A stretch of 64,000 nucleotides of DNA, taken from the IMG/VR virus record IMGVR_UViG_3300032245_001322, positions 1-64,000 of that record; one strand, 5' to 3'. Position numbers and translations under genes: made by a program. The DNA comes from a virus. How positions within the stretch are numbered: the first letter of the stretch is position 1; the number at the start of each line of letters is the position of its first letter. The notes under the pieces were generated by a model. The model was not told where the DNA came from. It did no database searches and saw only the letters and a program-made list of their open reading frames with translations. This document shows positions 1-64,000 of the stretch, piece by piece.

Positions 1-8
1 TGGCGTTG

Positions 9-82
9 TGGTCGGGGCAGGATTCGAACCTGCACGATGCCGAACTTAATCACATTACGCTAACCAATTACGCCACCCGACC
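9..82 (-). tRNA. tRNA-like gene with non-canonical anticodon arm (possible pseudo-tRNA or unusual tRNA)
   Basis: Minus-strand read has a perfect 7-bp acceptor stem GGTCGGG/CCCGACC and a T-arm GCAGG-TTCGAAT-CCTGC. Only a 4-bp anticodon stem with an 11-nt loop can be drawn. GCGTAAT occurs twice as a direct repeat. Confidence 0.55.
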
Positions 83-101
83 TTTTTTTTTATCTCTTGG
101 G

Positions 102-344
102 TTATTTGTTACCTCCGTATGTTAAAATTTCTTGCTTAACTTCTTGCCAATATTGCAAATATGATGATGTCTCCACGAATGTATCTTCATCAATTAACAT
201 ATCTGTTTTTATTATTTCATCAACACAAATCAATGCACATTGTTTTGCGAATTCCAACGGAACAGGTATATATTCTTCCATTGTTCCAAATGATGCCGTT
301 AAATATTTATCAATTAATTCTTCTGCTTTTTCATTTGCTTTCAT
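102..344 (-). CDS. hypothetical small protein, paralog family A
   Basis: ATG at 344 preceded by GGAGGGAACAA. Shares KQCAL-C--EI and Y--EVK-EIL-Y motifs with the 6338..6595 product. Confidence 0.6.
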   Translation of the reverse strand: MKANEKAEELIDKYLTASFGTMEEYIPVPLEFAKQCALICVDEIIKTDMLIDEDTFVETSSYLQYWQEVKQEILTYGGNK

Positions 345-356
345 TTGTTCCCTCCG

Positions 357-521
357 TTAATTTAAAATTCCTTCTATTTTTAGTTTTTGCTCTATGCAAT
401 TAACTAATTCCTTAAATCCAAGTATTTTGATTAAACTAGAAAATTCGTACCCAACAATCAGTGGGGTAATTTCTTTTAGGTTAATCTTTGTGTGAATATC
501 TAAGGTTTTATACCAGTTCAT
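357..521 (-). CDS. hypothetical 54-aa protein
   Basis: ATG with GGAGAAATAACAA Shine-Dalgarno-like leader. Below the 60-aa cutoff of the ORF track. Confidence 0.35.
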   Translation of the reverse strand: MNWYKTLDIHTKINLKEITPLIVGYEFSSLIKILGFKELVNCIEQKLKIEGILN

Positions 522-774
522 TTGTTATTTCTCCGTTGTTGATTTCTGAATTTTCTTCAATATGTCTTACATATTTAAACAAATCAGAAGTGCCTTCAAA
601 ACCACCACCACTTTCATTTTTTAGTGATACATGAATAACACAATCTATAGGTCTAATAGTTGGGCTATTAAGAATAACTTCAAATTTTTCAACCTTGTAA
701 ATACCTAATACTCCACAAAATTCAACTTCAATAGTATCTCCAATACTAATGACTGATTTAATTGTTTTTTCCAT
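508..774 (-). CDS. hypothetical protein
   Basis: ORF in the co-directional minus operon, ATG start. Confidence 0.5.
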   Translation of the reverse strand: MEKTIKSVISIGDTIEVEFCGVLGIYKVEKFEVILNSPTIRPIDCVIHVSLKNESGGGFEGTSDLFKYVRHIEENSEINNGEITNELV

Positions 775-899
775 AATGCTATTTTTATTTTTTTATTTTT
801 TGTCTATTTGATTTTTTATTAAAATTATACTTATAGAAATAAGTAATCCTAAAATTATACCCGAAATAATTGTAAATGCGATTAATATTTGATTGTTAT

Positions 900-1178
900 T
901 CATTTGTTAACTCCTTTAGAATTTAGTTTTTTCAGTTTTTGAATAACATCTTCAAGTTCATCTTCATTGCACACCCCAAATTTATTTCCACACGTTGTGT
1001 AAATCCATTCTCCTTCTTTAACAACATAGTCTTCATTATGTGTAAGCGATGGGAAAATAATAAACTCCATTTTGCCGTCAACTCGCCTAATTTTGAATGC
1101 TATTGTCCTTATAAATTCAATAACTTCCTCGATTTTTTCTTGCGAATATTGTATCGCTTGTAATCTTTTAGTTTTCAT
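900..1178 (-). CDS. hypothetical protein
   Basis: ATG preceded by AGGAGGTAACAA; overlaps neighbouring genes by a few nt. Confidence 0.55.
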   Translation of the reverse strand: MKTKRLQAIQYSQEKIEEVIEFIRTIAFKIRRVDGKMEFIIFPSLTHNEDYVVKEGEWIYTTCGNKFGVCNEDELEDVIQKLKKLNSKGVNK

Positions 1179-1500
1179 TTGTTACCTCCTGTATTTTATT
1201 AAGCATCCATTTTGCTCCCTCAATAAAGTTTTCTCTAAAAAGTTTTCCTAAATCACAATAAATTTCTTCATATTCATTGTCATTTGGATATATTTTTTCG
1301 GCTTCTTCATCTATTAATTGAAAACTAATAACTTCTTTATTTTCTTTATCCGATATATCATTATCGCTTAGTAGTTCAATAAATTTTAATTTTCCCAAAA
1401 CCTCATGCTCATCGTAGGTTAATGGCGTTGCCCATATATTTTGACTAGTTCTTGCAATTCTTATGGCTTTTTTTACTTCTTCCTCTGTAAATAGTTTCAT
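1168..1500 (-). CDS. hypothetical protein
   Basis: ORF in minus operon; ATG start. Confidence 0.55.
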   Translation of the reverse strand: MKLFTEEEVKKAIRIARTSQNIWATPLTYDEHEVLGKLKFIELLSDNDISDKENKEVISFQLIDEEAEKIYPNDNEYEEIYCDLGKLFRENFIEGAKWMLNKIQEVTNEN

Positions 1501-1895
1501 TTCTCTTCTTTTATTGTTAATTCTTCTTCAGACAACACAAAATAAAAATTTTGAATTTGATGAACGTATTTAAAAATTATTTTAACACCTATCACGATTG
1601 CAAAAAAGTTGTCATCTATATCTTTATTGATAATTAAACAATGTTCATAATCATCTTCGATAATTTGACCAAACACTTTTGCAAAAGTTGGTATATCTGA
1701 TTCTTGTTCTTTAAACCCAAACTTCAACAACCATTCTTCAGTTAGTGTAATTGGGTCAACCAAATCATAAGGGACACATTCCTCATTCATAGTGTTTATG
1801 CAATCGCACAATACATCAATTATTTGTTCGGGCTCTTTTTCATTTCCCAATTGAACCCAATTGTTGATTCTTAAATCTCTTGCCGAAATATTCAT
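1497..1895 (-). CDS. hypothetical protein
   Basis: ORF with ATGA stop/start overlap with the downstream gene. Confidence 0.55.
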   Translation of the reverse strand: MNISARDLRINNWVQLGNEKEPEQIIDVLCDCINTMNEECVPYDLVDPITLTEEWLLKFGFKEQESDIPTFAKVFGQIIEDDYEHCLIINKDIDDNFFAIVIGVKIIFKYVHQIQNFYFVLSEEELTIKEEK

Positions 1896-1929
1896 ATTAC
1901 TTTATCAATTAAGCAGTTTTTTAATTTAG

Positions 1930-2000
1930 TGGCGAATCCAAGAATCGAACTTGGTATTATAGGTTATGAGCCTATCGTGTTACCTTTACACTAATTCGCA
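1930..2000 (-). tRNA. tRNA-Met (anticodon CAT); could also be Ile2 (lysidine) type
   Basis: Minus-strand cloverleaf: acceptor 6/7 bp (U1:C72 mismatch), D-stem GTGT/ACAC, anticodon stem ATAGG/CCTAT with loop CTCATAA (U33, CAT, A37), T-arm CCAAG-TTCGATT-CTTGG. No encoded CCA. Confidence 0.8.
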
Positions 2001-2067
2001 GTGTAGAGGGGTAAGTCAGCCCCTCTTTTTCTAAGTTTGCCCATTAGAAGATTAACGACTTGTTGTA

Positions 2068-2097
2068 CAAATATAATATTATTTTATAAAATAACAA
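2068..2097 (-). promoter_or_regulatory. conserved phage promoter cassette (Bacteroidota-type -33/-7)
   Basis: Minus-strand read TTGTTATTTTATAAAATAATATTATATTTG; precedes tRNA-Met and the minus operon. Confidence 0.6.
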
Positions 2098-2289
2098 ATA
2101 AAAATAAAAAAACCTCAAAAAATTAATTCTTGAGGTTTTGAAATTGAGAGGTGTGAGCGATAAAAACTGCTTAATGAATTCTATTTAGTGAATCAAATAT
2201 TGTAGCCCCCTTAATTAAACATAGCACATACACCTTCCAAATGCACTTTGAATAATTCCGAGTTGAAAGAACGTGTTGCAAATATACAA

Positions 2290-2916
2290 CTAAGAAATAA
2301 TAGTGTAGTCAATTATTTCTCCGTTTGTAAATAATTTTTGAATGTCGAACCAAATAGCATCTTTTGTAACGTGACACCCTGCACTCCAATTATCAATAAA
2401 AGAACCTAACCCACCCCTATGAAAGTTAATGCCATATAGACCATTAGTAATAGTGTGCTTATCTAATACCGAATCCTTATTACCATCTCTATATATCTTT
2501 AGGTTTTTAATTTGTCTAAAGAAAGGTGCACCTAACCATAGTGACTTCCAATTAGCACTTGTATTAAATTGATGTGAACCTAATACTTGTTGTGGTGATA
2601 CTGTTACTGCCGTTCCTGTAATACCACCCGTAGTGATAGGGTTTTGAATATAGTATTTTCCTGCCGTTGTAGAACAAGGGAATACCTTTGTAACTATACT
2701 ATCTAAAATTAATACTCCGAAGTCATCAAAAGTATTGGTTAACTTTTCATCGGTTCTAATCCATACTATTCCTTTTTTAGGGAACTTAAAATTGTTCTCT
2801 GTGATTCTTTTTGAAATGTAGATTTGCAATGCCGACAATGTTTGGTTTCCGATAATACCATCTACCTTTATTTCGGAATGTCCTCTCTCTTTTAAATATT
2901 GTTGTAGTTTTTCCAT
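2290..2916 (-). CDS. putative endolysin: N-terminal peptidoglycan-binding domain plus C-terminal YkuD-like (L,D-transpeptidase fold) His/Cys domain
   Basis: N-terminus LQQYLKERGHSEIKVDGIIGNQTLSAL resembles PG_binding_1. C-terminus HRGGLGSFIDNWSAGCHV fits the YkuD signature (His, then ~14 residues, then S-x-G-C). Adjacent to holin-like gene. Confidence 0.5.
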   Translation of the reverse strand: MEKLQQYLKERGHSEIKVDGIIGNQTLSALQIYISKRITENNFKFPKKGIVWIRTDEKLTNTFDDFGVLILDSIVTKVFPCSTTAGKYYIQNPITTGGITGTAVTVSPQQVLGSHQFNTSANWKSLWLGAPFFRQIKNLKIYRDGNKDSVLDKHTITNGLYGINFHRGGLGSFIDNWSAGCHVTKDAIWFDIQKLFTNGEIIDYTIIS

Positions 2917-2926
2917 AATTCAAAGA

Positions 2927-2956
2927 TAAAAAAAAAGGTAGCCAATTACGGCTACC
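2927..2956 (-). terminator. rho-independent terminator inside the lysis cassette
   Basis: Minus read: GGTAGCCGTAATTGGCTACC followed by T9. Confidence 0.6.
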
Positions 2957-2981
2957 CTTTGACACTTAATTAGAAAATTCT

Positions 2982-3167
2982 TTAAATTATATCCCCATCA
3001 ATTTTTTTCATTGCTTTCATTACAAGGTAAAAATAGAGTATGAATAAAAATGGTGATACAATAAAACAAACCCATGGATTGATGTAATTAAATAACATCA
3101 AACTAATTTGTATTATCAATATCAAAAGTAATACAAAGAAAACTGTATAAATAATTGCTTTTATCAT
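2982..3167 (-). CDS. holin-like 61-aa two-TM protein
   Basis: Start trimmed to the ATG at 3167 that overlaps the upstream TGA (ATGA). Two hydrophobic helices. Sits between lipoprotein and lysin. Confidence 0.5.
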   Translation of the reverse strand: MIKAIIYTVFFVLLLILIIQISLMLFNYINPWVCFIVSPFLFILYFYLVMKAMKKIDGDII

Positions 3168-3952
3168 TTTAGGTCTTTTATGAAGAATGGTGCACTTCCA
3201 TAAATTGGTGTGTGACCATCCCACTTTTTAATAAATTCTTGTTGCAATAGTTGTGGGGTAATTCCACTTGAAATAATTTTATTTTCCAAGGCTTGTAATT
3301 CTGCAAGTTCATTTCTCTTTTTTTGCTCAATAATTTGTTGGTCAATTACGGATACGTTTGTGTTAACTTCATTTCTTGAATCAATTTTTGCCTTAACCTT
3401 TGCACTAAAATCTAATTGACAACTGAATGTTAAAAGTTCTAAACCTTTTTTCTCAAATTCTAAAGAAACTAATTTTTGTACTTTCTCTTCAAATTTTAAA
3501 CTACCACCATTTGCCATTAATTCATCAGTTGTATATTTTCGACTTTCTTCTTTCATTAAATCATAAATCTTTGTTTCCAAAATATTATTTTCTAAAGACT
3601 TCATGAAGTCATCGCCACTACCTAAATGCTTATTATCAAATACAACATCAATTGCACGTCTTTCAATCACTTTGTAAGAGTAAATTGGTTTAGATGTAAA
3701 TTCAGTATTGTCGGACGCTTTTAAATGAAGAATTTTGTCTTCGTAGTCTGCTCTTTGTTCCCACAAAGGAACTTGAAATAATTCCATTCCTGCACCCCAA
3801 GTAGAAACACGACCCTTTTGTAAAGAAAAGTCACTTTTGCCACTTTTACCATAATTTTCCATTAATACACCAACATAATTAGGTGCTACACGCTCACAAG
3901 AGGTAGACAACAATATCATTGCCATTACTACCAAAATATTTATTTTTTTCAT
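3164..3952 (-). CDS. lipoprotein (signal peptide with lipobox LSTSC) with C-terminal coiled coil
   Basis: N-terminus MKKINILVVMAMILLSTSC. C-terminal heptad-like segment QQIIEQKKRNELAELQALENK. Confidence 0.55.
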   Translation of the reverse strand: MKKINILVVMAMILLSTSCERVAPNYVGVLMENYGKSGKSDFSLQKGRVSTWGAGMELFQVPLWEQRADYEDKILHLKASDNTEFTSKPIYSYKVIERRAIDVVFDNKHLGSGDDFMKSLENNILETKIYDLMKEESRKYTTDELMANGGSLKFEEKVQKLVSLEFEKKGLELLTFSCQLDFSAKVKAKIDSRNEVNTNVSVIDQQIIEQKKRNELAELQALENKIISSGITPQLLQQEFIKKWDGHTPIYGSAPFFIKDLK

Positions 3953-4317
3953 TTTTGTGTTTTTATTTTTACCATTTCAATTAATTCTTTTAACAATTGT
4001 AATTCACATTCTTCATGTGAAAATGTTTTTGGGCTTTTAACAATTTCTTCAATTTGAAATTCATCAGATTGTATTGTCCAATGGAATTCGCCATTTTCAT
4101 ATACTTCTATATATGAATGATAATCATATCTCTCTCTAAACCAATCAAATAATTGACAATAAAGTGGTGCATCTATGTATTGTTCAAATGATTGGGTTTT
4201 TTCATGTACAATCACATACCCATTATTGGCTTTATACCAATATAGTTCGCATTCTTCATTATATCCAATTTGCTTTAATTCTAAAACAATTTCACATGGT
4301 ACACAATATTTTTTCAT
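3949..4317 (-). CDS. hypothetical protein, paralog family B
   Basis: Shares QLFDWFRERYDYHSYIEV-like motif with 4314..4733 (QCFRWFRDKYKLYHKIDV). Confidence 0.55.
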   Translation of the reverse strand: MKKYCVPCEIVLELKQIGYNEECELYWYKANNGYVIVHEKTQSFEQYIDAPLYCQLFDWFRERYDYHSYIEVYENGEFHWTIQSDEFQIEEIVKSPKTFSHEECELQLLKELIEMVKIKTQK

Positions 4318-4733
4318 TTCCCGTTATTTGTTTTTACTATTACAATTGATTGTTTCAGACAAGCAAGTTCTGCTCCTTGGTATGACTTCAAATTTGCTTC
4401 TCTATGCAAGTCATTATTAAACTTACCTTTTTTTACTTCGAGAATTTCGTAATCGAATAAATCAAGTTCAATATCTTGTACATCTATTTTATGATACAAT
4501 TTATACTTATCTCTAAACCATCTAAAGCATTGGCTAAAAGTAGGAATAGAAATAGTAAATAAATTACTTTCATCTTTCCAATATTTTTGCCTATGTAATT
4601 TACTTGGAGAATTGGTTTCGCCCATCCATTTAGGTTTATCTTGGTCAACCCATTGAAACTTTACACAAGGTTCATCGAATCCAATATTAAACATTTCAAG
4701 GGCAATATCTTTTGATACAAATTCTTTTTCCAT
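4314..4733 (-). CDS. hypothetical protein, paralog family B
   Basis: Tandem paralog of 3949..4317. Confidence 0.55.
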   Translation of the reverse strand: MEKEFVSKDIALEMFNIGFDEPCVKFQWVDQDKPKWMGETNSPSKLHRQKYWKDESNLFTISIPTFSQCFRWFRDKYKLYHKIDVQDIELDLFDYEILEVKKGKFNNDLHREANLKSYQGAELACLKQSIVIVKTNNGK

Positions 4734-5767
4734 TATTTCATATTTGTTTTTAAAAACTCGGTCAATAAATCATAAACCTTATTTATATCTTCTATTTTTT
4801 CATCTTTGTAATAGAAATACTCTTTATCTACTTGAATTAAATCACCTATGTAAATAGTATTGGGTTTGTTTGCTTTCACATTATTTCCTATCACAATTGT
4901 ATTTTCTGCTGAATTAGTTCGACCAAATACCCCTATTTGAGCATCTAATTCCTCTCTTGTTTTAGCCTGTAATAATTCTTTTTGTTGTTGCTCTTGAATT
5001 CTTATTGCTTCGGCAAGTTCTTTGTCTTTTTGCTCTTGGAGTCTTTTTGCTTCTTCAATTAGTTTATTATTATATTCTTGAAGCCTTTTCGCTTCTGCAA
5101 GTTCCTTGTCTTTTGCGTCTTGGATTCTTTTTGCTTCTTGCCTTTGGTCTTCAAGTTGCTTTTGTAAACGTAAGTTTTCTAACCTTTGATTTTCAATACG
5201 AATTTTTTCTTCTTCAATTTTGGCTAATCTTTGACGCTCTTGTTCTTCTAATTCTGCTTTCTTTTTAAGAAACATATTTTTTGTAGTTTCAAGAATTGCA
5301 TTAAAAGTAAAATTATCCATTTCACCTAAGTTAAAATCATTTACATTAACCCCTTGTTCTAAATAAGGAGAAAGCAAATCAATTCTACTTGTAATCAATG
5401 ATGCTTTTCGTTCTGCTTCTTTTCTTTCGGCAAAAGTTTCTTGTTCTTTTAAATATTTTTCAGTAGGCTCGATTAATTCAGTAAGTTGTTTAGCAATTTT
5501 GTCAATCATTCGCCCCTCTTGTAAACTTGCATCTTTTAAACTTTTGCGAAGTCTTTCAATCTCAGTACGCTTTGAAGTTAAAAATTTACGCCCCTCTTTT
5601 GCTGAAGCCATAAGGTCTTTTTGATTCTCATCAGTAACTTGAATGGTTAATGATTTTTCTTTCCATTCATTTGCAACGCTTTCAAACTCTGCAAATTTGC
5701 TACTTAGTGAAAGTTGCTTTTCTTCGTCCAAGCCACTCTCTTTAATTAGGTCTTTAATATTTGTCAT
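4733..5767 (-). CDS. coiled-coil protein with internal KDKELAEA-R-QE repeats
   Basis: Long charged heptad region. Preceded by the conserved promoter at 5782..5811. Confidence 0.6.
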   Translation of the reverse strand: MTNIKDLIKESGLDEEKQLSLSSKFAEFESVANEWKEKSLTIQVTDENQKDLMASAKEGRKFLTSKRTEIERLRKSLKDASLQEGRMIDKIAKQLTELIEPTEKYLKEQETFAERKEAERKASLITSRIDLLSPYLEQGVNVNDFNLGEMDNFTFNAILETTKNMFLKKKAELEEQERQRLAKIEEEKIRIENQRLENLRLQKQLEDQRQEAKRIQDAKDKELAEAKRLQEYNNKLIEEAKRLQEQKDKELAEAIRIQEQQQKELLQAKTREELDAQIGVFGRTNSAENTIVIGNNVKANKPNTIYIGDLIQVDKEYFYYKDEKIEDINKVYDLLTEFLKTNMK

Positions 5768-5781
5768 AATAGAATTCGATG

Positions 5782-5811
5782 CAAATATAATATTATTTTA
5801 TAAAATAACAA
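5782..5811 (-). promoter_or_regulatory. conserved promoter cassette
   Basis: TTGTTATTTTATAAAATAATATTATATTTG on the minus strand. Confidence 0.6.
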
Positions 5812-5814
5812 TAA

Positions 5815-5848
5815 AAAATAAAAAAATAAAAAAGGGGCTTAAAGCCCC
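5815..5848 (-). terminator. rho-independent terminator
   Basis: Minus read: GGGGCTTTAAGCCCC then T-run. Confidence 0.6.
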
Positions 5849-6303
5849 ATGATGTTATTTCTTATTTCGTCCAAAGAAACTTTTTTTAGTTTTAAACTTT
5901 CTTCCCTAATCATTTTTTCGATTTCTTTGTTTTTTTCATATAATTGACTTATTGCTTTGAAGACACTCTCATTTATTGGGTCTTGTTTAAAATATTCTCC
6001 TTCTGAATATTTGCTTAATTGAACTCTTTTGCCATTTCTATCAATATAAATAAAAACTCCATGCTTAGTCATCCCAACAACTTCAAGAGTATCTTCATTA
6101 GAAAAATAAGTTCTTACTCGTTGAATTTTAAATGGCTTGAAGTTAAGATTTTCTTTTAAAAAATCATCAATGTATTTTTTAGTTGATGCATAACTTCTTT
6201 TGCTTTGTTGTCTATCGTATTCATTAGACGTAGTGTAAAAATCTTCATTTTCAGTGTCGAAAAAAATTTCCCAACCTCTGTATTCTTCTATTAGTACTCT
6301 CAT
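5839..6303 (-). CDS. hypothetical protein
   Basis: ORF followed on the minus strand by terminator hairpin GGGGCTTAAAGCCCC. Confidence 0.55.
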   Translation of the reverse strand: MRVLIEEYRGWEIFFDTENEDFYTTSNEYDRQQSKRSYASTKKYIDDFLKENLNFKPFKIQRVRTYFSNEDTLEVVGMTKHGVFIYIDRNGKRVQLSKYSEGEYFKQDPINESVFKAISQLYEKNKEIEKMIREESLKLKKVSLDEIRNNIMGL

Positions 6304-6337
6304 TTTTTATCTTATATTTTTTTACTTTGTTTTTTTA

Positions 6338-6595
6338 TTATTGATAGTTTAATATTTCTTCTTTCACTTCTTCGTAATATTTAATTGTAATATGTGCAGA
6401 ATAATGGTCTTTGCCTTCTGTTAAAGTCCCAAAATTTTCAAGAATCTCATTAATGCATCTTAATGCACATTGTTTGCTTAAATAAATATCATCAATACTT
6501 GTTTTTTCGGGGTATCCATCATGAAAGGTAGTGGATTCCATATCTCCAAAATCTTTAATTAATTGCTTTGCCTTTTCTTTTGGTGTAAGTTTCAT
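6338..6595 (-). CDS. hypothetical small protein, paralog family A
   Basis: Homologous motifs with the 102..344 product. Confidence 0.55.
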   Translation of the reverse strand: MKLTPKEKAKQLIKDFGDMESTTFHDGYPEKTSIDDIYLSKQCALRCINEILENFGTLTEGKDHYSAHITIKYYEEVKEEILNYQ

Positions 6596-6607
6596 AATTC
6601 ATTTTAA

Positions 6608-6868
6608 TTAATAAAGTAAAAATTTATCAAACCCATCTTTTATACTTATTTGCTCGAAGCAAATTTGAGAACGGAAAATATATTTTTGAATTTGATTCAA
6701 TTCATCATAATCTCCACCAAGTAATTCGGCTACTTTCTTTGCCAAATTTGTTGAAATCATTAATCTACCCGTGTGAGAAGTTTCTATTTTTTCATATATT
6801 TTTTCTCTAAGAAATTTTAACTTTTCATCATCGGTCATTAAAAAAAGTTTATTGTGTTTTTTCTTCAT
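6608..6868 (-). CDS. hypothetical protein
   Basis: ORF; ATGA overlap with the upstream gene. Confidence 0.5.
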   Translation of the reverse strand: MKKKHNKLFLMTDDEKLKFLREKIYEKIETSHTGRLMISTNLAKKVAELLGGDYDELNQIQKYIFRSQICFEQISIKDGFDKFLLY

Positions 6869-7254
6869 GATTTTTTAAATAATCTTTTATACCAAGGCAA
6901 TTGCATCCATGTTAAAATTTTAGATTTAGCATAATTTAATTCTTGCTCCGTGTCTGATAATTTTTCTTGCAAAATATATATTTGACCTTGTAAATTGTTT
7001 ATTTCGTATGACATTTGTCTTGCAATTGTATTCCCATCACACCCTAAAATAAAACTTATGTGCTCACCTACATCATATCTTGCTGAATGTTGACTTTTTG
7101 CATCATAAACTAAATCGCTAAACCAATTTTTTCTAACTATTATCCCCAATGTTCTACTTTTAATTAGTTCCCTTGAAGCCTTTAATTCTTGCTCCATTTT
7201 ATCAAATTCATCTTTTGATAAAATTATTTTTCTGTCTTTCATATTTATGTTCAT
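6865..7254 (-). CDS. hypothetical protein
   Basis: ORF; TAATG overlap with the upstream gene. Confidence 0.5.
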   Translation of the reverse strand: MNINMKDRKIILSKDEFDKMEQELKASRELIKSRTLGIIVRKNWFSDLVYDAKSQHSARYDVGEHISFILGCDGNTIARQMSYEINNLQGQIYILQEKLSDTEQELNYAKSKILTWMQLPWYKRLFKKS

Positions 7255-7718
7255 TAATAAATTTCTATTTCATAAATGCTATATTCTGTACCATCTTCAT
7301 CAAACATACTCGGAGTTTCATTTAAAGCCCAAAATTTTAGTTCGGGATTTCTTTCCCTTAAAATTAGCAATTGCTCATAAAACACATCTTCCGACCTCAT
7401 TGTCAAAATAATATTTTCTAATCCAACCACATCTAATTCAAAAAACAAATCAATAAGCATATTTATTTTGTCTTTATATACTCCTGTTGTCCCCACTATT
7501 AATGTTTTAGGTCTTAAAAATTGAAGAGAAACTAATCTTCTCGGTTTTTCATATAATTCATCAAGAACCCAATTTCTTGCTCCGTGAAAATTAAATGATT
7601 TAATCAAATAGTTTTCTGTATCGTGTAATCCTCTACCTCCCTCTAAAACACAAAAAGGAGCAAAATCATAAAGTGGGATAAGTTTTGTCGTTTCCATAGA
7701 TTGTATTTTTTGTTTCAT
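7254..7718 (-). CDS. hypothetical protein
   Basis: Track start 7739 is TTG; first ATG at 7718, downstream of the promoter at 7736..7768. Confidence 0.5.
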   Translation of the reverse strand: MKQKIQSMETTKLIPLYDFAPFCVLEGGRGLHDTENYLIKSFNFHGARNWVLDELYEKPRRLVSLQFLRPKTLIVGTTGVYKDKINMLIDLFFELDVVGLENIILTMRSEDVFYEQLLILRERNPELKFWALNETPSMFDEDGTEYSIYEIEIY

Positions 7719-7735
7719 TTTTGCAATTATTCCAT

Positions 7736-7768
7736 GCAAATATAATATTATTTTGAAAAATAAAAACT
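7736..7768 (-). promoter_or_regulatory. conserved promoter cassette (variant -33)
   Basis: TTTTTATTTTTCAAAATAATATTATATTTG on the minus strand. Confidence 0.5.
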
Positions 7769-7805
7769 TTTTTTAAAATATTTTTATTATGTTTGCAATA
7801 CAATT

Positions 7806-8150
7806 ATGGAAAGCACCTATGTAATAAGAAGAGTTAGTACACATGAAGGGCAAGTGTATCAACTTTACGACTTTGACAAAAGACAAGTTGTAGCCCAAGG
7901 TAGTGAACTTGCTTTGGTAAAAATTAGCGAGGACGATGGATACATACATGGTGGTACATTTATTCAAGGGTATAGATGTATGTCGCCAAAAGAATTAGGC
8001 AAGTTAGCAAACGATTTAATTAAAGTAAGACCAAAAATAAAAAGAAGTTTATGTAGCGACCCTTGTGGATTATGTTCTTACCATGGTTGTGCAGGGCATG
8101 AGGAGTTAGATAGAATAAACAATAAAATCATATTAGAATGGACGAAATAA
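7806..8150 (+). CDS. hypothetical protein with Cys/His-rich C-terminus
   Basis: ATG 20 nt after TATGTTTG. C-terminus CSDPCGLCSYHGCAGH. Confidence 0.5.
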   Translation: MESTYVIRRVSTHEGQVYQLYDFDKRQVVAQGSELALVKISEDDGYIHGGTFIQGYRCMSPKELGKLANDLIKVRPKIKRSLCSDPCGLCSYHGCAGHEELDRINNKIILEWTK

Positions 8151-8303
8151 AAGAATTAGTTCAATTTCACATCGAAGATGCGACTTTGAAAGAAGAGTTC
8201 GACAATGAACCAACAATCGACAAAGAAAAATTATTGAATGCCTTGGCGATAATGATTGATAGAAGAGAAAAGGCAATTTTTAGAAAATATAAAATTAATA
8301 AAA

Positions 8304-8639
8304 ATGATGATTGATACTATTTATGCATTATTGGGAGTTTTTTTAGCAGGGAATGTTTTACAAGCAGTATTTCGAGTTGATGCTAAACGTGAAGAAGGAA
8401 TATTCTTCAAACCTCACGACCTTGACTATTTAGATTTTAGACATAGTGTTTATGTGACTTTGTTTTGGGCTTCTATCATTACAAGCAGTTTGTATTACTA
8501 TTATCACCCGTTGCCATATTACCTTAATTTTAAAGCCAAGTATTCAACTTTTGCATATCATACAATTGTGATAATGTTTAGTATGTATGTTGGGGCTTCA
8601 TTCAATTACTACTTCTACAAAATATTTTTTAGAGATTAA
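8304..8639 (+). CDS. multi-pass membrane protein
   Basis: Track start 8256 is TTG; ATG at 8304. Three hydrophobic segments, Tyr-rich. Confidence 0.45.
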   Translation: MMIDTIYALLGVFLAGNVLQAVFRVDAKREEGIFFKPHDLDYLDFRHSVYVTLFWASIITSSLYYYYHPLPYYLNFKAKYSTFAYHTIVIMFSMYVGASFNYYFYKIFFRD

Positions 8640-8669
8640 TTGTTATTTTTGAAAATAATTATATATTTG
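8640..8669 (+). promoter_or_regulatory. conserved promoter cassette
   Basis: TTGTTATTTTTGAAAATAATTATATATTTG. Confidence 0.55.
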
Positions 8670-8676
8670 CAACAAT

Positions 8677-8853
8677 ATGGAAAACACACACGAATTACAA
8701 AAAGACGATTTGTCTATTTATCCAAGTCCTATGAATGAGGAAATGGATTTGTTTGAAGACATGGAAGACGATGTTCACGTTGACGATGAGCACGTTCCAT
8801 TTTCTTATGAAGATGACACAATACCTGCAAGTGAGAAAGGATTTCAATTATGA
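8677..8853 (+). CDS. small acidic protein (58 aa)
   Basis: ATG 8 nt after TATATTTG of the conserved promoter. Stop overlaps next ATG (ATGA). Confidence 0.45.
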   Translation: MENTHELQKDDLSIYPSPMNEEMDLFEDMEDDVHVDDEHVPFSYEDDTIPASEKGFQL

Positions 8854-9245
8854 TGTTTATTTTAAATATTCAAACATTTGCTTTGTGCGTATTGGCAACT
8901 TTGGTTTTTCTTTCTCTTTTTATTTTTTCTAAAAAGCCTTATGAAGAGAATATAGAAAATTATGAAGAAGTTGAAAATTTGCCGACTTATCACAAAGTAG
9001 AAAAGCCAACTTTACCAAATCCAACTTTACAAGAATTAAACATTGCCGAATCTTCAAAATTAGCAAAGGTTTACGAGATGTTAATTAGAGGTGATATTTT
9101 GACTGACGAAATAGTGTTTCGTGCATTGGGTAGTAAAAAGGCAAGTATTTTTATTTTTAGATTAAGGGAACGAGGTATGGTAATAGATACTTTGATTATG
9201 CCAAATGGCAAATCGGGGTATGCTTTTAGAAATTTTAAATTATGA
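8850..9245 (+). CDS. membrane-anchored protein (N-terminal TM)
   Basis: N-terminal hydrophobic helix then soluble domain. Confidence 0.5.
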   Translation: MMFILNIQTFALCVLATLVFLSLFIFSKKPYEENIENYEEVENLPTYHKVEKPTLPNPTLQELNIAESSKLAKVYEMLIRGDILTDEIVFRALGSKKASIFIFRLRERGMVIDTLIMPNGKSGYAFRNFKL

Positions 9246-9475
9246 CAACAAAAGATATTTCAATAAAAAAACAGACGAAGGTGTATGCATTGATTTTAAG
9301 TCGTGGATATAATCTTACGGAATTTATTAAGAGAGTTAAGGATACAACGGGTGTAAATATCGAGTTGTATAGAATGTCCAAAATTGCATCGGGATTAATC
9401 AGAAACTACAAAACTGATACTGCTCGTGCCATTGCAAATACCTTGGGTGTTCCTATTGATGATATTTTGGAATGA
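9242..9475 (+). CDS. XRE-type helix-turn-helix transcriptional regulator
   Basis: LTEFIKRVKDTTGVNIELYRMSKIASG...ARAIANTLGVPIDDIL resembles the Cro/C1 HTH. Confidence 0.55.
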   Translation: MTTKDISIKKQTKVYALILSRGYNLTEFIKRVKDTTGVNIELYRMSKIASGLIRNYKTDTARAIANTLGVPIDDILE

Positions 9476-10065
9476 TACCAAAGGAAGTTTGGAAACAACT
9501 GATTCCAAGACAAAATCATCTTAACCTATTAACTATGTTTCTTGCACACGAAGGCGAGGTATTGAGCCTATCTCGGATAAGTAGTGTGCTTGGACATAGT
9601 AGACAATATTTACATAAATTAATCAGCGAATTATCAAGTATGTTGGTTAAAAGCAAAGTTAATTTTAGTATTGTAACAAATAAGAATGGTTATGTTTTTA
9701 GTTTTGCTAAACAAGAGAAAAAAGCCGTCAAACAACAATCGTCAAATATTGACAACGTCAAATTGATTATTGATTATTTAAACAATAGAGCAGATAAAAA
9801 GTTTTCAGCAACTTCTAAATCTACTATAGATAGCATCAATGCAAGGATTAAAGAAGGATACAATTTTGATGACTTCAAATATGTTATTGATATAAAATGT
9901 CAAAAATGGTTGAATACATCAATGGAAGACTATCTTAGACCACAAACATTATTCGGAAATAAATTTAATTCATACCTAAATGAAAGACCACAATCACAAC
10001 CAATTAGCCAAATCGAATCAGCAATTAACGAATCCTCAAGAGCAGTCGATTGGGGCTTGGATTAA
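9472..10065 (+). CDS. hypothetical protein, possible DNA-binding
   Basis: ORF with ATGA overlap. Segment LSRISSVLGHSRQYLHKLISE is HTH-like. Confidence 0.45.
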   Translation: MIPKEVWKQLIPRQNHLNLLTMFLAHEGEVLSLSRISSVLGHSRQYLHKLISELSSMLVKSKVNFSIVTNKNGYVFSFAKQEKKAVKQQSSNIDNVKLIIDYLNNRADKKFSATSKSTIDSINARIKEGYNFDDFKYVIDIKCQKWLNTSMEDYLRPQTLFGNKFNSYLNERPQSQPISQIESAINESSRAVDWGLD

Positions 10066-10837
10066 AACCCAAGAAGAAAGGGATATTTACCTTGCCAACT
10101 TTGGCAAAACACTTCAGCATTTTTCAACGAATGCCGATATGGATGGTTTGAAAAATGTAATCGTCCAATGGGTTTATACTTTGGGGCTATCTTCAAAAAT
10201 TGGCGAAAAAGATATTTTTGCTTTGACCAAAATTACAAAAGACTTATTCCCAAAGTTGACTATTAAAGATATTCAGTTGGCGATAAAATTCAGTTTGCAA
10301 AACAAATTAGGAGTAGATATAGAATGTTATGGTAATTTTAGTGCTTTGTATATTTCGAAAATATTGAATGCTTATTGTGATTATAACCAAGAAAAAATGA
10401 AGGAAATTATTTGGAGGAAAGAATCATTTAATAAACAAATAGAAGCCCCTAAAGAAATTAGACCTTATGAAGAAAGATTGGAGTCAACAAAGAGATTAAT
10501 TATCTATTATGGCGATTGGGTAAAGAATAATGATACTTATTTAGGAGATTACAATAACGTTATTTGGGAGTTCCTAAAAAGAATTGGCTATTTAGACCCA
10601 ACAAAGGTTAATTTAGAAGAAGCAGAAGAGTGGGCTGATAATAGAATTAAGTTAGAAGCCATAACCACACAAGCAAAAGTGTTTTCAAAACTATCTCATG
10701 AAAAAAGAGAAAAGGAATTTGCTAAGTTTAGAAGATTGTATGGTCGCTATTATGTAATGAAGAAAATTTTTAGAGAAATTGATAATGTTACAGAATGGTT
10801 AAATAAGTTAGAGACAAAACAAATCTTATTACAATAA
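9980..10837 (+). CDS. hypothetical protein (start uncertain)
   Basis: ATG at 9980 overlaps the previous gene in another frame. Confidence 0.45.
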   Translation: MKDHNHNQLAKSNQQLTNPQEQSIGAWIKTQEERDIYLANFGKTLQHFSTNADMDGLKNVIVQWVYTLGLSSKIGEKDIFALTKITKDLFPKLTIKDIQLAIKFSLQNKLGVDIECYGNFSALYISKILNAYCDYNQEKMKEIIWRKESFNKQIEAPKEIRPYEERLESTKRLIIYYGDWVKNNDTYLGDYNNVIWEFLKRIGYLDPTKVNLEEAEEWADNRIKLEAITTQAKVFSKLSHEKREKEFAKFRRLYGRYYVMKKIFREIDNVTEWLNKLETKQILLQ

Positions 10838-10850
10838 AAAGTTATAAAAT

Positions 10851-11135
10851 ATGACAACAAAAACAATAAACCCACTTATGACTTTATCAATTCAAGACTT
10901 GAGAGAATTGATAATTGGAATAGAAAAAAATTTCATGAAAGTGGAAAGTATTGATATAGTCCAAAATATTGATTATTCAAAACACTTTGATAAATATCAA
11001 GACTTTATTAAATATTTAATTACAAATAAAGTTGTTATCAAACAAGGAGACAAAACACTAAATCTTTCTTACGGAGAAATGGCTTCAATATTGATTAGTG
11101 CAGAATTAAGAGATAGGATTTTGCCAAAAAACTAA
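10851..11135 (+). CDS. hypothetical protein
   Basis: ORF; ATG start. Confidence 0.5.
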   Translation: MTTKTINPLMTLSIQDLRELIIGIEKNFMKVESIDIVQNIDYSKHFDKYQDFIKYLITNKVVIKQGDKTLNLSYGEMASILISAELRDRILPKN

Positions 11136-11142
11136 ATAAAAA

Positions 11143-11292
11143 ATGTGTAAGCACAATTGGGAAACATTCGACTACGATGGAGAAAGGTCTATTATTTATT
11201 GTACTAAATGCGATAAGGTAAAAGTCAAATATCACACATTATTTTGGCATAACTTTATGGATAAAATATTTGGATGGATGTTTGTAAAGTAG
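11143..11292 (+). CDS. small Cys-containing protein (49 aa), possible zinc ribbon
   Basis: CKH...CTKC spacing. Below the track cutoff. Confidence 0.3.
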   Translation: MCKHNWETFDYDGERSIIYCTKCDKVKVKYHTLFWHNFMDKIFGWMFVK

Positions 11293-11325
11293 AAATATTA
11301 ACTTATTTTTGAAAATAATTAAAAA

Positions 11326-11997
11326 ATGGAAAACACGGACAACATAGTAACAGTAGCATTAGGTATTCCAACAATTAACAGGAATGATTTATTACAAGAA
11401 GCACTTGAAGTTTACAAAGATACTTGGTATGGTAGGAATGTATTTATCGTAGATAACGGAAACCAAGCAATACAAACCAAATCGGCTAACCAACGTGTAA
11501 TGGTTATGCCCAAAAATTTGGGTGTTGCAGGTTCTTGGAATTTATTGGCAAAAGTTGCAAGGAATAAAGGATATTCTCACATCGCACTTTTAAACGATGA
11601 TATTGTTTGGAAAAAAAATGCTGACGAAATTGAAGAATTTATCAAAAACCATCCTGCCGACTTTTATCAAGGGACGGGTACTTGGTGTTGTTTTGTAATG
11701 CCGATTGCAACGCTTGAGAAAGTTGGATTGTTTGATGAGATTTTTGTCGGTTCGTACTTTGAAGATAATTCTATGTACTACAGAATGAAGTTGTTAGGTA
11801 TGAAAATTATCGCAGATGTTTTTTTTAATCCCGAAGTTTATCGTAATAGTGCAACTATTGAAAAAGACCCATCATTAAATATGAATTTTGATAGGAATAG
11901 ACAAACATTTATTGAAATGTGGGGTGGAATGCCGATGCAAGAAACGTTTACAATTCCTTTTAATGGAACAAGACCTTATGACCCACCAAGATTTTAA
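11326..11997 (+). CDS. family 2 glycosyltransferase
   Basis: VTVALGIPTINRNDLLQEAL resembles the GT2 N-terminus. ALLNDDIV is a DxD-like motif. Confidence 0.55.
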   Translation: MENTDNIVTVALGIPTINRNDLLQEALEVYKDTWYGRNVFIVDNGNQAIQTKSANQRVMVMPKNLGVAGSWNLLAKVARNKGYSHIALLNDDIVWKKNADEIEEFIKNHPADFYQGTGTWCCFVMPIATLEKVGLFDEIFVGSYFEDNSMYYRMKLLGMKIIADVFFNPEVYRNSATIEKDPSLNMNFDRNRQTFIEMWGGMPMQETFTIPFNGTRPYDPPRF

Positions 11998-12601
11998 AAT
12001 AGACGGCAGAGAATTGCGTTTATTTCCCTTAAATGAAAATTATGGGGTAACTATTGATGGAGATGTTTATTCTTTTAAAAACAAAAAATGGATAAGTAAG
12101 CACATTAATAAAAATGGGTATTTTTTCGTAGGTATAAAAACAAAATGTAAAAAATCCTCTCAATTTTTTTTACATAGAGTTGTATTAATGACTTGGGGTA
12201 ATATGCCTCCCGAAGGTAAAAACGATGTGAATCACATTGATTGTAATAAAATGAATAATCATGTTTCAAATCTTGAATGGAATAGTAGAAAAGAAAATAT
12301 TGCACACGCAGTAAAAAATGGTTTATGGGATGCTCAAAAGAATGCCATTACCGAAAAAAACAAAAAAGATTGGGCTGAAGGCAAGAAGCGTAATGCAGTT
12401 GAAATGGGTGGGCTGAAACGTAAAGAATTTATAGGGGATAAACACGAACAATCAAAAACAATAATCAATATTAAAACAAATGAAATAATTGTTTGTGTTA
12501 GAGTATTGGCAGAAAAATTAAATATGCCATATTCTACTTTGAGGTCTAAACTCAATGGTCGTTCTAAAAACAATACAGAATGGAGATTTTTAAATAAATA
12601 A
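11978..12601 (+). CDS. HNH homing endonuclease (HNH_3 with NUMOD-like tail)
   Basis: HRVVLMTWGNMPPEGKNDVNHIDCNKMNNHVSNLEWNSRKENIAHA. Start trimmed to the ATG at 11978. Confidence 0.7.
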   Translation: MTHQDFKIDGRELRLFPLNENYGVTIDGDVYSFKNKKWISKHINKNGYFFVGIKTKCKKSSQFFLHRVVLMTWGNMPPEGKNDVNHIDCNKMNNHVSNLEWNSRKENIAHAVKNGLWDAQKNAITEKNKKDWAEGKKRNAVEMGGLKRKEFIGDKHEQSKTIINIKTNEIIVCVRVLAEKLNMPYSTLRSKLNGRSKNNTEWRFLNK

Positions 12602-12697
12602 TGGCTAAAAAACCTTTTTCATATTATTACGCAACTTCATACACCCAATATGGTTTTCAATTTGTTGGATTAGCAACTTTTAGAGTTAAATTTAGAT

Positions 12698-12964
12698 ATG
12701 TTTACACCGAAGATTTTTTTGATTAAGGTCAATACAAGAGCACCTTGGGAAGAGAAAGACCACAAATACACTTATATAAGTGATGTGGAGATAGAAAGCA
12801 GTTTGTGGAATCAATGCGACTTTCAAGGTGGTGCACGATTGTTTAGCCTTGAAGAAGCAACAAAAGTTTGTTCTTGGTTGAATAAAATAAATAAGAATTA
12901 TTTCGAAATTGATATTCGTTCAATATATATGAATACAAAACAATCTAAATTAAATGAAATATGA
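12698..12964 (+). CDS. hypothetical protein
   Basis: ORF; ATGA overlap with next gene. Confidence 0.5.
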   Translation: MFTPKIFLIKVNTRAPWEEKDHKYTYISDVEIESSLWNQCDFQGGARLFSLEEATKVCSWLNKINKNYFEIDIRSIYMNTKQSKLNEI

Positions 12965-13737
12965 GTGACGAAACACAAAAAACTGTATTTGATGTATTAA
13001 TTAAAAAACATTTAGAATTACCACACAGGGAAACAATAGTTGGTATTAATACATTACAAACAAAACCTTTTGACAATCAAAAAATGGAAAATATGAGCAA
13101 CGAAACACAACAATCAGCAGTAGATTATTATATTGATGCGACAATGGCTTTAGAAGTTTCACGAGGTCTAAACAACATGAATATCAAAGAATATATTGCG
13201 AGAAAAAAAATAATCATAGACAAAGCCAAAGAAATGGAGAAAGAACAAATGAAGATAACTGAAGATACGTCAGATGGTTATCATACATTTAAAGATTTAT
13301 ATGCAATTAGAAAGTCTTATAATGTGGCTTTATTTAATGGATGGGCAAAACAACATTATACACTTGACCCTTGTGGGCGTGAAATAGGATATGGATGCAT
13401 AAAAGATTGGAGTAATTTTAATAAAACATTTGATAAAATAAATGGTCATTTACCAAAGCATTTAGTCCATAAATCAAGGCGACATAATGATGGAGAATAT
13501 CCTTTTGGTAAAGACAATTGGTTTATAGTTTCGGCTATTTTACCTACGGGGCAAATATCAAATCATTACCCTATGGAAGATTGGGATTTGTTTATGATTC
13601 CCGAAACTGAAAAAGCACTATTTGAATTTGATGGGCACACTTCTCAAGATGTAATTGAAAGATTATTAAAATTAGAATTAGGGAAAGAAAGCATATTAAC
13701 ATATAACATATTATATGTAGGTTCAAATCAAGATTAA
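12961..13737 (+). CDS. hypothetical protein
   Basis: ORF. Confidence 0.55.
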   Translation: MSDETQKTVFDVLIKKHLELPHRETIVGINTLQTKPFDNQKMENMSNETQQSAVDYYIDATMALEVSRGLNNMNIKEYIARKKIIIDKAKEMEKEQMKITEDTSDGYHTFKDLYAIRKSYNVALFNGWAKQHYTLDPCGREIGYGCIKDWSNFNKTFDKINGHLPKHLVHKSRRHNDGEYPFGKDNWFIVSAILPTGQISNHYPMEDWDLFMIPETEKALFEFDGHTSQDVIERLLKLELGKESILTYNILYVGSNQD

Positions 13738-13741
13738 TAAA

Positions 13742-14377
13742 ATGAGAAAAGACTTATATAAATTTTTTAGCATTCTGATTATAGCCGTTTTGTTATGGCT
13801 ATTGTATGCAATTAATAACAACTTTGATAAAGTTAAAAACAACTTAGATACAATTACTAAAGAACGAGATAAAAATGGTGCTTTAATTGTAACACAAAAT
13901 CAACAAATACTTTCGATGAAGGATGCAATAAAAGTACTCAAGGAAACTAAAAACGTTTCCAAAGTTTCCCAACAAACTCAAATGAGAACGAAAAGTGCTA
14001 TTGTAGAAAAGAAAATACCCGTTTATTTTGAAACTATCAAATACATTGATTCAAATGAGATGGATACTTTTGAGTGGATGCCGTTGCCATATACATTCGT
14101 TTATCAAGATTCTTGGAGTAAATTAGAAGTTACAATTGACCCTTTAGATATTACAATAGATACGATGTATATGTTAAATAACTTTACTATTTCAGTTGGC
14201 GAAAAAAGTAATGGATTATTTAAAAAACCTACACCAATCGTAGAAATTAAATCAGACAACCCTTATACAGATATTACTTCGGTAAAAAATGTCACCATAG
14301 ATACAAAGAAGCCATTTTATAAGACTTTTTGGTTCGGGGGTGTAGTTGGTGCACTTGCAATGATTTTACTTCTTTAA
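13742..14377 (+). CDS. membrane-anchored protein (N-terminal TM)
   Basis: N-terminal hydrophobic helix. Confidence 0.5.
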   Translation: MRKDLYKFFSILIIAVLLWLLYAINNNFDKVKNNLDTITKERDKNGALIVTQNQQILSMKDAIKVLKETKNVSKVSQQTQMRTKSAIVEKKIPVYFETIKYIDSNEMDTFEWMPLPYTFVYQDSWSKLEVTIDPLDITIDTMYMLNNFTISVGEKSNGLFKKPTPIVEIKSDNPYTDITSVKNVTIDTKKPFYKTFWFGGVVGALAMILLL

Positions 14378-14386
14378 AATCCAAAT

Positions 14387-15328
14387 ATGGACAACACGAA
14401 AAAAGCATTAGTTATTGGAGCGACAGGAATGGATGGTTCACTTATGGTGGACTTATTGCTTTCCAAGGGATATTTTGTTTACGCTACTTTTTATAGCAAA
14501 GGCAATTTAAAAGAGCACGAAAATTTAAAGTGGTTCTTTTTTGATTTGTCTGATGAGAATTTAGTCTTTTCGCTTTTATCAATTCACGTTCACGAGAGTA
14601 TTGACGAGGTTTATAATTTTGGTGGCGTTTCTTTTAGCCCCGACTCTATTCGAATGCCAAGTTATACCATGGACGTAAACTATAGAAGTGTCATGAGATT
14701 ATTGGCTTGGGTTGAATATAAGAAATGTAAATTCTTTCAAGCGAGTAGTAGTGAAGTTTTTGGCAAGGTTAAAAATTTAACTTTAAATGAAAATTCACCG
14801 AGAAACCCACATACACCTTACGCTCACGCTAAAAATCTTGTAGATATGATGTTAAGGTATATGAGAGAGCAAGGATACCCCGTTTATAACGCAATATCTT
14901 TTAATCATGAATGCAATCTTAGAGGTGAACAATTCGTAACCAAAAAAATTACAAAGTTTGTTGCTGATATTGTAAATCACAAAAGAGTAGGAAAACTCAA
15001 ATTGGGAAACATACATAGTAAAAGGGATTGGGGTTATGCCCCCGACTTTATTGAGGGTTACTATAAAATGGTGCAAGGAGAACCTCGAGAACTTATATTT
15101 GCAACTGCTCAAACTCATTCTGTTCTTGATATTTTGAATATCGCATTTTCAAGTCAAGGATTAAATTGGGAAGATTATGTTTCGATTGATTCAGAATTAG
15201 TTCGTGAAGATGAAAGAGATAACTTATTGGGCGATTATTCAAAGGCTTGGCAAACTATTCAATGGTGTCCCAAAAAGCATTTTGATGAAATGATAATTGA
15301 AATGGTTGAATTAGAAAAAAATAAATAA
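14387..15328 (+). CDS. gmd: GDP-mannose 4,6-dehydratase
   Basis: Matches Gmd motifs: ALVIGATGMDGS...LLSKGY, DEVYNFG, FFQASSSEVFG, YAHAK, SFNHECNLRGEQFVTKKIT, LGNIHSKRDWGYAPDF. Confidence 0.85.
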   Translation: MDNTKKALVIGATGMDGSLMVDLLLSKGYFVYATFYSKGNLKEHENLKWFFFDLSDENLVFSLLSIHVHESIDEVYNFGGVSFSPDSIRMPSYTMDVNYRSVMRLLAWVEYKKCKFFQASSSEVFGKVKNLTLNENSPRNPHTPYAHAKNLVDMMLRYMREQGYPVYNAISFNHECNLRGEQFVTKKITKFVADIVNHKRVGKLKLGNIHSKRDWGYAPDFIEGYYKMVQGEPRELIFATAQTHSVLDILNIAFSSQGLNWEDYVSIDSELVREDERDNLLGDYSKAWQTIQWCPKKHFDEMIIEMVELEKNK

Positions 15329-15375
15329 TATATGAAAAGAGAAAATTGGACAGACACAAGAAAGGCGAATTTATC

Positions 15376-15936
15376 ATGAAGTTGTTTTTCTTTGATTTAG
15401 AAACCACAGGAGTGCGTTTTTGGAAAAATGGTATTCATCAAATATCGGGGAAAATTGTAATTGATGGAGAGTTGAAAGAGAGATTTGATTTTAAAGTACA
15501 ACCTTATAAGGATGCTTTAATAGAACAAGAAGCCTTGGATATAGCGAAAATAACCAAAGATGATTTATTAACTTATGAACCAATGATTTCGGTTTATTCT
15601 AAATTGCTTTCAATGTTAGGTAAGTATGTTGATAAATTTAATAAAAACGATAAATTTCATTTGGTTGGTTACAATAACGCTTCTTTTGATAATCAATTTT
15701 TTAGGGCATTTTTTACACAAATGGGTGATAATTATTTTGGTAGTTGGTTTTGGTCTGATTCTATTGACGTTATGGTTTTGGCTTCTCATTATTTAAAAAA
15801 TGAAAGGTCAAAATTGACAAACTTCAAACTTTCAAGCGTAGCAAAACATTTAGGGATTAAAGTAGTAGAAGATGATTTGCATGATGCTCAATATGATATT
15901 GATTTAACAGAGAAAATTTATAATATAGTAGGATGA
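15376..15936 (+). CDS. DEDD-family 3'-5' exonuclease (DnaQ-like)
   Basis: Exo I FFDLETTG, Exo II GYNNASFDNQFF, Exo III HDAQYD. Track start 15346 is TTG; ATG at 15376. Confidence 0.7.
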   Translation: MKLFFFDLETTGVRFWKNGIHQISGKIVIDGELKERFDFKVQPYKDALIEQEALDIAKITKDDLLTYEPMISVYSKLLSMLGKYVDKFNKNDKFHLVGYNNASFDNQFFRAFFTQMGDNYFGSWFWSDSIDVMVLASHYLKNERSKLTNFKLSSVAKHLGIKVVEDDLHDAQYDIDLTEKIYNIVG

Positions 15937-16553
15937 TACACAGTTATAGTCAATTTGGTGAAGATAAAATCTTGCAAGATTTCTTCGAATCGGGATACAA
16001 GGGAGTTTGTATTGATGTAGGTGCAACAGATGGTATTGGACAAAGTAATACTTATCATTTCGAAAAACATGGTTGGATGTGTATTTGTTGTGAAGCAAAT
16101 CCCGATATGTACGAGAATTTAAAAATGAATCGCCACAATGCAGTACATTGTGCAGTTGGTAGCGAAGATAAGTTAGAAGTAGAATTTAACGTAGTTACTT
16201 TAACTGCTCAAGGTGGAAATCAAACGGCTATTAGTGGTTTGCAAATAGACCAAAGGTTATATAATGACCATTTGTTTTTGCAACCCGAAGTTAAAAAAAT
16301 TAATGTGCCAATGATGACTTTAAATACTATTCTTAAAAAGTATCCTGCTATCGACAAGATTGATTTTTTATCAATTGATACCGAAGGTACTGAAGTAGAT
16401 GTTATGAAAGGATTTGATATTGCCAGATGGATGCCGAAAGTAGTTGTATTAGAAAACAATTATGACGACAAACATTATGTAGATTACATGGATAGTGTAG
16501 GATACAAAAGAGTTTTAAGAAATGTAGTTAATGATTTTTATATAAAAAAATGA
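15933..16553 (+). CDS. FkbM-family SAM methyltransferase
   Basis: SQFGEDKIL...CIDVGATDG...ANPDMYENL...FLSIDTEGTEVDVMKG pattern of Methyltransf_21. Confidence 0.7.
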   Translation: MIHSYSQFGEDKILQDFFESGYKGVCIDVGATDGIGQSNTYHFEKHGWMCICCEANPDMYENLKMNRHNAVHCAVGSEDKLEVEFNVVTLTAQGGNQTAISGLQIDQRLYNDHLFLQPEVKKINVPMMTLNTILKKYPAIDKIDFLSIDTEGTEVDVMKGFDIARWMPKVVVLENNYDDKHYVDYMDSVGYKRVLRNVVNDFYIKK

Positions 16554-17773
16554 AACACGGAGAAGAAATTTTAGATTTAGGCGAACACTTTGTTAGTGCA
16601 TTTACAGATACGTTCGAAGAAGCGTTTGAAGGGCAGAAATACCCCTTAAAATTAGTTTATGATGAAAACTTGGGATGTCCCGTACTTACAGAACAACCAC
16701 CATTTGATTTAATGTGGGGTAAATATTGGTATCATAGTGGAATCAATGGTAAAATGGTAAAAGATTTAAAAAAAGTAGTTGACAATATTGATGAACTCAT
16801 TTTACCACAAACAGGTGATGTTTGGTTGGATATTGCATCAAATGATGGTACTTTATTAAATTTTGTTAAAAACGAGTACGTTAAGGTGGGGTGCGACCCT
16901 GTTGAAGGATTCATTGCAGAATCATGTAAGCATAGAAGTAATATTTTTATCAATGATTATTTTACGGCTGAAAAATACTTACAAAATGTAACTAAAAAAG
17001 CAAAAGTTATTACTTGTTGTGCAATGTTTTACGACCTTCAAGACCCTATGTCGTTTTTAAATGATGTTAGAGAAATTTTAGATGAAGATGGAATATTTGT
17101 TTTCCAATTCACCTACACACCAAGTATGTTAATGATGGGCGATTTTATGAATATTTGTCACGAACATTATGCTTATCATTCATTTACGAATGTTGCAGGT
17201 ATGTTAGTTCAAAATAAATTTAGCGTTTTTAATGCCGAAATAAATGATGTTAATGGTGGTTCTATTAGAATATATTGTAGAAAAAGTTATAGTCATTCAT
17301 TTTTACCACCATCAAAATATGTGGTAGGAATTGTAAATATGTATGCTTTGCAAACTTTTGAAAAGACTGAAATTTCTTGGGAAACTTTTAAAAAGCATAT
17401 CAATCTTAGCAAAATGAAGTTAGTTGATTATGTTAGAGAAGCCAATAAACAAGGATTATCTGTTTGGGGTTATGGTGCATCTACAAAAGCAAATACTTTA
17501 TTGCAATACTATGAATTGGACTTTGAAGATATTACCAAAATTGCTGAAGCGAACACCGATAAATATGGTAAATTCACAAAAGGTAGTGGAATAGAAATTT
17601 GTAGCGAAGAAGAATGGAGAGAAGCAAAACCAAATCTTACTGTTGTTTTTCCTTTTCAATTTATTGATTATTTTGTAGAAAGAGAAAAAGATTACCTACA
17701 AAATGGAGGTACATTTTTAGTGCCTTGCCCCGAACCTCATTTGATTACAAAACATGGAGTAACGAACTTATGA
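16550..17773 (+). CDS. class I SAM methyltransferase with C-methyltransferase-like C-terminal domain
   Basis: Motif I LDIASNDGTLL. C-terminal VWGYGASTKANTLLQYY...DTDKYGKFTKGSGIEI. Confidence 0.55.
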   Translation: MKHGEEILDLGEHFVSAFTDTFEEAFEGQKYPLKLVYDENLGCPVLTEQPPFDLMWGKYWYHSGINGKMVKDLKKVVDNIDELILPQTGDVWLDIASNDGTLLNFVKNEYVKVGCDPVEGFIAESCKHRSNIFINDYFTAEKYLQNVTKKAKVITCCAMFYDLQDPMSFLNDVREILDEDGIFVFQFTYTPSMLMMGDFMNICHEHYAYHSFTNVAGMLVQNKFSVFNAEINDVNGGSIRIYCRKSYSHSFLPPSKYVVGIVNMYALQTFEKTEISWETFKKHINLSKMKLVDYVREANKQGLSVWGYGASTKANTLLQYYELDFEDITKIAEANTDKYGKFTKGSGIEICSEEEWREAKPNLTVVFPFQFIDYFVEREKDYLQNGGTFLVPCPEPHLITKHGVTNL

Positions 17774-18024
17774 AAAAAACTATTGGACAACTAATTGACG
17801 AACTTTCGATTGTAAACATCAAAATTTGGATGGCTGAAGATATTAAACGTGACCCGTCTGCAACTGATAAACAGATTGCAGACGCTACACGAAAAACAAA
17901 TATTGCCAATCAACAACGGAATGATTTAATCCAAGCGATTGACGAAGAAATGAATTTAATTGCACAAGGAAAGAAACAAAAGTTATACGACCAAGGAAGC
18001 ACTAAAATGTATGGAAAAGGTTAG
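17770..18024 (+). CDS. hypothetical small protein
   Basis: ATG overlapping upstream TGA; track start 17725 lies inside the previous gene. Confidence 0.4.
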   Translation: MKKTIGQLIDELSIVNIKIWMAEDIKRDPSATDKQIADATRKTNIANQQRNDLIQAIDEEMNLIAQGKKQKLYDQGSTKMYGKG

Positions 18025-18733
18025 TGTACTTATAAGTGGAAAGTTGGGTGATTTAATTCATTCATTATACGTTTGCAAAGTTTTATTTAAGCATTTCAAT
18101 AAAAAGTCTGTTATCTACATGACCGATAGTGTAGAGCCGTTTGAAAATGGTTTAAAAAATACTTATATGGAGTTGTATGAGTTTATTAAAATGCAATCTT
18201 TTTGTGAAGATTTTAAAATTTGGAATGGTGAGCCAATAGAAGCCAATACCACTCTATTCAGACGCTCGAATTTGTTATATAAAAATTGTTGGAGAGAAAT
18301 TTTTAACGAAACATTCAATACTTCAATATTGACGGGGGCTTGGCTCGATTACCATAACCCCAAAATAAAACAAAATACTTTGGTTATTGCAAGACGTTAT
18401 AAAACACCGATGAGCGACAATACAAAAATTATTTATTTGAAGTATATCGAGCAATTTGAAAAGATTGTTTTTTTAGGTTCAAAACACGACTACGACCTTT
18501 TTGATTTAAAGCATTACTGCAAATTAGTAACGCCTTTAACTATTGACGATTGGCTCATAAATATCAAAACAAGTGGTTATTTTATTGGCAATCAAAGTAG
18601 CCCTTTAGCGATGGCTTTAGCATTAGATGTCAATGTTTTAGCAGAGTTGTTCCCAAGAACTATTATTGATTATATTCACTATGTAGGTGAAGAAAAATAT
18701 AGTCAAAAGTTCAATTATTTTTTGAATGAATAA
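18011..18733 (+). CDS. GT9-like glycosyltransferase (heptosyltransferase-like)
   Basis: C-terminal YFIGNQSSPLAMALALDVNVLAEL resembles the GT9 GNDSGPMHLAAAL motif. Track start 17960 is TTG; ATG at 18011. Confidence 0.45.
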   Translation: MEKVSVLISGKLGDLIHSLYVCKVLFKHFNKKSVIYMTDSVEPFENGLKNTYMELYEFIKMQSFCEDFKIWNGEPIEANTTLFRRSNLLYKNCWREIFNETFNTSILTGAWLDYHNPKIKQNTLVIARRYKTPMSDNTKIIYLKYIEQFEKIVFLGSKHDYDLFDLKHYCKLVTPLTIDDWLINIKTSGYFIGNQSSPLAMALALDVNVLAELFPRTIIDYIHYVGEEKYSQKFNYFLNE

Positions 18734-18766
18734 TATTATTCTCTATAATAAAATTATATTTGCACT

Positions 18767-19084
18767 ATGAGTGAACAAGAAAAAATTAAATTAGAATATT
18801 TACATCAATATTCAGTTACCGAACACCCTCAAATTAAGGGAGTAAAAGTTTTAGTAAAAGACGGATTACCTGCTAAATGTCACAAATGTGCCCCAATACC
18901 TACTCAGAATATGGCTAATCAAATAGTTATGTCCTATGAGTTGTGTGGCACTAATTGTACAAAGTTGCAAGTGGCAAAAGAAGGCGAGAACGTTGTGGCT
19001 ATTCAGACTTGCGAGGTTCAAGCCATGAAATTTTTAGTTGGTAAATATGAAACAAAGCCTAAACTTGAAATACAAAGAAGTTAA
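18767..19084 (+). CDS. hypothetical Cys-rich protein
   Basis: ATG 5 nt after TATATTTG. Cysteines in CHKC...CGTNC...C pattern. Confidence 0.5.
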   Translation: MSEQEKIKLEYLHQYSVTEHPQIKGVKVLVKDGLPAKCHKCAPIPTQNMANQIVMSYELCGTNCTKLQVAKEGENVVAIQTCEVQAMKFLVGKYETKPKLEIQRS

Positions 19085-19206
19085 GCGTTTAATTATTTGT
19101 TCAAGGGGTGCAACCATTGGCGAAAATTTAAAAAATAAAAGTGTTGCCACCCTTAATGAATACGCACGTTTGAACGAAACAACTATTGACGAAATTTTTA
19201 AAAAAT

Positions 19207-21786
19207 ATGACGAAAGAATTGGACAAAAAAGACACTAAAAGAATATTGTGCTTTATGGATTTTATGTGCCCTACGGGATTTGGTACTGTAGCACACAATA
19301 TTTTAGATAGATTAACACCTTGGTTTAAAAAAATGAACATTGAGGTAGATGTATGTGCATTAAATTACGGAGACAACCCTCATACGAAGTATAACGAGCA
19401 AATAATGGTGCTCAATCCTAAGTTTTTTGCAAGAAACAAAGATGATTTTTATTGGAGGGATGGTGTTTTAAAGATTTTGCAGATAGGAGAATATGATTTG
19501 TTTTTCCCTATGAATGATATTCCCGTTATTAGCCCGATGGGTCGCCATTTACAAGCGTTAAAGGAAGATAAAATTTTTAAAAATAAAAAGCCCTTCAAGA
19601 CCTTATTTTACACGCCAATTGACTCGCAACCATATAGAAGATATTTTAAAGATTTAGAGTTTTTTGATACACTTGTAACATATACAGAATATGGTAAAAA
19701 AGAAATACTTGATGCTTACAAAGTAGTAAGCCCAAATAAAAAAATCAATGTAGAAATTATTAACCATGGTATTGATAGAAAAAACTTCAAACCAATGTCT
19801 AATAAGAGTGAGTTGCGTAAAAAGTATAATATGCCCGAAAATGCATTCATTTGGGGCAACGTAAACAAAAATCAACCCCGAAAGGATATAGGAACTACAC
19901 TTATTGCTTTTAAGTACTTTAAAGAATGGCTAAAAGAGAATCACCCTAACGAGAAAAGTGTTTTGTATTTGCATTGTTATCATTCGGACAATACAGGTAT
20001 CAATTTATATGTAGCCCTTGAAAGACTTGGTTTAACTATTGGCGAAGATGTAATACTTCCTTTAGAAGATAAGTATGTAAGCAATAATTACACTACTCAA
20101 GAGATGAATGAAGTTTTTAATTGTTTTGACGTATTTGTAAATACAACTATGGCAGAAGGTTGGGGGCTTTGTTTAGAATCAAATACCTTAGTTGAAACAA
20201 ATAATGGATTAAAGAAGATTAAAGATTTGCATTTATTTAAAGAAACGCAAGACAAGGTTTTAACTAATGATGGAGAGTTTCATAAAATATTAGATTTTAC
20301 AAGTAGAGATGTAAATGAATATTATATTTTAAATTCAGAATATAATATGGAAGTTTCCGTAACGCCAGAGCATCCATTTTTTGTCACTGATGGAATTTCA
20401 GAGCCATATTGGGCAAATGTTAAGGAATTGATAAATAAGCCAAATATGTACGTTGCAATGCGAAAACCAAAATTAATTAATGTTACGGATTCTAATATTT
20501 TATTAAGATTGGAAAATGAATTGAGTGATTATCAAGAAGATTTTTATTATGAAAATGAATTTGCTTTTTGCAAATATGGGTATTCCCCTTTTAATAAAAA
20601 ATGGAGTATTTCTTCAATAATGAAAAGATATAATGTCACTAAACATACTGTAGAACGTGCTATATTGAAAATAACCAATAATAGATTGTCTAATAATCCA
20701 AATGTTATAGATTTATGTAATAAACTAATTGAAGATGGATTTGAGAAAAACGAACCTATAAAATGCAAATCTAAAATTATAGTAGATGCAGATTTAGCCG
20801 AAGTTTTTGGATGGTATTTAGCCGAAGGCTCAAATGAGAATAGCAATAGAATAGAATTTTCTTTTAATGGAAATTTAATAAATAGTAAAGCAGTTTTTAT
20901 TAAAAACATTTTAGAAAATAAATTTGGATTAAAGTGCGTAATTGATAAAAATGGCAAAAATAAATGTAGAGTCAGAGTATCTAACAAAATTTTAGCAACA
21001 TTATTTGGAGAATGTTTTGGTATTCATGCTGAAAATAAAAAAATACCTCATTGGCTTTATTTAAATGGCGAACTAATGAAAAGTGTATTAAAAGGATATA
21101 TTTTAGGAGATGGACATATTAACCAAAGCAAAAATCACATTTCATATACTACTAAAAGCCCTCATTTAGCATTCCAAATAAGAAGTATATTAATGAGTTT
21201 TAATATAATGTCGGCTATTAAAAAATCAAAAAGAGGGTGTTATTATGTAATTTTTACAAATAATTCTCTTCAAAAAGCAAAATCATTTTTAGGTAATGAT
21301 ATGTGTTTTAGAAATGAAAACACTAGGAGACACAAGCCTAAATACATAGAAACATCTACTCACTTTTTTTCAAGAATAAACAATATAGAATTTGTTAAAT
21401 TAAATGAACCTACTAAATTTTACGATATTTGTGTTGAGAATGAACATAGTTTTACGGCAAATGGTATAATCTGTCACAATACAGTTACTGAAGCGATGAG
21501 TGTAGGAATGCCAATTATTTGTGGATTGCATACTTCTATTAATGAAATTACCGACTATGGAAAATTAGTTTATGGAGTTACGGATATGGTTGAACATTTT
21601 CAAATCTCAGATGCTGAAAATATTCGCTTTAAGTTAAATCCAATTGCAGTTAAAGACCAAATGATAAAAGCATTTGAAAATAGAAACAAACCATTTAGCC
21701 CAAATAAGTATAAACATAAATTCGAGGAATACGATTGGGATAAAATTGCAGAACAATTCAAACAACAAATAAAAAAATTGATATAA
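19207..21786 (+). CDS. GT1/GT4-like glycosyltransferase interrupted by an intein
   Basis: Extein junction AEGWGL | TVTEAMSVGMPIICG reconstructs the GT4 EGFGL--EAM-G-P motif. Track start 19186 is TTG; ATG at 19207. Confidence 0.7.
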   Translation: MTKELDKKDTKRILCFMDFMCPTGFGTVAHNILDRLTPWFKKMNIEVDVCALNYGDNPHTKYNEQIMVLNPKFFARNKDDFYWRDGVLKILQIGEYDLFFPMNDIPVISPMGRHLQALKEDKIFKNKKPFKTLFYTPIDSQPYRRYFKDLEFFDTLVTYTEYGKKEILDAYKVVSPNKKINVEIINHGIDRKNFKPMSNKSELRKKYNMPENAFIWGNVNKNQPRKDIGTTLIAFKYFKEWLKENHPNEKSVLYLHCYHSDNTGINLYVALERLGLTIGEDVILPLEDKYVSNNYTTQEMNEVFNCFDVFVNTTMAEGWGLCLESNTLVETNNGLKKIKDLHLFKETQDKVLTNDGEFHKILDFTSRDVNEYYILNSEYNMEVSVTPEHPFFVTDGISEPYWANVKELINKPNMYVAMRKPKLINVTDSNILLRLENELSDYQEDFYYENEFAFCKYGYSPFNKKWSISSIMKRYNVTKHTVERAILKITNNRLSNNPNVIDLCNKLIEDGFEKNEPIKCKSKIIVDADLAEVFGWYLAEGSNENSNRIEFSFNGNLINSKAVFIKNILENKFGLKCVIDKNGKNKCRVRVSNKILATLFGECFGIHAENKKIPHWLYLNGELMKSVLKGYILGDGHINQSKNHISYTTKSPHLAFQIRSILMSFNIMSAIKKSKRGCYYVIFTNNSLQKAKSFLGNDMCFRNENTRRHKPKYIETSTHFFSRINNIEFVKLNEPTKFYDICVENEHSFTANGIICHNTVTEAMSVGMPIICGLHTSINEITDYGKLVYGVTDMVEHFQISDAENIRFKLNPIAVKDQMIKAFENRNKPFSPNKYKHKFEEYDWDKIAEQFKQQIKKLI
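20170..21480 (+). mobile_element. LAGLIDADG-type intein (437 aa) inside the glycosyltransferase gene
   Basis: Starts with Cys (CLESNTLVETNNG, block A). LAGLIDADG-like FGWYLAEGS and LKGYILGDGHI. Ends ICHN with +1 Thr (block G). Confidence 0.75.
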
Positions 21787-21818
21787 TTAAAATTTTAAAA
21801 AGTTAAGGGCAAAAAAAA

Positions 21819-21850
21819 GGCGACAACATCGTTGTCGCACCCTTTCCATT
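21819..21850 (+). terminator. possible terminator hairpin after the GT-intein gene (weak U-tract)
   Basis: GGCGACAAC-ATC-GTTGTCGC, then ACCCTTTCC. Confidence 0.35.
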
Positions 21851-22279
21851 CAGTTAACACAGATTAACTATTTGCAAGAATTACTTCTTGTAAATAATGT
21901 AAGCGAGTGCACCGATAATAATTAGGTTGTGAACGTTGTTACCACCTAAAAATTTGTCTGAATTGATATTTAAGAAATCTCCCATAGTGTTACAAATATA
22001 CTATTGGCAAAAGACTCAAAATTATGCATTGGAATATTTTAGAATTGCATATTTAGTAAGTTATTAGTATAGTTGAATATAAAATTCATGCACAAAATTA
22101 TCTTATTAAATTACATTTGTATTTTACACCAATTTTACAAAGTTTTTTCTAACTATTTTTATCAATTATTGAAAAATTATGTCAAAATGATTTAAAACGC
22201 ATTTTTTATTGACCTCAAATGCTTTGCAAATTCCTTGAAAATAGAATTTAATATCTTATTCTTATATTTGTAATGTATT

Positions 22280-24640
22280 ATGCAAAATATTGATTACGAT
22301 TTAGAATACGATAACGCTATAAAAAAAATGGCGTTAGGTGGAGAGACCTCTGCTTTATTTAAAATAGATACCCCAACGGGTGCTCCCTCTAAATTGACTT
22401 ATATTCAACAATTATTAGTTCGCACTAAATCGTTTAAAGAATGGTTTGGTGATTGGGAAGATTTTGCTAATAAAATTGTACAAAGTAGAAAAGACAAAAG
22501 TCCTTTCTATGAAGTTGAAATTATGATAAAGAAAAATTTTGATAAAGACGACAAAAGCAATGGTAATTTGTCGAAGAATCAAAAATTATTATGGATATAT
22601 TTTGAAAACTTTGATATTAAAAATCTTTCTTATACAATTGACTATGACACTTTAGAACCACAAGCATATTGGCATGGAACTAAATCAGAAGAATTTTTTG
22701 AATTTAAGACTTATGTAAGTCGATTTGGTAGACCATACGCTTATTTTGCAGTTAATAAATCTTATAGTGATTTTTTTAGTGCAAGTGAAGAGCATTTATA
22801 TAGTGTTTTTACTTGTATAAAAAATCCATATATTAATTTTAACTATGAACATCAAAACACACTATCCTTTATATCAGAAATATTTATTGATTATGGTTTA
22901 AAGAATAATTTGGATTCGGCTCAAATAGAAAAATTGGCTAAAGATAAAGAATACGATTATATTAAAAAATATGGTATTTCATTTAGTCAAAGTAAAGATT
23001 ATCCATTTTGGAGATTGATGTCCGATGATAGTATGGGTCAATTCAAAATGTTTTTACAATCATTAGGTTATGACGGAGTTATGTATGTTGAAGAACTTCG
23101 ACTCGATTCCGATATAAGTAAAGAAGATGAATTTACAAGAGCCGTTACAATATTTGAACCTAATCAAGTAAAACTTGCAGATGGCAGGAATACTGAATTT
23201 AGTTCTTTAAGTAACGATATACGTTATGAAAAAGGTGGGTTAATTGCTCCTAATGGCAAGAAAAGTAATTTAACTCCCGAACAATATAAACTTGTTCGTA
23301 CTCCCGAATTTAAAAAATGGTTTGGAGATTGGGAAAATGACCCTAAAAACGCAAGTCAAGTTGTAGACGAAAATGGAGAACCTTTAGTAGTTTATCACGG
23401 GACTTATGCAAAAGAGCCATTTTACACATTTGATTTAGAAAAAGCCGATTTAGGTTTCCATTTTGGGACAAAAGAACAAGCAAAAAATCGCTCTACAACA
23501 AAATTTTTTATAGAGGGGTTTAAATCTTATGTAAGTTCTTATTTTTTAAACATAAAACCTTTATTTGAAGTAAGTGATATTGGAGAATGGGAATACCCTC
23601 AAAGATATATTGATATGTTAATTTCAGACAACATAATTGATGAAAAAATTGCCAAAGAAAAAGGGTTTTTAAGTGCTTATTATAGAGAAGACAATGTAAA
23701 AATTCGAGAATATATAAAATCTAAATATGGCAATTTTGTTGGGTTTATTTACAACAATAAATATGAGGGAGATGGTAAATCATTTATTGTACTTTCCCCT
23801 AATCAAATCAAACTTGCAGACGAAACAAACACAACTTTTGATAATGAAAGTAACGATATAAGATATAAAGAGGGTGGTAATATTGACAATAAAATTGCTT
23901 TTATTACAAAATTTGAAAACAATATTTATTGGTTAATATCTAAAAAAGATGATGATTTTTATTATCAAATAGATGGCGATAGAAGATTATATGTTGTCAA
24001 AGACATGGCTAAAAGATGGGGATATAAGTTAGTTTCTGCAAAAGAATATAATGATTATTATGATGTTCCCGAAAGAATAAGGATGCATGAAAATAAAACA
24101 AAATATGAAAATGGAGGCAAAACAACAACAATGAATAGATATTCTCATTTACACGGAATGTTTGGGCAAGAAACCCCAAAATTTGCCGAAGGTGGTTCAG
24201 TAGCAACTGCACACGGAATTACTAACAATGGTAAAAAAGGTGGTTACTTCGATGGTAGAAGTCACGCTGAAGGTGGTATAAAAGCATGGAATTCAACAAC
24301 TAATTCACCAATAGAAGTAGAAGGGGGAGAAGTTATTATCACTAAAAAAGCCGTTGAAGATGATGAATTATACGAATTTGAAGGCGAAATGCTAACAAAT
24401 AGGCAAATATTATCCAAAATAAATGAAAGTGGTGGAGGTGTTAAGTTTGAAGATGGTGGTGAAATTCATCAATGTAATTGTTCGGGTAAAATGTATAAAT
24501 TTGGGGGCGAAACTATGGAAGATTATCAAATAATGAATAAAATAAATTCAACTTATAATAAAAAACAAGGCATGAAAAACCATAAAACTTCTTACGGGCA
24601 CAACCTTATGAGAAAAATGAAAGAAGGAGGATATTGCTAA
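22280..24640 (+). CDS. large internally duplicated protein (two modules with WFGDWE and Y/W-HGT motifs; C-terminal aromatic-x-GG repeats)
   Basis: FKEWFGDWE...YWHGTKSEE and FKKWFGDWE...VVYHGTYAKE. PNQVKLADGRNTEFSSLSNDIRYEKGG vs PNQIKLADETNTTFDNESNDIRYKEGG. ATG 8 nt after TATATTTG. Confidence 0.6.
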   Translation: MQNIDYDLEYDNAIKKMALGGETSALFKIDTPTGAPSKLTYIQQLLVRTKSFKEWFGDWEDFANKIVQSRKDKSPFYEVEIMIKKNFDKDDKSNGNLSKNQKLLWIYFENFDIKNLSYTIDYDTLEPQAYWHGTKSEEFFEFKTYVSRFGRPYAYFAVNKSYSDFFSASEEHLYSVFTCIKNPYINFNYEHQNTLSFISEIFIDYGLKNNLDSAQIEKLAKDKEYDYIKKYGISFSQSKDYPFWRLMSDDSMGQFKMFLQSLGYDGVMYVEELRLDSDISKEDEFTRAVTIFEPNQVKLADGRNTEFSSLSNDIRYEKGGLIAPNGKKSNLTPEQYKLVRTPEFKKWFGDWENDPKNASQVVDENGEPLVVYHGTYAKEPFYTFDLEKADLGFHFGTKEQAKNRSTTKFFIEGFKSYVSSYFLNIKPLFEVSDIGEWEYPQRYIDMLISDNIIDEKIAKEKGFLSAYYREDNVKIREYIKSKYGNFVGFIYNNKYEGDGKSFIVLSPNQIKLADETNTTFDNESNDIRYKEGGNIDNKIAFITKFENNIYWLISKKDDDFYYQIDGDRRLYVVKDMAKRWGYKLVSAKEYNDYYDVPERIRMHENKTKYENGGKTTTMNRYSHLHGMFGQETPKFAEGGSVATAHGITNNGKKGGYFDGRSHAEGGIKAWNSTTNSPIEVEGGEVIITKKAVEDDELYEFEGEMLTNRQILSKINESGGGVKFEDGGEIHQCNCSGKMYKFGGETMEDYQIMNKINSTYNKKQGMKNHKTSYGHNLMRKMKEGGYC

Positions 24641-25974
24641 TGGCAAAAGAGAAAAAAGACCTCATAATTTTTGGGGAAACGTATAAAAACATTGACGTAA
24701 ATACTTATGGAGGCTCATATACTTTGGATACTACAGGTATTGCTCAAGTGATTAAGCAATATGTTAAAAACAATTATGGAGATATAAAAGTTTGGGCAAA
24801 AAGCAGTTCATATTCTATGGGTTCATCTATAAATATATATTTATGGAATGTTCCAAAAGATTGGGTTAAAAAAATTAATGATTTCGCTCAAAGTTTTGGT
24901 CAATACAATGAATATGATGGAGGTGATGGAATATGGAAGGGTCGTGAAGTAGATGCTCAATTAACCGATGGAACGAAAATTGGAAATTGGTCGCCAATTA
25001 TATTTGTTAATAATACACCACCTTATGGCTCAAAAGAATATGATTTGACACCTCCAAATTACGAAGATATGCCTAAACCTAAGAAAAAAGAATACAAGGG
25101 TAAATTCGAAAAAAAAGGTGCTAAATTTAGTCCAACTGACAACCTTGATTTAATTCTTGATTGTGGGAATGGATGGAAAATTTATGTGGGTAAACCAAAA
25201 GAAAAATATCTTTATAAAGCAGTTAAGGACGAAGCAACAGAACCTAATAGAGAGAAGTGGGCTGAAATTAAATCAGATATGCTTGAAGTAGGTTTTCAAT
25301 GGAATTGGAAGGACGCTACATTTGTTAGATGGACGACTAATGCCGATGATACCATTCCACAAATGGCTTGTGATGTTTTAAGCAAATATTGGGCAGGAGC
25401 GAGTCAACCAAAAGCAGAAAATCCCATAAAGCCACAAGTAGTTATTCCACAATGGACTGAATTCGAATTAATAGAAGATGATGGGAATTTAAAAAAGGGA
25501 GATATAGGTGTTTTATCTAAAGATTATTATCCACCAAATACTTTTGTAGATGTATATATGAATTCTGAAGCAAGACCCGATTATAATTATATTATTCCAT
25601 TTAAAAAGATTAGGGTTATTGAAGAAAGCACAAAAGAAGTTTTGCCATTTTATTTAAACGATACAATACAATTAAAAATGCCTTTTCGGTATAATGTTTC
25701 GTTGTATCCAATAGGATATGTTGGTGTTATTAGTTCTATTGATTATGGTCAAAAAGAAGCCTATATAGATTTTGATGGCAATGGAATTACTATACCCGTG
25801 CCTTTTGAATTTATTGAAAAATATGTATCTAAATCACAAACAAAATTAGAAGTTAATTTAGATGAATATATTAGTGACTTAAATTATCTATTAGAGATGG
25901 AAGCAGATGAATCAAAAAGAATGGAATTGGCTACATATATAAGCGATTTAAATACCTTAAAATTATTAGATTAA
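24640..25974 (+). CDS. hypothetical protein
   Basis: ATG overlapping upstream TAA, preceded by AAGGAGG. Confidence 0.55.
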   Translation: MAKEKKDLIIFGETYKNIDVNTYGGSYTLDTTGIAQVIKQYVKNNYGDIKVWAKSSSYSMGSSINIYLWNVPKDWVKKINDFAQSFGQYNEYDGGDGIWKGREVDAQLTDGTKIGNWSPIIFVNNTPPYGSKEYDLTPPNYEDMPKPKKKEYKGKFEKKGAKFSPTDNLDLILDCGNGWKIYVGKPKEKYLYKAVKDEATEPNREKWAEIKSDMLEVGFQWNWKDATFVRWTTNADDTIPQMACDVLSKYWAGASQPKAENPIKPQVVIPQWTEFELIEDDGNLKKGDIGVLSKDYYPPNTFVDVYMNSEARPDYNYIIPFKKIRVIEESTKEVLPFYLNDTIQLKMPFRYNVSLYPIGYVGVISSIDYGQKEAYIDFDGNGITIPVPFEFIEKYVSKSQTKLEVNLDEYISDLNYLLEMEADESKRMELATYISDLNTLKLLD

Positions 25975-25980
25975 AACGAA

Positions 25981-27435
25981 ATGACACAACAAGAAATAAA
26001 TTCAAAAATTGAAGCAATGGAAAGGATTGTAAGCAATCCAAGTACCCCCGAAAGTATTCGCTTAAATGCTCAATCCAAATTAGATGAATTAAAAGCAATG
26101 ACTCCTAAAGTAGAGGAAGTTGTTATAAAAGAAACTAAAAAAGAAAAAAAGGCAAAATCAACTACTGATGGTTCTTCAACTATTGATGCTATGCTTACCA
26201 CATTGAGGGCTATGATGCTTTCTAATCAAGGTGGTGGCATGGATAGTTACGAAGTAAGGAAAATGATTGAAGAGTTCCTTACAACTCGTAAAATCAATTT
26301 AGATGAATTAGATAAAAGCGTTTTAGATGAAATACGCAAAAATCAAATAGTTGTTTTAAGTTTGCCTAAATACGATTTGCAAATTACAGTGGATAAAAGC
26401 ACTGCAATGATACCAAATATTTTCTCTATTTTGGATGATGTATTGGCAGGAAATAACGTTTATTTAATTGGTGAGGCTGGTTCAGGAAAAACCATATCGG
26501 CAGAAAAAGTATCTGAAATATTAAATAGAGAGTATTTAATGTTAAATTGTTCTCAATATACTTCGCCAACTGAAATTTTAGGAGGTCAAACAATCGAAGG
26601 TTATAAGGATGGCAAATTAGTGATAGCATGGAGAGATGGTAAAATATTGGTTTTAGACGAAATGCCTAAACTTGACCCGAATACGGCAGGTTTATTAAAC
26701 GATGCTTTAGCAAAATCTTCTAAAACAAGAAAAAATCCTAAAATAAATTCAACGAACCCAAGCGAACCTCCGATTCCAAGAAATGAAAATTTTGCAGTTA
26801 TAGCAACAGGTAACGTGTATCCGAATAAACCAAACCCAGCAGGATATGTTGGTAACAACCAACAAGATTTATCTTTATTAGATAGATTTAGTGGTAGTGT
26901 TTACTATGTTGATTATTCTCAATATATTGACGAAGAAAGTTGCCGTTATAAGTTTTTATATGATATGCTTGTAGGTAATTATCATGAATATATTAAAGCA
27001 AAAAGAGATGGTAGACCATTGCCTACCCCAAGAGGATTAAGAACGATTATTGAAGCAAACAATATGAAAAATATGGCGTTAGTTTCTTATCGTACAATTA
27101 TTGCCTTTAGAGTAGGTTTTGAAATAGAATTGGTTCGTGCTATTGCCAAAAAACAAGGAGATTCAGATGTTACTAATAAAGGGAAAACGGTATTGTCAAC
27201 TTTTGAAAGTTATTTAGTTGCTTTTGGCGATGATGCTAAACAAACCTTAATTCGTGAAAGTGGATACACCTACGATGAAGTTGAAAAAATAACTAAAAAT
27301 GCTATTGATTTAATCGTCAATGGTGGAGAAAGTGGGTTTGTAGATTCATTGACCCCAATGGTTAAAGAAACGGCTTCTAAAATTTATAGCGAATCAACAA
27401 ATTGGTTAATTGCTGATAAATATATTGTTAACTAA
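25981..27435 (+). CDS. MoxR/AAA_5-type AAA+ ATPase
   Basis: Walker A GEAGSGKT, Walker B ILVLDEM, sensor ATGN, LLDRF motif typical of MoxR-like ATPases. Confidence 0.65.
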   Translation: MTQQEINSKIEAMERIVSNPSTPESIRLNAQSKLDELKAMTPKVEEVVIKETKKEKKAKSTTDGSSTIDAMLTTLRAMMLSNQGGGMDSYEVRKMIEEFLTTRKINLDELDKSVLDEIRKNQIVVLSLPKYDLQITVDKSTAMIPNIFSILDDVLAGNNVYLIGEAGSGKTISAEKVSEILNREYLMLNCSQYTSPTEILGGQTIEGYKDGKLVIAWRDGKILVLDEMPKLDPNTAGLLNDALAKSSKTRKNPKINSTNPSEPPIPRNENFAVIATGNVYPNKPNPAGYVGNNQQDLSLLDRFSGSVYYVDYSQYIDEESCRYKFLYDMLVGNYHEYIKAKRDGRPLPTPRGLRTIIEANNMKNMALVSYRTIIAFRVGFEIELVRAIAKKQGDSDVTNKGKTVLSTFESYLVAFGDDAKQTLIRESGYTYDEVEKITKNAIDLIVNGGESGFVDSLTPMVKETASKIYSESTNWLIADKYIVN

Positions 27436-28736
27436 TGGGATTTACTAAAGTAGACATATCTTCAGTCAAACCTAATAGTCAAACTATCTTATTTGATAGT
27501 TATTTTGACTATGTAGATTACATAAATGATTTAGTCCCTAAATTACAAGGGAATGCTCGGACTGTTTATGATTTGACATTTTCACGAACAACTCTTGAAA
27601 ATGATGCAAGAGATGAAAATTGGTTTGGTACTACAGACCTAAGTCAAGTAACAGACGATGTGACTACTTTTTTATTCAATAATGAATTAAGTCAAGAATT
27701 AGAAGCATTTGACAGACGTAATACAAATATTGAACAAATAGATTTAGAGCAAAAAAAGAAAATAACTTTTACTGCTCAAGAAATTGGAATTTTCTCTTTT
27801 GACCTTGCATCTTTAGGGCTTATTCCCGTAGTTGAATATTTTAGCCCACTATTAAATAGAATTGTTAGTGGCGATGAAGTTCGTTCTTATAAAACGGGTA
27901 ATGGGGATGTGGTTTTTTATCACATTTTCGTTGCCGAAATACCACAACACTATTTAAAACAAGAAAAAGGTAAATTGTTTTCTCCTATTTTAAATATTTT
28001 TGTCAATGAAAATAGTCCTTATGTTATTAAAGAAATAATTGATGGCAAATTTGAATTTATTCATTTAAAAGTAGAAGAAATTCCACGTCACGATGTTCAA
28101 CAAAGACAAGTTATTGGAGATAATGGATTGCCTAAATTTAGTTCTACTTGGAAAAAAAGTTTTATTTATATACCTCAAATTCCTTTTCAGTTACCTCAGA
28201 TAGATATTGTTATTCAAGTCAGTTACAATGCCTATATTCAAGCAAGAAACCAAATGTTTTGGACTTCTGTTGCGGTGAACGCTATTATTGAAAAATTAAG
28301 CAAATCTAATGTTAGATTTAGAATTTATGCAGGAGGTTCAACTTCTTGGGGAACGAACGGAACGAAAATAATAAGTAGTTTTATTAAACTAAAAGATTTA
28401 AACGACCCATTAAATATAAATACAACTTCAATTATTTCTGCTGATGCAAGAAATTTTAGGTATCAATTTTTTAAATACATTATAACTGCTTCTTATGATT
28501 TAGGATATGATGCAGATATTAATACAGGTTTGGGTAGGGCGATTAATGATGTTGATGTTACAAAAAGAAGTCTTATTGAAGCATTGAAAATAAGTAAAGA
28601 TTTTGGAAGTAGTCAAAACGATAGTTTAAATCCTAATACTAAAATTATAATCAATGCTTGTTTAAGTGAAGAAGAAGCCCAAGAGACATTTGATAGAGCG
28701 ATAAGACAAATTAAAAATTTAGAGCAAACGCCATGA
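27435..28736 (+). CDS. hypothetical protein (possible partner of the AAA+ ATPase)
   Basis: ORF immediately downstream with start/stop overlap. Confidence 0.5.
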   Translation: MGFTKVDISSVKPNSQTILFDSYFDYVDYINDLVPKLQGNARTVYDLTFSRTTLENDARDENWFGTTDLSQVTDDVTTFLFNNELSQELEAFDRRNTNIEQIDLEQKKKITFTAQEIGIFSFDLASLGLIPVVEYFSPLLNRIVSGDEVRSYKTGNGDVVFYHIFVAEIPQHYLKQEKGKLFSPILNIFVNENSPYVIKEIIDGKFEFIHLKVEEIPRHDVQQRQVIGDNGLPKFSSTWKKSFIYIPQIPFQLPQIDIVIQVSYNAYIQARNQMFWTSVAVNAIIEKLSKSNVRFRIYAGGSTSWGTNGTKIISSFIKLKDLNDPLNINTTSIISADARNFRYQFFKYIITASYDLGYDADINTGLGRAINDVDVTKRSLIEALKISKDFGSSQNDSLNPNTKIIINACLSEEEAQETFDRAIRQIKNLEQTP

Positions 28737-29035
28737 CAGATTTACAAAAATACAAAATAGAAAATTTAAGAAACGAGTATAACAATAATGTTAATGAATA
28801 CATAGGGTTTGGCTCTGAAAGGTATTGCTCTTTTGAAGTTAGAAAAAGTCTAAATGAGGAAGATAATAGTATAACTATTGTTTCAACTTTAATAGAAGAT
28901 TTATCTGAAGAAAACATTCCATTTACTAAACAAATATTTTATAATATTTTATTTGATGGTGAAGTAATAACTATGAATTTAGTTATGCCACAACCATTAA
29001 TTGCTAAATATATAAGTAACACAACACTAATATGA
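28733..29035 (+). CDS. hypothetical protein
   Basis: ORF. Confidence 0.5.
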   Translation: MTDLQKYKIENLRNEYNNNVNEYIGFGSERYCSFEVRKSLNEEDNSITIVSTLIEDLSEENIPFTKQIFYNILFDGEVITMNLVMPQPLIAKYISNTTLI

Positions 29036-29409
29036 TAAGATTTTTTAATTTTTTAAATATATCCGAAGAGGAACAAAATAAATTACCACAAGATATTCTT
29101 GATGGTGGCAAATTAATTGATGGAATGCAGTTAATTTATGAAGAAATAACAAATGAGCGTAAAAGAGATGTAATGGCTCATACTATTGCAGAAATGTCAA
29201 GTATTTTGTTAAAGCGTTTAAATGAATATAAATTAAATCCTAAAGCAAAAGAAAACATTGAAGAAGAAATAAAAGAAATTGAGCAGGTTCAAGATATTCA
29301 AGAAGTTCAAGTTGTCGAAACGCCACCAAGTGACGATGATAAAAATATTGATGAAAAAAGATTATTTTTGGAACATATTAGAAAAGACATTTTAGATATA
29401 GAATTTTAA
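29032..29409 (+). CDS. hypothetical acidic protein
   Basis: ORF. Confidence 0.5.
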   Translation: MIRFFNFLNISEEEQNKLPQDILDGGKLIDGMQLIYEEITNERKRDVMAHTIAEMSSILLKRLNEYKLNPKAKENIEEEIKEIEQVQDIQEVQVVETPPSDDDKNIDEKRLFLEHIRKDILDIEF

Positions 29410-29418
29410 AATAAAATT

Positions 29419-30216
29419 ATGAGACATACTACAAATACTTTATCCACTTTATACAGGTCTATTGACCAAACAAAGATTTCTGATAAAGCAAAGGAAACAT
29501 TAAAAAAATTGCGTTTAGCAACGGGTAATTTTGTTGGTAAAGACGAAGAAGCAAAACAATTATTTGTTGATTTTTTTAACAAGTTAAAAGAAAGTAAACC
29601 TATTGCCGTTAAGACAACTCCCGAATATAAAAAGGCTTTGAGAGATGCTCAAAGAGAGAGAGGTAAAGCCCTTGGCGAAAAAAGGAAACAGAAATCTAAA
29701 GAGCCCAAAGGTACAGGGAACGAAATTGACGCAAGTAGACCTGCAAAACCTTTTGGATGGAGAATGAGGGGTAAACATAATTACAAAAAACCTACAAGAG
29801 CAGACATTACAGAAGGAAGAGCGTATTACGAAGGACGTGTTAATCGTGCAGATGTAAAACGTAAAAAATATCCTATGTTAGAGCGTGGTGGCTATATGGC
29901 TGAAGGTGGTATGATTAACCATGGCTTTAGAAGTGGAGATAAAATCATTGAAATTTACAAAGGATATGGCATTATAGAATCAAAAGATATTGTTGAAGTA
30001 ATTGACCCTTCAAGAGGTTCTCGCTATGTTGTAGACCATGGAAATACTATGGACGAACAAATTGATGGTGCAAAAAGAATGATTGATAATATGACCCCTA
30101 TAGAACTTGTAGATAGAATTGAAATAGGAACAGATAGAAATGGTTCTATGGATAGACGTGGAGTTGAATATGCTAAAGGTGGAGTATTTTACACCGAAAA
30201 ACACAAAAAAGATTAA
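29419..30216 (+). CDS. basic protein with aromatic-x-GG repeats
   Basis: LERGGYMAEGGMINHG, YAKGGVFY. Lys/Arg-rich N-terminal half. Confidence 0.55.
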   Translation: MRHTTNTLSTLYRSIDQTKISDKAKETLKKLRLATGNFVGKDEEAKQLFVDFFNKLKESKPIAVKTTPEYKKALRDAQRERGKALGEKRKQKSKEPKGTGNEIDASRPAKPFGWRMRGKHNYKKPTRADITEGRAYYEGRVNRADVKRKKYPMLERGGYMAEGGMINHGFRSGDKIIEIYKGYGIIESKDIVEVIDPSRGSRYVVDHGNTMDEQIDGAKRMIDNMTPIELVDRIEIGTDRNGSMDRRGVEYAKGGVFYTEKHKKD

Positions 30217-31085
30217 TGATGAAGTTGTTTACAAAAGACATTGATAAAAAGTTATTTGCTCAATTCCCGAAAGGTGGGGATTTAGCAAATCAAAAGGTAA
30301 TTGCTAAAATATTTAATCCTTATGGTCGTGGAGTTTGGTATATAATTAATTCAGACCCCGATGACCCAGATTATTTATGGGCTATTGTTAACTTATTTGA
30401 AGTTGAAGTAGGGAGCGTTTCAAGAAAAGAACTTGAATCTTTAAGAATAAAGCCATTTATGTTGCCTTTAGAGAGAGATTTATCGTTTCGTGAAAGAAAT
30501 GCTTTAGAGGTATATAAAGGTGTACAAGGTGGCGAAAGATATGAGCATGGTGGGGAGTTAGAAATGGGTATCAAAAAAGAAATGGAAGAGCATGGTATGT
30601 CAAAAGAAGAGGCTACCAAAACGGCTATAGACCACTTGAGAGAAAATCCTAAATACTATACATTGCTTGAAAAATTCAAATTAGCAGGTGGTGGCGTAAC
30701 GAGAAAACATAAAATTACCTTGTATGAAAGTAAATTAATGGCTGAAGAAGGTAAACGAGTTTTAGTATCTCAAGATGGTCAACAATTTTATACTATTGAA
30801 GAAGGTGTCCTATACAAAACTGATGATGACTTAAATCATCAAGAAAAGTTTGATATGGATAAAATAAAGTTAATTATTTTACCTATGGAAAGTTATGAAA
30901 GTAAATTTGCAAAAGGTGGTTTAACATTTGATGAAAAAGTTAAAGCAGTTAAAAAATCATTAATGAGTAGAGATGTTCCTAAAAAATATCGAAATTTGTA
31001 TGGTAAAAAATACGATAAAGATGAAGCAGAGGAATCTGCTAAAAAAATTATTGGGGCACAAGTAAAAAAATACAACAAAAAATAA
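30216..31085 (+). CDS. protein with aromatic-x-GG repeats
   Basis: YEHGGELEMG, LAGGGVTRKH, FAKGGLTFDE. Confidence 0.55.
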   Translation: MMKLFTKDIDKKLFAQFPKGGDLANQKVIAKIFNPYGRGVWYIINSDPDDPDYLWAIVNLFEVEVGSVSRKELESLRIKPFMLPLERDLSFRERNALEVYKGVQGGERYEHGGELEMGIKKEMEEHGMSKEEATKTAIDHLRENPKYYTLLEKFKLAGGGVTRKHKITLYESKLMAEEGKRVLVSQDGQQFYTIEEGVLYKTDDDLNHQEKFDMDKIKLIILPMESYESKFAKGGLTFDEKVKAVKKSLMSRDVPKKYRNLYGKKYDKDEAEESAKKIIGAQVKKYNKK

Positions 31086-31097
31086 AAATAGGACAAC

Positions 31098-31598
31098 ATG
31101 GACAAAATTATTAAAGTTCTCAAACAGAACAAATTAAAAGAAAGTATGCTAAGTCAAGAGATTCAAACTTCTATTGAAAATCTTGAAAATTTAATTGTAA
31201 AGCATAATGCTGAAGTTGATGAATTGGACAATTCAGAAGAAGTAACTGAAGAACAAGAAAATCATATTGAGCAACAATCTCAATTAATTGATTCAACGGA
31301 AGCAAGTATTGTTTCTGCAATTGAAACTTTTTTAGAAGCAAAAGCAGATGCTGAAGCAAAAGCAAAAGAAGAAGCAGAGCAAAAAGCAAAAGACGAAGCC
31401 GATAAAAAGGCAAAAGAAGATGCTGATTCAAAAGCGAAAGCAGACTCAGAAGCAAAAGAAGAAGCCGATAGAAAGGCTAAAGAAGAATTAAACAAACCTA
31501 AACCAAAAGAGAAAAAAAGTGGATTAGGAATGTTTTTGTTGGGTGCAGTAGTACTTATTGCAACGGCAGGGGTAGTTAATGTAATGAATAAAAAATAA
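31098..31598 (+). CDS. coiled-coil repeat protein (KAKEEAD repeats) with C-terminal TM anchor
   Basis: AEAKAKEEAEQKAKDEADKKAKEDADSKAKADSEAKEEADRKAKEE, then GMFLLGAVVLIATAGVV. Confidence 0.55.
   Translation: MDKIIKVLKQNKLKESMLSQEIQTSIENLENLIVKHNAEVDELDNSEEVTEEQENHIEQQSQLIDSTEASIVSAIETFLEAKADAEAKAKEEAEQKAKDEADKKAKEDADSKAKADSEAKEEADRKAKEELNKPKPKEKKSGLGMFLLGAVVLIATAGVVNVMNKK
31330..31480 (+). repeat. imperfect 21-24-nt coding repeats (GCAAAAG[A/C]AGA[A/T]GC[T/C]GA...)
   Basis: Encodes KAKEEAD-type repeats. Confidence 0.5.
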
Positions 31599-31891
31599 TG
31601 GCTTATAAAATAACTGCATATACCAAATCACAAGCGAAAAAACTTGGCGTAGTAGTGAAGAATTCTTCGGTGAAAGGGAAGAAGATTGCAGTTATTAAAA
31701 ACGGCAAAAAAATAGCCGATGTAGGTGCATTAGGTTACAATGATTATCCCACTTTCCTTGAATTAGAAAAACAAGGCAAATTGCCAAAAGGTACTGCAAC
31801 CCAAAAAAGGAAAAATTATAAAAGTAGGCACGAGAAAGATAGGAAAGTCCCTAATTCTCGTGGCTACTATGCAGACAAACTTTTATGGTAG
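31598..31891 (+). CDS. hypothetical basic protein
   Basis: ORF. Confidence 0.5.
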   Translation: MAYKITAYTKSQAKKLGVVVKNSSVKGKKIAVIKNGKKIADVGALGYNDYPTFLELEKQGKLPKGTATQKRKNYKSRHEKDRKVPNSRGYYADKLLW

Positions 31892-32163
31892 TTAAAAAAG
31901 AGGATATGAAGTTACCGATTACATTTGAACAATTTAAAAAAAATCCTATCACGGCAGTTACATTTTGTATGCTAGTCGTAGTAGGTTACTTATATGTCGA
32001 CCAAAAGACAAGTGAGAAAGAGAGATTAACCGATTGTGCTACAGAAGTTAATGCACTAAAATCCGAGTTGAAAATTGTACAAAATAGACAACGAAAGAAT
32101 GATAGTGCTTTGGCAGTAGCCATGACTGAATTAAAGATTTTAACAAGATTAGGCAAAATATGA
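31885..32163 (+). CDS. membrane protein (one TM)
   Basis: Hydrophobic helix AVTFCMLVVVGYLYV. Confidence 0.5.
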   Translation: MVVKKEDMKLPITFEQFKKNPITAVTFCMLVVVGYLYVDQKTSEKERLTDCATEVNALKSELKIVQNRQRKNDSALAVAMTELKILTRLGKI

Positions 32164-32465
32164 AAAAATTAATTCCTTTGATATTTTTGATTGGATGTTC
32201 GCAGAAAGAAACACCAAAAAAATACGAACACGATGAAGTTATTATTCACGACACATTAATAGCGTCTTTTAGTGACGAAATTAAAAATATGAAGTCGGCT
32301 ATTGAAAATAAAAATCATTCAGTCAAAAGGTCTAAGGATTCGTTATCTAAGCAAATAAAAAAGTTACACGCTAAAAACAAACATCTTCAATATGAAAATG
32401 ATTTCTATTTAGATGCAATTGATGGATATAGCGATGTAATCATGCATAATGATACTATTAAATAA
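32160..32465 (+). CDS. lipoprotein
   Basis: MKKLIPLIFLIGC lipobox. Confidence 0.5.
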   Translation: MKKLIPLIFLIGCSQKETPKKYEHDEVIIHDTLIASFSDEIKNMKSAIENKNHSVKRSKDSLSKQIKKLHAKNKHLQYENDFYLDAIDGYSDVIMHNDTIK

Positions 32466-32486
32466 AAATGCTTAAATTTGTAAATC

Positions 32487-32633
32487 ATGAGTAGAAATTT
32501 TATTATAATCGGAAGTGTTTTAGCCGTGGCTATTGGAATAGGTTATTGGTATTATATCTCTAACCAAGAGAAAGATACGGAAGCAATAACTCCCGAAGAT
32601 AAAGAGGAATTAGAAAAAATTAAAATAGTTTAA
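32487..32633 (+). CDS. small TM protein (48 aa)
   Basis: Below track cutoff; hydrophobic IIIGSVLAVAIGIGYWYYI. Confidence 0.35.
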   Translation: MSRNFIIIGSVLAVAIGIGYWYYISNQEKDTEAITPEDKEELEKIKIV

Positions 32634-32634
32634 T

Positions 32635-33399
32635 ATGGCAAACATTGTTATACCTGCATTAAAAGAAGAATATAAAGTACCTGCAAACCAACCACCTTGG
32701 AAAATTCAGTCAATTGCGACTGTTAAAAAGGTAAAGGCTAATTATGGTAAAGTTCTTGAAGAAGCATCAAGTTATATTGGTGTGCCTTATGAATTAGTAG
32801 TTGGCTTTACTTCAACCGAGAGTGGTGGTGCAAAAAACGAAACTTTAAATGGTGGTGCAAAAGGTATTATGCAAGTCGAAGTAGGTACTGCATGGCAATG
32901 TTTATCAGACCAATTAAAAGTTGATACCTTGGGTAATTTTTATATTTTTTATAAACTTGCACCAAACTTATTTTCAATTAAAAAAACTATTCCAAATCCT
33001 TTAGGAAATGCAAGTAATGAAAAGGCTTCAGATTATTTAAAAATAAAACCTTTAAGTTCTGTATCAAGTTCCGTTGCAAAATATTTAACGACAAAAGATG
33101 CCAAATTTTCTGCCTACATAGGTTCTTTGGTATTAGGTCAAATGATTAACAAAACTTTGAAAAGTGTTGGTCAAATTAGACTTGACCATATTATCATTAA
33201 GTATAACGCAGGAACGGGTGCTTTTTCTAAAAATGTAACAAAAAAAGGGTTGGAAAAATCAAATGTTGATACAACGGGTATTTACAATAGTATTAAAACG
33301 AACTTCGCTCAAAGAAAATCTGAGGTTCTTCGTTCGTACTTAGTAAAAATGCTTGGTATTAATGGTTTTTTAGACGTTCAAAAACAAAAATTAGCATAA
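32635..33399 (+). CDS. lytic transglycosylase (SLT domain)
   Basis: FTSTESGGAKNE...GAKGIMQVEVGTA matches the SLT E-S ... GLMQ motif. Confidence 0.6.
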   Translation: MANIVIPALKEEYKVPANQPPWKIQSIATVKKVKANYGKVLEEASSYIGVPYELVVGFTSTESGGAKNETLNGGAKGIMQVEVGTAWQCLSDQLKVDTLGNFYIFYKLAPNLFSIKKTIPNPLGNASNEKASDYLKIKPLSSVSSSVAKYLTTKDAKFSAYIGSLVLGQMINKTLKSVGQIRLDHIIIKYNAGTGAFSKNVTKKGLEKSNVDTTGIYNSIKTNFAQRKSEVLRSYLVKMLGINGFLDVQKQKLA

Positions 33400-33400
33400 T

Positions 33401-33643
33401 ATGAATTTTTTCAGAAATATGGTTAGTTCTAAGGGTGATGTTTCTTCAAAGAGATTTCTTGGGGCTATTGGATTCATTTCTCTTATCCTTGCTATGTTTA
33501 TCACACTTTATGTTAAGTTTGATTTAGAAGTAGGTAAGAGATTAATTGAAGCCGTTGAATACATTTCTATTGCTTATGGTTTAGGTACTGTGGCAGAGAA
33601 ATTTGCAAATAAAAACGAAACAAATAATGAAATAATTAATTAA
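33401..33643 (+). CDS. small TM protein
   Basis: Hydrophobic helix. Confidence 0.5.
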   Translation: MNFFRNMVSSKGDVSSKRFLGAIGFISLILAMFITLYVKFDLEVGKRLIEAVEYISIAYGLGTVAEKFANKNETNNEIIN

Positions 33644-33645
33644 AT

Positions 33646-33762
33646 ATGGATACTAAAAAAATAGGTTTAGGTGGGATGTTATTCTCATTAGCCGTAGGAT
33701 TTGCGACTATCTATGCATTTGCATACGTTGCAGGTAAGGGTTGGAAAAAAGCAAATAGTTAA
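33646..33762 (+). CDS. small TM protein (38 aa)
   Basis: Below cutoff; hydrophobic. Confidence 0.3.
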   Translation: MDTKKIGLGGMLFSLAVGFATIYAFAYVAGKGWKKANS

Positions 33763-34244
33763 TGCAAGGGGTTTTTAAGGAAATATCGAGAGCGACTGAA
33801 GGGTCTTATGGTACTGCAATCATTTATGCAGGTGCTATTGGATTGATTCTATCTGACATTATTCCTACTCCTGCTGACGCTTTATATTTCTATACCGAAA
33901 AGAAACTTCGTGACCAATGGGTTGCTAAACAAATTACGCCAAAACAATATTGGATAAGGTCGGCATCGGCTTATTACTTATACAATCCTATTTGGTGGAC
34001 TTTGGTTTTAGGGGCTATGCACTACACCGAAGGCGACTTTAAACAAAAGGCTAAAATTGGCTTAATGGTTATTGGAGCAGGTGCAGTAATTGGTATGATT
34101 TATAGGAACTATAAAGTAGACATTCAACAAGTTAAAGAAGATGCTTTTGCAAAAGACACAAAAGTAAACTTTGATGCAAAACCAAGTACCAATCGAGTAA
34201 GAAGTGTTTACAGAGTTGGTAATAAAATTAAATTCACACAATAA
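33762..34244 (+). CDS. membrane protein
   Basis: Several hydrophobic segments. Confidence 0.5.
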   Translation: MQGVFKEISRATEGSYGTAIIYAGAIGLILSDIIPTPADALYFYTEKKLRDQWVAKQITPKQYWIRSASAYYLYNPIWWTLVLGAMHYTEGDFKQKAKIGLMVIGAGAVIGMIYRNYKVDIQQVKEDAFAKDTKVNFDAKPSTNRVRSVYRVGNKIKFTQ

Positions 34245-34597
34245 TGATAGACCCTAACGCAACACAACAAGTAGCAACAAATGGTGCAGGAGGTTCGCCA
34301 CAAGTGAACATCCCACCTATGGAAACACCAACACCATCTCAAGGTATGGCAGAAGGTGGTTCAACTGACAATAATACAATTGATACTTTAGAAGAAAATA
34401 CGGCTATGGATAGAACTCAATGGTTAACCATTTTTTTAATTGGTTTAACAATTGTATCCTTAGTCATGAGTATCGTTTCAAGTCGTAAACAGATTCAAAA
34501 ATTGGACAAAGATGATTCTGATATGAACAAAAAATTGAACGAACTCGAAACTAATTTAAGAAAACAAATGGGCGACAAGTATGAAGAGTTGGCTTGA
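34244..34597 (+). CDS. TM protein
   Basis: Central hydrophobic helix. Confidence 0.5.
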   Translation: MIDPNATQQVATNGAGGSPQVNIPPMETPTPSQGMAEGGSTDNNTIDTLEENTAMDRTQWLTIFLIGLTIVSLVMSIVSSRKQIQKLDKDDSDMNKKLNELETNLRKQMGDKYEELA

Positions 34598-35231
34598 CGA
34601 AGTCACATACGGAAATCCGAATGATATTTACTTGCCCTACTTGAAAAAAGGGGGCGAGTTTGAATCATTATATGAGGAATTTAAAAATTTTCCTTTCCCC
34701 TCTAATTCATCAGAGACAACCAAAGATGAAATAAGAGAACTATTGCATTATCAAAATAGCGAAAGTCAACAAAATGAAAAAATTGTTACTCGATATATTT
34801 CCTACGATGATGATTTAGCATCAATTTTAAAGCGTTATTGCGTTGAAAAAATTGGTCAAAACGAAGATGAACTTATTGATGATATTATTGAATCTACAAA
34901 AAGTTTAATCGCAAAATTAAAATTTCACTATCAACGACCAAGACCTTATCAGTTGGCACAATATTTAAAGGCTCGGTTATTCCCTTCAGCAAGTATGTCG
35001 GCATTGAATCCTTCATACCCAAGTGGACATACCTTACAAGCAAAACTTGTTTGTAGTGTTTTGGGAAACAAATACGTTGAACACAATGATTATTTACAAA
35101 AATTGGCACACGACATATCAGTTAGTAGATTGTTCTTAGGATTGCATTATTCAAGTGATAATGATTTTTCCTTAATTATTGCAGACAAAATACTAACAGA
35201 CAAAAACTTCACGAAAAAACATGGAATATGA
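34581..35231 (+). CDS. PAP2-family phosphatase
   Basis: Complete tripartite signature: KLKFHYQRP (K-x6-RP), PSGH, SRLFLGLHYSSD (SR-x5-H-x3-D). Confidence 0.7.
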   Translation: MKSWLDEVTYGNPNDIYLPYLKKGGEFESLYEEFKNFPFPSNSSETTKDEIRELLHYQNSESQQNEKIVTRYISYDDDLASILKRYCVEKIGQNEDELIDDIIESTKSLIAKLKFHYQRPRPYQLAQYLKARLFPSASMSALNPSYPSGHTLQAKLVCSVLGNKYVEHNDYLQKLAHDISVSRLFLGLHYSSDNDFSLIIADKILTDKNFTKKHGI

Positions 35232-35604
35232 ATTTTTAGTAACACCGATAGGTAAACCAAGAATGACCCAAAGGGACAAATGGTTAAAACCTCCAAGAGA
35301 AGCAGTTTTAAAATATAGACTGCATAAAAAAGCCATGGAAGATTACGCCATGATAACTAAGTTTAAATTAACGGAAATTTTAGATGTAGATTTTTACATT
35401 CCTATGCCCGAAAGTTGGAGCAAAAAGAAAAAAGAGTCTATGTGTGGTAAACCACATCAAAATAAACCCGACTTAGATAATATTTTAAAATTTATCATGG
35501 ATACGCTATTACCCGAAGGCGACCAAAATGTACACACTATTGTGGCTAAAAAAGTTTGGGATTACGAAGGCAAAATTATTTTTAGAGATGCAACCAACGA
35601 ATAA
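35221..35604 (+). CDS. rusA: RusA-like Holliday junction resolvase
   Basis: KPDLDNILKFIMDTL and GDQNVHTIVAKKVW resemble RusA RRDLDNLQKAAFDAL and DDAQVV-YRVVK. Confidence 0.65.
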   Translation: MEYEFLVTPIGKPRMTQRDKWLKPPREAVLKYRLHKKAMEDYAMITKFKLTEILDVDFYIPMPESWSKKKKESMCGKPHQNKPDLDNILKFIMDTLLPEGDQNVHTIVAKKVWDYEGKIIFRDATNE

Positions 35605-35617
35605 TGATAACAATCAA

Positions 35618-36040
35618 ATGGTTTCTAATCTATTAGAGACCATGGTTTCGACAATTAAAGAAATAGGAATATTAAATACTATTCTTGTTCTCGAAAATGG
35701 CAAAGATAAATCTAATAACTTTGAAAGAAAAGATATTTTGTGGGCTATAGAATGTGTATGTGCAGTATTCAATATGCCACCCGAAACACTCTTTTCACCA
35801 AGTAAAAAATATCCAAGAAAATATGCTTTTGGTATTTGGGCTTATCTATGTGATAAACACTTGCTTTATAGTCCTAAAGACCTTGCCAAAATAAGTGGTA
35901 AAAGTAGGGCTACAATTTACAAGTCAACTTGCTTTATTAGGAAATTCCCTAAATCAAGTACAAACGCTTTTGAGCAAAAAATTATTGAAAAAATTAACGA
36001 ATCAGAAAACAACTTAAAAATAAAATTAAACAAAAATTAA
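35618..36040 (+). CDS. hypothetical protein with DnaA-C-terminal-like HTH
   Basis: PRKYAFGIWAYLCDKHLLYSPKDLAKISGKSRATIYKS resembles DnaA domain IV. Start trimmed to in-frame ATG after the RusA stop. Confidence 0.35.
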   Translation: MVSNLLETMVSTIKEIGILNTILVLENGKDKSNNFERKDILWAIECVCAVFNMPPETLFSPSKKYPRKYAFGIWAYLCDKHLLYSPKDLAKISGKSRATIYKSTCFIRKFPKSSTNAFEQKIIEKINESENNLKIKLNKN

Positions 36041-36041
36041 T

Positions 36042-37049
36042 ATGGACAACAACGTAGGATTTAACGCTGAAGCAGAATTTGAAAATGACTTTTCACCACT
36101 ACAAGAAAATGTAGTTCAAAGAGATTATACAAGACCGAATGTATCGGGAATGGTAGATTCATCTCCTATTGAAGAAGCAGTCGTTATTCCACCAACTTTT
36201 GAAGATTTGAATAATTCATTTCAACAAAATTTAGGTGGTGCAGAAATGGAAGAACAACCAAGTGGCGATGGTAGAAAAGTTTGGGGCTCTGATGACGAAT
36301 CGGGAAGTGCAAACCCTTACACAGAGAATTTAGATAAAAAAGACCAAAAGAAAGCGTCCGAAGCACTTGTAGAAGCCGTTTTAGATGGCTACACTCAATT
36401 AAATGGTTTTGCTAACAAACTTATTCAATTCAATCCGAATAAGGTTCAGAAAATGATTAGCGAAGGGGAAATTGATGGTGGTTTAAGAATTCCAATTCAA
36501 GGTCAAACTATTGGAGTATTAGATTACATTAATGAATACAATAAACAAACCGAAGGAGTTATTAGTGTAAGTGATGAATTTAAAGACAAGGTAAGACCTG
36601 TAATGGTTCGTGTATTCCAAAAGAGAAATATTGGAATGACAGATGAGCAGTTATTGGCTTATTATTTTGGTGTGGATATTATTCAAAAAGGTGCTATGGT
36701 TTATCAATTAAGAGGTCAAAATGCTCAATTATTGGCACAACTTAAAGATATGAGTACGGGTTACACGCCACCACCACCACAAAGAGAACAAGCAAGGGAA
36801 GAAGCCCCACGCCAAGAACCACAACAAACAAATGAAGCCCCACAAAGGGAATATGTTGAACCCGATGAAGTAAAAAAAGAAAGTCCAAAAGAAGAATTCG
36901 TAGAAGTCGAAGTAGTTAAGGAAACACCTAAACGTGCTAAGAGACCTACAACCATGCCCGAATTTGGAAATGAATCTATTTTACAACACATGGAAGATAT
37001 AGCAAACGAAGGTAAACCAAGAACAAATACAAGAAGGAAAAGAAAATGA
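36042..37049 (+). CDS. hypothetical protein with basic C-terminus
   Basis: Ends KPRTNTRRKRK; Pro/Glu-rich segment. Confidence 0.55.
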   Translation: MDNNVGFNAEAEFENDFSPLQENVVQRDYTRPNVSGMVDSSPIEEAVVIPPTFEDLNNSFQQNLGGAEMEEQPSGDGRKVWGSDDESGSANPYTENLDKKDQKKASEALVEAVLDGYTQLNGFANKLIQFNPNKVQKMISEGEIDGGLRIPIQGQTIGVLDYINEYNKQTEGVISVSDEFKDKVRPVMVRVFQKRNIGMTDEQLLAYYFGVDIIQKGAMVYQLRGQNAQLLAQLKDMSTGYTPPPPQREQAREEAPRQEPQQTNEAPQREYVEPDEVKKESPKEEFVEVEVVKETPKRAKRPTTMPEFGNESILQHMEDIANEGKPRTNTRRKRK

Positions 37050-37861
37050 GAGAAGCAATGCTAGGTGTAGCCGTTGGTAAAAAAGGGGTTGGAAAATCCT
37101 TTACCACCAACAAAATGATTCAATCTTATGTAACGGGGAATTTAGCAAGTGGCATACTTCCCCGAAGGGCTTTGATATTAGATGTTAATGATGAATTTTC
37201 TCACATTAAATCAATTGCAATGAAAGACTTAGTGAGATTTTCTGTACACCCTATTGTTGAAGCAAGAAGAATTAGACCTTTTCATGAGAATGGTAAAAAG
37301 ATGACCTTGGACGATATTGCCAAGACGCTTTTTATCATTCTTGAAACATATAGAGGTGGGTTGTTGTTAATTGAAGATATTAATAAATACATATCAGACG
37401 CTTTACCAAATGACGTTATTGGTGCAATTTGTACAAATAGGCATACGGATATGGACATTATCATGCACTTTCAATCTATTGGACGTATTAGCCCAAAAAT
37501 TTGGCAAAACATGAATTGGATTAGATTCCATAAAAATTTGGATTCAGTTGGTCGTCACGCTAAAAAGTTTGAAGACAAATATGAACTACTTCGAATTGTG
37601 GAAATGTTAACCGATAATGAATACAATAGTGGGAATAAAAGATTCTTCCAATATGTAGATATGGACGAGATGAAAATAGTAGGTAAAATAGATGATAAAA
37701 AACTTGACTTTGCTATTCGTCAATACATAGAAGAAAACTATCGTAAAATAATTACCCCTTTATTACAAATAAAAGGGTCAAATGGTAAAAACAAATACAC
37801 AACTGATAGTGCATTGAAATCTGAATACAATAGAATCAAAAATCTTTACACTAATTCATAA
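37046..37861 (+). CDS. small P-loop ATPase (candidate packaging ATPase of A32/PRD1-P9 type, or ParA-like)
   Basis: Walker A GVAVGKKGVGKS; Walker B-like GGLLLIEDI. 271 aa, directly upstream of putative major structural protein. Confidence 0.5.
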   Translation: MREAMLGVAVGKKGVGKSFTTNKMIQSYVTGNLASGILPRRALILDVNDEFSHIKSIAMKDLVRFSVHPIVEARRIRPFHENGKKMTLDDIAKTLFIILETYRGGLLLIEDINKYISDALPNDVIGAICTNRHTDMDIIMHFQSIGRISPKIWQNMNWIRFHKNLDSVGRHAKKFEDKYELLRIVEMLTDNEYNSGNKRFFQYVDMDEMKIVGKIDDKKLDFAIRQYIEENYRKIITPLLQIKGSNGKNKYTTDSALKSEYNRIKNLYTNS

Positions 37862-38029
37862 TTTGTAAATAATTGATTTTCTTGTTATTGGAAATTAAAT
37901 TCTAACATAGTTAAACATTCATAGGAATTTAAGAAATGCGTAGCAAACTTATTATCAATAATAAAAAATAATTTTGAAATAGTTAAGACCTCTGAAGGTG
38001 CTTGACAAGAAAAAAATAGAAATATAGAA

Positions 38030-38137
38030 ATGGAAAAGGTAAAAGAATTTTTATTATCGGTAGGAGTTATCGTTGTTGGTGTCCTTGTTGCCAACCAAGT
38101 GCAAAAAGCAATTGACAAAAACAAGACTACAATTTAA
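38030..38137 (+). CDS. small TM protein (35 aa)
   Basis: Below cutoff; LLSVGVIVVGVLVA. Confidence 0.3.
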   Translation: MEKVKEFLLSVGVIVVGVLVANQVQKAIDKNKTTI

Positions 38138-38170
38138 ACAAACAAACAAAAATTTTAAAAAAACAAAATT

Positions 38171-38869
38171 ATGAGTATTAGAAAATATTTAGCCGATGCA
38201 CAAAGAAATGCAAACGAAGGCTTCGCAAACGCAGACGGATTTTTTGACGATGATTTGTCATTCACCGCTTCTGATGACTTTTATGGTGCTGATGCATCAT
38301 CAATGGGTGCTCCAAGTGCTCCAACTTCACAACCTTACATCGTAACAATTACTAACACAGGTTCTGCCGTTAATAATTTTGACGTATTAGGTTCATTTGA
38401 ATACATTAACAATAATGGCTTCAATGCAAGTGGTAACTTGGTAATTGGTAACGTAACGATTAGTTCTGCTATTCCAAACGTAACTTACCAACAAATGTTA
38501 TGGCAGTTCCAAAGCGTACCTTATAGCGTAGGTTTGACTTATATCCAATCTGCAACTGCAAATCAGTTGTTGGAGACTTTGTCAATCAACACTAAAGATG
38601 CGAATGGTAACATTGCACAAAAAGCGTTAATCCCAACTCTTGACCCATATCAGCAACAATCAACTGTGTTGGCTATGCGTTATGGCTATAGAATTGATGG
38701 TTACACCAAAATCATCCTTTCTTCTGTTTTAGCATCTACAACTGTTAAATTGTACTTGTACCCAAGTGACAACATTAACATGGCTCGTGGATTAAGTGGT
38801 AAAGCAGTTGCTCGTGATTTCGCATCACCAGGCATTGTACGTTCACAACCTGTTAAATTGGTAGGTTAA
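38171..38869 (+). CDS. putative major virion structural (capsid) protein
   Basis: 232-aa beta-rich protein followed by the strongest rho-independent terminator in the window. Positioned after an ATPase and before a membrane-protein run. Confidence 0.4.
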   Translation: MSIRKYLADAQRNANEGFANADGFFDDDLSFTASDDFYGADASSMGAPSAPTSQPYIVTITNTGSAVNNFDVLGSFEYINNNGFNASGNLVIGNVTISSAIPNVTYQQMLWQFQSVPYSVGLTYIQSATANQLLETLSINTKDANGNIAQKALIPTLDPYQQQSTVLAMRYGYRIDGYTKIILSSVLASTTVKLYLYPSDNINMARGLSGKAVARDFASPGIVRSQPVKLVG

Positions 38870-38892
38870 TCCTAACAATTGACTTTATAAAA

Positions 38893-38926
38893 AGGGTGGG
38901 GTGTTATCGCCCTACCCTTTTTTTTT
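38893..38926 (+). terminator. strong rho-independent terminator after putative major structural gene
   Basis: GGGTGGGGTGTTATCGCCCTACCC followed by T9. Confidence 0.75.
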
Positions 38927-38950
38927 ATCACATAAAAAAGAATTAAAACG

Positions 38951-39346
38951 ATGTATGAATATATAGCAATAAACAATCCGTATGGAGCAATGTCCGTGTT
39001 AAAATCTTATGGATTAAAAATTAGGGATAAAAGAAACCTTGGTTCGGCTTTACGCAAGTTGGTTGCCCAAGAAGGAGAACCTGCATTACGCAAGATTGCA
39101 GATTTACATCCCGATAAAGAATTAATCATGGATGTATATTCAAACGCAGACGGAGGTTGTAATTGTGGATGTCAAAACAAATCAAGTATGGGTCAAGACC
39201 TTAAATACAATTTTGTTGGAGCAGACGCAAGTACTTCAGTAAGTAACAACCAAGTAAGTGAATCTACTAAATTAGCAATGCAAACAAATGCATTTTTAAT
39301 TGTAGCAACAATAATCATCGCATCAGCAATAATCACAAGAAAATGA
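38951..39346 (+). CDS. C-terminally TM-anchored protein
   Basis: C-terminal helix AFLIVATIIIASAII; shares the FVGADAST motif. Confidence 0.5.
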   Translation: MYEYIAINNPYGAMSVLKSYGLKIRDKRNLGSALRKLVAQEGEPALRKIADLHPDKELIMDVYSNADGGCNCGCQNKSSMGQDLKYNFVGADASTSVSNNQVSESTKLAMQTNAFLIVATIIIASAIITRK

Positions 39347-39903
39347 AACAATTAACAGATAAAGAAGTTTTTTTAGTTGCAGTAGCAACTATTGACAAAA
39401 AGAAACCCGAAGTAATCGCATTGATTAACAAGTATGGTATCAAATTATCACCAAGTGCCGATTTAAAAACTATTGATTCGGCTTTTTTAACTTTGGCTAA
39501 AACGAGCAACAATTTTAGAAAAGAATTTTCTGATTTGTCAGCACAAGCATCTGCATCTTTTACAGGTGACAATGGCTTTTTTGGAGCAGACGCAACACCA
39601 AGTACTTCTACAACTACTTCTACTTCAAGTGGGGGCTTTTTAAGTAAACTTGGTGAATATCTTAGTCCCGATGTTTTCAAATCAATTGTTAACACAGGTT
39701 TAAATGTTTGGTCAGTTAAACAAACAGGTCAAAATGCACCAACTGCTCAAGGGGCTATGGATTCTGCAAGAGAAACTTATTACCAACAACAAGGCACTCA
39801 ATCTTCTGAAAAATCGGGCATGGGTGTAGGTAGCATTATTCTTTTGTCTGTAGGTGGTCTTTTGCTTTTAGGTGGTATTATTTATTTCGTAAGAAAAAAG
39901 TAA
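39343..39903 (+). CDS. C-terminally TM-anchored protein
   Basis: C-terminal GVGSIILLSVGGLLLLGGIIYFV; FFGADATPST motif. Confidence 0.5.
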   Translation: MKQLTDKEVFLVAVATIDKKKPEVIALINKYGIKLSPSADLKTIDSAFLTLAKTSNNFRKEFSDLSAQASASFTGDNGFFGADATPSTSTTTSTSSGGFLSKLGEYLSPDVFKSIVNTGLNVWSVKQTGQNAPTAQGAMDSARETYYQQQGTQSSEKSGMGVGSIILLSVGGLLLLGGIIYFVRKK

Positions 39904-39904
39904 T

Positions 39905-40021
39905 ATGGATGAGGTAAAATTTAAAGAATTAGAAACCAAAGTAAATATGCTTTACAATACGCACAAAGTTGCGATTATTGTTTTGGCAGTTGCTTTAGGA
40001 GTATATCTAATAAAAAAGTAA
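39905..40021 (+). CDS. small TM protein (38 aa)
   Basis: Below cutoff. Confidence 0.3.
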   Translation: MDEVKFKELETKVNMLYNTHKVAIIVLAVALGVYLIKK

Positions 40022-40025
40022 ACCT

Positions 40026-40250
40026 ATGAATGAATTTGAAGATGCATTAGATAACGTAAAAAGCATTAAGGAAACAAATAATCATGATTCTTTTATGTCA
40101 ACTGCTAAACAAACCATAAAAGGAAGTGCAGTTGGTGCTATTGCAGGTTTGATGTTCGCATGGTACAAACAAAAAAATCTCTACGTTTATGGCTTTTTAG
40201 GGGCTATAGGTGGTGGAGCAATTAACTATTTTTTAATAGGGAAAAAATGA
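40026..40250 (+). CDS. small TM protein
   Basis: Gly-rich hydrophobic helices. Confidence 0.5.
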   Translation: MNEFEDALDNVKSIKETNNHDSFMSTAKQTIKGSAVGAIAGLMFAWYKQKNLYVYGFLGAIGGGAINYFLIGKK

Positions 40251-40447
40251 AAACAGAACACATAATTACAGGAATAGTAGTTTTAGGCATAGCCTATTTA
40301 ATTTTCAAGCCTAAAAATGACAAGGTTCTTGATACTGCAAAAGTAACCGAGGAGAGTACATTGTCGTTTGACGCTATTGACGATTCTATGGCAGATATGT
40401 CACAAAAGAATATTTTCAAAAGTAAAGCAAGATTTAATTTAAGATAA
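40247..40447 (+). CDS. small N-terminally TM-anchored protein
   Basis: ATGA overlap. Confidence 0.5.
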   Translation: MKTEHIITGIVVLGIAYLIFKPKNDKVLDTAKVTEESTLSFDAIDDSMADMSQKNIFKSKARFNLR

Positions 40448-40448
40448 A

Positions 40449-41054
40449 ATGAAAACTATAACAAAAGTAGCATTAGTAGTCGGTGGATTAATTATTGCAA
40501 ATAAATTATTGTCAAAGCCAAAAGGAACAACAACTGCAACCGAAGAAGGTGAAGAACCCACTTCGGGTGGTGGTGGAGGTGGTGGATTTCCAATAATTCC
40601 TGCTTTAGGAATACCAATTTTACCTTTAGGTATTCCGATTAGTAAAACAGAAGAACAAATAAAGGCTGAAGCAGATGCAAAAATTAAAGCAGAAGCCGAA
40701 GCAAAAGCAAAAGCCGTTTTGGATAGCGTTCAACAAAAAATAAAAGATATGCAAAAGGCAACTGCTACAACAACTGTGACTCCTGCTTCGGGCACTATTG
40801 GAGACCAATTAGGCATAGGAACAACTTCTGGAACTTCTACGGGAGCAACCACGGGAACTTCTACGGGAACAACTACGGGAACTTCTACGGGAACAACTAC
40901 GGGAACTTCTACGGGTGGTATCTTAGGAGGAACGGGTACAACAACAACTTCGGGGTCAACAGTAACTCGTATGGGTGCTCCAACTCCAATTGGAGGGGTA
41001 ATTCCTTTTGATGGAACAATTGAAACATTAAGACGAAAACCAAATTTTAGATAA
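40449..41054 (+). CDS. N-TM protein with KAEAEAKAKA coiled-coil and (GTSTGTTT)n repeats
   Basis: Tandem 24-nt repeats at 40823..40916 encode a Gly/Thr/Ser-rich segment. Confidence 0.55.
   Translation: MKTITKVALVVGGLIIANKLLSKPKGTTTATEEGEEPTSGGGGGGGFPIIPALGIPILPLGIPISKTEEQIKAEADAKIKAEAEAKAKAVLDSVQQKIKDMQKATATTTVTPASGTIGDQLGIGTTSGTSTGATTGTSTGTTTGTSTGTTTGTSTGGILGGTGTTTTSGSTVTRMGAPTPIGGVIPFDGTIETLRRKPNFR
40823..40916 (+). repeat. in-frame tandem 24-nt repeat (ACGGGAACTTCTACGGGAACAACT, about 3.5 copies)
   Basis: Direct reading; encodes (GTSTGTTT)n. Confidence 0.7.
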
Positions 41055-41641
41055 TGGAAAGTAAAAACATAATTATTGGGGTTGGCGTTTTAGCCATTGG
41101 TGGGTATTTAGCATATAAATACTTTAAAAAGCCTACGGGTCAAGAAAATGAAAATTCTGAAAACGAAAGTGCTAATTCAACAAAAAATCAAACTGCTCAA
41201 GAAGTAACATCTCAAGGATTAAAATTGGGAGAAACTAAAGAAAAAATTCAAGAAGTTGCAGATGTTAAACCATCATCAAGTACGACAACTATGGCAGGTG
41301 GAAATACCCCTGTTAAAGGCATTACTATTGACCCAAATAAAATATCTTCTTCAAAAGCACCTTTTGTAAATGCAAAAATTATGAAAGATATTAACAAGAA
41401 AATTTTAACAGGTCAAATAGTTCCTTTGTTTAAAAAAGGAGATATTGTTAGTGTTGCAAATACTTTTGGAGATTCAACTGAAACTTATGTTGAAGGCAAT
41501 ACATCATTAAAATTAAAATGGGATGTTGATGTATATTTCCCAAGAAGTGGAAGTAAAATAAATACTGCAAGTGGAGTAGGTGGAGCACCTCAATTTGATG
41601 GTGGCAAAACCAAAGGACATAATTTCCCTTATTTTTATTAA
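41054..41641 (+). CDS. N-terminally TM-anchored protein
   Basis: Hydrophobic N-terminus. Confidence 0.5.
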   Translation: MESKNIIIGVGVLAIGGYLAYKYFKKPTGQENENSENESANSTKNQTAQEVTSQGLKLGETKEKIQEVADVKPSSSTTTMAGGNTPVKGITIDPNKISSSKAPFVNAKIMKDINKKILTGQIVPLFKKGDIVSVANTFGDSTETYVEGNTSLKLKWDVDVYFPRSGSKINTASGVGGAPQFDGGKTKGHNFPYFY

Positions 41642-41650
41642 TTTTACAAA

Positions 41651-41908
41651 ATGATTAGTGCTAATAAAATATATAAAGAAAGTGGTTCTTCTTTGCCTTT
41701 TAAAGATTGGTTGGAGAGAGAAAAGAATAAAGGACATTTTATTCCTAACGCTCAAGCATTAAAAGAATTCCAAAATTTTGATGGTGAAGAAAGCACGGAA
41801 ACAAATATCAAAGGCGAATTTATCGGAAGCAATGTAATGAGAAATACTTTGATTGTTTTAGGTTTAGGAATTGGAATATATTTATTTTATAAATTACAGA
41901 CACAATGA
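41651..41908 (+). CDS. C-terminally TM-anchored protein
   Basis: Hydrophobic C-terminus. Confidence 0.5.
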   Translation: MISANKIYKESGSSLPFKDWLEREKNKGHFIPNAQALKEFQNFDGEESTETNIKGEFIGSNVMRNTLIVLGLGIGIYLFYKLQTQ

Positions 41909-42126
41909 GTTTAACAAATAAGCAATTAGCATGTATTGGTATTGGAATTATTTGCGTAATTATTATTTATGCAAATAGGGGAAATTTGCCACTTCCTAAA
42001 GAGCCATTAAATGCTGATGGTGATGGTGTTAACGCAATTGATAAAGCAATTGCACTATTAAAGAGTGGGCAAATTAAAGTAAATGAAATGCCCGATAACG
42101 TAAAGCAACAATTGAATGAAGTATAA
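41905..42126 (+). CDS. N-terminally TM-anchored protein
   Basis: Hydrophobic N-terminus. Confidence 0.5.
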   Translation: MSLTNKQLACIGIGIICVIIIYANRGNLPLPKEPLNADGDGVNAIDKAIALLKSGQIKVNEMPDNVKQQLNEV

Positions 42127-42901
42127 AATAACAACAAACTACGCTCCTTTAACTTTGGCAGTTACTTTAAAAACAAGTAAACCTACCAAGTTGCAATTGT
42201 GTGTGTATGATGCAACGGACAAGACAAGAAAATTTACCGATAGATACAAAACTATCAATGGTGAAGAAACTTTGTATGTCCGTATGCCATTATCACCCGA
42301 AGTTGCAGTAGTTGAAGTTTATAATTGTGCACTTGGTAAGAATATACCAAGAGAACAAGAAAAATCATTCGAAATAGTAAGTGTTCGAAAAACACCTTTA
42401 GAAAGAAGGTTGGATGAGAACGATATGGGAAATGCGTTAATTAAGAGTTTTGTGGATTTTTCACAAAAATTTGCATTTAACCTTGGAGAATTGACCCCAA
42501 ACACCTATAAAAGTGACGATAATCGCTATTTTATACGATTAAGTCAACAAATAAAAGGTCAAGATGGAAAAGTCTTAAATACACCTGCAAGAGTAGGTAG
42601 GAAAACAGGAATTATTGAAGTCTCTAAAGAAGAGTTTCAAAAAATGACTATTCCAATGAGATTAGCAATTCTATTTCATGAATTTTCTCATTATTACTTA
42701 AATGAACAAATAAATGATGAAATGGAAGCAGATTTGAATGGTTTATTGATTTATTTGTCTTTGGGTTATCCAAGGATTGAAGCATATCAAGCATTCTTGG
42801 AAACTTTCCAAGGAAGACCTTCAAAATTAAACAAGGAAAGAGCCGATTTGATTGATAAATTTATCAATGATTTCGACAAATTAAATATGGTAATTAAATA
42901 A
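42116..42901 (+). CDS. putative zinc metallopeptidase (HExxH)
   Basis: AILFHEFSHYYLNE contains HEFSH. Confidence 0.45.
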   Translation: MKYKITTNYAPLTLAVTLKTSKPTKLQLCVYDATDKTRKFTDRYKTINGEETLYVRMPLSPEVAVVEVYNCALGKNIPREQEKSFEIVSVRKTPLERRLDENDMGNALIKSFVDFSQKFAFNLGELTPNTYKSDDNRYFIRLSQQIKGQDGKVLNTPARVGRKTGIIEVSKEEFQKMTIPMRLAILFHEFSHYYLNEQINDEMEADLNGLLIYLSLGYPRIEAYQAFLETFQGRPSKLNKERADLIDKFINDFDKLNMVIK

Positions 42902-42908
42902 GTAAAAA

Positions 42909-43358
42909 ATGGTAGTAACAACTTGGAATGTAGTTCCCGATTATGATGCTTGGGGTTCAGATACTTCTTGGACTTGTGACAATTGGATTCAATGGCACAA
43001 AGAACTAAAGAAGCGTTTTGGTGGTGATAAAGCCAATGCTATTTGGAACTATGCATATTCACTTCAAAGTGATGGTGCAAGAGCATTAGATTGCAGAACA
43101 TTTAACACGGCATTTAGGAAATATATGACTGAGGAATCATTAGACCCGTATGCGAGTGCAGGAGTTTTTGCATTAGTTTTAAAACCAATTGGTGCAGGTA
43201 CGGATTTAGTAGATTCGGCTTCAAATTTGATTACGAATATTGGTCAAGGAATTAGTGGTTTTTTTAGTGGAAACATGATTAAAACCATCGTAACAATTGG
43301 TGTAGTTGGAGTTGTTGGATATTATGGTTACAAGTTTTATAAATCTACACAATCATGA
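42909..43358 (+). CDS. C-terminally TM-anchored protein
   Basis: Hydrophobic C-terminus. Confidence 0.5.
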   Translation: MVVTTWNVVPDYDAWGSDTSWTCDNWIQWHKELKKRFGGDKANAIWNYAYSLQSDGARALDCRTFNTAFRKYMTEESLDPYASAGVFALVLKPIGAGTDLVDSASNLITNIGQGISGFFSGNMIKTIVTIGVVGVVGYYGYKFYKSTQS

Positions 43359-43528
43359 AAAAAGAAACTTGGGTAAAAATAGGGATAATAAGTGCAGTCG
43401 CTATTGTTGGAGTTATCATTATAACAAAAAACAAAGAAACGGCTAAGTATGGTGGAAAAACTAAAGAAGAGTTTGACGCTGAAGAAATAAAAAAATTAGT
43501 TGACGCAATAGATAAAGCCAAAAAATGA
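43355..43528 (+). CDS. small N-TM protein (57 aa)
   Basis: Below cutoff; ATGA overlaps on both sides. Confidence 0.35.
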   Translation: MKKETWVKIGIISAVAIVGVIIITKNKETAKYGGKTKEEFDAEEIKKLVDAIDKAKK

Positions 43529-44055
43529 AAAAAGAATATTTAATATATGGTGGACTTGGAGTAGTTGTTTTGATTGCTTTGTATTATGCAACTAAAGACA
43601 CGCCAAAAGGAGACACTTCTGAAGATGAAGGACAAACTGTAAGTGATATTGAACAAGGTTCAGATAAAACAAAAGAGCAAATAAAATTAGACCCTGCTTT
43701 AGCAAATATTTTTAAATCTCCAACTTGGAATAAAGATATAATTGGTAAAAAGGTTTATTCTAAAATTGCCGATATAAAACTTAGAGATAACGAATTGGTT
43801 AATGATGGATTAATTAACAATATTTATGGTGTTGTATCTAAAGCAGGTACATATCTCGGTGATGTTGTTGGTGCTTATTATGATAGAGGTGGTGCAATAA
43901 ATCCCGAAAGTAAAGTAAAATATAAGTGGGTTAAAATTAAATTAACTGATGCAGTTTATAAAGAAGTTCAAAGTGAAAAAAGTTTTTTAACTAAGGATTT
44001 GTTCAAAATACCAAATGTTTACAAATATGTTAGGGAGGATGTAATTAAATTATGA
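43525..44055 (+). CDS. N-terminally TM-anchored protein
   Basis: Hydrophobic N-terminus. Confidence 0.5.
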   Translation: MKKEYLIYGGLGVVVLIALYYATKDTPKGDTSEDEGQTVSDIEQGSDKTKEQIKLDPALANIFKSPTWNKDIIGKKVYSKIADIKLRDNELVNDGLINNIYGVVSKAGTYLGDVVGAYYDRGGAINPESKVKYKWVKIKLTDAVYKEVQSEKSFLTKDLFKIPNVYKYVREDVIKL

Positions 44056-44450
44056 AAAATAAAAAATTAATTTATGGCACTATTATCGTGCTTGGAATAT
44101 ATGTGCTTTACAAAATGTTCAAAAGTGATAGTCCGATTGTTTTAGTTGCAGGTGGTGGTATTGATAAAACACCTTACGACCCAAATGAAGATATGTCAAA
44201 ATACAAATCAAATTCATTTGACCCTATTGCTGAAGCAATTAAAGATGGAATTTTCGAAACTAAAGTTATGTTATTCCAAAATAAATTGAATAAAGTTTTA
44301 GCACAAAAATATCCGAACGAACCTCAATTAATAGCAGATGGTCGTTTGGGTGACAAAACTTTAAAAGCAATTATCAGAGTTTTTGGTGATAGAATGTTGC
44401 CAATAGTAAGCAAACAACAAGTTGAATTTTTAAGTAATCAATTAAAATAA
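44052..44450 (+). CDS. N-TM protein with peptidoglycan-binding-like domain
   Basis: LNKVLAQKYPNEPQLIADGRLGDKTLKAI resembles PG_binding_1. Confidence 0.45.
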   Translation: MKNKKLIYGTIIVLGIYVLYKMFKSDSPIVLVAGGGIDKTPYDPNEDMSKYKSNSFDPIAEAIKDGIFETKVMLFQNKLNKVLAQKYPNEPQLIADGRLGDKTLKAIIRVFGDRMLPIVSKQQVEFLSNQLK

Positions 44451-44451
44451 A

Positions 44452-45000
44452 ATGGAAATAGATGTATTTTACCAAAATGATGATATGTCTTTTGGATTTG
44501 ACGGAATGTCAAAATTAGATAAAAATGCTTTTGCTTTTGCAAAAAAAGCACAATATGGATTTTCCGATGTAGATTATTCGTATGCTGATGGCAAACCCGA
44601 TGGAAGTTGGGGAAGTAGACAACAAGAAGCATATAAAGGAAGATTTGAAGGATGGAAAAAAAGTTATAGAACAGATTGTACTATGCTTGAAAAATATATT
44701 AACAATTGCAAAAAACAAATCAAAAAAGATGAAGATGATTATTTAACTGCAAGTGTTGATAGAAAAAGAGTTATTAATGATTACATTCAAGGTTCAAAAT
44801 ATGCTTTATCTGAATTAGAAGGATATTATGATAAAGCAGAATGTTTGATAAAAAAAACTAAAGAAGAAGAACAAAATTATCAAAATGAATTATTAAATGC
44901 AAAAGGCAATTCTAAAATTGGTACTTTTGTATTAATAGGTTCAATTGTGGTTTTGGTTGGAGTAGTTGGATTTTTGGCTTATAGGAGATTTAACAAATGA
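44452..45000 (+). CDS. C-terminally TM-anchored protein
   Basis: Hydrophobic C-terminus. Confidence 0.5.
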   Translation: MEIDVFYQNDDMSFGFDGMSKLDKNAFAFAKKAQYGFSDVDYSYADGKPDGSWGSRQQEAYKGRFEGWKKSYRTDCTMLEKYINNCKKQIKKDEDDYLTASVDRKRVINDYIQGSKYALSELEGYYDKAECLIKKTKEEEQNYQNELLNAKGNSKIGTFVLIGSIVVLVGVVGFLAYRRFNK

Positions 45001-45851
45001 AAAATATAAATAAACAATTAGGGGCAACTGTACGAAGAAATGTAACCCCAATAGGTATGTTTAAAAGTCGGAATGGCTTTTTAAATTTAGAAGGTTCTTA
45101 CGCTTATTCAAATATTAATTTGAGTGGGTTGGAAGATATTGACAAAAATGGCGATTTTCAAAAAAGAGTCATGGCTATGGTTGATGAATTAAAAAATTCT
45201 AAAGGATATAAAATTAATGAATCAATTGATGATGACACTTTAGATAGCCAAATGAACGAAGTTCAATCGTATGCAAATAACGAAGGGAATAAAGCATTAC
45301 AAACTAAATCAAGACTTCAAAAAGATTATGGAAAACAATTTGGAAGTGCTTTAAAATCAGAATTAAATGGATGGTTAAAAAGTGGTGCAAATGGTCAATG
45401 GAATGATTTATTCAATCAATACCAATTAGCAAATGCTTTGAGCATTATTGCAGTTTCCATGAAAAAAGAACTTGATTTAAGGCAAAAAATTAGTGATAGA
45501 ATTAATTCTGCGATTAAAGAAGGTGATTTAACTTTAATTAAAAGTTTAGAAAACGAGTATCGCACTATTGAACAAAAGAAACAAATTAAGGATGCTATTT
45601 TATTTGCTGAAGCACAAGAAAAAAAGAAAGAAGAGGAACGCTTAAAGCAACAAAAATTAGATGAACTAAATAGCAAGTTAGCAAACGCAAAAACGGCTGA
45701 AGAAAGACAAGCAATTGCTTCTCAAATTTCCAATCTTACAGGTAGCGTAGCATCTCAGTTTGGCATTCCTAAAGGGATGATTTATTTTGGGATTGGTATT
45801 GCAGTTGTAGTTGGTGTTTGGATTACAATTAGAGCAATTAGAAAAGACTAA
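44997..45851 (+). CDS. C-terminally TM-anchored coiled-coil protein
   Basis: C-terminal GIGIAVVVGVWITI. Confidence 0.5.
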   Translation: MKNINKQLGATVRRNVTPIGMFKSRNGFLNLEGSYAYSNINLSGLEDIDKNGDFQKRVMAMVDELKNSKGYKINESIDDDTLDSQMNEVQSYANNEGNKALQTKSRLQKDYGKQFGSALKSELNGWLKSGANGQWNDLFNQYQLANALSIIAVSMKKELDLRQKISDRINSAIKEGDLTLIKSLENEYRTIEQKKQIKDAILFAEAQEKKKEEERLKQQKLDELNSKLANAKTAEERQAIASQISNLTGSVASQFGIPKGMIYFGIGIAVVVGVWITIRAIRKD

Positions 45852-45852
45852 A

Positions 45853-46356
45853 ATGGATAAAACAAGTAAATTTTTATTGGCAGTTGGTGGGGGCTTGGGT
45901 GCTTTTGCTATATTCCGTTATGTGTACAAAACAATTTCATTGGCTCAAAGAATGGAATTGCAATATGAAGGATTCATTATAAAAACTATTACCCCCGAAT
46001 TATCGGGAGTAGTAACTATGAATATTTTAAATAAATCTGATTTAACATTAACGATTAAGAATGTCGATATAAAATTATTTGCAGGTACTGCCGAAGTTGG
46101 AAGTTTAGTTCAACCAAGAGAATTAAGCATTTTGCCTAATGGTAAGTCTTTGATAAGATTAAATATAAATGTTAATTATCAAAGTGTTATAGATGGTTTT
46201 GGTCAAATCAAAAATGCAATTAAATCAACAAATGATTTGCCAATAGATATTATTGGTAATGCAGATGTTAAATCAATTTTTGGTTGGGTTAAAATGCCAT
46301 TAAAATATTCTACAAGTGGTAAAGATTTAAAAGCACTTTACGACCAATATTATTAA
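45853..46356 (+). CDS. N-terminally TM-anchored protein
   Basis: Track start 45811 is TTG; ATG at 45853. Confidence 0.5.
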   Translation: MDKTSKFLLAVGGGLGAFAIFRYVYKTISLAQRMELQYEGFIIKTITPELSGVVTMNILNKSDLTLTIKNVDIKLFAGTAEVGSLVQPRELSILPNGKSLIRLNINVNYQSVIDGFGQIKNAIKSTNDLPIDIIGNADVKSIFGWVKMPLKYSTSGKDLKALYDQYY

Positions 46357-46357
46357 A

Positions 46358-46924
46358 ATGTCAGCAACTCAAGATTATATTAGTAAGCACATAGGAGATG
46401 TTATGTTAGCAGTTCAAGGGAGTAAAATATTCCCCGAAGTTGCTATATCTCAAAGTGCTTTGGAAAGTTCTTGGGGGAAATCGTTACTTGCAAGTAAATA
46501 CAATAACTACTTTGGAATTAAAGCAAGTCCCGATTGGAAAGGCGAAACAATAACTTTAAAAACTGATGAAGTTTACAATGGTGTAAAAAGCAATATAAGT
46601 GGGACTTTTAGAGTTTATGATTCTTTTTTGGATTCAGTTAGAGATTATGTTAAATTTTTAACTGAAAATCCAAGATATACTTCGGGTGGAGTGTTTAATG
46701 CAATTTCGCCCGAAGAACAAATCAAAAGATTAAAAGAGTCGGGATATGCTACAGGTTTAGACTATACTCAAATCGTTATAAATGTTTTAAAATCGAATAG
46801 AGATTACATTCAAGACAAAATTACGGATTATTTAAAAAACCAACCTGCAAAAGCATTGTTAGTAATTTTATTGTTTGCAGGGGTTGTGTATAGCGTATAT
46901 AAGTTGTCAAAATTGAATAAATAA
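46358..46924 (+). CDS. membrane-anchored glucosaminidase (FlgJ-type PG hydrolase)
   Basis: AISQSALESSWGKSLLASKYNNYFGIKA is the glucosaminidase-domain signature. C-terminal TM helix. Confidence 0.7.
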   Translation: MSATQDYISKHIGDVMLAVQGSKIFPEVAISQSALESSWGKSLLASKYNNYFGIKASPDWKGETITLKTDEVYNGVKSNISGTFRVYDSFLDSVRDYVKFLTENPRYTSGGVFNAISPEEQIKRLKESGYATGLDYTQIVINVLKSNRDYIQDKITDYLKNQPAKALLVILLFAGVVYSVYKLSKLNK

Positions 46925-46938
46925 CATATTTTTGTAAT

Positions 46939-47325
46939 ATGTTAGTTGGCAGAATTAAAAAAGACTTTCTCAATGGAGTCAATAAAATCGCATTAAAAAA
47001 ACAATGCAACATTGAACAAATTCAGATAAAATTAACCTTTGGTGAAAGTCAAGAAAATCCAATAGTTTACACTTTGTGTCAAGATTGGAAACCTTACGAA
47101 GTAAGTACTTACAAGGCTATCATGGACAAAAAATTTGACTTCATTGGTGAGGAAAGTCTTGTTACGCCTTATTTAATTCATTCCATGGCTACAAAGATGC
47201 AAGAGATTGGTGCTGAACCACATCAGTTCTCTGCTTACTTGCAAGAGTTTAAAGGCACAATTATGGTTGCTTTGTTTAAAGGAGTGAATTGCATTAAAAC
47301 TTTACCTATTGAACAATTGTTCTGA
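46939..47325 (+). CDS. hypothetical protein
   Basis: ORF. Confidence 0.5.
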   Translation: MLVGRIKKDFLNGVNKIALKKQCNIEQIQIKLTFGESQENPIVYTLCQDWKPYEVSTYKAIMDKKFDFIGEESLVTPYLIHSMATKMQEIGAEPHQFSAYLQEFKGTIMVALFKGVNCIKTLPIEQLF

Positions 47326-47431
47326 TTATATTTTTATATAATTTTTACCTAAAATAACACTTATTGTTTTTATTGATTTTAAAGTATAAATTTGCGTAAG
47401 CCCAAAAGGGCTTAAATGTTTATTGTTAAAA

Positions 47432-47677
47432 ATGATAGGGAAAAAAGCATTCAGTATTGATGACTTATGGACTTGGTTTTTAAGAATCATTATGGGAATT
47501 GTGTCATTTATTTTGATGGAAACTTATAATGATATAAAAAAGATGAGCCAAGACTTGGGTGAGATAAAGGTAATTGTTGCTCAAAGTCAAAAAGACATTG
47601 AGTACTTAAAAGACGACCATAAACAATTTAAAGAGGAAACTAAAGGGCGTTTAACTTACTTAGAACAAAAAAAATAA
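47432..47677 (+). CDS. small N-TM protein
   Basis: Track start 47423 is TTG; ATG at 47432; TAAATTTG upstream. Confidence 0.45.
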   Translation: MIGKKAFSIDDLWTWFLRIIMGIVSFILMETYNDIKKMSQDLGEIKVIVAQSQKDIEYLKDDHKQFKEETKGRLTYLEQKK

Positions 47678-47679
47678 TT

Positions 47680-47982
47680 ATGTCAGCAGAATTAATTGCA
47701 GGATTGGTAGAAGGTATAGGTAATATGGGTGTTAACATCTATAACAATGAGGATAATCAAAACCTTAAATCTTACTTAGCAGGTAAAACACTTGCAGACC
47801 AAAGAGAGATTCAACAACAAATGTTGTCTTTACAAACCCAAGCCCAAAAACAAGCATACGCTCAATCTATGATTGATAAAGCAAGAAAAACAAAATACAT
47901 ACCTTATTACATAGCAGGTGGCGTATTATTGGTGACTATTGGTATTGCATTGTTCGTTGTTTTTAGAAAAAAAGACGTTTAA
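47680..47982 (+). CDS. C-terminally TM-anchored protein
   Basis: Hydrophobic C-terminus. Confidence 0.5.
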   Translation: MSAELIAGLVEGIGNMGVNIYNNEDNQNLKSYLAGKTLADQREIQQQMLSLQTQAQKQAYAQSMIDKARKTKYIPYYIAGGVLLVTIGIALFVVFRKKDV

Positions 47983-47983
47983 A

Positions 47984-48295
47984 ATGGATTCAAGGATAAG
48001 AGATTATTTACTCATTGGTGGTATAGTCGTAGTTGGCTATTTAATTCTTGTTCCAAGGAGCAAAGGTATTAAAAAACCACAAGTTGCAACTGAGAGTGAC
48101 GTAAGTCAAGTTCAAAATGCAAGAACTGTGTTAGATGCTTTCTTAAATGCGTATGAAGCCAAAGAACCACCATCCGAACTAAACAAATTAAATCAAATAT
48201 TTGTTAAAGAATATGGATTGAAGGTTCATAAACGTAAAGACGGGAAATTTGTTGCTCGTACTTTAGATGGTAAAGATGTTTTAATGGTTAAATAA
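47984..48295 (+). CDS. N-terminally TM-anchored protein
   Basis: Track start inside the previous gene; ATG at 47984. Confidence 0.45.
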   Translation: MDSRIRDYLLIGGIVVVGYLILVPRSKGIKKPQVATESDVSQVQNARTVLDAFLNAYEAKEPPSELNKLNQIFVKEYGLKVHKRKDGKFVARTLDGKDVLMVK

Positions 48296-48738
48296 TGCCG
48301 AGTGTACCACCAAATATCACAGTTGGGTCAACACCTACTATTGTTGTAGATAGTATTAGTGGAGTTTCCTATAATCAAATCAATCAAAGTATTGGTTCGT
48401 TTAGTTATTTGGTTAAAAATATTTACATTTATTCAAGTAATCTTGACCAACTTTTACAACCAATAGGTTTAAAAAAGTATAATAAATTTGGTGATAAGCA
48501 CATTCGTGTTTTACAACCAATGATTGACCCTTATCAAACATCAAGTGCTTTAAATCAAACTACAATAGGATTAGATTATGCTTTCGATTCCAATAATGGA
48601 TTTTATCCAATTATATCAGCAAACACAACTGCAACTTTTCAAATTGATACTAGACAAATAAGTGCAGACGAATTACTAAATATAAGAAGTAATTTTGAAG
48701 ATATTGAATTTTTAACAGATTACTTAAACGATTTTTAA
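48295..48738 (+). CDS. hypothetical protein
   Basis: ORF. Confidence 0.5.
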   Translation: MPSVPPNITVGSTPTIVVDSISGVSYNQINQSIGSFSYLVKNIYIYSSNLDQLLQPIGLKKYNKFGDKHIRVLQPMIDPYQTSSALNQTTIGLDYAFDSNNGFYPIISANTTATFQIDTRQISADELLNIRSNFEDIEFLTDYLNDF

Positions 48739-49112
48739 TGATTGACGGAAAGATAGTTGTAAACGTAACAAATAACTTGGCATTCGATGCTCAAGTTTCA
48801 TTATTTGGTTCTACTTCAGACCCTTTGGCTTCTTCCGTTGGTGCTTATACTCAATATCATTGGGATATTGCTTACCCGTTTTTAAATGTGGCAAATACTC
48901 CAATTATGTATTTGGAATATAAGAATGTTGGAGCACCAAGTTTTTCGACCATTCCTTTTTATACAAATTTAACTTATCAAGGAATTTGGATTGGTTTAAA
49001 TAGTTTAAATATGGGTATTTTTTGGAATGGTTATCCTACTTTCATACCAACAATTGGGTATCAAGTTTATACTTCAAACGATAAGTTTGAATTTGGGAAT
49101 ATTACTTGGTAA
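48738..49112 (+). CDS. hypothetical protein
   Basis: Last ORF of the plus block, before a convergent terminator. Confidence 0.5.
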   Translation: MIDGKIVVNVTNNLAFDAQVSLFGSTSDPLASSVGAYTQYHWDIAYPFLNVANTPIMYLEYKNVGAPSFSTIPFYTNLTYQGIWIGLNSLNMGIFWNGYPTFIPTIGYQVYTSNDKFEFGNITW

Positions 49113-49138
49113 AAAAAAAGAGGGATTTTAACCCCTCT
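49110..49138 (-). terminator. terminator at the convergent junction
   Basis: AGAGGG-ATTTTAAC-CCCTCT hairpin flanked by an A9/T9 tract. Confidence 0.55.
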
Positions 49139-49225
49139 TAATTGTGAAACGAACAGTCGTTAGCGTTGGAAAAAATCAAATCACTTTATTTTGGTAAAAA
49201 TATCGTGTGGTACAAAAATAGTAAA

Positions 49226-50023
49226 TTAATCGAAATCTACATCACCAAACATTGACTTTTCTTTTATATCAGTTGTTAATTTGGTTACAATTACATTATT
49301 TTCAGCATCTAAATCTAATAAGTTTCCACCCTCTAAAGCATTGTCAGTATTAACTGCTAACGTTCCCGAATAGTCTTTAGGTAAAAATTTAGCAAGTTGT
49401 TTTAATACAATCTTTTTGAGCATCCAATGATTTGAATCTTTAACATCGTTAAAATAAAAATCACTTTTTGTTTTTTGCATATTGATTGTAGCCAACAATT
49501 CACTTCGTGTCATCACTTTAAACGATTTTGTGCCATTTTTAAAGGTTGCTACACAATACACATGAGTTAGAGTAAATGCATTCCTAATAGGGTCTTCGGG
49601 AATATGTTTTAAAATTGGATTCAATCCTAATTCATACTCGAAAATATCACCTTCATGTACACTTTCACCACTAATAGAGATTATTTCACCACTTCTTAAT
49701 AAAATTGAGATTAATCCTTGGTATCCAATGATAGGATTTACATAGTAACCTTTTGCATCTGATTTTTCTACACTAAAATAAAACTGCCCAAGTTGACTAC
49801 TCGGCATTAACCCTAACTGAGCACATAATACGATAGAAGCAAACAAAGAAGTTGGATTTGTTTGAAATGCTATTTGCATATTGTACGATTTTTTTATTTC
49901 AGAGAGAATTAATTGCTTAAAAGTCGCTCCCGAAATATTATGATTTTTCAAAAGGTCATTGAATACCTTTTTTTCATAAGCATCTAACTGATTACTTAAC
50001 TCTAATATTAATTCATTGTCCAT
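49226..50023 (-). CDS. recT: RecT-family single-strand annealing protein
   Basis: QTNPTSLFASIVLCAQLGLMPSSQLGQFYFSV...IIGYQGLISILLRSG matches the RecT core. Confidence 0.65.
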   Translation of the reverse strand: MDNELILELSNQLDAYEKKVFNDLLKNHNISGATFKQLILSEIKKSYNMQIAFQTNPTSLFASIVLCAQLGLMPSSQLGQFYFSVEKSDAKGYYVNPIIGYQGLISILLRSGEIISISGESVHEGDIFEYELGLNPILKHIPEDPIRNAFTLTHVYCVATFKNGTKSFKVMTRSELLATINMQKTKSDFYFNDVKDSNHWMLKKIVLKQLAKFLPKDYSGTLAVNTDNALEGGNLLDLDAENNVIVTKLTTDIKEKSMFGDVDFD

Positions 50024-50198
50024 TGGTTAATATTTTAAGGGCTTCTTTTTTAGTTTTCATTTTTCTCAAATCTTCGGAAGTATATCCGAAAATTGTAAAT
50101 TCATTGTTTAATGAATCTATTTCTTTTTTTAATTGCTCTATGGCTTCTGATTGAACTTTTGTCTTTAAAAGTTCGTCAACTATTTGTTGTGCTTCCAT
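50013..50198 (-). CDS. hypothetical small coiled-coil protein
   Basis: Start trimmed to ATG at 50198. Confidence 0.4.
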   Translation of the reverse strand: MEAQQIVDELLKTKVQSEAIEQLKKEIDSLNNEFTIFGYTSEDLRKMKTKKEALKILTNGQ

Positions 50199-50971
50199 TA
50201 ATAGTAAATTGTTGTTATTGTTGGTAATAGTGCTCTTGATTCGCAATTTTCATTTATAGGGCAAGTTGAACATTTAAGTAAACTTGGTCTTGGTTTAAAG
50301 TTATTTGTTTCAACCATTTTTTGCCACATTTGTTTGGCTAATTTAATATCCTCAATGTGTTTTAAGGTTTTCATAGGGTCAACTTCTATTTTTGCCACTC
50401 TTACATCTGAAGGATTGGTGCTTGAAAATAAAAAGAAATAAAAATCTACAGGTTCTTGATACAAAGATTCAGCAATATATTTGTAGTGCACGGCTTGAAT
50501 CATCAATTGGTCTTTCTCGGTTAAAGTGTTAAAATCCCAACCTCTTTCATCCCACTTATTATCTAATAAACCCGAATATTTTAAATCTATAATGCATAGT
50601 CTACCATTCCATCTTGCTTTAATATCTAAAGTTCCTTTAGCATCGTTATACTCAATTGTTTCACCCGTGGACAAAACATCTATATCCATTTTTTGAATTA
50701 AAACTTTGCAATATAGGGCACTTTGATATGCACGTTGGTAAGGTTCTGATAATTTTTCTTTTGGTGTTCCCTCGGATACTTTTTTGGCTTTAGGTACATT
50801 TCCAAATTTAGGTAGTTGACCCGTTGCTATATATTCGAAATATTGACCTAATAACATTGCTTCGCTTTTAAATAAGTCTTTATTTTCTACATACATAGCC
50901 TTTAAAATCAGACCACATTCTTCCTTCAAAAAATACTTTTGAAGGGACTTCATTAAAGATTGACTAATCAT
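50198..50971 (-). CDS. Cas4-like PD-(D/E)xK exonuclease with four-Cys cluster
   Basis: D...IIDLKYS nuclease motif. One N-terminal Cys plus C-terminal C-x2-C-x5-C. Partner of RecT. Confidence 0.6.
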   Translation of the reverse strand: MISQSLMKSLQKYFLKEECGLILKAMYVENKDLFKSEAMLLGQYFEYIATGQLPKFGNVPKAKKVSEGTPKEKLSEPYQRAYQSALYCKVLIQKMDIDVLSTGETIEYNDAKGTLDIKARWNGRLCIIDLKYSGLLDNKWDERGWDFNTLTEKDQLMIQAVHYKYIAESLYQEPVDFYFFLFSSTNPSDVRVAKIEVDPMKTLKHIEDIKLAKQMWQKMVETNNFKPRPSLLKCSTCPINENCESRALLPTITTIYY

Positions 50972-50974
50972 AAT

Positions 50975-51340
50975 TTAAAAAGGTACATCGTCAATAGGTG
51001 CAAAAGGGTCATCAACTTTTGGTTGCTCTACAGGTTTTTCTTTAGCCCCTAAAAGTTGTATTTCATCAATTCTCATTTTTAGATAAGGTTTACCTTCGAA
51101 TAGAGTGGCATTCATTTCGCCACGAACATAAACTAAAGTTCCTTTAAGTAAATAATCTGCAATCTTGTGACTTGCATTGGGTTGTACCCAACGAGTTGCA
51201 CTTACCCAAGTTGTTATTTTATTTCCATCTTTGTCTTTTTTGTTTGACCCGATTGAAAATGTAATTGCACGGCTACCATCTTGCATGGTAGTTACTTTGG
51301 CATCTGCTCCTAAGTTGCCAATCATTGTTGTCATTATCAT
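50975..51340 (-). CDS. ssb: single-stranded DNA-binding protein
   Basis: OB-fold-like sequence with acidic C-terminal tail DDPFAPIDDVPF. Confidence 0.7.
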   Translation of the reverse strand: MIMTTMIGNLGADAKVTTMQDGSRAITFSIGSNKKDKDGNKITTWVSATRWVQPNASHKIADYLLKGTLVYVRGEMNATLFEGKPYLKMRIDEIQLLGAKEKPVEQPKVDDPFAPIDDVPF

Positions 51341-51573
51341 AATTTATTCCAAGTGTTGTTTTGCCAAATGTATTTTTGATTGTTAATTATCTTTTCACTT
51401 ACCCCTTCTAATAAGGCTTCAACTGTTTCTCGACAAAGATTTTCTAAAAAATAACCTTTAGACTCTAAATCGGGAATAATGTTTTGAAGTTTAATTCGAG
51501 CGTTGTATTTATTTGTCGCTTCAATCTTTATCGGCTTGTCTATATCCGTAAAATAAAATCTGTAAATATTCAT
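51337..51573 (-). CDS. hypothetical protein
   Basis: ORF. Confidence 0.5.
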   Translation of the reverse strand: MNIYRFYFTDIDKPIKIEATNKYNARIKLQNIIPDLESKGYFLENLCRETVEALLEGVSEKIINNQKYIWQNNTWNKL

Positions 51574-51714
51574 AAAATCCGTGTCAATAATAGATTAAGG
51601 GGTAATTAATTCTAAATTTTTAATAATTATTTTTGAAGCACATACATTTCGTTAGAAGTGTCGTGTTGTCCAATAAGGGTGGGTAAAGTCGCCAACTACT
51701 CCCACCCTTTTAAA

Positions 51715-52056
51715 TTATCTTACTTTAATCCAATTAATTTGCTTTTTTAAATCTTCGATATTCATATCGTGGTCAACATCGTCTCCCTCAGAATCAGTTC
51801 CAACAATCATTGCGTTGTTCATGATTGGGGAATCCCAAGAATCTAATTGAAAACCACCTTTAATATCGTGAACTCTAAATAAAATTTCGCCATCACAATA
51901 AAGAGCATTTCCAAAATTCTTTTCAGAAGGGAAATTTATCGGACACTCAAAACAATCACATCCATTACCGATAGTTCTATAGATAGCATCCAAGCCACCC
52001 TCAAATTCTATCTCATAAACATCTTGTTTTTCAACATCAATTTTTACTACTTTCAT
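51715..52056 (-). CDS. hypothetical protein
   Basis: ORF. Confidence 0.5.
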   Translation of the reverse strand: MKVVKIDVEKQDVYEIEFEGGLDAIYRTIGNGCDCFECPINFPSEKNFGNALYCDGEILFRVHDIKGGFQLDSWDSPIMNNAMIVGTDSEGDDVDHDMNIEDLKKQINWIKVR

Positions 52057-52271
52057 CGTTTTGCGTTATAAAAGCGTTTAACTTCATTTGCGTTGTGTTG
52101 ATAGACTTCTGCAAGTTGTTCTGCAACATCATCCAAGGTTTTCATCTCAGAATACCATTGAGCAAATGGCTTTGCTTCTTCGGTAGGTGCAGGAAATAAT
52201 TTGTCGGAGATTTTGTCAGAAACTTTCTGAGCAAAATCATTCATTCTTTGAGCAATTGTTCTTTTTTGCAT
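52053..52271 (-). CDS. hypothetical protein
   Basis: ORF. Confidence 0.5.
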   Translation of the reverse strand: MQKRTIAQRMNDFAQKVSDKISDKLFPAPTEEAKPFAQWYSEMKTLDDVAEQLAEVYQHNANEVKRFYNAKR

Positions 52272-52273
52272 GA

Positions 52274-52672
52274 TTATTTTTTAATTATAAATGGTTTTAA
52301 GTTTTTGTCTTTGCAATATCTTTCAAGTTCAATGAAAATTTGAATTGCCATCTCTCTATTTTTTGCTTTGGCTTTGTTCTTGAAAAACCAAAAAATGTTA
52401 CCTTCTTCATCTTGACAACCGAATTTGTATTTCCATAAATGTTTGCTAACATTCGCACGATAAGGTTGTAAAAATGTTAATTTTCGACCATCTTCAGCAA
52501 CGGAAATAAAACAAAAGAAGTAATCTTGGTAAACAAATTCTTCGCCACCTTTAAATAGTTCACGATTTACCTCGACAATATCTTTTGCTTTTCCCATAGC
52601 ATAGTAATCAAGGGTATCTTGGTCGATAAGTTCCTCGATTTTTGCTTCGTTTAATTCTAATGTAATACTCAT
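52274..52672 (-). CDS. hypothetical protein
   Basis: Track start 52690 is TTG; ATG at 52672. Confidence 0.45.
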   Translation of the reverse strand: MSITLELNEAKIEELIDQDTLDYYAMGKAKDIVEVNRELFKGGEEFVYQDYFFCFISVAEDGRKLTFLQPYRANVSKHLWKYKFGCQDEEGNIFWFFKNKAKAKNREMAIQIFIELERYCKDKNLKPFIIKK

Positions 52673-52735
52673 TTCGATACAAATATACAAAGTAATTTTA
52701 TTTTACAAAATAATATTGCAAATATTTTTAAAAAA

Positions 52736-53491
52736 TTATTGATTTTCTTCTTCCCAAATGATTTGACGATATGTAAAACCTTGTTCCGTAAGGTAATCGT
52801 ACACTTTTTTGCGATTTTCAACAGAATCTCTGTAGTATATGCAGTCGGTTCTATAGGCTTCAAAATCCTTACCTAAGATAACTGCAAGTTGACCCATGTG
52901 ATAGTAGCAACCATAACGGATTGCACGATACAAGTTTTTTAATTTTTCGTGGTGCTCTGTGGCTACAATGATTGGTTTTTCAATTCTTTGACCTTTCTCG
53001 TAAACATAGTATGCTTTGATTCGTCCTAAAACTGCAAGTGACGCTAACTTAGTTACTTTGTAATCTTTGTCGTTTCCTTTATGGTAGGTTTGCTCTGAGA
53101 TTATTCCCAATTTATACGCCATCGTCCAATATGCTGATTCAATATCAGTCCCCGTAATTTGACCATAAGAATTATCATAATCAATGTTTGTCACGTTCAC
53201 GGGTAATTTATTGCTAATCTCAAAATTGGGATTTTCTTGGGTAAATCTAATTGCATCCCTTTTCACTGCTGAAAATATCCAAAGTTGTTTCGGTGGGAAC
53301 GTATATTCCTTATCTTTACTCGGATAAATAGTTTCTAAACCATCGTGAATAATCGAAGTATAATACTTCGTTTTTCGAATTACAAAATTTTGTTTTCGAT
53401 TTACAAGTGTATCAAGTAACGCTTGGTCTTTGCCAATTGGCTTGAATACACGCTCGACGACTTCGGGGCTATCTGCGAATTCGGGTTTCAT
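52736..53491 (-). CDS. hypothetical protein
   Basis: First gene after the conserved promoter at 53496..53526. Confidence 0.55.
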   Translation of the reverse strand: MKPEFADSPEVVERVFKPIGKDQALLDTLVNRKQNFVIRKTKYYTSIIHDGLETIYPSKDKEYTFPPKQLWIFSAVKRDAIRFTQENPNFEISNKLPVNVTNIDYDNSYGQITGTDIESAYWTMAYKLGIISEQTYHKGNDKDYKVTKLASLAVLGRIKAYYVYEKGQRIEKPIIVATEHHEKLKNLYRAIRYGCYYHMGQLAVILGKDFEAYRTDCIYYRDSVENRKKVYDYLTEQGFTYRQIIWEEENQ

Positions 53492-53495
53492 ACAA

Positions 53496-53526
53496 CAAAT
53501 ATAATATTATTTTTGAAAATAACTAC
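53496..53526 (-). promoter_or_regulatory. conserved promoter cassette
   Basis: AGTTATTTTCAAAAATAATATTATATTTG on the minus strand. Confidence 0.55.
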
Positions 53527-54536
53527 ACTACACCACCATCTTTAAATTTAGAAATAGCAAGTTTAGTTGTAGCCATGATTTCTTTACGCTCGGCAGTAAA
53601 TTCTTGTTTAGTCAAAATACCCTCACGAAATAAACGCTCTGATTCTGCTAACATCTCTTTTTCACGCTCAAGGGCTTCTTGAACATTTTTGGTTCGAGTT
53701 TCTTGAGAAGTTTTTTGCTCTAAAGTTGGTTTTTCTTTTTTTGTAGGACGTGGACGCTTTCGGGCTTCCTTTTCTTTCATTGCTTGTCTACGAACTTTTG
53801 CACGTTCTTTTTTCGCTAATGTTATTTCTTTTCGTCTTGCTCTACGTTGTTCTAAAGTTTCTTGTGGTAAAGGAATTTCGGTTGTAGATACTTCAGCAGT
53901 AAAAGTTGGTGGAACTTCCTTGCCACCTATATATAGTGTAAAACGTAAAAAATAAGAATCCGTTTGACCATCGTCAGTAAATCCTTCTCTAACTACGGGT
54001 TGTCCCACCCATTCGGGTTCTGAGTCGTCCTCTAAAGATTCTCTAATACTTTCAATAATTTCGTTTAATCCCGTAAATTCATATTGATAATTCAATAAGT
54101 CAAAAATACCTGTAGAACCATATTCTCCTGCATTAACTTCAACTCTTAAATCCAAGGGGCTAACTTCAGAAAACAAATCAACACTTAAATAATCATCAAG
54201 GTCAAACCATAGGATACCCGTGGTTCTTGAAGGACTAATAAGTAAAGGGTTATAATAGATTTGTGAAGATTGTACACCTTCAATAATTGGAGTAGGAGAA
54301 GGATTTTGGGCTTGAAGTTGTGTTTGAATTACCGATTTAATATCTCTTACTCTAACTTGGTAAGATTTTTCGCCTTTAAAGTCGGGATAAACATTTTTTT
54401 GTGTAAATTCTCTAACTTCTTTTACCGACCATTGTAAATCATTTTTTTCGGCAAATTTTTTGACGGATTTATAAACCTTATAATAGGTCTTTAAGGCTTG
54501 TTTTCGTTTCGTTTGGACTTTTGGATTACGGGGCAT
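53523..54536 (-). CDS. hypothetical protein with basic C-terminal region
   Basis: Preceded by GTCACCCCTTAAACACAAT element. Confidence 0.55.
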   Translation of the reverse strand: MPRNPKVQTKRKQALKTYYKVYKSVKKFAEKNDLQWSVKEVREFTQKNVYPDFKGEKSYQVRVRDIKSVIQTQLQAQNPSPTPIIEGVQSSQIYYNPLLISPSRTTGILWFDLDDYLSVDLFSEVSPLDLRVEVNAGEYGSTGIFDLLNYQYEFTGLNEIIESIRESLEDDSEPEWVGQPVVREGFTDDGQTDSYFLRFTLYIGGKEVPPTFTAEVSTTEIPLPQETLEQRRARRKEITLAKKERAKVRRQAMKEKEARKRPRPTKKEKPTLEQKTSQETRTKNVQEALEREKEMLAESERLFREGILTKQEFTAERKEIMATTKLAISKFKDGGVV

Positions 54537-54630
54537 AATTGTGTTTAAGGGGTGACGAAATTACAATAATCAATTTTTAAAAAAAAATTTTTGTTAAAAA
54601 AATGTGTCAAGCCCTTTGTTTATATGGTGT

Positions 54631-54834
54631 TTACCCTTGCAAGTAAATTGATATTTCATTTTTATTTTCCTTGTCAATAAACTTGGTTTTTCTATCTTTT
54701 GAAATGATAAGCATTACTTCGCCTTTTTTATCAAAAAGACTTTGTGGAATTTCGATAGATTCCTTTACGATAATTTTGCCGTTAAATTCTATAACGAACA
54801 TTTGATTGTTTGTATTTTCCATATTTTTTATCAT
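54631..54834 (-). CDS. hypothetical small protein
   Basis: Preceded by GTCACCCCTTATTAAACACAAT element. Confidence 0.45.
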   Translation of the reverse strand: MIKNMENTNNQMFVIEFNGKIIVKESIEIPQSLFDKKGEVMLIISKDRKTKFIDKENKNEISIYLQG

Positions 54835-55043
54835 ATTTGCATTCGATTTGTGAACTCATCTAATTAGGATTGTGTTTAATAAGGGGTGACTTGGGGAGGT
54901 TGCCCCTTTTTTTCTTCCAACAAATGTGTGAATTTTCCGATTTTTTTCTTATAATATTTGGTGAATGGATAGTTTTTTTAGTAAAAATTCATATAATGTA
55001 TATTTTTGATTAAATTTGCTTAGAATAAATAACATAAAATATT

Positions 55044-55307
55044 ATGGCTACTACTTTTCAAGCATTAAATGCATCTGTAATTACACCTTCAAATACTACA
55101 GATTTAACTTTATCGGGTGGAGCAATAGAATCTACAGAAACAGGTGCTTGTATATTTGTTGGAACTACAGGAAATTTACAAGTAACAATGTTAGGTGGTC
55201 AAGTTGTTGTTTTTAATAATATTCCTTCGGGGACATTTTTACCAATTCAAGTTAAAAGGGTTTGGAGTACAAATACAACGGCTACCAATTTATTGGCATT
55301 ATATTAA
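55044..55307 (+). CDS. hypothetical small protein
   Basis: ATG downstream of TAAATTTG. Confidence 0.5.
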   Translation: MATTFQALNASVITPSNTTDLTLSGGAIESTETGACIFVGTTGNLQVTMLGGQVVVFNNIPSGTFLPIQVKRVWSTNTTATNLLALY

Positions 55308-55317
55308 AATATAAAAT

Positions 55318-57609
55318 ATGTTAGTCAACATTATAGGTAATAGCATTTCGTCTAATGCTCAAGCATCGGGCTCTATAACTTATGAACCATTTGTTTTTCA
55401 AGTAACAGTTACAAATGGTCAAACGATAACTTTGCCTTATTATGTTGATGGTGAATATACGGGAAATATAGATTGGGGAGATGGAAATACAAGCGTAAAT
55501 AGTTATGCAAATAGGCAACACACTTATTCCATAGGTTCAAAATATACAATTAGAATACAAGGAAGAGTAAAAAAATTTTCTTTCGTTTCGTTAACGGCAT
55601 CAGAAAGATTATATATCAATGAAATAGTTTCGTGGGGCGATTTTGAGCCAAGTTCTGTTGGAAGTACTTTTATTGGATGTACAAATTTGGATTGTAGAAC
55701 TACAACTGATTATTTAAAAATAAAATCAGATACGAACTTAACCTCTTTTTTTCAAGATTGCAATCAAACAATTTTTACTTCAATTAATAATTTAACATTG
55801 TGGGATTTAAACAATTTAGTTTTATACAAAACATTGTCAAAAATGTTTTTAAATTGTTTATATTTTAATCAAAGCATAAATTCTTGGGATGTATCAAATA
55901 TTACAAATATGTCATATTTATTTGCATCAACTATTGCAGGTTATCATTCATTTAATCAAAGTTTAAGCAATTGGAATGTTTCAAATGTTACTGACATGAG
56001 TTTCATGTTCACGGCAAGTTCTTTTAATCAACCTTTAAGCACATGGAATGTTTCAAATGTTACTACGATGCAATCAATGTTTCAAGCATCAAATGCATTT
56101 TCGCAAAATTTAAGTAATTGGAATGTTTCCAATGTTACAACATTCCAAGAAATGTTTGCACTAAGTGTATTTAATTCAGCAATAAATTGGACTATGGGTG
56201 GTAACTCAACTATAAATGTTAGTTTATACTTGATGTTTAGTGAAAATATAAACTTTAATCAACCAATAAATTCTTGGAATACTTCAAGAGTTACTAATTT
56301 AAACAATACATTTGGTAGAACTTTAAATTTTAATCAAGCATTAAATTTGTGGAATACATCCTTGGTTACTGATATGAATGGGACTTTTCGAGGTACAAGT
56401 GCAGTAAATAAATCAATTTTCAATCAAGATATTAGTTCATGGAATACATCAAATGTTTTGGATATGACACAAATGTTTGATTATAGCAATTTTAACAATG
56501 GTGGTGCAAGTTTAAATAGTTGGAATACTTCAAAAGTAACATCAATGTCAACAATGTTTAGAAATACTCCATTTAATCAAAATATTACTTCTTGGAATAC
56601 ATCAAATGTTACTACGATGCAACGTATGTTTCTCAATGCAACTTCATTTAATCAAAATGTTGGTGGGTGGGATGTATCAAAAGTTACAACGATGTCAGAA
56701 ATGTTTAGTGGAGCAAGTGCATTCAATAACGCAAGTAATTCATCAATAGGTTCTTGGAATGTTGGGTTAGTTACCAATATGTCTTCTATGTTTTCAAGTA
56801 GTCCTTTTAATCAAAACATAGGGTCTTGGAATACATCAAATGTTACTACAATGGCTTCAATGTTTGCAACGGCAACTTCATTTAATCAAAATATTGGTGG
56901 GTGGGATACATCAAAAGTTACGACAATGGCTTCAATGTTTAATGGGGCAACAGCATTCAATAACGCAAGTAATTCATCAATAGGTTCTTGGAATGTTGGG
57001 TTAGTTACGACAATTCAAACAATGTTTAGGAGTTCTGCATTTAATCAACCTATTGGAAGTTGGAATGTTTTAAACGTGACTAATATGAATGGTACATTTC
57101 AAACAAATACTGCATTCAATCAAAGTTTAAGTTCTTGGAATGTAGGGAAAGTTACTACATTCCAAAATTGTTTTAGTGGAGCAACTGCTTTTAATCAAAA
57201 TATTGGTTCATGGAATGTTTCTTCTTGTACCATTTTTTCTAATATGTTTACGTCTGCAACATCCTTCAATAATGGTGGGTCAAATACAATAAATAATTGG
57301 TCATTAAATACTTCTACATCAATAACGATAGCAATGCAATCTATGTTTCAAAGTGCAACTGCTTTTAATCAACCAATTAATAATTGGGTAATATCAAGAG
57401 TTAATAATTTTACCAATTTTATGGCAAATAAAACTAACTTAAATTATTCAGCATCTAATCTTGACGCTATTTATAACACTTGGTCAACAATATCAAGAAT
57501 AGCATCATTATCAATTAGTTTCGGGACAATAAAATATACTGCTGGGGGTTCGGCAGGAAGGGCTATATTAGTGGCAACACCATGGACAATAACTGACGGA
57601 GGAATATAA
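55318..57609 (+). CDS. DUF285 (BspA-like) repeat protein, candidate receptor-binding/adhesin
   Basis: About 20 repeats of FNQ-I--WNVSNVT-M--MF; intragenic near-identical duplications. Confidence 0.65.
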   Translation: MLVNIIGNSISSNAQASGSITYEPFVFQVTVTNGQTITLPYYVDGEYTGNIDWGDGNTSVNSYANRQHTYSIGSKYTIRIQGRVKKFSFVSLTASERLYINEIVSWGDFEPSSVGSTFIGCTNLDCRTTTDYLKIKSDTNLTSFFQDCNQTIFTSINNLTLWDLNNLVLYKTLSKMFLNCLYFNQSINSWDVSNITNMSYLFASTIAGYHSFNQSLSNWNVSNVTDMSFMFTASSFNQPLSTWNVSNVTTMQSMFQASNAFSQNLSNWNVSNVTTFQEMFALSVFNSAINWTMGGNSTINVSLYLMFSENINFNQPINSWNTSRVTNLNNTFGRTLNFNQALNLWNTSLVTDMNGTFRGTSAVNKSIFNQDISSWNTSNVLDMTQMFDYSNFNNGGASLNSWNTSKVTSMSTMFRNTPFNQNITSWNTSNVTTMQRMFLNATSFNQNVGGWDVSKVTTMSEMFSGASAFNNASNSSIGSWNVGLVTNMSSMFSSSPFNQNIGSWNTSNVTTMASMFATATSFNQNIGGWDTSKVTTMASMFNGATAFNNASNSSIGSWNVGLVTTIQTMFRSSAFNQPIGSWNVLNVTNMNGTFQTNTAFNQSLSSWNVGKVTTFQNCFSGATAFNQNIGSWNVSSCTIFSNMFTSATSFNNGGSNTINNWSLNTSTSITIAMQSMFQSATAFNQPINNWVISRVNNFTNFMANKTNLNYSASNLDAIYNTWSTISRIASLSISFGTIKYTAGGSAGRAILVATPWTITDGGI
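56630..57045 (+). repeat. intragenic near-identical direct duplication (~180 nt units about 235 nt apart) in the DUF285 gene
   Basis: GCATTCAATAACGCAAGTAATTCATCAATAGGTTCTTGGAATGTTGGGTTAGTTAC at ~56718 and ~56953. TTTAATCAAAATATTGGTGGGTGGGAT at ~56646 and ~56883. Confidence 0.65.
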
Positions 57610-57611
57610 AT

Positions 57612-57971
57612 ATGCAAGAAATAAATTATCCAAGTGAATTAACATATTTTATTGCTTATGTCGATGAAAATATTTTTTGTTACGGCATTGTTGAACCACA
57701 ACAATGTATGGCAACAGGCGAACCTAATCTTTATCAAACAACAAATTATTATGATTGGATTGAGGAATTAAAAAAATTTCATGTTTTTCAAGGTTACTAT
57801 TTTAACAACATTGAAGAAGCACAAAATGCTAAAAATTCTATTGAAGAATTTTATGGAACAAACATTAGAACTTTAGGGGATTCAATCAATAATGGCAATG
57901 TATTTTATTATATATTAGGCAATTATGTTGATATTTTAGGAGAAAGCACTTTGCTAAAAATACCTTTATAA
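57612..57971 (+). CDS. hypothetical protein
   Basis: ORF. Confidence 0.5.
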   Translation: MQEINYPSELTYFIAYVDENIFCYGIVEPQQCMATGEPNLYQTTNYYDWIEELKKFHVFQGYYFNNIEEAQNAKNSIEEFYGTNIRTLGDSINNGNVFYYILGNYVDILGESTLLKIPL

Positions 57972-57972
57972 A

Positions 57973-58020
57973 AATTATTTTTGAAAATATTTGTTTGTTT
58001 GTAAAATAATATTACATTTG
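57973..58020 (+). promoter_or_regulatory. conserved promoter cassette with upstream palindrome
   Basis: AAATTATTTTTGAAAATA ... TTGTTTGTTTGTAAAATAATATTACATTTG. Confidence 0.55.
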
Positions 58021-58043
58021 TAGTGAACAAAAGAACAAAACAA

Positions 58044-58451
58044 ATGGAAAACAAAAATTCAAACGAAACAAATTTTACTGAATTAGTTAACAACTTTTTG
58101 CAGATTACCGAATTTGAGTTATTAGAACTCTCTACTATTGAAGAACATGGAAAATTAACTATTGACTATGTTGGCTTGTGTGCTTTCAAAATGGTTAAGT
58201 TAGAGTTGGTGATTAAAGAAGTAGAAAATGTTATAATTTCCAAAATAGAAAAAACTCATGGTCAATTAGGAGTTAAAAAAATGAGACAAATTTTATTTAT
58301 GGAATTAGTTTCTTGGTTAGATAAATATGGTAAAAGAATTGTACATGATGCAATTCTAAAAAATGAAGAAGATGTAAACCAAGAAGAATTAAAGATTGAA
58401 CTTGCTTTTATGAAAAGTGCTTACGAGTTATTTGAAAAAATAGAGAGATGA
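58044..58451 (+). CDS. hypothetical protein
   Basis: Track start 58023 is GTG; ATG at 58044, downstream of the conserved promoter. Confidence 0.5.
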   Translation: MENKNSNETNFTELVNNFLQITEFELLELSTIEEHGKLTIDYVGLCAFKMVKLELVIKEVENVIISKIEKTHGQLGVKKMRQILFMELVSWLDKYGKRIVHDAILKNEEDVNQEELKIELAFMKSAYELFEKIER

Positions 58452-58813
58452 AATTAATTGATGGTAAATTTTACAAAAATGGCGAAGAAGTGCCATTGGA
58501 GATAGGTAATTGGGAACAAATTAATTTACTTAAAGAAAAGGCAAAACAATTAGAAAAGGGTACTAAAGTTGATGTTATAATAAAAAGCACTTATACATTG
58601 AGTGTTGAATTTGAATGTCCCCTTTGTTGTAAAGTAAATACAATAGAAGATGCAGAAGAATATGAAGATTTCGAACCCGATGATGAAGATGTGGAATCAT
58701 TGTGTAGTGCTGAGATTTGCCAATGTGATTATTGTTTAGGCGATATAAAACTAAAAGTTGAAAATTCGGATGAGAGATTTAGGAGTAAAAAATTCTTCGT
58801 AAAACCTGCTTAA
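58448..58813 (+). CDS. zinc-ribbon-like protein
   Basis: CPLCC...CSAEICQCDYC; followed by a strong terminator. Confidence 0.5.
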   Translation: MKLIDGKFYKNGEEVPLEIGNWEQINLLKEKAKQLEKGTKVDVIIKSTYTLSVEFECPLCCKVNTIEDAEEYEDFEPDDEDVESLCSAEICQCDYCLGDIKLKVENSDERFRSKKFFVKPA

Positions 58814-58816
58814 AAC

Positions 58817-58842
58817 GTGCCCCTTTTTGGGGCTTTTTTTTT
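58817..58842 (+). terminator. rho-independent terminator
   Basis: GCCCCTTTTTGGGGC then T9. Confidence 0.7.
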
Positions 58843-58872
58843 GTACAGAATTAATTATATATTTGTATTATT

Positions 58873-59679
58873 ATGGCAAGTGTAAATATAGTTAACGATT
58901 TAGGGCAAAATATTACGGCAGATGTGAAATACAATCCTATCGTAAATGGTCGTGCACTTGACCCTCAAAGAATCGTTGACACTTTAAATAAATATTATCC
59001 AACTATATTAACTGCATACGAAAGTCAAGATGCATATTTAAACAAACCAATTTTTGTTGGAATAAGAATGAAGTCTTGTGGTATTTCGGGCGTTAAAGGT
59101 GGTGTTGTTGCAGATGACATTTTTGTTATGTTAAGAAGACAAACAAGCCCACTTCATGCATTTTTTACAAATTGGACGATTGAATATTATCCGATAACAA
59201 CTGACCCGACTTCGGCTTTTAGAGAGAAAGGAATTCAAAACAAAAAGAAAACGGGTTATCTAATTGCTCGAAATTGGTCTCCTACAGAACAAATCCCCGA
59301 ATTTTGTGGTCACTATTTATATAGAGTAGGTAACTATATGAATAGCAACGCTTTTATTTGTAGAACTGAGCAAAATGTTTGGCAATTTGATATTGTTGCC
59401 GAAGGCAAACAACAAATACCCGTTGGTATGACTGCTGATGCCTATGCAAAACAAATTGGGTTAAAACCAACAAGATACCAAGCAGGAATGTTTATTCATC
59501 GCTCTTGGGGTGATTTGATGTTTATGGATTCGGCAGGTTGCCAAGTTTTTAAAGACAATAATGATTTAAGTAGAGTTTTCAATATTGCTTGGGCTTGGGA
59601 ATCTAAAATGAGGTCTAAAAACAAAAAGTATAAAGGCTTTTTTGATTATGTATTAGTTGATGGGGAGATGGTGTTATGA
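58873..59679 (+). CDS. YkuD-like (L,D-transpeptidase fold) protein, paralog of the lysin catalytic domain
   Basis: FIHRSWGDLMFMDSAGCQVFKD parallels HRGGLGSFIDNWSAGCHVTKD of 2290..2916. ATG 7 nt after TATATTTG. Confidence 0.5.
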   Translation: MASVNIVNDLGQNITADVKYNPIVNGRALDPQRIVDTLNKYYPTILTAYESQDAYLNKPIFVGIRMKSCGISGVKGGVVADDIFVMLRRQTSPLHAFFTNWTIEYYPITTDPTSAFREKGIQNKKKTGYLIARNWSPTEQIPEFCGHYLYRVGNYMNSNAFICRTEQNVWQFDIVAEGKQQIPVGMTADAYAKQIGLKPTRYQAGMFIHRSWGDLMFMDSAGCQVFKDNNDLSRVFNIAWAWESKMRSKNKKYKGFFDYVLVDGEMVL

Positions 59680-59918
59680 TGATAAAAAATAAAGGTGTAT
59701 TGTTATTCTCATTAGGATTTTTATCAGTCTTTTTAGGTACTTACGTTTATTTCTATATTGATAGAAATAGAACTGCTGAATTTACAGATGAAAAAGCAGA
59801 AGTTGAAGAATTATTGAGACAATTTTTAGTGATGAAAGGTTTGCAAGATAATGCAACCAATAGAATAAAATATTCGCAAATGACAAAGGAAGACTTAGAG
59901 AAAGCCCTTGGTTATTAA
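59676..59918 (+). CDS. small N-TM protein
   Basis: ATGA overlap; followed by a terminator. Confidence 0.5.
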   Translation: MMIKNKGVLLFSLGFLSVFLGTYVYFYIDRNRTAEFTDEKAEVEELLRQFLVMKGLQDNATNRIKYSQMTKEDLEKALGY

Positions 59919-59938
59919 TATTTCGTTCTTATTTAGTT

Positions 59939-59972
59939 AGCCCTTATTTGAGAAAATAGGGGCTTTTTTTTT
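59939..59972 (+). terminator. rho-independent terminator
   Basis: AGCCCTTATTTGAGAAAATAGGGGCT then T10. Confidence 0.65.
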
Positions 59973-59999
59973 GGATAAATAATTGACTTATATTTGTAT

Positions 60000-60581
60000 A
60001 TGCCAATATCAAAATCACTAAGCGAAGATATTACCTCTCCAATAGGAAATAGCCTTGCTATATTTAAAGAAGATGATTCAGACCTTTTAATGTTAAAAGA
60101 CATCTATGGTAATAACGAACCTTTAAATAATTATTTGAATTATCAAGGTAGTTTTTACGATACAACGACTCAAACAAGTTTAGGTAGCGAAATTAAAATT
60201 TTGACATTTAATTCTACATTTATTTCCAATGGAATAAGCCTTATTAACAATAGTCAATTAAAAGTATCTCAAAAAGGAATTTACAATTTGCAATTTTCTG
60301 CTCAATTAACTAAAACTTCGGGTGCAAGTTTAGAAATCGCTTATATTTGGTTTAGAAAAAATGGTCAAGATATACCGAATTCAGCGAGTACAATTTCTAT
60401 TCAAGCAAATAATAATACAAGGTTAGTTCCTTCGTGGAATTTTTTCGCTGATATGAATAAAAATGATTATTTAGAAATAGTTTGGTACAGTACAGATGTA
60501 CATATCGTATTTTTAGCAGTTGCTGAAAGTGTAAATATACCTGCCATTCCAAGTGTTATAGTTACAATGTCAAGAGTGTAA
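60000..60581 (+). CDS. C1q/TNF-like domain protein (candidate fibre/receptor-binding)
   Basis: KGIYNLQFSAQL...WFRKNGQDI...NDYLEIVWYS matches the C1q jelly-roll pattern G-Y-F-F ... NG ... D-V-V. Track start is TTG; ATG at 60000. Confidence 0.4.
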   Translation: MPISKSLSEDITSPIGNSLAIFKEDDSDLLMLKDIYGNNEPLNNYLNYQGSFYDTTTQTSLGSEIKILTFNSTFISNGISLINNSQLKVSQKGIYNLQFSAQLTKTSGASLEIAYIWFRKNGQDIPNSASTISIQANNNTRLVPSWNFFADMNKNDYLEIVWYSTDVHIVFLAVAESVNIPAIPSVIVTMSRV

Positions 60582-60594
60582 CTATATTTGTATT

Positions 60595-61101
60595 ATGTTA
60601 AATTTAAAGGACGACAAAACAAAATTTGCCATTGGTATTATTGGTGTAATTGCCTTTTTTTTATTTAAAAGAAAAATGTCCACAACTTATACGGAAAGCA
60701 ATTGGAAAAATGATTTAGTAAATCCAATAAGAGGGAAAGTCGCTTCGGGATTTGGTGGTAGAATTAATCCAATAACAAAAGTGTGGGGCTTTCATAACGG
60801 AGTAGATATAGGAGCACCTCGTGATACACCTATTTTAGCACCTTTAAATGGAGTAGTTTCAGCAAAATACACAAGTAGTGCAGGTGGAAATCAATTAATA
60901 ATTGATTCGGGATACCCTAAATTTGGATTTGCTCATTTGAATAAATATGCCGAAAACATTGAAGTAGGCTCTGTAGTTAATCGTGGCGAAATAATTGGAT
61001 ATGTAGGAACAACGGGTATGTCAACGGGCAATCATTTACATTTTACCTTGCGTCTAAATAATCAACCAACAGACCCTGCAAAACATTTTTCGTTTAAATG
61101 A
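60595..61101 (+). CDS. M23 family peptidase with N-terminal TM
   Basis: HNGVDIGAP...GTTGMSTGNHLHF is the classic M23/LytM motif. Confidence 0.8.
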   Translation: MLNLKDDKTKFAIGIIGVIAFFLFKRKMSTTYTESNWKNDLVNPIRGKVASGFGGRINPITKVWGFHNGVDIGAPRDTPILAPLNGVVSAKYTSSAGGNQLIIDSGYPKFGFAHLNKYAENIEVGSVVNRGEIIGYVGTTGMSTGNHLHFTLRLNNQPTDPAKHFSFK

Positions 61102-61490
61102 TGGAAACGGCAAAAAAGAAAAATCCTAAACTTTGGGAATCAATTGTGGCATCTGTAAAAAGAGGTGACAAAGGTGGTAAAAAAGGCGAGTGGAGTGCAC
61201 GAAAAGCCCAATTAGCCGTCAAAATGTATAAGGATAAAGGGGGTGAATATATTGGGGCAAAAAGCAAAAGCAATTCACTTGTAAAATGGACTAAACAAGA
61301 TTGGACTACAAAAAGTGGAAAACCATCTTTGGAAACGGGCGAAAGATATTTACCTAAGAAAGCAATCAAATCTTTAACCCCAAAAGAATATAAAGAGACT
61401 TCATTGGCAAAAAAGAAAAGTCTTAAAAAAGGCGAACAATTTTCTAAGCAACCAACCAAAATAGCAAAAAAGGTTTCTAAATTCAGATAA
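61098..61490 (+). CDS. hypothetical basic Lys/Gly-rich protein
   Basis: ATGA overlap; KGGKKGEWSARKAQ. Confidence 0.5.
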   Translation: MMETAKKKNPKLWESIVASVKRGDKGGKKGEWSARKAQLAVKMYKDKGGEYIGAKSKSNSLVKWTKQDWTTKSGKPSLETGERYLPKKAIKSLTPKEYKETSLAKKKSLKKGEQFSKQPTKIAKKVSKFR

Positions 61491-61705
61491 TGGCAAAAAC
61501 AAAAGAAATAAGCATATCAGTTAATAATTGGTACGCAATATATGACCCTAACAAGGGCTTTACTCAATTTGGAATAGCACAAAGTTTAGTTAAGGATGTA
61601 GTTCTATTTAAAATGAAGAATGGAAACATGGAAAGGTATGAGCATAAATATTGCACAAAAGTCTATGAGAACAATCTTTTATTTCAATTAAACGAAACTT
61701 CTTGA
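61490..61705 (+). CDS. hypothetical small protein
   Basis: ORF followed by a terminator. Confidence 0.45.
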   Translation: MAKTKEISISVNNWYAIYDPNKGFTQFGIAQSLVKDVVLFKMKNGNMERYEHKYCTKVYENNLLFQLNETS

Positions 61706-61774
61706 GGTTTATTGGAAAATAATATTATATTTGTATTGCTTTTCATTTGAGCAATTTGTTCTTTAATTAATGGA

Positions 61775-61806
61775 GGGGTTAGAAGAAATTTTAACCCCTT
61801 TTTTAT
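61775..61806 (+). terminator. rho-independent terminator
   Basis: GGGGTTAGAAGAAATTTTAACCCC then T-run. Confidence 0.65.
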
Positions 61807-61812
61807 TTTTGT

Positions 61813-61842
61813 TTGTTATTTTCAAAAATAATATTACATTTG
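61813..61842 (+). promoter_or_regulatory. conserved promoter cassette
   Basis: TTGTTATTTTCAAAAATAATATTACATTTG; 19-nt spacer. Confidence 0.6.
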
Positions 61843-61846
61843 TCAT

Positions 61847-62122
61847 ATGAAACAATACACAAAAATTTACATGGATTATTTTGGGTATGATACTTCAGAC
61901 TTTATTTGTTGTGAAGTATGTGGAAATCAAGGGGTCGATACGCATCATATTGAAGCACGTTCTATGGGTGGCACGAAGAAAAAAGATGAAATTTTCAATT
62001 TAATGTGTTTATGTCGTCATTGCCACGTCAAATATGGCGATAAGAAACAATACAAAGATTTTTTAAAAAATACACATTTAGAATTTATGTCCAAAATGGG
62101 AGGTAACAATGGAACTAAATAA
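61847..62122 (+). CDS. small HNH nuclease
   Basis: CEVCGNQGVDTHHIEARSMGG...CRHCHVKY. Confidence 0.55.
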   Translation: MKQYTKIYMDYFGYDTSDFICCEVCGNQGVDTHHIEARSMGGTKKKDEIFNLMCLCRHCHVKYGDKKQYKDFLKNTHLEFMSKMGGNNGTK

Positions 62123-62513
62123 ACCAAAAGAAATTCGCCACAAAGTAGATAGTAGTGGCAACATCCTTCGTGCCTATTGGTACGGAGATGTAAGTAGAAT
62201 CACTCTCTCACTTGCAAAAGAAAAACGTGAGCGTGAGATTGGTGTAATTAATCATGCTAAAAGAAGATTTGAAATTAGACGTGACCCCAAGCGTCACCTA
62301 TTTTTAAAATTCAATGCTTATGGAATGAATCACTCTTTGTTAAATGACCAATTATTTGATAGCGTTTTAATCGAAGATGGTAAAAACACTTGGAACGTGC
62401 CAAATGATTGGATAATAAACAATGGCAAGTTCTTAAACTTTAAAAACAATGGTGGTTTTGAACTTCAAGTATTCATTCCTTTGGATGCAATTACCCAATT
62501 TAAAGTAAATTGA
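62109..62513 (+). CDS. hypothetical protein
   Basis: ORF. Confidence 0.5.
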   Translation: MELNKPKEIRHKVDSSGNILRAYWYGDVSRITLSLAKEKREREIGVINHAKRRFEIRRDPKRHLFLKFNAYGMNHSLLNDQLFDSVLIEDGKNTWNVPNDWIINNGKFLNFKNNGGFELQVFIPLDAITQFKVN

Positions 62514-62533
62514 AAAATATTTTTTTACTTTAC

Positions 62534-62563
62534 TTGTTATTTTGAAAAATAATATTACATTTG
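62534..62563 (+). promoter_or_regulatory. conserved promoter cassette
   Basis: TTGTTATTTTGAAAAATAATATTACATTTG; 19-nt spacer. Confidence 0.6.
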
Positions 62564-62579
62564 TAATGAAGAACACAAA

Positions 62580-62825
62580 ATGGAAGGCAAAAACGAAAAA
62601 ACACAATTGAGCACTCGATGGCTCGTTGAGAAATTATTTGAAGAGGGATTTTTGGTGAAAACTCCCGAAAACATCAAATCGCTAAGATTGATTATCAAAG
62701 AAGCAACCGAAATGGAAAAGATGAAAATCATTGACTCGCACATTGTTGCTTATGAGGAAATGGGTTTCCCGTATTCTGCAAAAGATTCAGCAGTTACATA
62801 TTATAAAGAAATTTACGGAAAATGA
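62580..62825 (+). CDS. hypothetical protein
   Basis: Downstream of the conserved promoter; a tiny 14-codon uORF at 62565 precedes it. Confidence 0.5.
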   Translation: MEGKNEKTQLSTRWLVEKLFEEGFLVKTPENIKSLRLIIKEATEMEKMKIIDSHIVAYEEMGFPYSAKDSAVTYYKEIYGK

Positions 62826-63184
62826 GAATGGCAAAAGCCCCCCAAGAGCACATTGATAAATTGCGTGTGTGGATGCAATTTAACGATGAATTATGCGAAA
62901 TCGACCCAACTTATGAGTTAGAGTGGAAGAAATTTAAAAAAGATTGGGAAGAAGATGAAAGATTTGTTCCTATAATAAAACATTGTGAGGATGATAACGG
63001 ATTTAATTGGGAATATTATTGGGATTATTATCGTAGTAATATATCACACATACACATGAGAATTTTAATGGGGTATGATGTTTTAGTCGATAATGTGTGC
63101 GACCCCGATTTGGACTATTTAGATTATAAACCCGAACTAAAAAAACAATTTGAATTTTACGAAAAAAACGCAAACGAAAAATGA
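62822..63184 (+). CDS. hypothetical protein
   Basis: ORF. Confidence 0.5.
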   Translation: MRMAKAPQEHIDKLRVWMQFNDELCEIDPTYELEWKKFKKDWEEDERFVPIIKHCEDDNGFNWEYYWDYYRSNISHIHMRILMGYDVLVDNVCDPDLDYLDYKPELKKQFEFYEKNANEK

Positions 63185-63390
63185 GAAAGTTTTTATTATC
63201 AATTGGTATTATTCAAACTCGCAAAGAGACAACAAATCATGGTACTTTTACATATAAAAGGTTAAATCCGTTTAATCCTTTAACTTATGTATTGATTGTT
63301 TTAACATTCATTATTGGAACTTTGATGTTTGGGTTTGTGGGGGTGTGGAAAGAAATAAATTTAGATGAGTTAAAATTCAAATGGAAATAA
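63181..63390 (+). CDS. small TM protein
   Basis: Hydrophobic segment. Confidence 0.45.
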   Translation: MRKFLLSIGIIQTRKETTNHGTFTYKRLNPFNPLTYVLIVLTFIIGTLMFGFVGVWKEINLDELKFKWK

Positions 63391-63479
63391 AATGAGCAGG
63401 GTCGATTCTTTTTTCATGCCAAATTACTTATATAAATGTTCACGAAATCGTGAACAAATAAAAATAATGAACAAAACAA

Positions 63480-63752
63480 ATGAAAAAATATAGAATTAAA
63501 ATAATCGAAAGACATAATGGGGATATTTGCTATATTCCTCAATTTGGTATGTCAAATATTTGGTCAAATATAGTATTTCTAATTAACCCCATTACAGGCA
63601 ACACTATGAAACAAGTGAGAATAAATGCAGTATTGGAAAAAGAGTTTGACACGGAAGAAGAAGCATTAAAAATGATAAATCAACATAAAATACAAGAGGA
63701 GATAGACGAGGGATTTAAAATAAAAACAACAACTTATAAAGATATATTATGA
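63480..63752 (+). CDS. hypothetical protein
   Basis: ORF. Confidence 0.5.
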   Translation: MKKYRIKIIERHNGDICYIPQFGMSNIWSNIVFLINPITGNTMKQVRINAVLEKEFDTEEEALKMINQHKIQEEIDEGFKIKTTTYKDIL

Positions 63753-64000
63753 GCCAAGAAACAAACCAACAATTGCATAAACAAAACTCGATTGAATTAG
63801 AATGGTATATAGACCAAGTTGGTATTTTGGCTATGAAATCATTTAATAATGAAATAAGCGTAGATGAGTTTCACGTTAAAAGAAAAGAGTTAGAAAAACA
63901 ATGTGAAGAAATGATAATTAAAAGTAAAGAAAGTATATATGCCGATGGATATAGCGAAGGCTACAAACGAGCATTAGGGTTAATTGAATGGATGGTAAAA
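63749..64000 (+). CDS. hypothetical protein (3' partial at window end)
   Basis: ATGA overlap; continues past the window. Confidence 0.35.
   Translation, partial: MSQETNQQLHKQNSIELEWYIDQVGILAMKSFNNEISVDEFHVKRKELEKQCEEMIIKSKESIYADGYSEGYKRALGLIEWMVK

Follow-up and report, generated by a model that had tools for sequence, protein, structure and literature searches.

A seven-residue motif, [Y/F/M]-[A/E]-x-G-G-x-[V/I/T/L/M], is the junction signal between unrelated small modules in three virus proteins (p786, p265 and p289) encoded by the window, the 64,000-nucleotide stretch of DNA analysed here. The motif is the exact point at which cassettes are gained or lost between related viruses, and in predicted structures it appears to lie in low-confidence linkers, most clearly in p289. 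We regard it as very probable that the motif is a selected module-junction signal. The fuller statement, that this signal also serves as a recognition site, most likely for a protease, is about evenly balanced, and that it is a protease site falls slightly short of even.

Motif copies in p786

Copies of the motif divide p786 along its length.

22280..24640, + strand: p786, polyvalent array protein, 786 aa (Pfam ART-PolyVal in two stretches, E=1e-20; split at the motif; AF2)
22328..22342, +: MALGG (17-21), closing a conserved N-terminal leader of ~20 aa (46 homologues)
23225..23239, +: YEKGG (316-320), joint of ART modules 1 and 2 (homologues; AF2)
23864..23878, +: YKEGG (529-533), junction past ART module 2 (split at the motif; AF2)
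24104..24118, +: YENGG (609-613), junction (split at the motif)
24182..24196, +: FAEGG (635-639), junction before the SH-EGG domain (split at the motif)
24197..24460, +: SH-EGG domain (640-727, ~88 aa; tblastn; homologue clusters)
24494..24508, +: YKFGG (739-743), junction (split at the motif)
24617..24637, +: MKEGGYC (780-786), complete seven-residue motif, then the stop codon (35 of 120 ART-set proteins end likewise)

The protein begins with a 21-aa helical leader ending in GG (residues 1-21; consensus in 46 homologues, MxKYDxEYxxxxxKMxxGG), followed by ART-PolyVal modules 1 and 2, an 80-aa module, a 26-aa spacer, the SH-EGG domain, a 16-aa spacer, a 41-aa helical module, and a last motif copy with two residues past it. 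The AF2 model contains two confident ART domains. As in homologues, the first ends ...NDIRYEKGG and the second starts LIAPNGK..., and pLDDT drops below 50 at residues 317-319 between them; a further low-confidence stretch begins at residue 531. The C-terminal third is poorly modelled overall, and the description of the motif as a linker is therefore well supported only for p289 and for the ART-ART joint. All 15 strings quoted in the earlier note are present in the sequence. Its range, however, started at 24090, downstream of YEKGG and YKEGG, and its assignment of the p786 copies to the C-terminal third does not hold for these two, which lie mid-protein. MALGG, near the N-terminus, is an additional copy.

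The motif exceeds compositional expectation

Enrichment was assessed by residue shuffling, with 5000 shuffles for each protein. The pattern [FYWMH]xxGG occurs nine times in p786 against 0.87 expected, a count that none of the shuffles reached, and three times in p289 against 0.24 expected (3/5000 shuffles). In p265 it occurs twice against 0.32 expected, which is weak alone (201/5000), and the narrower pattern [FYM][AEK][EKNHDF]GG also occurs twice, against 0.03 expected (3/5000). By this shuffled control, proposed in the earlier note, the motif lies well beyond chance; the note's claims that the motif is non-random and common to three proteins were borne out.

Array proteins of related loci carry 9.96 motifs per 1000 aa, compared with 0.99 for the remaining proteins of those loci, a contrast that is partly circular because an array was defined as a protein with at least three motifs. 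Unrelated DUF2958-carrying loci have 0.52 motifs per 1000 aa, and low-GC bacterial contigs that carry DUF2958 but lack arrays show background density, which indicates that the motif is not a composition artefact. At least three motifs are carried by 119 of 120 ART-set homologues, and 134 non-redundant SH-EGG-domain proteins have 8.05 motifs per 1000 aa. The marginal result for p265 with the broad pattern is what could be said for chance strings in Gly/Glu/Lys-rich sequence. The shuffle tests of p786 and p289 refute that explanation, position-specific conservation across hundreds of homologues and the background density of equally low-GC loci also stand against it, and we give it virtually no credence.

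Of 678 GG sites in 120 DUF2958 homologues, 85% have Y, M or F at position -3, 51% have A at -2, and 88% have T, V, M, I or L two residues past GG. Full-text searches found no description of the motif in the literature, and Pfam, PHROGs and NCBIfam hold no family model that matches it, which agrees with the note's statement that it belongs to no named repeat family.

Cassette structure of p265 and p289

The two downstream arrays are smaller than p786, and in both the motif coincides with boundaries seen in relatives.

29419..30216, +: p265, minimal cassette array (comparison with L003 and L014)
29878..29910, +: LERGG-Y-MAEGG (154-164), tandem junction of p265 (DNA homology break)
30169..30183, +: YAKGG (251-255), p265 junction ahead of the conserved C-terminal tail (return of DNA homology to L003)
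30216..31085, +: p289, cassette array in which DUF2958 and DUF5661 are followed by a beta-rich cassette and a conserved basic helical end module (Pfam; AF2)
30540..30554, +: YEHGG (109-113), p289 junction past DUF2958 (AF2; homologues; L003)
30681..30695, +: LAGGG (156-160), p289 junction past DUF5661 (AF2; homologue comparison)
30906..30920, +: FAKGG (231-235), p289 junction before the end module (AF2; homologues; L003)

p265 opens with a conserved basic module (1-158), continues with the mini-unit YMAEGG and a single cassette (165-255), and closes with the conserved tail VFYTEKHKKD. Its orthologue in the related locus L003 (6955-9999) is 1014 aa long, with the same ends and ~10 extra cassettes, and a p265-type array in L014 (2882-9988) reaches 2368 aa with 26 motifs. 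DNA homology between the p265 gene and L003 stops at nt 473, directly past MLERGG, and two further L003 junctions carry the 24-nt GGYMAEGG unit at 100% identity.

The 219 homologues of p289 share their ends and vary in the middle. Its AF2 model has four folded units, with pLDDT below 50 at residues 111-122 (YEHGG), 144-162 (LAGGG) and 227-234 (FAKGG). DNA homology to L003 ends at YEHGG and resumes at FAKGG; 40 homologues keep G112, G113, G234 and G235 without exception, and LAGGG corresponds to GL[AE]DGG in homologues. The string FPKGG of p289 was rejected as a junction, as it falls within the DUF2958 fold and lacks conservation.

Unrelated modules between the motifs

Splitting the arrays at the motif gave 283 segments in 139 module families, of which 103 are singletons; some families are common to p265-type and p289-type arrays. 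The shortest segments have 5 aa and the longest exceed 300 aa, and the first and last modules of arrays are fixed. In 33 loci without motifs, the DUF2958 homologue is a stand-alone ORF (median 113 aa), which suggests that modules can work alone.

These results contradict the earlier suggestion of a repeated binding module, with the GG strings as the cores of a cell-wall, capsid or DNA-binding domain. The case for it is the SH-EGG domain, which is truly a conserved domain and contains several GG pairs (KKGG, HAEGG at 24263-24277, EVEGG at 24314-24328 and ESGGG); by tblastn it matches the C-terminal end of the protein annotated as tape measure in Elizabethkingia phage TCUEAP1. The domain has 1120 cluster representatives (E<=1e-3), stands at N-terminal, internal or C-terminal positions in proteins of 137-2161 aa, and closes with a junction-type FEDGG (24446-24460). 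HAEGG and EVEGG, which the earlier note quoted as HAEGGIKAW and EVEGGEV, were rejected as junctions along with ESGGG, being inside this separate domain. Elsewhere the sequences between motifs are mutually unrelated, of widely differing length and independently folding; the p289 motifs lie outside folded units, in joints predicted to be disordered, and no repeat family matches. Binding of the cell wall, capsid interior or DNA by such a repeat is not supported, and a repeated module is a very improbable explanation.

Cassettes are gained and lost at the motif

Entire cassettes present in one virus are missing from a related one, with the insertion or deletion located at the motif (P0001, P0002 and P0005 compared with one another; P0021 compared with P0031). 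Of 12012 internal BLAST HSP ends, 1543 coincide with the last G of the motif, and 32% are within three residues of it, compared with 10% for random positions. The window also encodes recombination functions.

49226-50023, - strand: RecT annealase (Pfam RecT, E=3e-26)
50198-50971, -: PD-(D/E)XK nuclease (Pfam DUF3799 and PDDEXK_1)

These two enzymes may provide the means of exchanging cassettes at the junction repeats, a link that we infer. The motif might be an uncleaved hinge and recombination adaptor, no more than a flexible joint, kept uniform for the near-identical DNA by which RecT-type recombination adds, removes and swaps cassettes in frame while the arrays stay intact as beads on a string. 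The presence of both enzymes fits such a role, as do the breaks in DNA homology exactly at junctions between the window and its closest relative, the identity of the 24-nt unit at several L003 junctions, and the fixed end modules, which suit an intact protein. Motif codons are biased to GCT and GGT, and identical 15-mers of the MAxGG mini-units are 2.4 to 6 times commoner than codon usage predicts. For Y- and F-type motifs, however, identical 15-mers are no commoner than predicted. All synonymous codons are in use at the motif across the lineage, which points to selection on the peptide rather than the DNA. A plain hinge has no need of an aromatic residue at -3, Ala at -2 or a hydrophobic residue at +2, and would leave unexplained the copies at protein termini and in a membrane protein described below. 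We consider this explanation unlikely.

Motif copies at termini and outside the arrays

The first motif lies within 25 aa of the N-terminus in 37 of 120 ART-set proteins. Of 120 ART-set proteins, 35 stop two residues past the last GG, 34 of them with M[KR][QE]GG[FY][ICV]. Copies near N-termini stand at 13-21 aa and C-terminal copies exactly 2 aa from the end, positions which suggest that the motif is more than a linker. Two copies lie outside the arrays, and a gene pair without the motif's arrays lies between the ART array and the other two.

34346..34360, +: MAEGG (35-39) in a 117-aa single-pass membrane protein (34244-34597; orthologues)
53526..53546, -: FKDGGVV, complete seven-residue motif at the extreme C-terminus of a 337-aa protein (53523-54536)
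25981-27435, +: MoxR/CobS-like AAA+ ATPase (Pfam, PHROGs)
27435-28736, +: DUF7192 protein (Pfam, PHROGs)

The membrane protein has this single copy, which is kept as [ML][AE]xGG in six of seven orthologues and closes an otherwise variable Pro/Ala-rich N-terminal region. The 337-aa protein has no orthologue among the related loci compared. In related loci and in 96-102 kb contigs, the AAA+/DUF7192 pair always follows the ART array and precedes the two downstream arrays.

Such placements could also reflect docking, in which the seven-residue motif is bound repeatedly by a partner (the particle interior, the membrane, or the AAA+/DUF7192 pair) that loads or unfolds the arrays for packaging or ejection without cutting them. 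In this docking-site form, the shared assembly signal of the earlier note is possible. Complete motifs at the extreme C-termini of p786 and the 337-aa protein are in the typical place of a docking tail, the membrane protein conserves its copy, the AAA+/DUF7192 pair is invariably syntenic, and the SH-EGG domain shared with a tape measure C-terminus hints that p786 may be a virion protein. Against this, the AAA+ gene adjoins DUF2958 in nine motif-less loci too, and no partner was identified. A pair of small residues after a hydrophobic anchor is commoner in protease sites than in docking motifs. Docking seems to us a little less probable still than an uncleaved hinge.

Discussion

Polyvalent proteins of phages and conjugative elements are large, multi-domain proteins that combine unrelated effector domains, and their processing into separate units by embedded zincin-like peptidase domains has been proposed (Iyer, Burroughs, Anand, de Souza and Aravind 2017, PMC5512222). 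No junction motif is described in that work. The arrays resemble these proteins in the ART-PolyVal modules of the window and in the Zeta toxin present in the relative L009. They differ in having a uniform seven-residue signal at each joint and mostly very small, uncharacterised cassettes with fast turnover, and a search of five large arrays revealed no embedded peptidase module.

Adenovirus precursors are cut by adenain, and the African swine fever virus (ASFV) polyproteins pp220 and pp62 by pS273R, at GG-X consensus sites. Processing of the ASFV polyproteins is mentioned in PMC10308890. The cutting of these precursors is a parallel for that proposed here, with a short site of a hydrophobic anchor and then Gly-Gly, present in many copies in virion precursor proteins, that would separate functional units. 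In the motif, the hydrophobic residue stands at -3 relative to the first Gly instead of -2, and the window showed no recognisable clan-CE cysteine protease.

In phage T4, the capsid-targeting sequence of internal proteins is cut by the prohead protease gp21 at L/I-x-E, and the proteins are packaged and injected. A short N-terminal leader followed by a consensus site is shared with T4, but the T4 site is used once per protein, with no multi-cassette array, and no prohead protease was found in the window. T4 Alt, an ADP-ribosyltransferase, is the classic packaged effector (PMC5512222). The "GG plus two residues" C-termini resemble polyubiquitin, but modules here are mutually unrelated and not beta-grasp folds, and the window has no deubiquitinase-like enzyme; a RadC/JAB module is only sporadic in relatives. 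Polyubiquitin and ubiquitin-like precursors consist of units joined head to tail, each closing with Gly-Gly, and one or a few residues cap the last GG. Double-glycine leader peptides are cut by C39 peptidase-ABC transporters. The ~20-aa helical leader of p786 likewise ends in GG, but the leader consensus differs, most motif copies are internal, and neither a C39 domain nor an ABC exporter is present in the window.

The candidate processing enzyme within the window is a membrane-anchored M23 peptidase (60595..61101, + strand; Pfam Peptidase_M23, E=2.9e-23), whose sequence shows HxxxD and HxH motifs and a hydrophobic helix at the N-terminus. It is the sole Pfam peptidase among the ORFs scanned in 64 kb of the ~68-kb genome. 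Its neighbours are receptor-binding-like genes, and it more probably acts on the cell wall than on the motif. Some other features count against cutting. If the products were cut free, the arrays would have no need of their fixed end modules. Cutting at a site 2 aa from the C-terminus would free a dipeptide only, and such a site suits docking equally well. In the adenovirus consensus the hydrophobic residue lies one position nearer to GG.

In the explanation that we prefer, a recognition site at module junctions, each protein is a string of small unrelated modules (~50-120 aa) that fold independently, each ending in [Y/F/M]-[A/E]-x-G-G and followed by one starting with x-[V/I/T/L/M]. The motif would be recognised by a trans-acting factor, most likely an endopeptidase cutting at or beside Gly-Gly. 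Such cutting would free ADP-ribosyltransferases, DUF2958, DUF5661 and many modules of unknown kind to act as separate effectors, either before packaging or once delivered into the host, judged bacterial from a single binned Bacteroidota contig. Near-identical junction DNA in some arrays may let the virus RecT system swap cassettes in frame. The motif, undescribed in the literature that could be searched and without a family model, is very probably the joint signal of a family of modular "polyvalent" virus proteins whose cassettes are in fast turnover.

A Gly-Gly motif shared by three proteins of the window

The window is virus-like DNA with a GC content of about 30%, and three of its proteins, named here by their length in amino acids, share a short motif built around two glycines:

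22280-24640, + strand: p786, two ART-PolyVal ADP-ribosyltransferase modules (Pfam, E=1e-20)
29419-30216, + strand: p265, no Pfam match
30216-31085, + strand: p289, DUF2958 plus DUF5661 (Pfam)

A MoxR/CobS-like AAA+ ATPase and a DUF7192 protein (Pfam, PHROGs) are encoded between p786 and the p265/p289 pair. The 15 aromatic-x-GG strings quoted in the earlier note are all present in the sequence. That note placed the p786 copies in the C-terminal third of the protein, which does not apply to YEKGG (residues 316-320) and YKEGG (529-533); both lie upstream of the start it gave for the run. The shuffled control that it proposed gave a clear result for p786, in which [FYWMH]xxGG was observed 9 times against 0.87 expected and 0 of 5000 shuffles reached 9. 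For p289, the 3 observed copies (0.24 expected) were reached in 3 of 5000 residue shuffles, and p265 was marginal for this broad pattern (201/5000).

A search with p289 returned 219 homologues, and the consensus was drawn from the best 120 of these, which hold 678 GG sites. Tyr, Met or Phe stands three residues before the first Gly at 85% of the sites, Ala is found at -2 in 51%, Lys, Glu and Asp dominate -1, and Thr, Val, Met, Ile or Leu stands two residues after GG at 88%. Together, these preferences describe a stretch of roughly seven residues, [Y/F/M]-[A/E]-x-G-G-x-[hydrophobic or Thr]. Internal translation starts at Met-type motifs were rejected as the general account, since Tyr or Phe occupies that position in 56% of copies. 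No known Gly-Gly repeat family (e.g., the KGG stress repeat or Gly-zipper_YMGG) matched p786, p265 or p289 in Pfam at E<=0.01, and the one Gly-zipper_YMGG match in the window is an unrelated small ORF. None of the proteins has an NCBIfam model, and the motif itself falls under no family of Pfam, PHROGs or NCBIfam. A literature search on the motif strings, phage polyproteins, DUF names and polyvalent-protein linkers, which did not cover every journal, turned up no description of it.

The motif lies at joints between modules

Homologues of p289 cut after each motif resolved into beads on a string. These arrays open with DUF2958 and close with a basic helical unit; the two end modules do not vary, and the middle consists of a variable number of unrelated cassettes, each with the motif at its end. 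Near relatives differ by whole cassettes (e.g., homologues P0001/P0002/P0005 and P0021/P0031). Cutting 40 arrays from 18 loci at the motif gave 283 modules in 139 families, 103 of them singletons, and some families were common to p265-type and p289-type arrays. When the uncut proteins were compared all-against-all by BLAST, 1543 of 12012 internal alignment ends fell exactly on the second Gly, and 32% of alignment ends lay within three residues of a joint compared to 10% for random positions.

AlphaFold2 predicted four folded units in p289 (residues 1-110, 123-143, 163-226 and 236-289), with confidence below 50 at 111-122, 144-162 and 227-234, which are exactly its three joints. In p786, both ART domains were modelled confidently, the joint between them (317-319) fell below 50, and the C-terminal third was poorly modelled throughout; the protein comprises the two ART modules plus at least four further units. 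The units modelled by AlphaFold2 have helical or mixed folds, and Foldseek found nothing significant in the PDB for the p289 model. The motif is a genuine and strongly non-random feature, marking the junctions in hypervariable cassette-array (polyvalent) proteins of a virus lineage that is uncultured. Its description in structural and evolutionary terms is solid, and its biochemical role (cut, dock or hinge) is one that we infer.

Some GG strings are not joints. Residues 640-727 of p786 (window 24197-24460, + strand) form a conserved domain of about 88 aa, SH-EGG, which has no Pfam model and the consensus GRSHAEGGI...IEVEGGEVII...INxxGGGVxFxxGG. HAEGG, EVEGG, ESGGG and KKGG lie inside this domain, and only the terminal FEDGG behaves as a joint. 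The domain recurs in 1120 cluster representatives, which are 137-2161 aa long and carry it at different positions, and its match in Elizabethkingia phage TCUEAP1 is the C-terminal end of the annotated tape measure protein (locus L067, 3001-3315). FPKGG of p289 is within the confident DUF2958 fold and is not conserved; YLKKGG of a PAP2 protein is not conserved either.

Cassette turnover and a possible hinge

Every synonymous codon is used in the motif, with GCT and GGT moderately preferred. Counts over the window and 17 related loci show that Ala at -2 favours GCT (64% vs 35% background) and that the first Gly codon avoids GGA (12% vs 31% background), which at this position would create GGAGG. 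Identical 15-mers are no commoner than codon usage predicts in Y-/F-type motifs and are 2.4 to 6 times commoner in MAxGG mini-units. The synonymous variation, together with the expected frequency of Y/F-type 15-mers, indicates selection mainly on the peptide, and a pure DNA-level signal is ruled out by the varying synonymous codons.

Between the window and its closest relative, locus L003 (~90% nucleotide identity), homology stops and restarts exactly at MLERGG, YAKGG, YEHGG and FAKGG, so cassette turnover takes place at the joints. A 24-nt GGYMAEGG unit recurs with 100% identity at several L003 junctions. This turnover could be driven by the RecT protein and the PD-(D/E)XK nuclease encoded in the window. 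Turnover at the joints is consistent with a rival explanation in which the motif is an uncleaved hinge serving as a recombination adaptor, and the copies at protein ends bear directly on it. Among 120 homologues of p786 (the ART set), 35 proteins, including p786 itself, end exactly two residues past the last GG, 34 of them in M[KR][QE]GG[FY][ICV], and 37 have a leader of at most 25 residues before the first motif. Outside the arrays, the protein at 53523-54536 has the C-terminal end ...FKDGGVV, and [ML][AE]xGG closes the otherwise variable N-terminal region of the membrane protein at 34244-34597 in 6 of 7 orthologues. These complete motifs lack a domain on one side, which a passive two-domain hinge fails to explain and a site read by another protein explains.

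The motif is a trait of one virus lineage

Scans of IMG/VR yielded 66 loci. Synteny with window 24.6-39 kb was seen in about 19 low-GC loci, each of which has two or three motif-rich proteins; the window gene order is repeated on 96-kb and 102-kb contigs. The arrays vary widely in length: the L003 orthologue of p265 shares its first 157 residues and its tail with p265 and is 1014 aa long, and a further locus, L014, encodes arrays of 2368 aa with 26 motifs and 1731 aa with 19. Of the 120 best ART-PolyVal homologues of p786, which reach down to ~31% identity, all but one (119) have at least three motifs. An exact DNA pattern for GG-Y-M-A-[E/K]-GG matched 16 stretches in all of IMG/VR, half of them on known lineage contigs.

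Higher-GC loci whose DUF2958 is 55-64% identical have no motif, and DUF2958 there is a stand-alone ORF (median 113 aa). The motif is likewise missing from DUF2958-bearing Ignavibacteria and Bacteroidota MAG contigs of equally low GC, and this argues that it is a lineage trait and not an effect of composition. No close cultured relative was found among 50,697 phage records (megablast of the region; tblastn of p289, the L003 array, the ATPase and a 335-aa protein). Among GTDB species-representative genomes, the sole array-bearing match was a 1.6-kb contig binned to a Bacteroidota MAG (L089, BJGN01000346.1), a weak hint of a Bacteroidota host.

Comparison with known systems

Several unrelated domains per polypeptide occur in p786 and p289, as in polyvalent proteins, and relatives reach 2368 aa and 26 joints. 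The class has signature domains such as ART-PolyVal, Zeta toxin, LPD domains and methylase-helicase; ART-PolyVal is present in p786 and Zeta_toxin (E=4.9e-28) in an array of locus L009, and precomputed Pfam lists of the homologues include GNAT, N6-methylase and RadC. The proteins thus fit the definition of polyvalent proteins. Domain release from such proteins was proposed to occur via embedded zincin-like metallopeptidases, with no defined site (PMC5512222), and this peptidase is common, although not universal, among them (Iyer et al. 2017, PMC5512222). In contrast, it was not found in p786, p265, p289 or five large arrays. Processing of polyvalent proteins has been proposed already (PMC5512222), whereas a defined junction site appears to be without description in the literature and family models searched.

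Similarly to the GG-X polyproteins of adenovirus and ASFV, a conserved short site lies at every boundary between functional units; unlike in those systems, no clan CE cysteine protease was recognised in the window. The 21-aa leader-like helix in the predicted structure of p786 resembles the double-glycine leader/C39 system, but neither a C39 nor an ABC gene is present in the window and the motif is mostly internal. Ubiquitin-like precursor arrays have GG ends that resemble the motif, although their units are homologous beta-grasp folds and the units here are mutually unrelated.

Candidate readers of the motif

A docking motif, either for packaging or for the adjacent AAA+/DUF7192 pair, would also be a site read by another protein. 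The location of that pair between the array genes is consistent with it, and the one finding that bears, indirectly, on virion location is that a protein annotated as a tail tape measure protein carries the SH-EGG domain of p786 at its C-terminus. The best-supported reading is that the motif is a trans-recognised site, whose reader would most probably be an endopeptidase separating the modules. This reading is favoured by the nature of the modules, which are unrelated and also found alone in other phages; by the shortness of the site, which combines a hydrophobic anchor with two glycines and is conserved on both sides of GG; and by its placement in disordered joints, its tandem copies and its confinement to one lineage. 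The cutting, hinge/recombination and docking readings are not mutually exclusive.

No peptidase family, the embedded zincin-like metallopeptidase included, was found in p786, p265, p289 or the five large arrays. The absence of a clan CE cysteine protease from all scanned window ORFs applies to family-level recognition, which divergent or novel types could escape. The only recognisable peptidase in the window is:

60595-61101, + strand: membrane-anchored M23 peptidase

M23 enzymes such as lysostaphin and LasA cut at Gly-Gly, which makes this protein a candidate processing enzyme. Its anchor and neighbourhood suggest a cell-wall role, and the gene, when traced across the lineage, was found only in the closest relative. 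Near it, a 268-aa ORF (58873-59679, + strand) has an L,D-transpeptidase-like H...S-x-G-C signature by eye and no Pfam match, and a BclA_C-like ORF (59994-60581) lies between the two. Presence/absence profiling for a protease found that every core gene co-occurs with the motif because all motif-using loci form one syntenic lineage.

Two further candidates were rejected. RadC/JAB is absent from the window and sporadic in relatives, and has been argued to act on nucleic acids (PMC5512222). Some DUF2958 arrays finish with a RadC/JAB module (HNHPSG...S..D) as their final cassette, and others are directly followed by a separate gene for it (L009 5945-6454; L010 2209-2721; homologues P0110 and P0111). 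The 446-aa protein at 24634-25974 has a conserved DCG, but reading its sequence by eye revealed no histidine, which excludes a Cys-His protease.

Other gene content and the particle

Further features of the window, all on the + strand, are:

14387-17773: sugar-modification cluster (GDP-mannose 4,6-dehydratase, RNase_T-like exonuclease, FkbM methyltransferase, C-methyltransferase)
19186-21786: 866-aa glycosyltransferase-like ORF split by an intein with a LAGLIDADG homing endonuclease (Pfam Intein_splicing, LAGLIDADG_3, LAGLIDADG_2)
31598-31891: 97-aa protein with a weak DUF5754 match (E=7e-5, below the Pfam cut-off)
37046-37861: weak HerA/FtsK-like ATPase, followed by ~20 small ORFs, often membrane-like or Gly-rich
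46358-46924: glucosaminidase
55318-57609: 763-aa protein of DUF285/BspA-type repeats (...FNQxIxxWNVSNVTxM...), with strong PHROG matches of no assigned function

Nothing in the whole 64 kb, and notably nothing in 36042-48300 (+ strand), was recognisable as a portal, large terminase, HK97-type capsid or tail protein, and the particle may be non-tailed. An SLT enzyme is encoded at 32635-33399. PDB sequence and profile searches with p289, the p786 C-terminus, the 335-aa protein, a 232-aa family and the ATPase family gave nothing useful, virion type included. The 763-aa repeat protein may serve in host recognition. Related contigs carry several glycosyltransferases in the position of the sugar-modification cluster. 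The 97-aa protein is kept in 18 related loci, and DUF5754 is named, in the literature found, only in work on an algal virus and polinton-like viruses.

Implications for these viruses

The first-strike weapons that enter a host together with phage DNA are believed to reside in polyvalent proteins. A uniform junction signal provides a simple parser for where one domain of such arrays ends and the next begins; most of the 139 module families are new, and each module could by itself be an effector or an anti-defence protein. The motif occurs in at least about a thousand protein clusters of public metagenomes.

In its fullest form, which we offer tentatively and judge somewhat improbable as a whole, the explanation is that dsDNA bacterial viruses of ~60-100 kb, a widespread and uncultured lineage that probably infects Bacteroidota, use a true polyprotein strategy. 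Dozens of tiny host-takeover or anti-defence effectors would be made as cassette arrays and released by a Gly-Gly-directed protease, either of no family recognised here or borrowed from the host, and the 7-residue site would double as an in-frame recombination joint for reshuffling the arsenal. If a protease cuts at the site, the system would offer a clear example of polyprotein processing among bacterial DNA viruses, and an unrecognised protease would be implied; as a docking site, the motif would define a packaging signal. On both readings, it is exactly at the motif that these viruses reshuffle their arsenal.

Follow-up and report, generated by a model that had tools for sequence, protein, structure and literature searches.

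The window, which is the whole stretch of 64,000 nucleotides analyzed here (positions 1 to 64,000 of IMG/VR virus record IMGVR_UViG_3300032245_001322), contains an ORF for a PAP2-superfamily protein between a run of small membrane-protein genes and a gene for a RusA resolvase (Table 1). The ORF is present exactly as an earlier note, made from the letters of this DNA, had drawn it. That note had also called the gene virus-encoded, which agrees with the further content of the window (besides RusA, RecT, a PD-(D/E)XK nuclease, Phg_2220_C, peptidoglycan hydrolases, a polyvalent ART protein and tRNAs) and with an IMG/VR relative of the window at 93% identity.

Table 1. Features at and around the PAP2 gene (positions refer to the window).
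Feature	Position	Strand	Remarks
254-aa protein, weak SLT lytic-transglycosylase match	32635..33399	+	Pfam SLT E = 9.7e-5, 22.4 bits (cut-off 21.3)
Three small membrane-protein ORFs (80, 38, 160 aa)	33401..34244	+	Run that ends at PAP2
117-aa single-pass membrane protein	34244..34597	+	TM segment from approx. residue 61, then basic, coiled C-terminal tail
PAP2-superfamily ORF	34581..35231	+	ATG at 34581, stop codon ends at 35231; 216 aa, leaderless, soluble, class A acid-phosphatase-like fold
Motif 1, homologous register K114-x6-R121-P122 (KFHYQRPRP)	34920..34946	+	Aligned to K/R/P of 7f18 and 1iw8
Motif 2, P147-S148-G149-H150	35019..35030	+	H150 is the predicted general acid
Motif 3, S182-R183-x5-H189-x3-D193	35124..35159	+	H189 predicted nucleophile, D193 predicted charge relay
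RusA Holliday-junction resolvase	35221..35604	+	Pfam RusA E = 1.4e-13; synteny
170-aa DnaA_C-like HTH protein and 335-aa acidic, Pro/Glu-rich protein	35528..37049	+	Both conserved downstream partners
271-aa P-loop ATPase	37046..37861	+	Walker A GKKGVGKS, Walker B LLLIEDIN; weak HerA/DUF87 similarity
232-aa beta-sandwich protein	38171..38869	+	Most conserved gene of the lineage; candidate major structural protein
Intrinsic-terminator-like hairpin, strong	38889..38922	+	15-bp stem then T run, directly after the 232-aa gene

The start of PAP2 is overlapped by the last 17 nt of the 117-aa gene and its stop by the start of RusA (11 nt). Due to these overlaps on both sides, PAP2 is probably co-expressed with its neighbors. 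In all relatives examined, runs of single-TM ORFs lie upstream of PAP2, which is always the last gene in a run of small membrane-protein genes downstream of a peptidoglycan hydrolase. The 117-aa gene is conserved in relatives, and the position of the 254-aa gene is occupied there by an SLT homolog or, in L002, by Amidase_2. The placement of the gene in a membrane-protein region, also proposed in the note, was borne out, as PAP2 adjoins a block rich in such proteins: 23 of 41 ORFs (56%) in the late region at 31.1–49.1 kb carry a TM segment, compared to 0–22% for coding blocks elsewhere in the window and 12% for the antisense ORFs of the same region. Genes for an ART-PolyVal protein and a DUF2958 protein are found a few kb upstream of PAP2. 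PDB searches with the ATPase (sequence and profile) and with the 232-aa protein (profile) returned nothing meaningful. A DNA-end phosphatase partnering RusA was considered and rejected, since distant syntenic relatives keep PAP2 while RusA is absent or replaced, e.g., by DUF1064 in L019.

Three PAP2 motifs occur in canonical order in the protein, i.e., K-x6-RP at 112, PSGH at 147–150 and SRLFLGLHYSSD at residues 182–193. All three had been listed in the note, but its motif 1 (K112...R119-P120) is two residues off the homologous register. Two registers fit K-x6-RP because the sequence reads KLKFHYQRPRP; alignments with the acid phosphatases of P. aeruginosa and E. blattae as well as conservation within the family show that the catalytic one is K114-FHYQRP-R121-P122. 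Motif 2 (P147–H150) is identical to SYPSGHT of solved enzymes, and S182, R183, H189 and D193 align with the solved class A enzymes. Thus, every catalytic residue aligns, the complete catalytic set claimed in the note holds, and the misalignment named there as counterevidence was not found. The Pfam search it proposed gave a match to PAP2 (PF01569) with an E-value of 4e-9 and 36.8 bits at a gathering cut-off of 27.2, in which residues 111–201 correspond to profile positions 17–114 of 130. The best phmmer match in PDB is an acid phosphatase (E = 1.6e-8), and the agreement with PAP2 goes well past what chance would give. Family-specific motifs are found in the N-terminal 95 residues (Y-G-N-P at approx. 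10–13, S44 and E50). We conclude that the ORF encodes a genuine soluble PAP2-superfamily protein with an intact catalytic set. The protein of the window is best read as an active phosphatase. All residues of the two-histidine mechanism are retained: the phosphate would be bound by K114, R121, S148, G149 and R183, and attack by H189 would yield a phospho-histidine, with H150 as the predicted proton donor to the leaving group and D193 as the predicted charge relay to H189.

The protein has no TM helix, as the note had expected (the highest 19-residue Kyte-Doolittle mean is 0.54). Neither a signal peptide nor an N-terminal hydrophobic stretch was detected by hydropathy, and direct reading of the N-terminus showed no lipoprotein or Tat motif. 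An AlphaFold2 model (pLDDT 92.9) was compared to PDB using Foldseek. Class A acid phosphatases ranked at the top (TM approx. 0.65, E = 1e-5), and the top 27 matches are all PAP2 phosphatases. Together with the absence of any hydrophobic segment, this ranking upholds the soluble, class A-like nature suggested in the note. The class A non-specific acid phosphatases (P. aeruginosa 7F17/7F18, Salmonella PhoN 2A96/2AKC, PhoC 9QCJ and Escherichia blattae 1D2T/1EOI) are the best matches in both sequence and fold. Like the viral protein they are all-helical and soluble, their mature length is similar (approx. 25 kDa without TM helices is the size of the class), and K, R, P, PSGH and SR-H-D all align. 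The class A PROSITE signature, which we take to be G-S-Y-P-S-G-H-[TA], agrees at seven of eight positions with the viral N-P-S-Y-P-S-G-H-T, P replacing the first G. In cells, class A acid phosphatases are periplasmic enzymes. The viral protein differs from them in several respects: it lacks the signal peptide that goes with a periplasmic or secreted location, the identity over the fold is just 17–22%, and the NCBIfam equivalog for PhoC (NF045654) yields 25.1 bits at a cut-off of 430. In addition, the viral family is virus-encoded, and many of its members lack catalytic histidines.

Two kinds of PAP2 enzymes are known, acid phosphatases of the periplasm and lipid phosphatases that are integral to the membrane. 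The known enzymes for lipid A, phosphatidic acid, C55-PP and PGP are polytopic proteins of the latter kind, to which LpxF also belongs, and their TM helices bear the active site at the surface of the membrane. PgpB (5JKI/8BM3), BcrC and LpxE (6EBU) have the three catalytic motifs and the core helices in common with the viral PAP2, but possess four to six TM helices where the viral protein has zero. Their matches are weak, in phmmer (5jki, E = 1.2; 6ebu, E = 0.67) as well as in Foldseek (5jki at rank 26, E = 9e-4; 6ebu at rank 49), and the NCBIfam PgpB model reaches E = 0.0093. Giant eukaryotic viruses (Mimiviridae and relatives in BFVD) likewise encode PAP2-superfamily proteins; however, these are mostly annotated as lipid-handling or TM-domain proteins (dolichyldiphosphatase, sphingomyelin-synthase-like) and their fold matches are weak (E ≥ 0.01). 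Only two BFVD entries are close to the model, A0A1B1IV46 (E = 1.3e-7, target TM 0.89) and A0A516M0A2, both unnamed.

In a very large, uncultured lineage of aquatic virus-like elements, represented by at least 585 IMG/VR contigs, PAP2 is a conserved core gene with a fixed place. The PAP2 family comprises 401 clusters at 90% identity, and 170 representatives of clusters at 50% identity match the protein at E < 1e-30. Relatives whose identity ranges between 93% and 34% share one gene order: the membrane-protein genes come first, PAP2 follows, and then come the genes for the 335-aa protein, for the ATPase and for the 232-aa protein. Both marine and fresh waters are habitats of the lineage; cluster members derive from Tara Oceans, and some copies reside in MAGs labelled Pelagibacter or Vicingaceae. 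The lineage has no relative among 50,697 GenBank phages, in which tblastn of PAP2 hit only a BcrC-annotated gene in two records labelled Acinetobacter phage MD-2021a (46% query coverage, 33% identity). Searching PHROGs with the protein yielded only two weak families of unknown function (E = 0.015 and 0.36) and, therefore, PAP2 has no counterpart in cultured-phage families. Megablast of the region at 30–40 kb against the GenBank phages gave zero matches, as did tblastn of the ATPase, the 232-aa and a 261-aa protein; for the 232-aa and 261-aa proteins this holds even at E ≤ 0.1. Since tblastn of PAP2 against plasmids retrieved distant cellular PAP2 genes only (≤35% identity), we rejected an origin from a plasmid. 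Literature searches found nothing on PAP2 in phages or on phage-encoded class A acid phosphatases, and no match to the lineage was found in the literature on non-tailed marine virus groups and vSAG 37-F6.

Conservation of the catalytic residues was counted in 130 full-length sequences of the family. Motif 1 is kept almost throughout (K114 in 124, R121 in 128 and P122 in 129 sequences), D193 is kept in 127, H150 in 92 and H189 in 80. One or both catalytic histidines are replaced in 57 of the 130 sequences, on many separate branches: both are missing in 31, H189 alone in 19 (mostly H to N or C) and H150 alone in 7. This histidine-deficient set retains K114 in 51, R121 in 55, R183 in 44 and D193 in 54 cases, and an NJ tree requires at least 17 changes of the histidine state. 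Histidine-less copies even occupy the identical syntenic slot in L018 and L070. Since such syntenic orthologs are included, hydrolysis is not a universally conserved function, and judging from the retained residues, binding of a phosphate group may outweigh its cleavage across the family. Closer to the window, H150 is invariant and H189 at least 90% conserved among relatives at 42–92% identity. Both histidines and the Asp are present in the window protein and in all sampled relatives above approx. 40% identity; consequently, catalysis appears to be under selection in the subclade of the window. An N-terminal hydrophobic region occurs in just 2 of 148 family representatives, 146 being without a signal-peptide-like N-terminus, and homolog alignments begin at residue 1 of PAP2.

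Elsewhere, homologous PAP2 domains are located inside larger proteins of 397, 601, 762, 938 and 1080–1380 aa, and in one further case the domain is fused to DUF5872. In an unrelated viral contig of 190 kb (L096), PAP2 is part of a 938-aa protein with a TM segment, encoded directly after a protein with SLT and PG_binding_1 domains. In another lineage, it is the C-terminal part of a 601-aa protein whose central portion is hydrophobic and rich in Gly and Ala. The relatives P0421 and P0429 have a C-terminal extension; in P0421 a HAD-like domain was recognized by its DFDDT motif alone, with no Pfam match. The gene context of the 1380-aa fusion (L017) and of Phage NCTB showed nothing interpretable. 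These multidomain viral proteins of 400–1400 aa, together with the ART-PolyVal and DUF2958 proteins of the window, recall virion-delivered polyvalent or ejection proteins. The PAP2 of the window, in contrast, stands alone. A text search of the polyvalent-protein survey (Iyer et al., 2017; PMC5512222) for “PAP2” and “phosphatase” found neither term.

We give a probability slightly below one half (approx. 45%) to the reading that PAP2 acts at a membrane or envelope surface within the membrane module of the virus. With regard to the activity, location, substrate and timing that we infer, the viral PAP2 would bind, and in the virus of the window hydrolyze, a head group with a phosphomonoester or pyrophosphate, as found in lipids and envelope precursors such as phosphatidic acid, PGP, lyso-PA, C55-PP or lipid A. 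The share of TM proteins encoded around PAP2 and the 938-aa and 601-aa proteins that contain the domain speak for this link to membrane and envelope. Without TM helix and signal peptide, the periplasm is out of reach by the Sec route; the protein would need to act on the cytoplasmic face, ride in the virion or exit via holin lesions. It might do so on the cytoplasmic face during assembly of the viral membrane proteins, or after a putative carriage in the virion. Against an action at a membrane surface, we note that the closest solved relatives are soluble enzymes whose substrates are nucleotides and sugar phosphates instead of lipids, and that the phosphatases for lipid A, C55-PP and PGP match far more weakly. 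The fusion to a HAD-like phosphatase in some relatives points to soluble substrates and is likewise counted against it.

A rival reading takes PAP2 as a cytoplasmic phosphomonoesterase of broad specificity or a PPi-dependent phosphotransferase, with nucleotides, sugar phosphates and similar soluble metabolites as substrates. The gene would then be an auxiliary metabolic one that serves to scavenge phosphate or reshape nucleotide pools while oligotrophic aquatic hosts are infected. The non-specific acid phosphatases as nearest relatives in sequence and fold, the leaderless and hence cytoplasmic protein, the extensions of P0421 and P0429 and the waters in which the lineage occurs all fit. Still, we hold this to be rather unlikely: PAP2 is no sporadic metabolic gene but a core gene at a fixed position beside membrane and morphogenesis genes, and its retention despite repeated loss of the catalytic histidines is hard to square with a purely metabolic role. 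This widespread loss counts against all readings that rest on hydrolysis as the conserved function, and fits a mainly non-catalytic, phosphate-binding structural or adaptor protein, e.g., a link from the viral membrane to capsid or genome, with hydrolysis as an ancestral and losable trait. The many independent state changes, the mostly retained K114, R121, R183 and D193 and the histidine-less copies in the slot of PAP2 speak for such a protein. For the window we nevertheless consider it quite unlikely, as its protein and all sampled relatives above approx. 40% identity have kept both histidines and the Asp.

The earlier note itself had suggested that the enzyme could dephosphorylate lipid A, C55-PP or phosphatidic acid and alter the envelope charge. 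Taken here as periplasmic or at the outer membrane, and as acting on lipid A, C55-PP or other envelope phosphates, such an enzyme would change charge or stability of the envelope, either on entry, as a putative virion protein that is ejected, or on lysis, when holin lesions would let it out. The cellular class A relatives work in the periplasm, a peptidoglycan hydrolase is encoded upstream of PAP2 in the window and its relatives and directly before it in L096, and the fusions of 600–1400 aa, in which hydrophobic or coiled-coil stretches occur, look like internal proteins that are ejected. Yet almost the entire family lacks a leader, the known enzymes for these lipids are polytopic, and histidine-less relatives are incapable of altering the envelope charge, which makes this proposal improbable. 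Least credible, to a degree that we regard as close to negligible, is a chemistry like that of the vanadium-dependent haloperoxidases, whose active-site architecture is derived from the PAP2 fold and common to both. They do appear among weak phmmer and Foldseek matches, and faint PF22778 (VCPO_2nd) matches are precomputed for homologs. However, phmmer values start at E ≥ 0.51 (acid phosphatases, 1.6e-8) and Foldseek at rank 28 or lower with a target TM of ≤0.37. The PAP2 protein itself has no PF22778 match even at E ≤ 10, and the aspartate of phosphatase-type motif 3 is present. Moreover, haloperoxidases are two-domain proteins of >400 aa, i.e., two to three times larger owing to an additional helical domain. 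A haloperoxidase identity was rejected on size and match strength.

Returning to an action at the membrane surface, we propose tentatively, and with considerably more doubt than belief, that the window represents an undescribed lineage of large dsDNA viruses (approx. 65–95 kb) that lack a tail, contain an internal membrane and abound in the sea and in fresh water. PAP2 would be their conserved factor for handling lipid phosphates. Where the viral membrane is made, active versions would modify or mark the head groups of phospholipids or polyprenyl phosphates, and the many histidine-less versions would only bind head groups, as membrane adaptors. Pointers to a non-tailed virus are the TM proteins encoded by 56% of the late-region ORFs, the small HerA-like ATPase adjoining the most conserved gene and its strong terminator, and the lack of GenBank phage relatives of three proteins, namely the ATPase and those of 232 and 261 aa. 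A further pointer is that a scan of approx. 70 ORFs of this possibly incomplete genome recognized neither terminase nor portal, HK97 capsid or tail protein. Past the window, the source contig continues for 3.1 kb in which all ORFs are small, and the contig end shows no overlap with the start of the window. A weak point of the non-tailed reading is that one weak PHROG match links the ATPase to a family of large terminases. If the lineage is indeed membrane-containing and non-tailed, PAP2 would be the first candidate for a viral lipid-phosphate-handling factor in phage membrane biogenesis. New in any case is a leaderless soluble PAP2 which is fixed as a core gene in abundant uncultured aquatic viruses and tied to membrane-protein genes. 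The family may also offer a natural case of an enzyme turning into a binding protein within one viral gene slot and, as one small soluble protein, PAP2 provides a cheap experimental handle on how these viruses deal with host lipids or envelope precursors.

An ORF on the plus strand runs from an ATG at 34581 to the end of its stop codon at 35231 and encodes 216 aa, as the earlier note had placed it. The three PAP2 motifs which the note had read in this protein were recovered in canonical order: K-x6-RP, PSGH (residues 147–150) and SRLFLGLHYSSD (182–193). The first of them is present as claimed, but in another register, as KLKFHYQRPRP fits K-x6-RP in two ways; the string had been read from K112, whereas the homologous register begins at K114. 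In alignments, the catalytic Lys, Arg and Pro of solved acid phosphatases correspond to K114, R121 and P122, which are near-invariant among 130 family sequences (124, 128 and 129, respectively). Pfam PAP2 scores 36.8 bits (E = 4e-9), above its gathering score of 27.2, and the best phmmer match among all PDB chains is the P. aeruginosa acid phosphatase 7F18 (E = 1.6e-8), followed by E. blattae, PhoN, PhoC, Shigella and KpAP enzymes up to E = 2.7e-4. Based on these scores, the match is no chance pattern. The signature residues also align with the catalytic positions in the profile alignment, the point on which the assignment had been said to stand or fall. All defining features tested were found, which places the protein in the PAP2 superfamily. 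Its start codon is well supported, since homologs align from residue 1 and share the opening M-x-(L)-D-x-(I/V)-x-Y-G-N-P.

An AlphaFold2 model built from 43 homologs is all-helical and of high confidence (pLDDT 92.9, pTM 0.90). Foldseek ranks 1–25 in the PDB are all class A non-specific acid phosphatases (E 1e-5 to 6e-4, TM approx. 0.55–0.67). The highest-ranking integral-membrane PAP2 enzyme, PgpB of B. subtilis (5JKI), is at rank 26, and vanadium haloperoxidases begin at rank 28; the protein is neither an integral-membrane lipid phosphatase nor a haloperoxidase. The proposal of a soluble, class A-like enzyme is corroborated by these leading matches, by the size and by the low hydrophobicity (highest 19-residue Kyte-Doolittle mean 0.54). 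However, despite the similar fold and size, identity over the fold is just 17–22% and the protein is no ortholog of these enzymes, the NCBIfam PhoC equivalog scoring 25 bits against a cut-off of 430. Besides ortholog-level similarity, a second class A feature, the signal peptide, is missing: the Kyte-Doolittle scan showed no N-terminal hydrophobic stretch, and only 2 of 148 family representatives have a signal-peptide-like N-terminus. This is the main difference, as cellular class A acid phosphatases are periplasmic, whereas the viral protein has no export signal and, therefore, should be synthesized in the cytoplasm.

Clustered at 90% identity, the family forms 401 clusters. When 1.84 billion representatives were searched exhaustively with a profile, 170 matched at E<1e-30 and 1354 at E<1e-10. 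Members were found on at least 585 viral contigs in IMG/VR, and some come from Tara Oceans. The few copies that fall in MAGs under the labels Pelagibacter, Vicingaceae, Sediminibacterium or Planktophila probably belong to viral contigs that were binned. On all sufficiently long contigs, PAP2 is preceded by a peptidoglycan hydrolase (an SLT homolog at many loci, Amidase_2 at locus L002) and then a run of small single-TM proteins. Downstream follow RusA, a DnaA_C-like HTH protein, a 335-aa protein, a 271-aa P-loop ATPase and a 232-aa protein, with the RusA slot taken by DUF1064 in L019 and by other small proteins in distant relatives. The block order is maintained while PAP2 identity falls from 93% to 34%. 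In the window, pap2 shares 17 nt at its start with the upstream gene of a 117-aa membrane protein and 11 nt at its stop with the start of RusA, and no strong terminator was found within 33.4–37.9 kb. Since the block is the same on all these contigs, with overlaps on both sides and no strong terminator in the window, pap2 is a core gene, probably co-expressed with its neighbors, and no sporadic metabolic acquisition.

To survey the catalytic histidines, the query was aligned with 129 full-length representatives (50% identity level). Both H150 and H189 are kept in 73 of the 130 sequences, including the query, and both are lost in 31; H189 alone is lost in 19, mostly to Asn or Cys, and H150 alone in 7. 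Thus, 57 sequences (44%), on many separate branches, lack one or both, and a neighbor-joining tree, approximate for such divergent sequences, indicates at least 17 state changes. Within these 57, the residues for phosphate binding and structure persist (K114 in 51, R121 in 55, P147 in 57, R183 in 44, D193 in 54), and since they outlast the histidines, the family-wide conserved feature is the phosphate-binding pocket. Histidine-less copies occupy the same syntenic slot as intact ones: in L018, a 145-aa ORF separates PAP2 from a homolog of the 335-aa protein, behind which comes the ATPase; in L070, PAP2 lies between an SLT homolog upstream and the 335-aa protein, ATPase and 232-aa protein downstream. 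Both histidines are present in the query and in every relative sampled above approx. 40% identity. Hydrolysis is, therefore, predicted to be kept in the subclade of the query and to be dispensable elsewhere in the family. As NCBI labels a few MAG copies “phosphatase PAP2 family protein”, the domain call is not new; new are a leaderless, virus-specific PAP2 clade that constitutes a core gene, its constant linkage to genes for membrane proteins and the widespread loss of catalytic histidines in this viral family.

The same domain occurs at 31–39% identity on unrelated viral contigs, either stand-alone or within proteins of 397–1380 aa, where it is joined to hydrophobic, coiled-coil or Lys/Glu-rich regions, DUF5872 or a HAD-like domain. 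The portion of the L096 protein outside PAP2 matches megaphage records LR756501-3, and downstream of the L079 fusion lie ribonucleotide reductase-like and primase-like genes, judged by their translations only. The fusions and the recurrent wall-enzyme neighborhood are reminiscent of ejection or polyvalent proteins delivered by virions. A text search of the published polyvalent-protein survey (PMC5512222) found neither “PAP2” nor “phosphatase”.

The mechanism of PAP2 enzymes is established for the E. blattae acid phosphatase and its relatives, and the window protein, with the full residue set, is predicted to be active in the same way. K114, R121, S148, G149 and R183 would hold the phosphate, H189, supported by D193, would attack it, and H150 would donate a proton to the leaving group. 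For activity, location and substrate alike, we tentatively infer (probability roughly 0.45) that the protein belongs to a viral membrane module and works at the surface of a membrane or of the envelope, where it would bind and hydrolyze the phosphate head group of a lipid or precursor. This role is favored because PAP2 always closes the membrane-protein run after the wall hydrolase, because unrelated viruses repeat such a neighborhood, and because the pocket survives in histidine-less relatives.

A cytoplasmic phosphatase or phosphotransferase for nucleotides or sugar phosphates would act in the compartment of its synthesis; given the constant membrane-protein neighborhood, we regard it as unlikely. 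Somewhat less likely again is a chiefly non-catalytic adaptor, a role matching the histidine-less copies in the same slot, with the query itself retaining both histidines. Periplasmic action on lipid A or C55-PP, two of the substrates proposed in the earlier note, requires delivery without a signal peptide and appears slightly more doubtful still. Haloperoxidase-like chemistry, for which the fold matches start behind all 25 leading acid phosphatases, is highly improbable.

Judged by its sequence, the element is virus-like. GC is 30% throughout, and RecT, a PD-(D/E)XK nuclease, RusA, Phg_2220_C and HNH endonucleases are found besides an ART-PolyVal protein, a MoxR/CobS-like ATPase, DUF2958, a sugar-modification cluster and several wall hydrolases. 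A 93%-identical relative is present in IMG/VR; none was detected in 50,697 GenBank phage records or among plasmids, and tblastn of the 271-aa ATPase, the 232-aa protein and a 261-aa protein (42116–42901) against these phages gave no match. Of the 41 ORFs with 35 aa or more between 31090 and 49120 (+), 23 (56%) contain a TM segment, compared to 0–22% in other coding blocks of the window and 12% of antisense ORFs in the same region. Dense small membrane proteins are typical of internal-membrane viruses and unusual in tailed phages. At 37046–38922 (+), the ATPase is followed by a 35-aa TM ORF, the 232-aa beta-sandwich protein, which is the most conserved gene of the lineage (>1000 clusters), and a strong terminator. 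The ATPase, like several of its homologs, has weak HerA/DUF87 similarity, and one weak PHROG match to a large terminase family. In none of the window ORFs of at least 250 aa was a terminase, portal, HK97-type capsid or tail protein recognized. A membrane-containing, non-tailed virion is, thus, a possible candidate. A 67,082-nt JGI contig is identical to the window over 52822–64000 and runs 3.1 kb further (L101, 11180–14297), with small ORFs only, one of which has a RyR domain; the contig end shows no overlap with the window start, and the genome may be incomplete.

Coordinates of PAP2 loci on other contigs and of further features in the window
Source	Position	Strand	Feature
L018	83–730		PAP2, histidine-loss survey
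L070	5001–5636		PAP2, histidine-loss survey
L019	74–724		PAP2, histidine-loss survey
P0287–P0434			family representatives, histidine-loss survey
L079 (114-kb contig)	3885–5690		601 aa, PAP2 C-terminal; middle Gly/Ala-rich, hydrophobic
L086	4887–7175		762 aa, PAP2 N-terminal; neighbors without annotation
L096 (190-kb contig)	4191–7007		938 aa, PAP2 central, one TM segment
L096	3229–4191		SLT + PG_binding_1 protein immediately upstream
L098	4875–6068		397-aa PAP2 protein
L017	1451–5593		PAP2 fusion, 1380 aa
P0426, P0431, L074			1080–1380 aa; remainder Lys/Glu-rich
P0422			PAP2 + DUF5872
P0421, P0429			PAP2 + C-terminal extension; HAD-type DFDDT motif read in P0421
L071			stand-alone PAP2; trypsin-like peptidase downstream
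Window	8–82 and 1929–2000	-	tRNA-Leu (AAG) and tRNA-Met
Window	2290–2916	-	PG-binding-domain protein
Window	3164–3952	-	SPFH/Band 7 protein, near tRNA genes
Window	11326–18733	+	sugar-modification cluster
Window	19186–21786	+	866-aa ORF
Window	22280–31085	+	effector-like block
Window	32635–33399	+	weak SLT match, wall-related
Window	46358–46924	+	FlgJ-type glucosaminidase, predicted C-terminal TM anchor from approx. residue 166
Window	49226–50971	-	RecT and PD-(D/E)XK (DUF3799-like) nuclease
Window	55318–57609	+	763-aa protein
Window	60595–61101	+	M23 peptidase

The sugar-modification cluster encodes a GT2 glycosyltransferase, an HNH endonuclease, a WDGH-domain protein, an NDP-sugar 4,6-dehydratase, an RNase_T-type exonuclease, an FkbM methyltransferase and a sugar C-methyltransferase. 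The N-terminal part of the 866-aa ORF matches a phage glycosyltransferase family, and the ORF is interrupted by an intein with LAGLIDADG homing-endonuclease domains. The effector-like block includes a 786-aa protein with an ART-PolyVal ADP-ribosyltransferase domain, an unknown 446-aa protein, a MoxR/CobS-like AAA+ ATPase, a DUF7192 protein and a DUF2958 + DUF5661 protein; its equivalent in relatives carries RelA_SpoT, ArdA, DUF5824 or DUF5872. RecT and the nuclease form a phage-type recombination module on the opposite strand. The 763-aa protein has seven DUF285 (BspA-like) repeats, with internal DNA repeats approx. 84% identical, and is possibly a host-binding protein.

Follow-up and report, generated by a model that had tools for sequence, protein, structure and literature searches.

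A conserved run of anchored membrane-protein genes beside packaging and capsid candidates suggests a phage with an internal membrane

Between positions 38951 and 48295 of a 64-kb stretch of viral DNA (IMG/VR record IMGVR_UViG_3300032245_001322, positions 1 to 64,000; hereafter the window), 22 closely spaced ORFs of 38–284 aa lie on the + strand (Table 1). Twenty of the 22 encode a protein with a single hydrophobic anchor, which ends 2–8 residues from the C-terminus in ten cases (m1–m4, m8, m11, m15, m16, m18 and m21) and begins at residue 3–12 in ten (m5–m7, m9, m12–m14, m17, m20 and m22); the ORFs at 42116–42901 and 46939–47325 have no anchor. An earlier note on this DNA had described about 18 small, co-directional and tightly packed genes, each for a protein with exactly one helix. 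The packing and the run itself were borne out, with 20 anchored proteins rather than about 18, and one helix was the rule for most of them, but m4 probably has two and m6 carries an additional Pro-rich hydrophobic stretch. Nine of the 21 junctions overlap (seven as ATGA, one by 1 nt and one by 11 nt), seven are separated by 1–2 nt, four by 4–14 nt and one by 106 nt. Frame errors that would merge the ORFs into larger proteins, named earlier as a possible refutation, were not found. At 45853, 47432 and 47984, ortholog lengths favoured the ATG over the upstream TTG given by the ORF tool, which places the helix at the extreme N-terminus. The helices of the train are rich in Gly, Ile and Val, and a basic cluster follows most of them.

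Table 1. Features of the membrane-protein gene train and its flanks, in window positions.
Feature	Coordinates	Strand	Description
Small membrane proteins and SLT block	31885..34244	+	upstream of the train
PAP2-family phosphatase	34581..35231	+	Pfam PAP2 E 4e-9, above cutoff
Packaging ATPase candidate	37046..37861	+	271 aa, FtsK-HerA superfamily, no membrane helix
tm35	38030..38137	+	35 aa, single-pass membrane protein, gene flanked by ATPase and MCP232
MCP232	38171..38869	+	232 aa, major capsid protein candidate, very conserved
Terminator hairpin	38889..38922	+	15-bp stem, T-run, between MCP232 and train
m1	38951..39346	+	131 aa, C-terminal anchor 112–129, helical N-domain
m2	39343..39903	+	186 aa, C-terminal anchor 158–183, Ser/Thr-rich linker; dN/dS 0.26
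m3	39905..40021	+	38 aa, C-terminal anchor; called also on independent assembly
m4	40026..40250	+	74 aa, glycine-zipper protein, probably two-helix hairpin
m5	40247..40447	+	66 aa, N-terminal anchor
m6	40449..41054	+	201 aa, N-terminal anchor, then Gly/Pro-rich hydrophobic stretch
m7	41054..41641	+	195 aa, N-terminal anchor
m8	41651..41908	+	85 aa, C-terminal anchor; orthologs 35–86% identity
m9	41905..42126	+	73 aa, N-terminal anchor
s10	42116..42901	+	261 aa, soluble, HEFSH (HExxH) motif, no membrane helix
m11	42909..43358	+	149 aa, C-terminal anchor
m12	43355..43528	+	57 aa, N-terminal anchor
m13	43525..44055	+	176 aa, N-terminal anchor
m14	44052..44450	+	132 aa, N-terminal anchor
m15	44452..45000	+	182 aa, C-terminal anchor
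m16	44997..45851	+	284 aa, coiled-coil-rich, C-terminal anchor
m17	45853..46356	+	167 aa, N-terminal anchor, LEA_2-like beta-sandwich domain
m18	46358..46924	+	188 aa, predicted FlgJ-type N-acetylglucosaminidase, C-terminal anchor
s19	46939..47325	+	128 aa, soluble, no membrane helix; orthologs 30–92% identity
Hairpin	47397..47414	+	terminator-like, within the train's sole long gap
m20	47432..47677	+	81 aa, N-terminal hydrophobic helix with one Arg
m21	47680..47982	+	100 aa, C-terminal anchor
m22	47984..48295	+	103 aa, N-terminal anchor; ortholog length 103 aa
b147	48295..48738	+	147 aa, distant MCP232 jelly-roll paralog, closes train
b124	48738..49112	+	124 aa, beta-rich, soluble, last gene of the unit; dN/dS 0.09
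Terminator hairpin	49116..49139	.	ends + strand unit, faces convergent RecT gene

All orthologs of m1 are C-anchored, at 33–95% identity (dN/dS 0.14), and no ortholog of m3 was found in the nearest IMG/VR relative. m4 matches Pfam Gly-zipper_YMGG weakly (E 0.002; orthologs at 35–93% identity). C-terminal to its hydrophobic stretch, m6 has a coiled-coil-like KAEAEAKAK segment and then a Thr/Gly-rich tail. The counterpart of m16 in the nearest relative has equal length and topology at only 24% identity, a replacement. For m17 the Pfam LEA_2 match (E 3e-5) fell just short of the cutoff, and the ortholog length of 167 aa fits the ATG at 45853. The enzyme assignment of m18 comes from Pfam Glucosaminidase (E 6e-30) and NCBIfam FlgJ (E 8e-32), and its membrane core spans residues 164–181. 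The soluble s10 is the most conserved gene within the train, with orthologs at 45–95% identity in all relatives and a dN/dS of 0.04; it matched nothing in Pfam, PHROG or NCBIfam, and the HExxH motif by itself suggests that it may be a metalloprotease. A motif [FY]x[GN]AD[GA] is common to MCP232, m1 and m2; we speculate that it may mark these proteins for processing by, or docking to, s10.

Membrane helices were scored with a home-made hydrophobicity criterion rather than a trained predictor, namely an uncharged 15-mer with a mean Kyte-Doolittle value of at least 1.5. By this test 19 of the 23 ORFs of 38030–48295 were positive, against 18 of 106 (17%) among the window's remaining ORFs (Fisher p = 3e-9); m6 and m20 were near misses, each broken by one K or R. 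Shuffles of the same proteins gave on average 1.6 positives and at most 6. The density of anchored membrane proteins, which the earlier note had called unusual, thus lies far above chance. The train genes are under purifying selection, with a dN/dS of 0.04–0.37 against the nearest relative in every ORF that has an ortholog. A separate gene call on another assembly returned identical ORFs, including those of 35 and 38 aa, through 40447, which is as far as that call reaches, the following ORF being truncated at the contig end. Both the order of the train and the positions of the anchors are kept in 20 related viral contigs, and an anchor holds its N- or C-terminal position while the soluble parts fall to 20–50% identity. 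In relatives that keep train order and anchor type, MCP232 is only 63–80% identical to that of the window.

Upstream of the train, the packaging ATPase candidate shows the P-loop fold typical of FtsK-HerA proteins, with both Walker motifs (A and B), and lies 310 nt from MCP232, an arrangement identical in all relatives. Its structure model is confident and has as its closest match B204, the genome-packaging NTPase of STIV2, an icosahedral archaeal virus that contains a membrane, the window protein being about 70 residues longer at the C-terminus, where it forms helices. It also fits the size class of small single-domain enzymes (about 200–270 aa) encoded beside a capsid gene. Profile alignment to the packaging ATPase of P23-77 reached 79.6% (hhalign), the match to Pfam DUF87 (E 1e-3) was below cutoff, and with P9 of PRD1 and PM2 the P-loop alone aligned. 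The model makes it a good candidate for a B204-like genome-packaging enzyme. Next to it, tm35 has the hydrophobic core FLLSVGVIVVGVLVA and keeps its position in relatives. MCP232 is a single jelly roll (one beta-sandwich) that also has a helix at its N-terminus and a disordered acidic linker. Its family comprises 789 clusters at 50% identity and more than 1000 at 90%, at least one of them from Tara Oceans; neither by sequence nor by profile was it found to resemble PRD1, PM2 or P23-77 capsid proteins. We know of no solved precedent for a shell holding 60–107 kb built from a single 232-aa jelly-roll protein. The terminator that follows the gene occurs at the equivalent place in 17 of 17 distinct relatives, with differing stem sequences and a dG of -19 to -30 kcal/mol.

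At the downstream end, b147 aligns with MCP232 at 96.8% (hhalign, profile A1 against A3; E 2.3e-10, 97 columns) with a common DPYQ motif, and also by plain blastp (E 2e-8). Only 35 clusters of its family were found. It is a candidate penton or second capsid protein, and the sole MCP232 paralog in the window, 9.4 kb downstream of MCP232. b124 had no match among the families searched.

The block at 31885–34244 contains an N-anchored coiled-coil protein (31885–32163), a lipoprotein with an LIGC lipobox (32160–32465), a 48-aa membrane protein, an SLT transglycosylase (32635–33399; Pfam E 1e-4) and further membrane proteins of 80, 38 and 160 aa. It is probably a lysis cassette, with spanin and holin roles assigned by inference. 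The PAP2 phosphatase adjoins the module in all relatives as an ORF of 214–216 aa. The whole genome has 30% G+C and measures about 68 kb, of which about 3.8 kb fall beyond the window; the roughly 1.6 kb seen of this remainder holds small ORFs only. Relatives are discrete contigs of 60–107 kb from a viral collection. Peptidoglycan hydrolases and the lipoprotein point to a bacterial host, and a Shine-Dalgarno-like motif precedes only 10 of 105 genes, as in Bacteroidota. No terminase large subunit or other terminase gene, portal, HK97-fold capsid or tail family was found with PHROG and Pfam in 49 ORFs, including all of at least 195 aa, a scan that highly divergent versions could escape, and membership in Caudoviricetes was rejected on this result. 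Among the unassigned ORFs just one exceeds 400 aa, and it lacks a P-loop.

The genes downstream of the capsid genes in known membrane-containing viruses proved similarly rich in helices, with 16 of 19 positive in PRD1, 7 of 12 in PM2 and 11 of 19 in P23-77, in line with the comparison to PRD1 and PM2 that had been proposed. The late region of PRD1 (Tectiviridae) runs from the P9 ATPase through gpi and P20 to the P3 capsid protein and on to P22, P18, P32, P34, P30, P11, P16, P7/P14 and P35. Like the train and its upstream genes in the window, it is co-directional and closely packed and passes from ATPase to tiny membrane proteins, capsid gene and a train of single-pass membrane proteins; tm35 is placed as PRD1 gpi/P20 and PM2 P7 are, and m18 resembles PRD1 P7, likewise a lytic enzyme of the train whose helix is C-terminal. 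However, the capsid protein of PRD1 is a double jelly roll of 395 aa and the phage has a linear 15-kb genome with a terminal protein and a protein-primed polymerase, the window encodes roughly double the number of membrane proteins, of which many have large soluble domains, and no sequence similarity between the two was detected except the P-loop. PM2 (Corticoviridae) likewise encodes P9 ATPase, P7 (34 aa), P2 capsid protein and then P3, P4, P8 and other membrane proteins, but its genome is a 10-kb circle that encodes a double-jelly-roll capsid protein and a protein for rolling-circle replication. The gene order of Thermus phage P23-77 is nearly that of the window; with haloarchaeal SH1 it belongs to Helvetiavirae (realm Singelaviria), whose single-jelly-roll capsid proteins, FtsK-HerA packaging ATPase and small membrane-protein genes running downstream resemble what the window encodes, and which also have virion-associated muralytic enzymes. 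SSIP-1, tailless with an internal membrane and a Bacteroidota-type host, combines a fairly large genome (43,788 bp) with almost no database similarity, a profile that the phage of the window would share; the present group is AT-rich and 1.4–2.4 times larger, and the window's ATPase and capsid profiles had no detectable similarity to SSIP-1 ORFs.

Two further assignments were rejected. Helvetiavirae carry side-by-side genes for two vertical single-jelly-roll major capsid proteins, and the window has one 232-aa gene with its 147-aa paralog far away and no capsid homology to P23-77 VP16/VP17 or SH1 VP4/VP7. Bamfordvirae-type viruses (Tectiviridae, Corticoviridae and relatives) did not fit either, MCP232 having one beta-sandwich and the window no other candidate; prokaryotic members have small genomes of 7–18 kb (PMC5894146), far from the sizes found here.

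Taken together, we consider it likely, at a probability of about 0.7, that the train encodes the membrane proteins of an icosahedral phage that has no tail and carries a lipid vesicle beneath its protein shell. This reading draws on the position of the train after an ATPase, a very small membrane protein and a jelly-roll candidate, as in PRD1, PM2 and P23-77, on the tail-anchored peptidoglycan hydrolase like PRD1 P7 inside it, on the jelly-roll paralog that closes it, and on the lack of tailed-phage structural genes among the ORFs scanned. The membrane-embedded virion or assembly complex that had been suggested earlier is thereby supported by context, on comparative grounds. Late in infection, capsid protein would be made in excess, the terminator passing less transcript to the minor membrane proteins, which would enter the host cytoplasmic membrane via N-terminal signal-anchors or C-terminal tail-anchors. 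A procapsid enclosing a vesicle could then form as capsid protein co-assembles with a membrane patch, with b147 perhaps at the vertices. For packaging, the ATPase might dock on small membrane proteins at a single vertex and pump the dsDNA of about 68 kb into the vesicle; by position, tm35 corresponds to PRD1 P20/P22. On entry, anchored m18 would breach the peptidoglycan and membrane proteins would drive fusion or tube formation; release would proceed via the separate SLT and spanin-like cassette.

Lysis and exclusion functions typically use small single-pass proteins, the probable lysis cassette lies nearby, and the PRD1 late region also encodes a holin and non-structural membrane-associated assembly factors, so the train proteins might instead be non-structural and act on the host membrane as holins, spanins, superinfection-exclusion or transport-blocking effectors, or an assembly-site scaffold. 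We consider this unlikely. Twenty genes in one conserved order by capsid and packaging genes are far above known lysis and exclusion cassettes, accessory effectors are usually variable whereas order and anchor type are kept here, and anchored m18 suits an entry enzyme. The battery of host-membrane effectors offered earlier as the other possibility found no backing, since searches with PADLOC, PHROG and Pfam gave no effector or defence family and order and topology are strictly kept. The train as a holin/endolysin/spanin cassette was also rejected, having 20 anchored proteins and no lipoprotein; 31885–34244 is the better candidate.

Quite improbable in our view is an enveloped or pleomorphic virion whose membrane would lie on the outside, as it does in Plasmaviridae or Cystoviridae, the train then encoding envelope proteins. 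Inner and outer membranes are indistinguishable by sequence alone, and the sizeable soluble domains of many train proteins could be surface spikes, but the B204/P9-type ATPase and the order of ATPase, tiny membrane protein and jelly roll point to internal-membrane icosahedral viruses, the only prokaryotic viruses in which, to our knowledge, this combination has so far been found. We know of no pleomorphic membrane virus with a packaging ATPase of this type. A plasmid or conjugative element, whose ATPase and membrane proteins would form a secretion or DNA-transfer apparatus, is very improbable: the best structural match of the ATPase is an equally small viral packaging enzyme, the jelly-roll protein is abundant and conserved like a capsid protein, the relatives come as discrete viral contigs, and no relaxase, VirB4-size ATPase, coupling protein or VirB6/VirB10-like protein was found among the ORFs scanned. 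A compositional artefact, by which the Ile, Leu, Phe and Val codons of an AT-rich genome would make short ORFs seem hydrophobic in a simple helix test, is practically inconceivable, being refuted by the shuffles, the rest of the genome, the terminal helices with their basic clusters, the dN/dS values and the anchors kept in relatives.

Counts under the electron microscope have long pointed to tailless viruses as the dominant kind in aquatic samples, while the known membrane-containing phages are few and small (10–18 kb), SSIP-1 being exceptional at 44 kb. On the internal-membrane reading, the train would mark an undescribed, widespread group of large (about 60–107 kb), lipid-containing and apparently tailless bacterial viruses. 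In this group, abundant in metagenomes, the PRD1-type plan of packaging ATPase, jelly-roll shell and internal membrane would be enlarged, with about 20–30 membrane proteins and a different capsid-protein family. A tentative proposal, held at somewhat less than even odds, goes further: the window would stand for a major lineage not yet described, ranking as a family or higher, of tailless phages with an internal membrane and their own single-jelly-roll shell family. Such genomes would exceed those of all known prokaryotic viruses with this architecture several-fold. Studies of viral membrane building and DNA delivery could draw on the conserved tail- and head-anchored proteins, and the module provides concrete marker genes for detecting and isolating such phages. 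The lineage as proposed includes tandem two-barrel fusions in some members. One relative (L014) has a second MCP232 paralog of 217 aa upstream of the ATPase, and tandem-fused two-barrel paralogs, absent from the window, occur in the distant relatives P0308 and P0360. Single, duplicated and fused jelly rolls form a natural series bearing on the origin of double-jelly-roll capsid proteins, in which the fusion would have repeated, in nature and independently, the step from a single jelly roll to a double one.

The run of small membrane-protein genes at 38951-48295 contains 22 ORFs, all on the + strand and encoding proteins of 38-284 aa. The earlier note had described small co-directional ORFs with a helix at the extreme N- or C-terminus, and this held: a C-terminal anchor was found in 10 ORFs (m1, m2, m3, m4, m8, m11, m15, m16, m18 and m21) and an N-terminal anchor in another 10 (m5, m6, m7, m9, m12, m13, m14, m17, m20 and m22), above chance by both shuffling and the rest of the window. 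Its count of about 18 single-pass genes has to be raised to 20 anchored ORFs, and its rule of exactly one helix per protein applies in general, with two exceptions: m4, which is a glycine-zipper protein and a probable hairpin, and m6, in which a Pro-rich second hydrophobic stretch accompanies the anchor. The other two, s10 and s19, are soluble proteins with no anchor. In the C-anchored proteins, 15-26 uncharged residues make up a hydrophobic core that stops 2-8 residues short of the C-terminus; in the N-anchored ones a like uncharged core begins at residue 3-12. Ile makes up 20% of the core residues, Val and Gly 17% each; at least two Gly occur in 17 of 21 cores, and 2-4 basic residues directly follow the core in most anchors. 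Nine of the 21 gene junctions overlap (seven as ATGA), seven have gaps of 1-2 nt and four of 4-14 nt, and the remaining one, of 106 nt, contains a hairpin. In three ORFs the first start given by the ORF tool was TTG; ortholog lengths of 167, 81 and 103 aa place the real starts at ATG 45853, 47432 and 47984.

Anchors were scored with a home-made helix test, namely an uncharged 15-mer with a mean Kyte-Doolittle value of at least 1.5. This replaced a Hessa-scale test with a strict 19-residue window, tried first, which missed many helices because their cores are short (15-20 aa) and Gly-rich. By the 15-mer test, 19 of the 23 ORFs in 38030-48295 were positive, against 18 of 106 elsewhere in the window (Fisher p = 3e-9), and shuffled versions of the 38030-48295 proteins gave a mean of 1.6 positives and a maximum of 6. 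Relative to the closest related contig, dN/dS was 0.04-0.37 for every ORF of the run with an ortholog. When genes were called independently on another assembly, identical ORFs were obtained through 40447, including the 35-aa and 38-aa ones, the next ORF being cut by the contig end. Taken together, the anchors, the chance controls, the dN/dS values and the independent gene call confirm the observation. No paralogy was detected among the membrane proteins of the run by all-against-all blastp, and recent tandem duplication is therefore not its origin. Family searches with these proteins (Pfam, PHROGs, NCBIfam, PADLOC) yielded nothing usable except weak Gly-zipper and LEA_2 matches. A sigma-70 promoter scan did not rise above shuffles, and TAnnTTTG motifs are too frequent in the AT-rich DNA of the window to interpret.

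Coordinates of the features in and around the membrane-protein gene run
Feature	Position	Strand	Remarks
Lysis-cassette candidate	31885-34244		upstream block, separate from the run
PAP2-family phosphatase	34581-35231		Pfam E 4e-9; adjoins the morphogenetic module in all relatives
Packaging ATPase candidate, 271 aa	37046-37861		upstream of the run
tm35, 35-aa single-pass protein	38030-38137		upstream of the run
MCP232, 232 aa, major capsid protein candidate	38171-38869		directly upstream of the run; [FY]x[GN]AD[GA] at residues 18-23 and 37-42
Terminator hairpin, 15-bp stem	38889-38922		straight after the MCP232 gene
m1	38951-39346	+	[FY]x[GN]AD[GA] at residues 63-68 and 88-93
m2	39343-39903	+	[FY]x[GN]AD[GA] at residues 79-84
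s10	42116-42901	+	without hydrophobic anchor
m16, 284 aa	44997-45851	+	C-anchored
s19	46939-47325	+	without hydrophobic anchor
b147, 147 aa, distant MCP232 jelly-roll paralog	48295-48738		far end of the run

The candidate packaging ATPase has a confident AlphaFold model (pLDDT 89.8), and its profile aligned over 141 columns with the P23-77 (Thermus phage) packaging enzyme at 79.6%. By fold, motif, size and position it resembles packaging enzymes of the P9/B204 type; in sequence it is a candidate member, with a Pfam DUF87 match under the cutoff (E 1e-3) and alignment to PRD1 and PM2 P9 in the P-loop only. A 335-aa ORF upstream of it (36042-37049), considered on size as a double-jelly-roll candidate, was rejected because it is acidic and of low complexity, with a basic tail. 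Homologs of the capsid candidate MCP232 form more than 1000 clusters at 63-99% identity, all unnamed, and its family comprises 789 representative clusters at 50% identity. Its model, of moderate confidence (pLDDT 63.6), places a beta-sandwich core at residues 55-200, preceded by a helix at the N-terminus and an acidic linker that is disordered, and Foldseek of this model against BFVD returned only generic C1q/TNF-like jelly rolls with TM-scores below 0.3. Searched by sequence with the MCP232 and ATPase profiles, the PDB gave no match beyond the P-loop; GenBank phages gave none to megablast of 36000-49200 or to tblastn of the ATPase and the capsid candidate. The hairpin after the capsid-protein gene occupies the same position in 17 of 17 distinct relatives (among L001-L022, the related contigs), with an A-tract before and a T-tract after it. 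Its stems differ strongly among relatives (GGGTGGGGTG, GGGCGGGCG, GGGGCGAAGGC, GGGCAAGA, GAGAGCAAGT), which, on these sequences, is covariation; since different stems stand at one place in all 17, the terminator is conserved as a structure.

The helix test was also applied to the genes from the ATPase onward in the genomes of PRD1, PM2, P23-77 and SSIP-1, with 16 of 19 positive in PRD1, 7 of 12 in PM2 and 11 of 19 in P23-77. The comparison with PRD1 and PM2, suggested in the earlier note, revealed the gene plan of the window in both phages, helix-rich downstream genes included. The order is P9 ATPase, gpi, P20, P3 capsid protein, P22, gpx, gpl, P18, P32, P34, P30, gpq, P11, P16, P7/P14 and P35 in PRD1, and P9, P7 (34 aa), P2 capsid protein, P3, P4, P8 etc. 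in PM2. A muralytic enzyme with a C-terminal helix is represented by the P7 transglycosylase in PRD1 and by m18, a FlgJ-type glucosaminidase, in the window (Pfam E 6e-30; NCBIfam FlgJ E 8e-32). Beyond the ATPase, the window has no sequence similarity to PRD1, PM2, P23-77 or SSIP-1: in hmmsearch neither the capsid nor the ATPase profile matched any ORF of these four, and in hhalign the capsid profile gave no match to PRD1 P3 or P31, PM2 P2, or P23-77 VP16, VP17 or VP11.

We consider it likely, at a probability of about 0.7, that the run encodes the membrane proteins of a tailless icosahedral phage with a lipid vesicle under its protein shell, by the mechanism proposed here. The life cycles of PRD1 and PM2 provide the features on which the steps are modeled, and the window provides the anatomy. 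The membrane proteins would be inserted into the host cytoplasmic membrane, where capsid protein, in excess because the terminator is proposed to attenuate read-through, would join a patch of membrane to form a procapsid around a vesicle, with b147 as a candidate vertex protein. The ATPase would dock on small membrane proteins at a single vertex and package the DNA. On entry, the anchored glucosaminidase would digest peptidoglycan, and membrane proteins would mediate fusion or tube formation. The review behind this analogy is PMC6356626. It is unlikely that the anchored proteins are instead non-structural effectors placed in the host membrane, and somewhat less likely still that they belong to an outer envelope and not to an inner membrane. 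A conjugative apparatus appears very improbable, and a compositional artefact is refuted by the shuffles, the rest of the window and the dN/dS values.

At the far end of the run, b147 matched MCP232 in profile-profile alignment (96.8%, E 2.3e-10, 97 columns), with a DPYQ motif common to both, and in plain blastp (E 2e-8). Next come a beta-rich protein of 124 aa and a terminator facing the convergent RecT gene. Five copies of the motif [FY]x[GN]AD[GA] are present among the 130 ORFs of the window, all of them in the adjacent MCP232, m1 and m2 (chance expectation about 0.09), and every site lies in a predicted disordered linker; in orthologs it is relaxed to [FYM]x[GNS]AxG. Docking or proteolytic processing may take place at this motif, and the conserved HExxH protein s10 is a candidate protease for such processing.

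MCP232 is carried by 20 IMG/VR contigs of up to 101 kb, and other assemblies of the group reach 99-107 kb. Gene order is identical in all contigs extending far enough: ATPase, tiny membrane protein, jelly-roll protein, m1 and m2 (C-anchored), m4, N-anchored proteins, m8 (C), m9 (N) and s10, then m11 (C), m12, m13 and m14 (N), m15 and m16 (C), m17 (N) and s19. The anchor end is kept while the soluble parts drop to 20-50% identity. Compared with the nearest relative, m16 keeps its length and topology at about 24% identity, its neighbours being at 74-95%; it appears to be a virion-membrane protein that is hypervariable locally and perhaps under host-driven selection. Two distant members of the MCP232 family, P0308 (397 aa) and P0360 (411 aa), are tandem fusions with two complete jelly-roll cores per polypeptide; P0308 lies at 10001-11194 of the 107-kb contig L031 and was seen on four contigs from independent samples. 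P0375 and P0384 have insertions of about 100 aa. Such members form a natural series from single to double jelly roll. One relative, L014, has an extra 217-aa paralog of the capsid candidate just upstream of its ATPase (6778-7431; 42% identity); the N-terminus of this paralog differs and is hydrophobic and basic.

The window leaves out about 3.8 kb of the genome, of which about 1.6 kb, seen on another assembly, holds small ORFs only; the genome is put at about 68 kb because an exact copy of b147 lies on a 67,810-bp contig. Prokaryotic double-jelly-roll viruses are reported to have genomes of 7-18 kb (PMC5894146), whereas the window virus lies far outside this range and its capsid candidate has one barrel; hence it is not a member. 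Helvetiavirae, which are now placed in realm Singelaviria (PMC12714852), are defined in part by two adjacent capsid genes and by homologous capsid proteins, and the window virus has neither of these features. Excluded from both groups, the virus is, by analogy, one that works like a PRD1- or P23-77-type virus outside any described family. No description of such a group was found in the literature, of which coverage was partial, so that an earlier one is possible.

The window is a phage-like genome of 30% G+C that encodes RecT and an exonuclease, RusA, a DnaD-like initiator, glycosyltransferases, a CobS/CobT-like AAA pair, a polyvalent ART protein and two tRNAs. No terminase, portal, HK97 capsid or tail protein was found in 49 ORFs scanned with PHROGs and/or Pfam (including all of at least 195 aa), and a P-loop is absent from the sole unassigned ORF longer than 400 aa. 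The block beginning at 31885 is probably a lysis cassette. It contains a spanin-like pair, in which the gene of a coiled-coil protein with an N-terminal anchor (31885-32163) shares an ATGA overlap with a gene for a lipoprotein that has a LIGC lipobox (32160-32465). Downstream of the pair are a membrane protein of 48 aa, the SLT transglycosylase (32635-33399) and further membrane proteins (80, 38 and 160 aa). The PAP2 phosphatase may act on or modify lipids.

A scan of genome contigs for the host returned only short, evidently misbinned MAG contigs. A Shine-Dalgarno-like motif stands upstream of only 10 of 105 genes (at least 60 aa, whole window), and the sequence before starts is A-rich, as in Bacteroidota. 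A Gram-negative host, which may belong to Bacteroidota, is indicated by the peptidoglycan hydrolases, by the lipoprotein with its lipobox and by the rarity of Shine-Dalgarno motifs.

Elsewhere in the window, a 268-aa protein (58873-59679) without a family match shows by eye a YkuD-like L,D-transpeptidase motif (H...S.GC). A 763-aa protein of DUF285 (BspA-like) repeats (55318-57609; Pfam E 2.5e-145) lies outside the structural block and is a candidate adhesin or receptor-binding protein. The intein-split glycosyltransferase (19186-21786; 866 aa) carries a LAGLIDADG homing endonuclease in its intein, and the AAA pair (25981-28736) consists of a MoxR/CobS-like ATPase (484 aa) followed by a DUF7192 protein (433 aa). 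The polyvalent protein with its ADP-ribosyltransferase domain (ART-PolyVal) and a DUF2958/DUF5661 protein, at 22280-24640 and 30216-31085, are of types typical of DNA-co-delivered proteins of phages and conjugative elements; the relative L031 has an 1811-aa version. The tRNA genes, Leu (AAG) and Met (CAT), lie on the - strand at 8-82 and 1929-2000.
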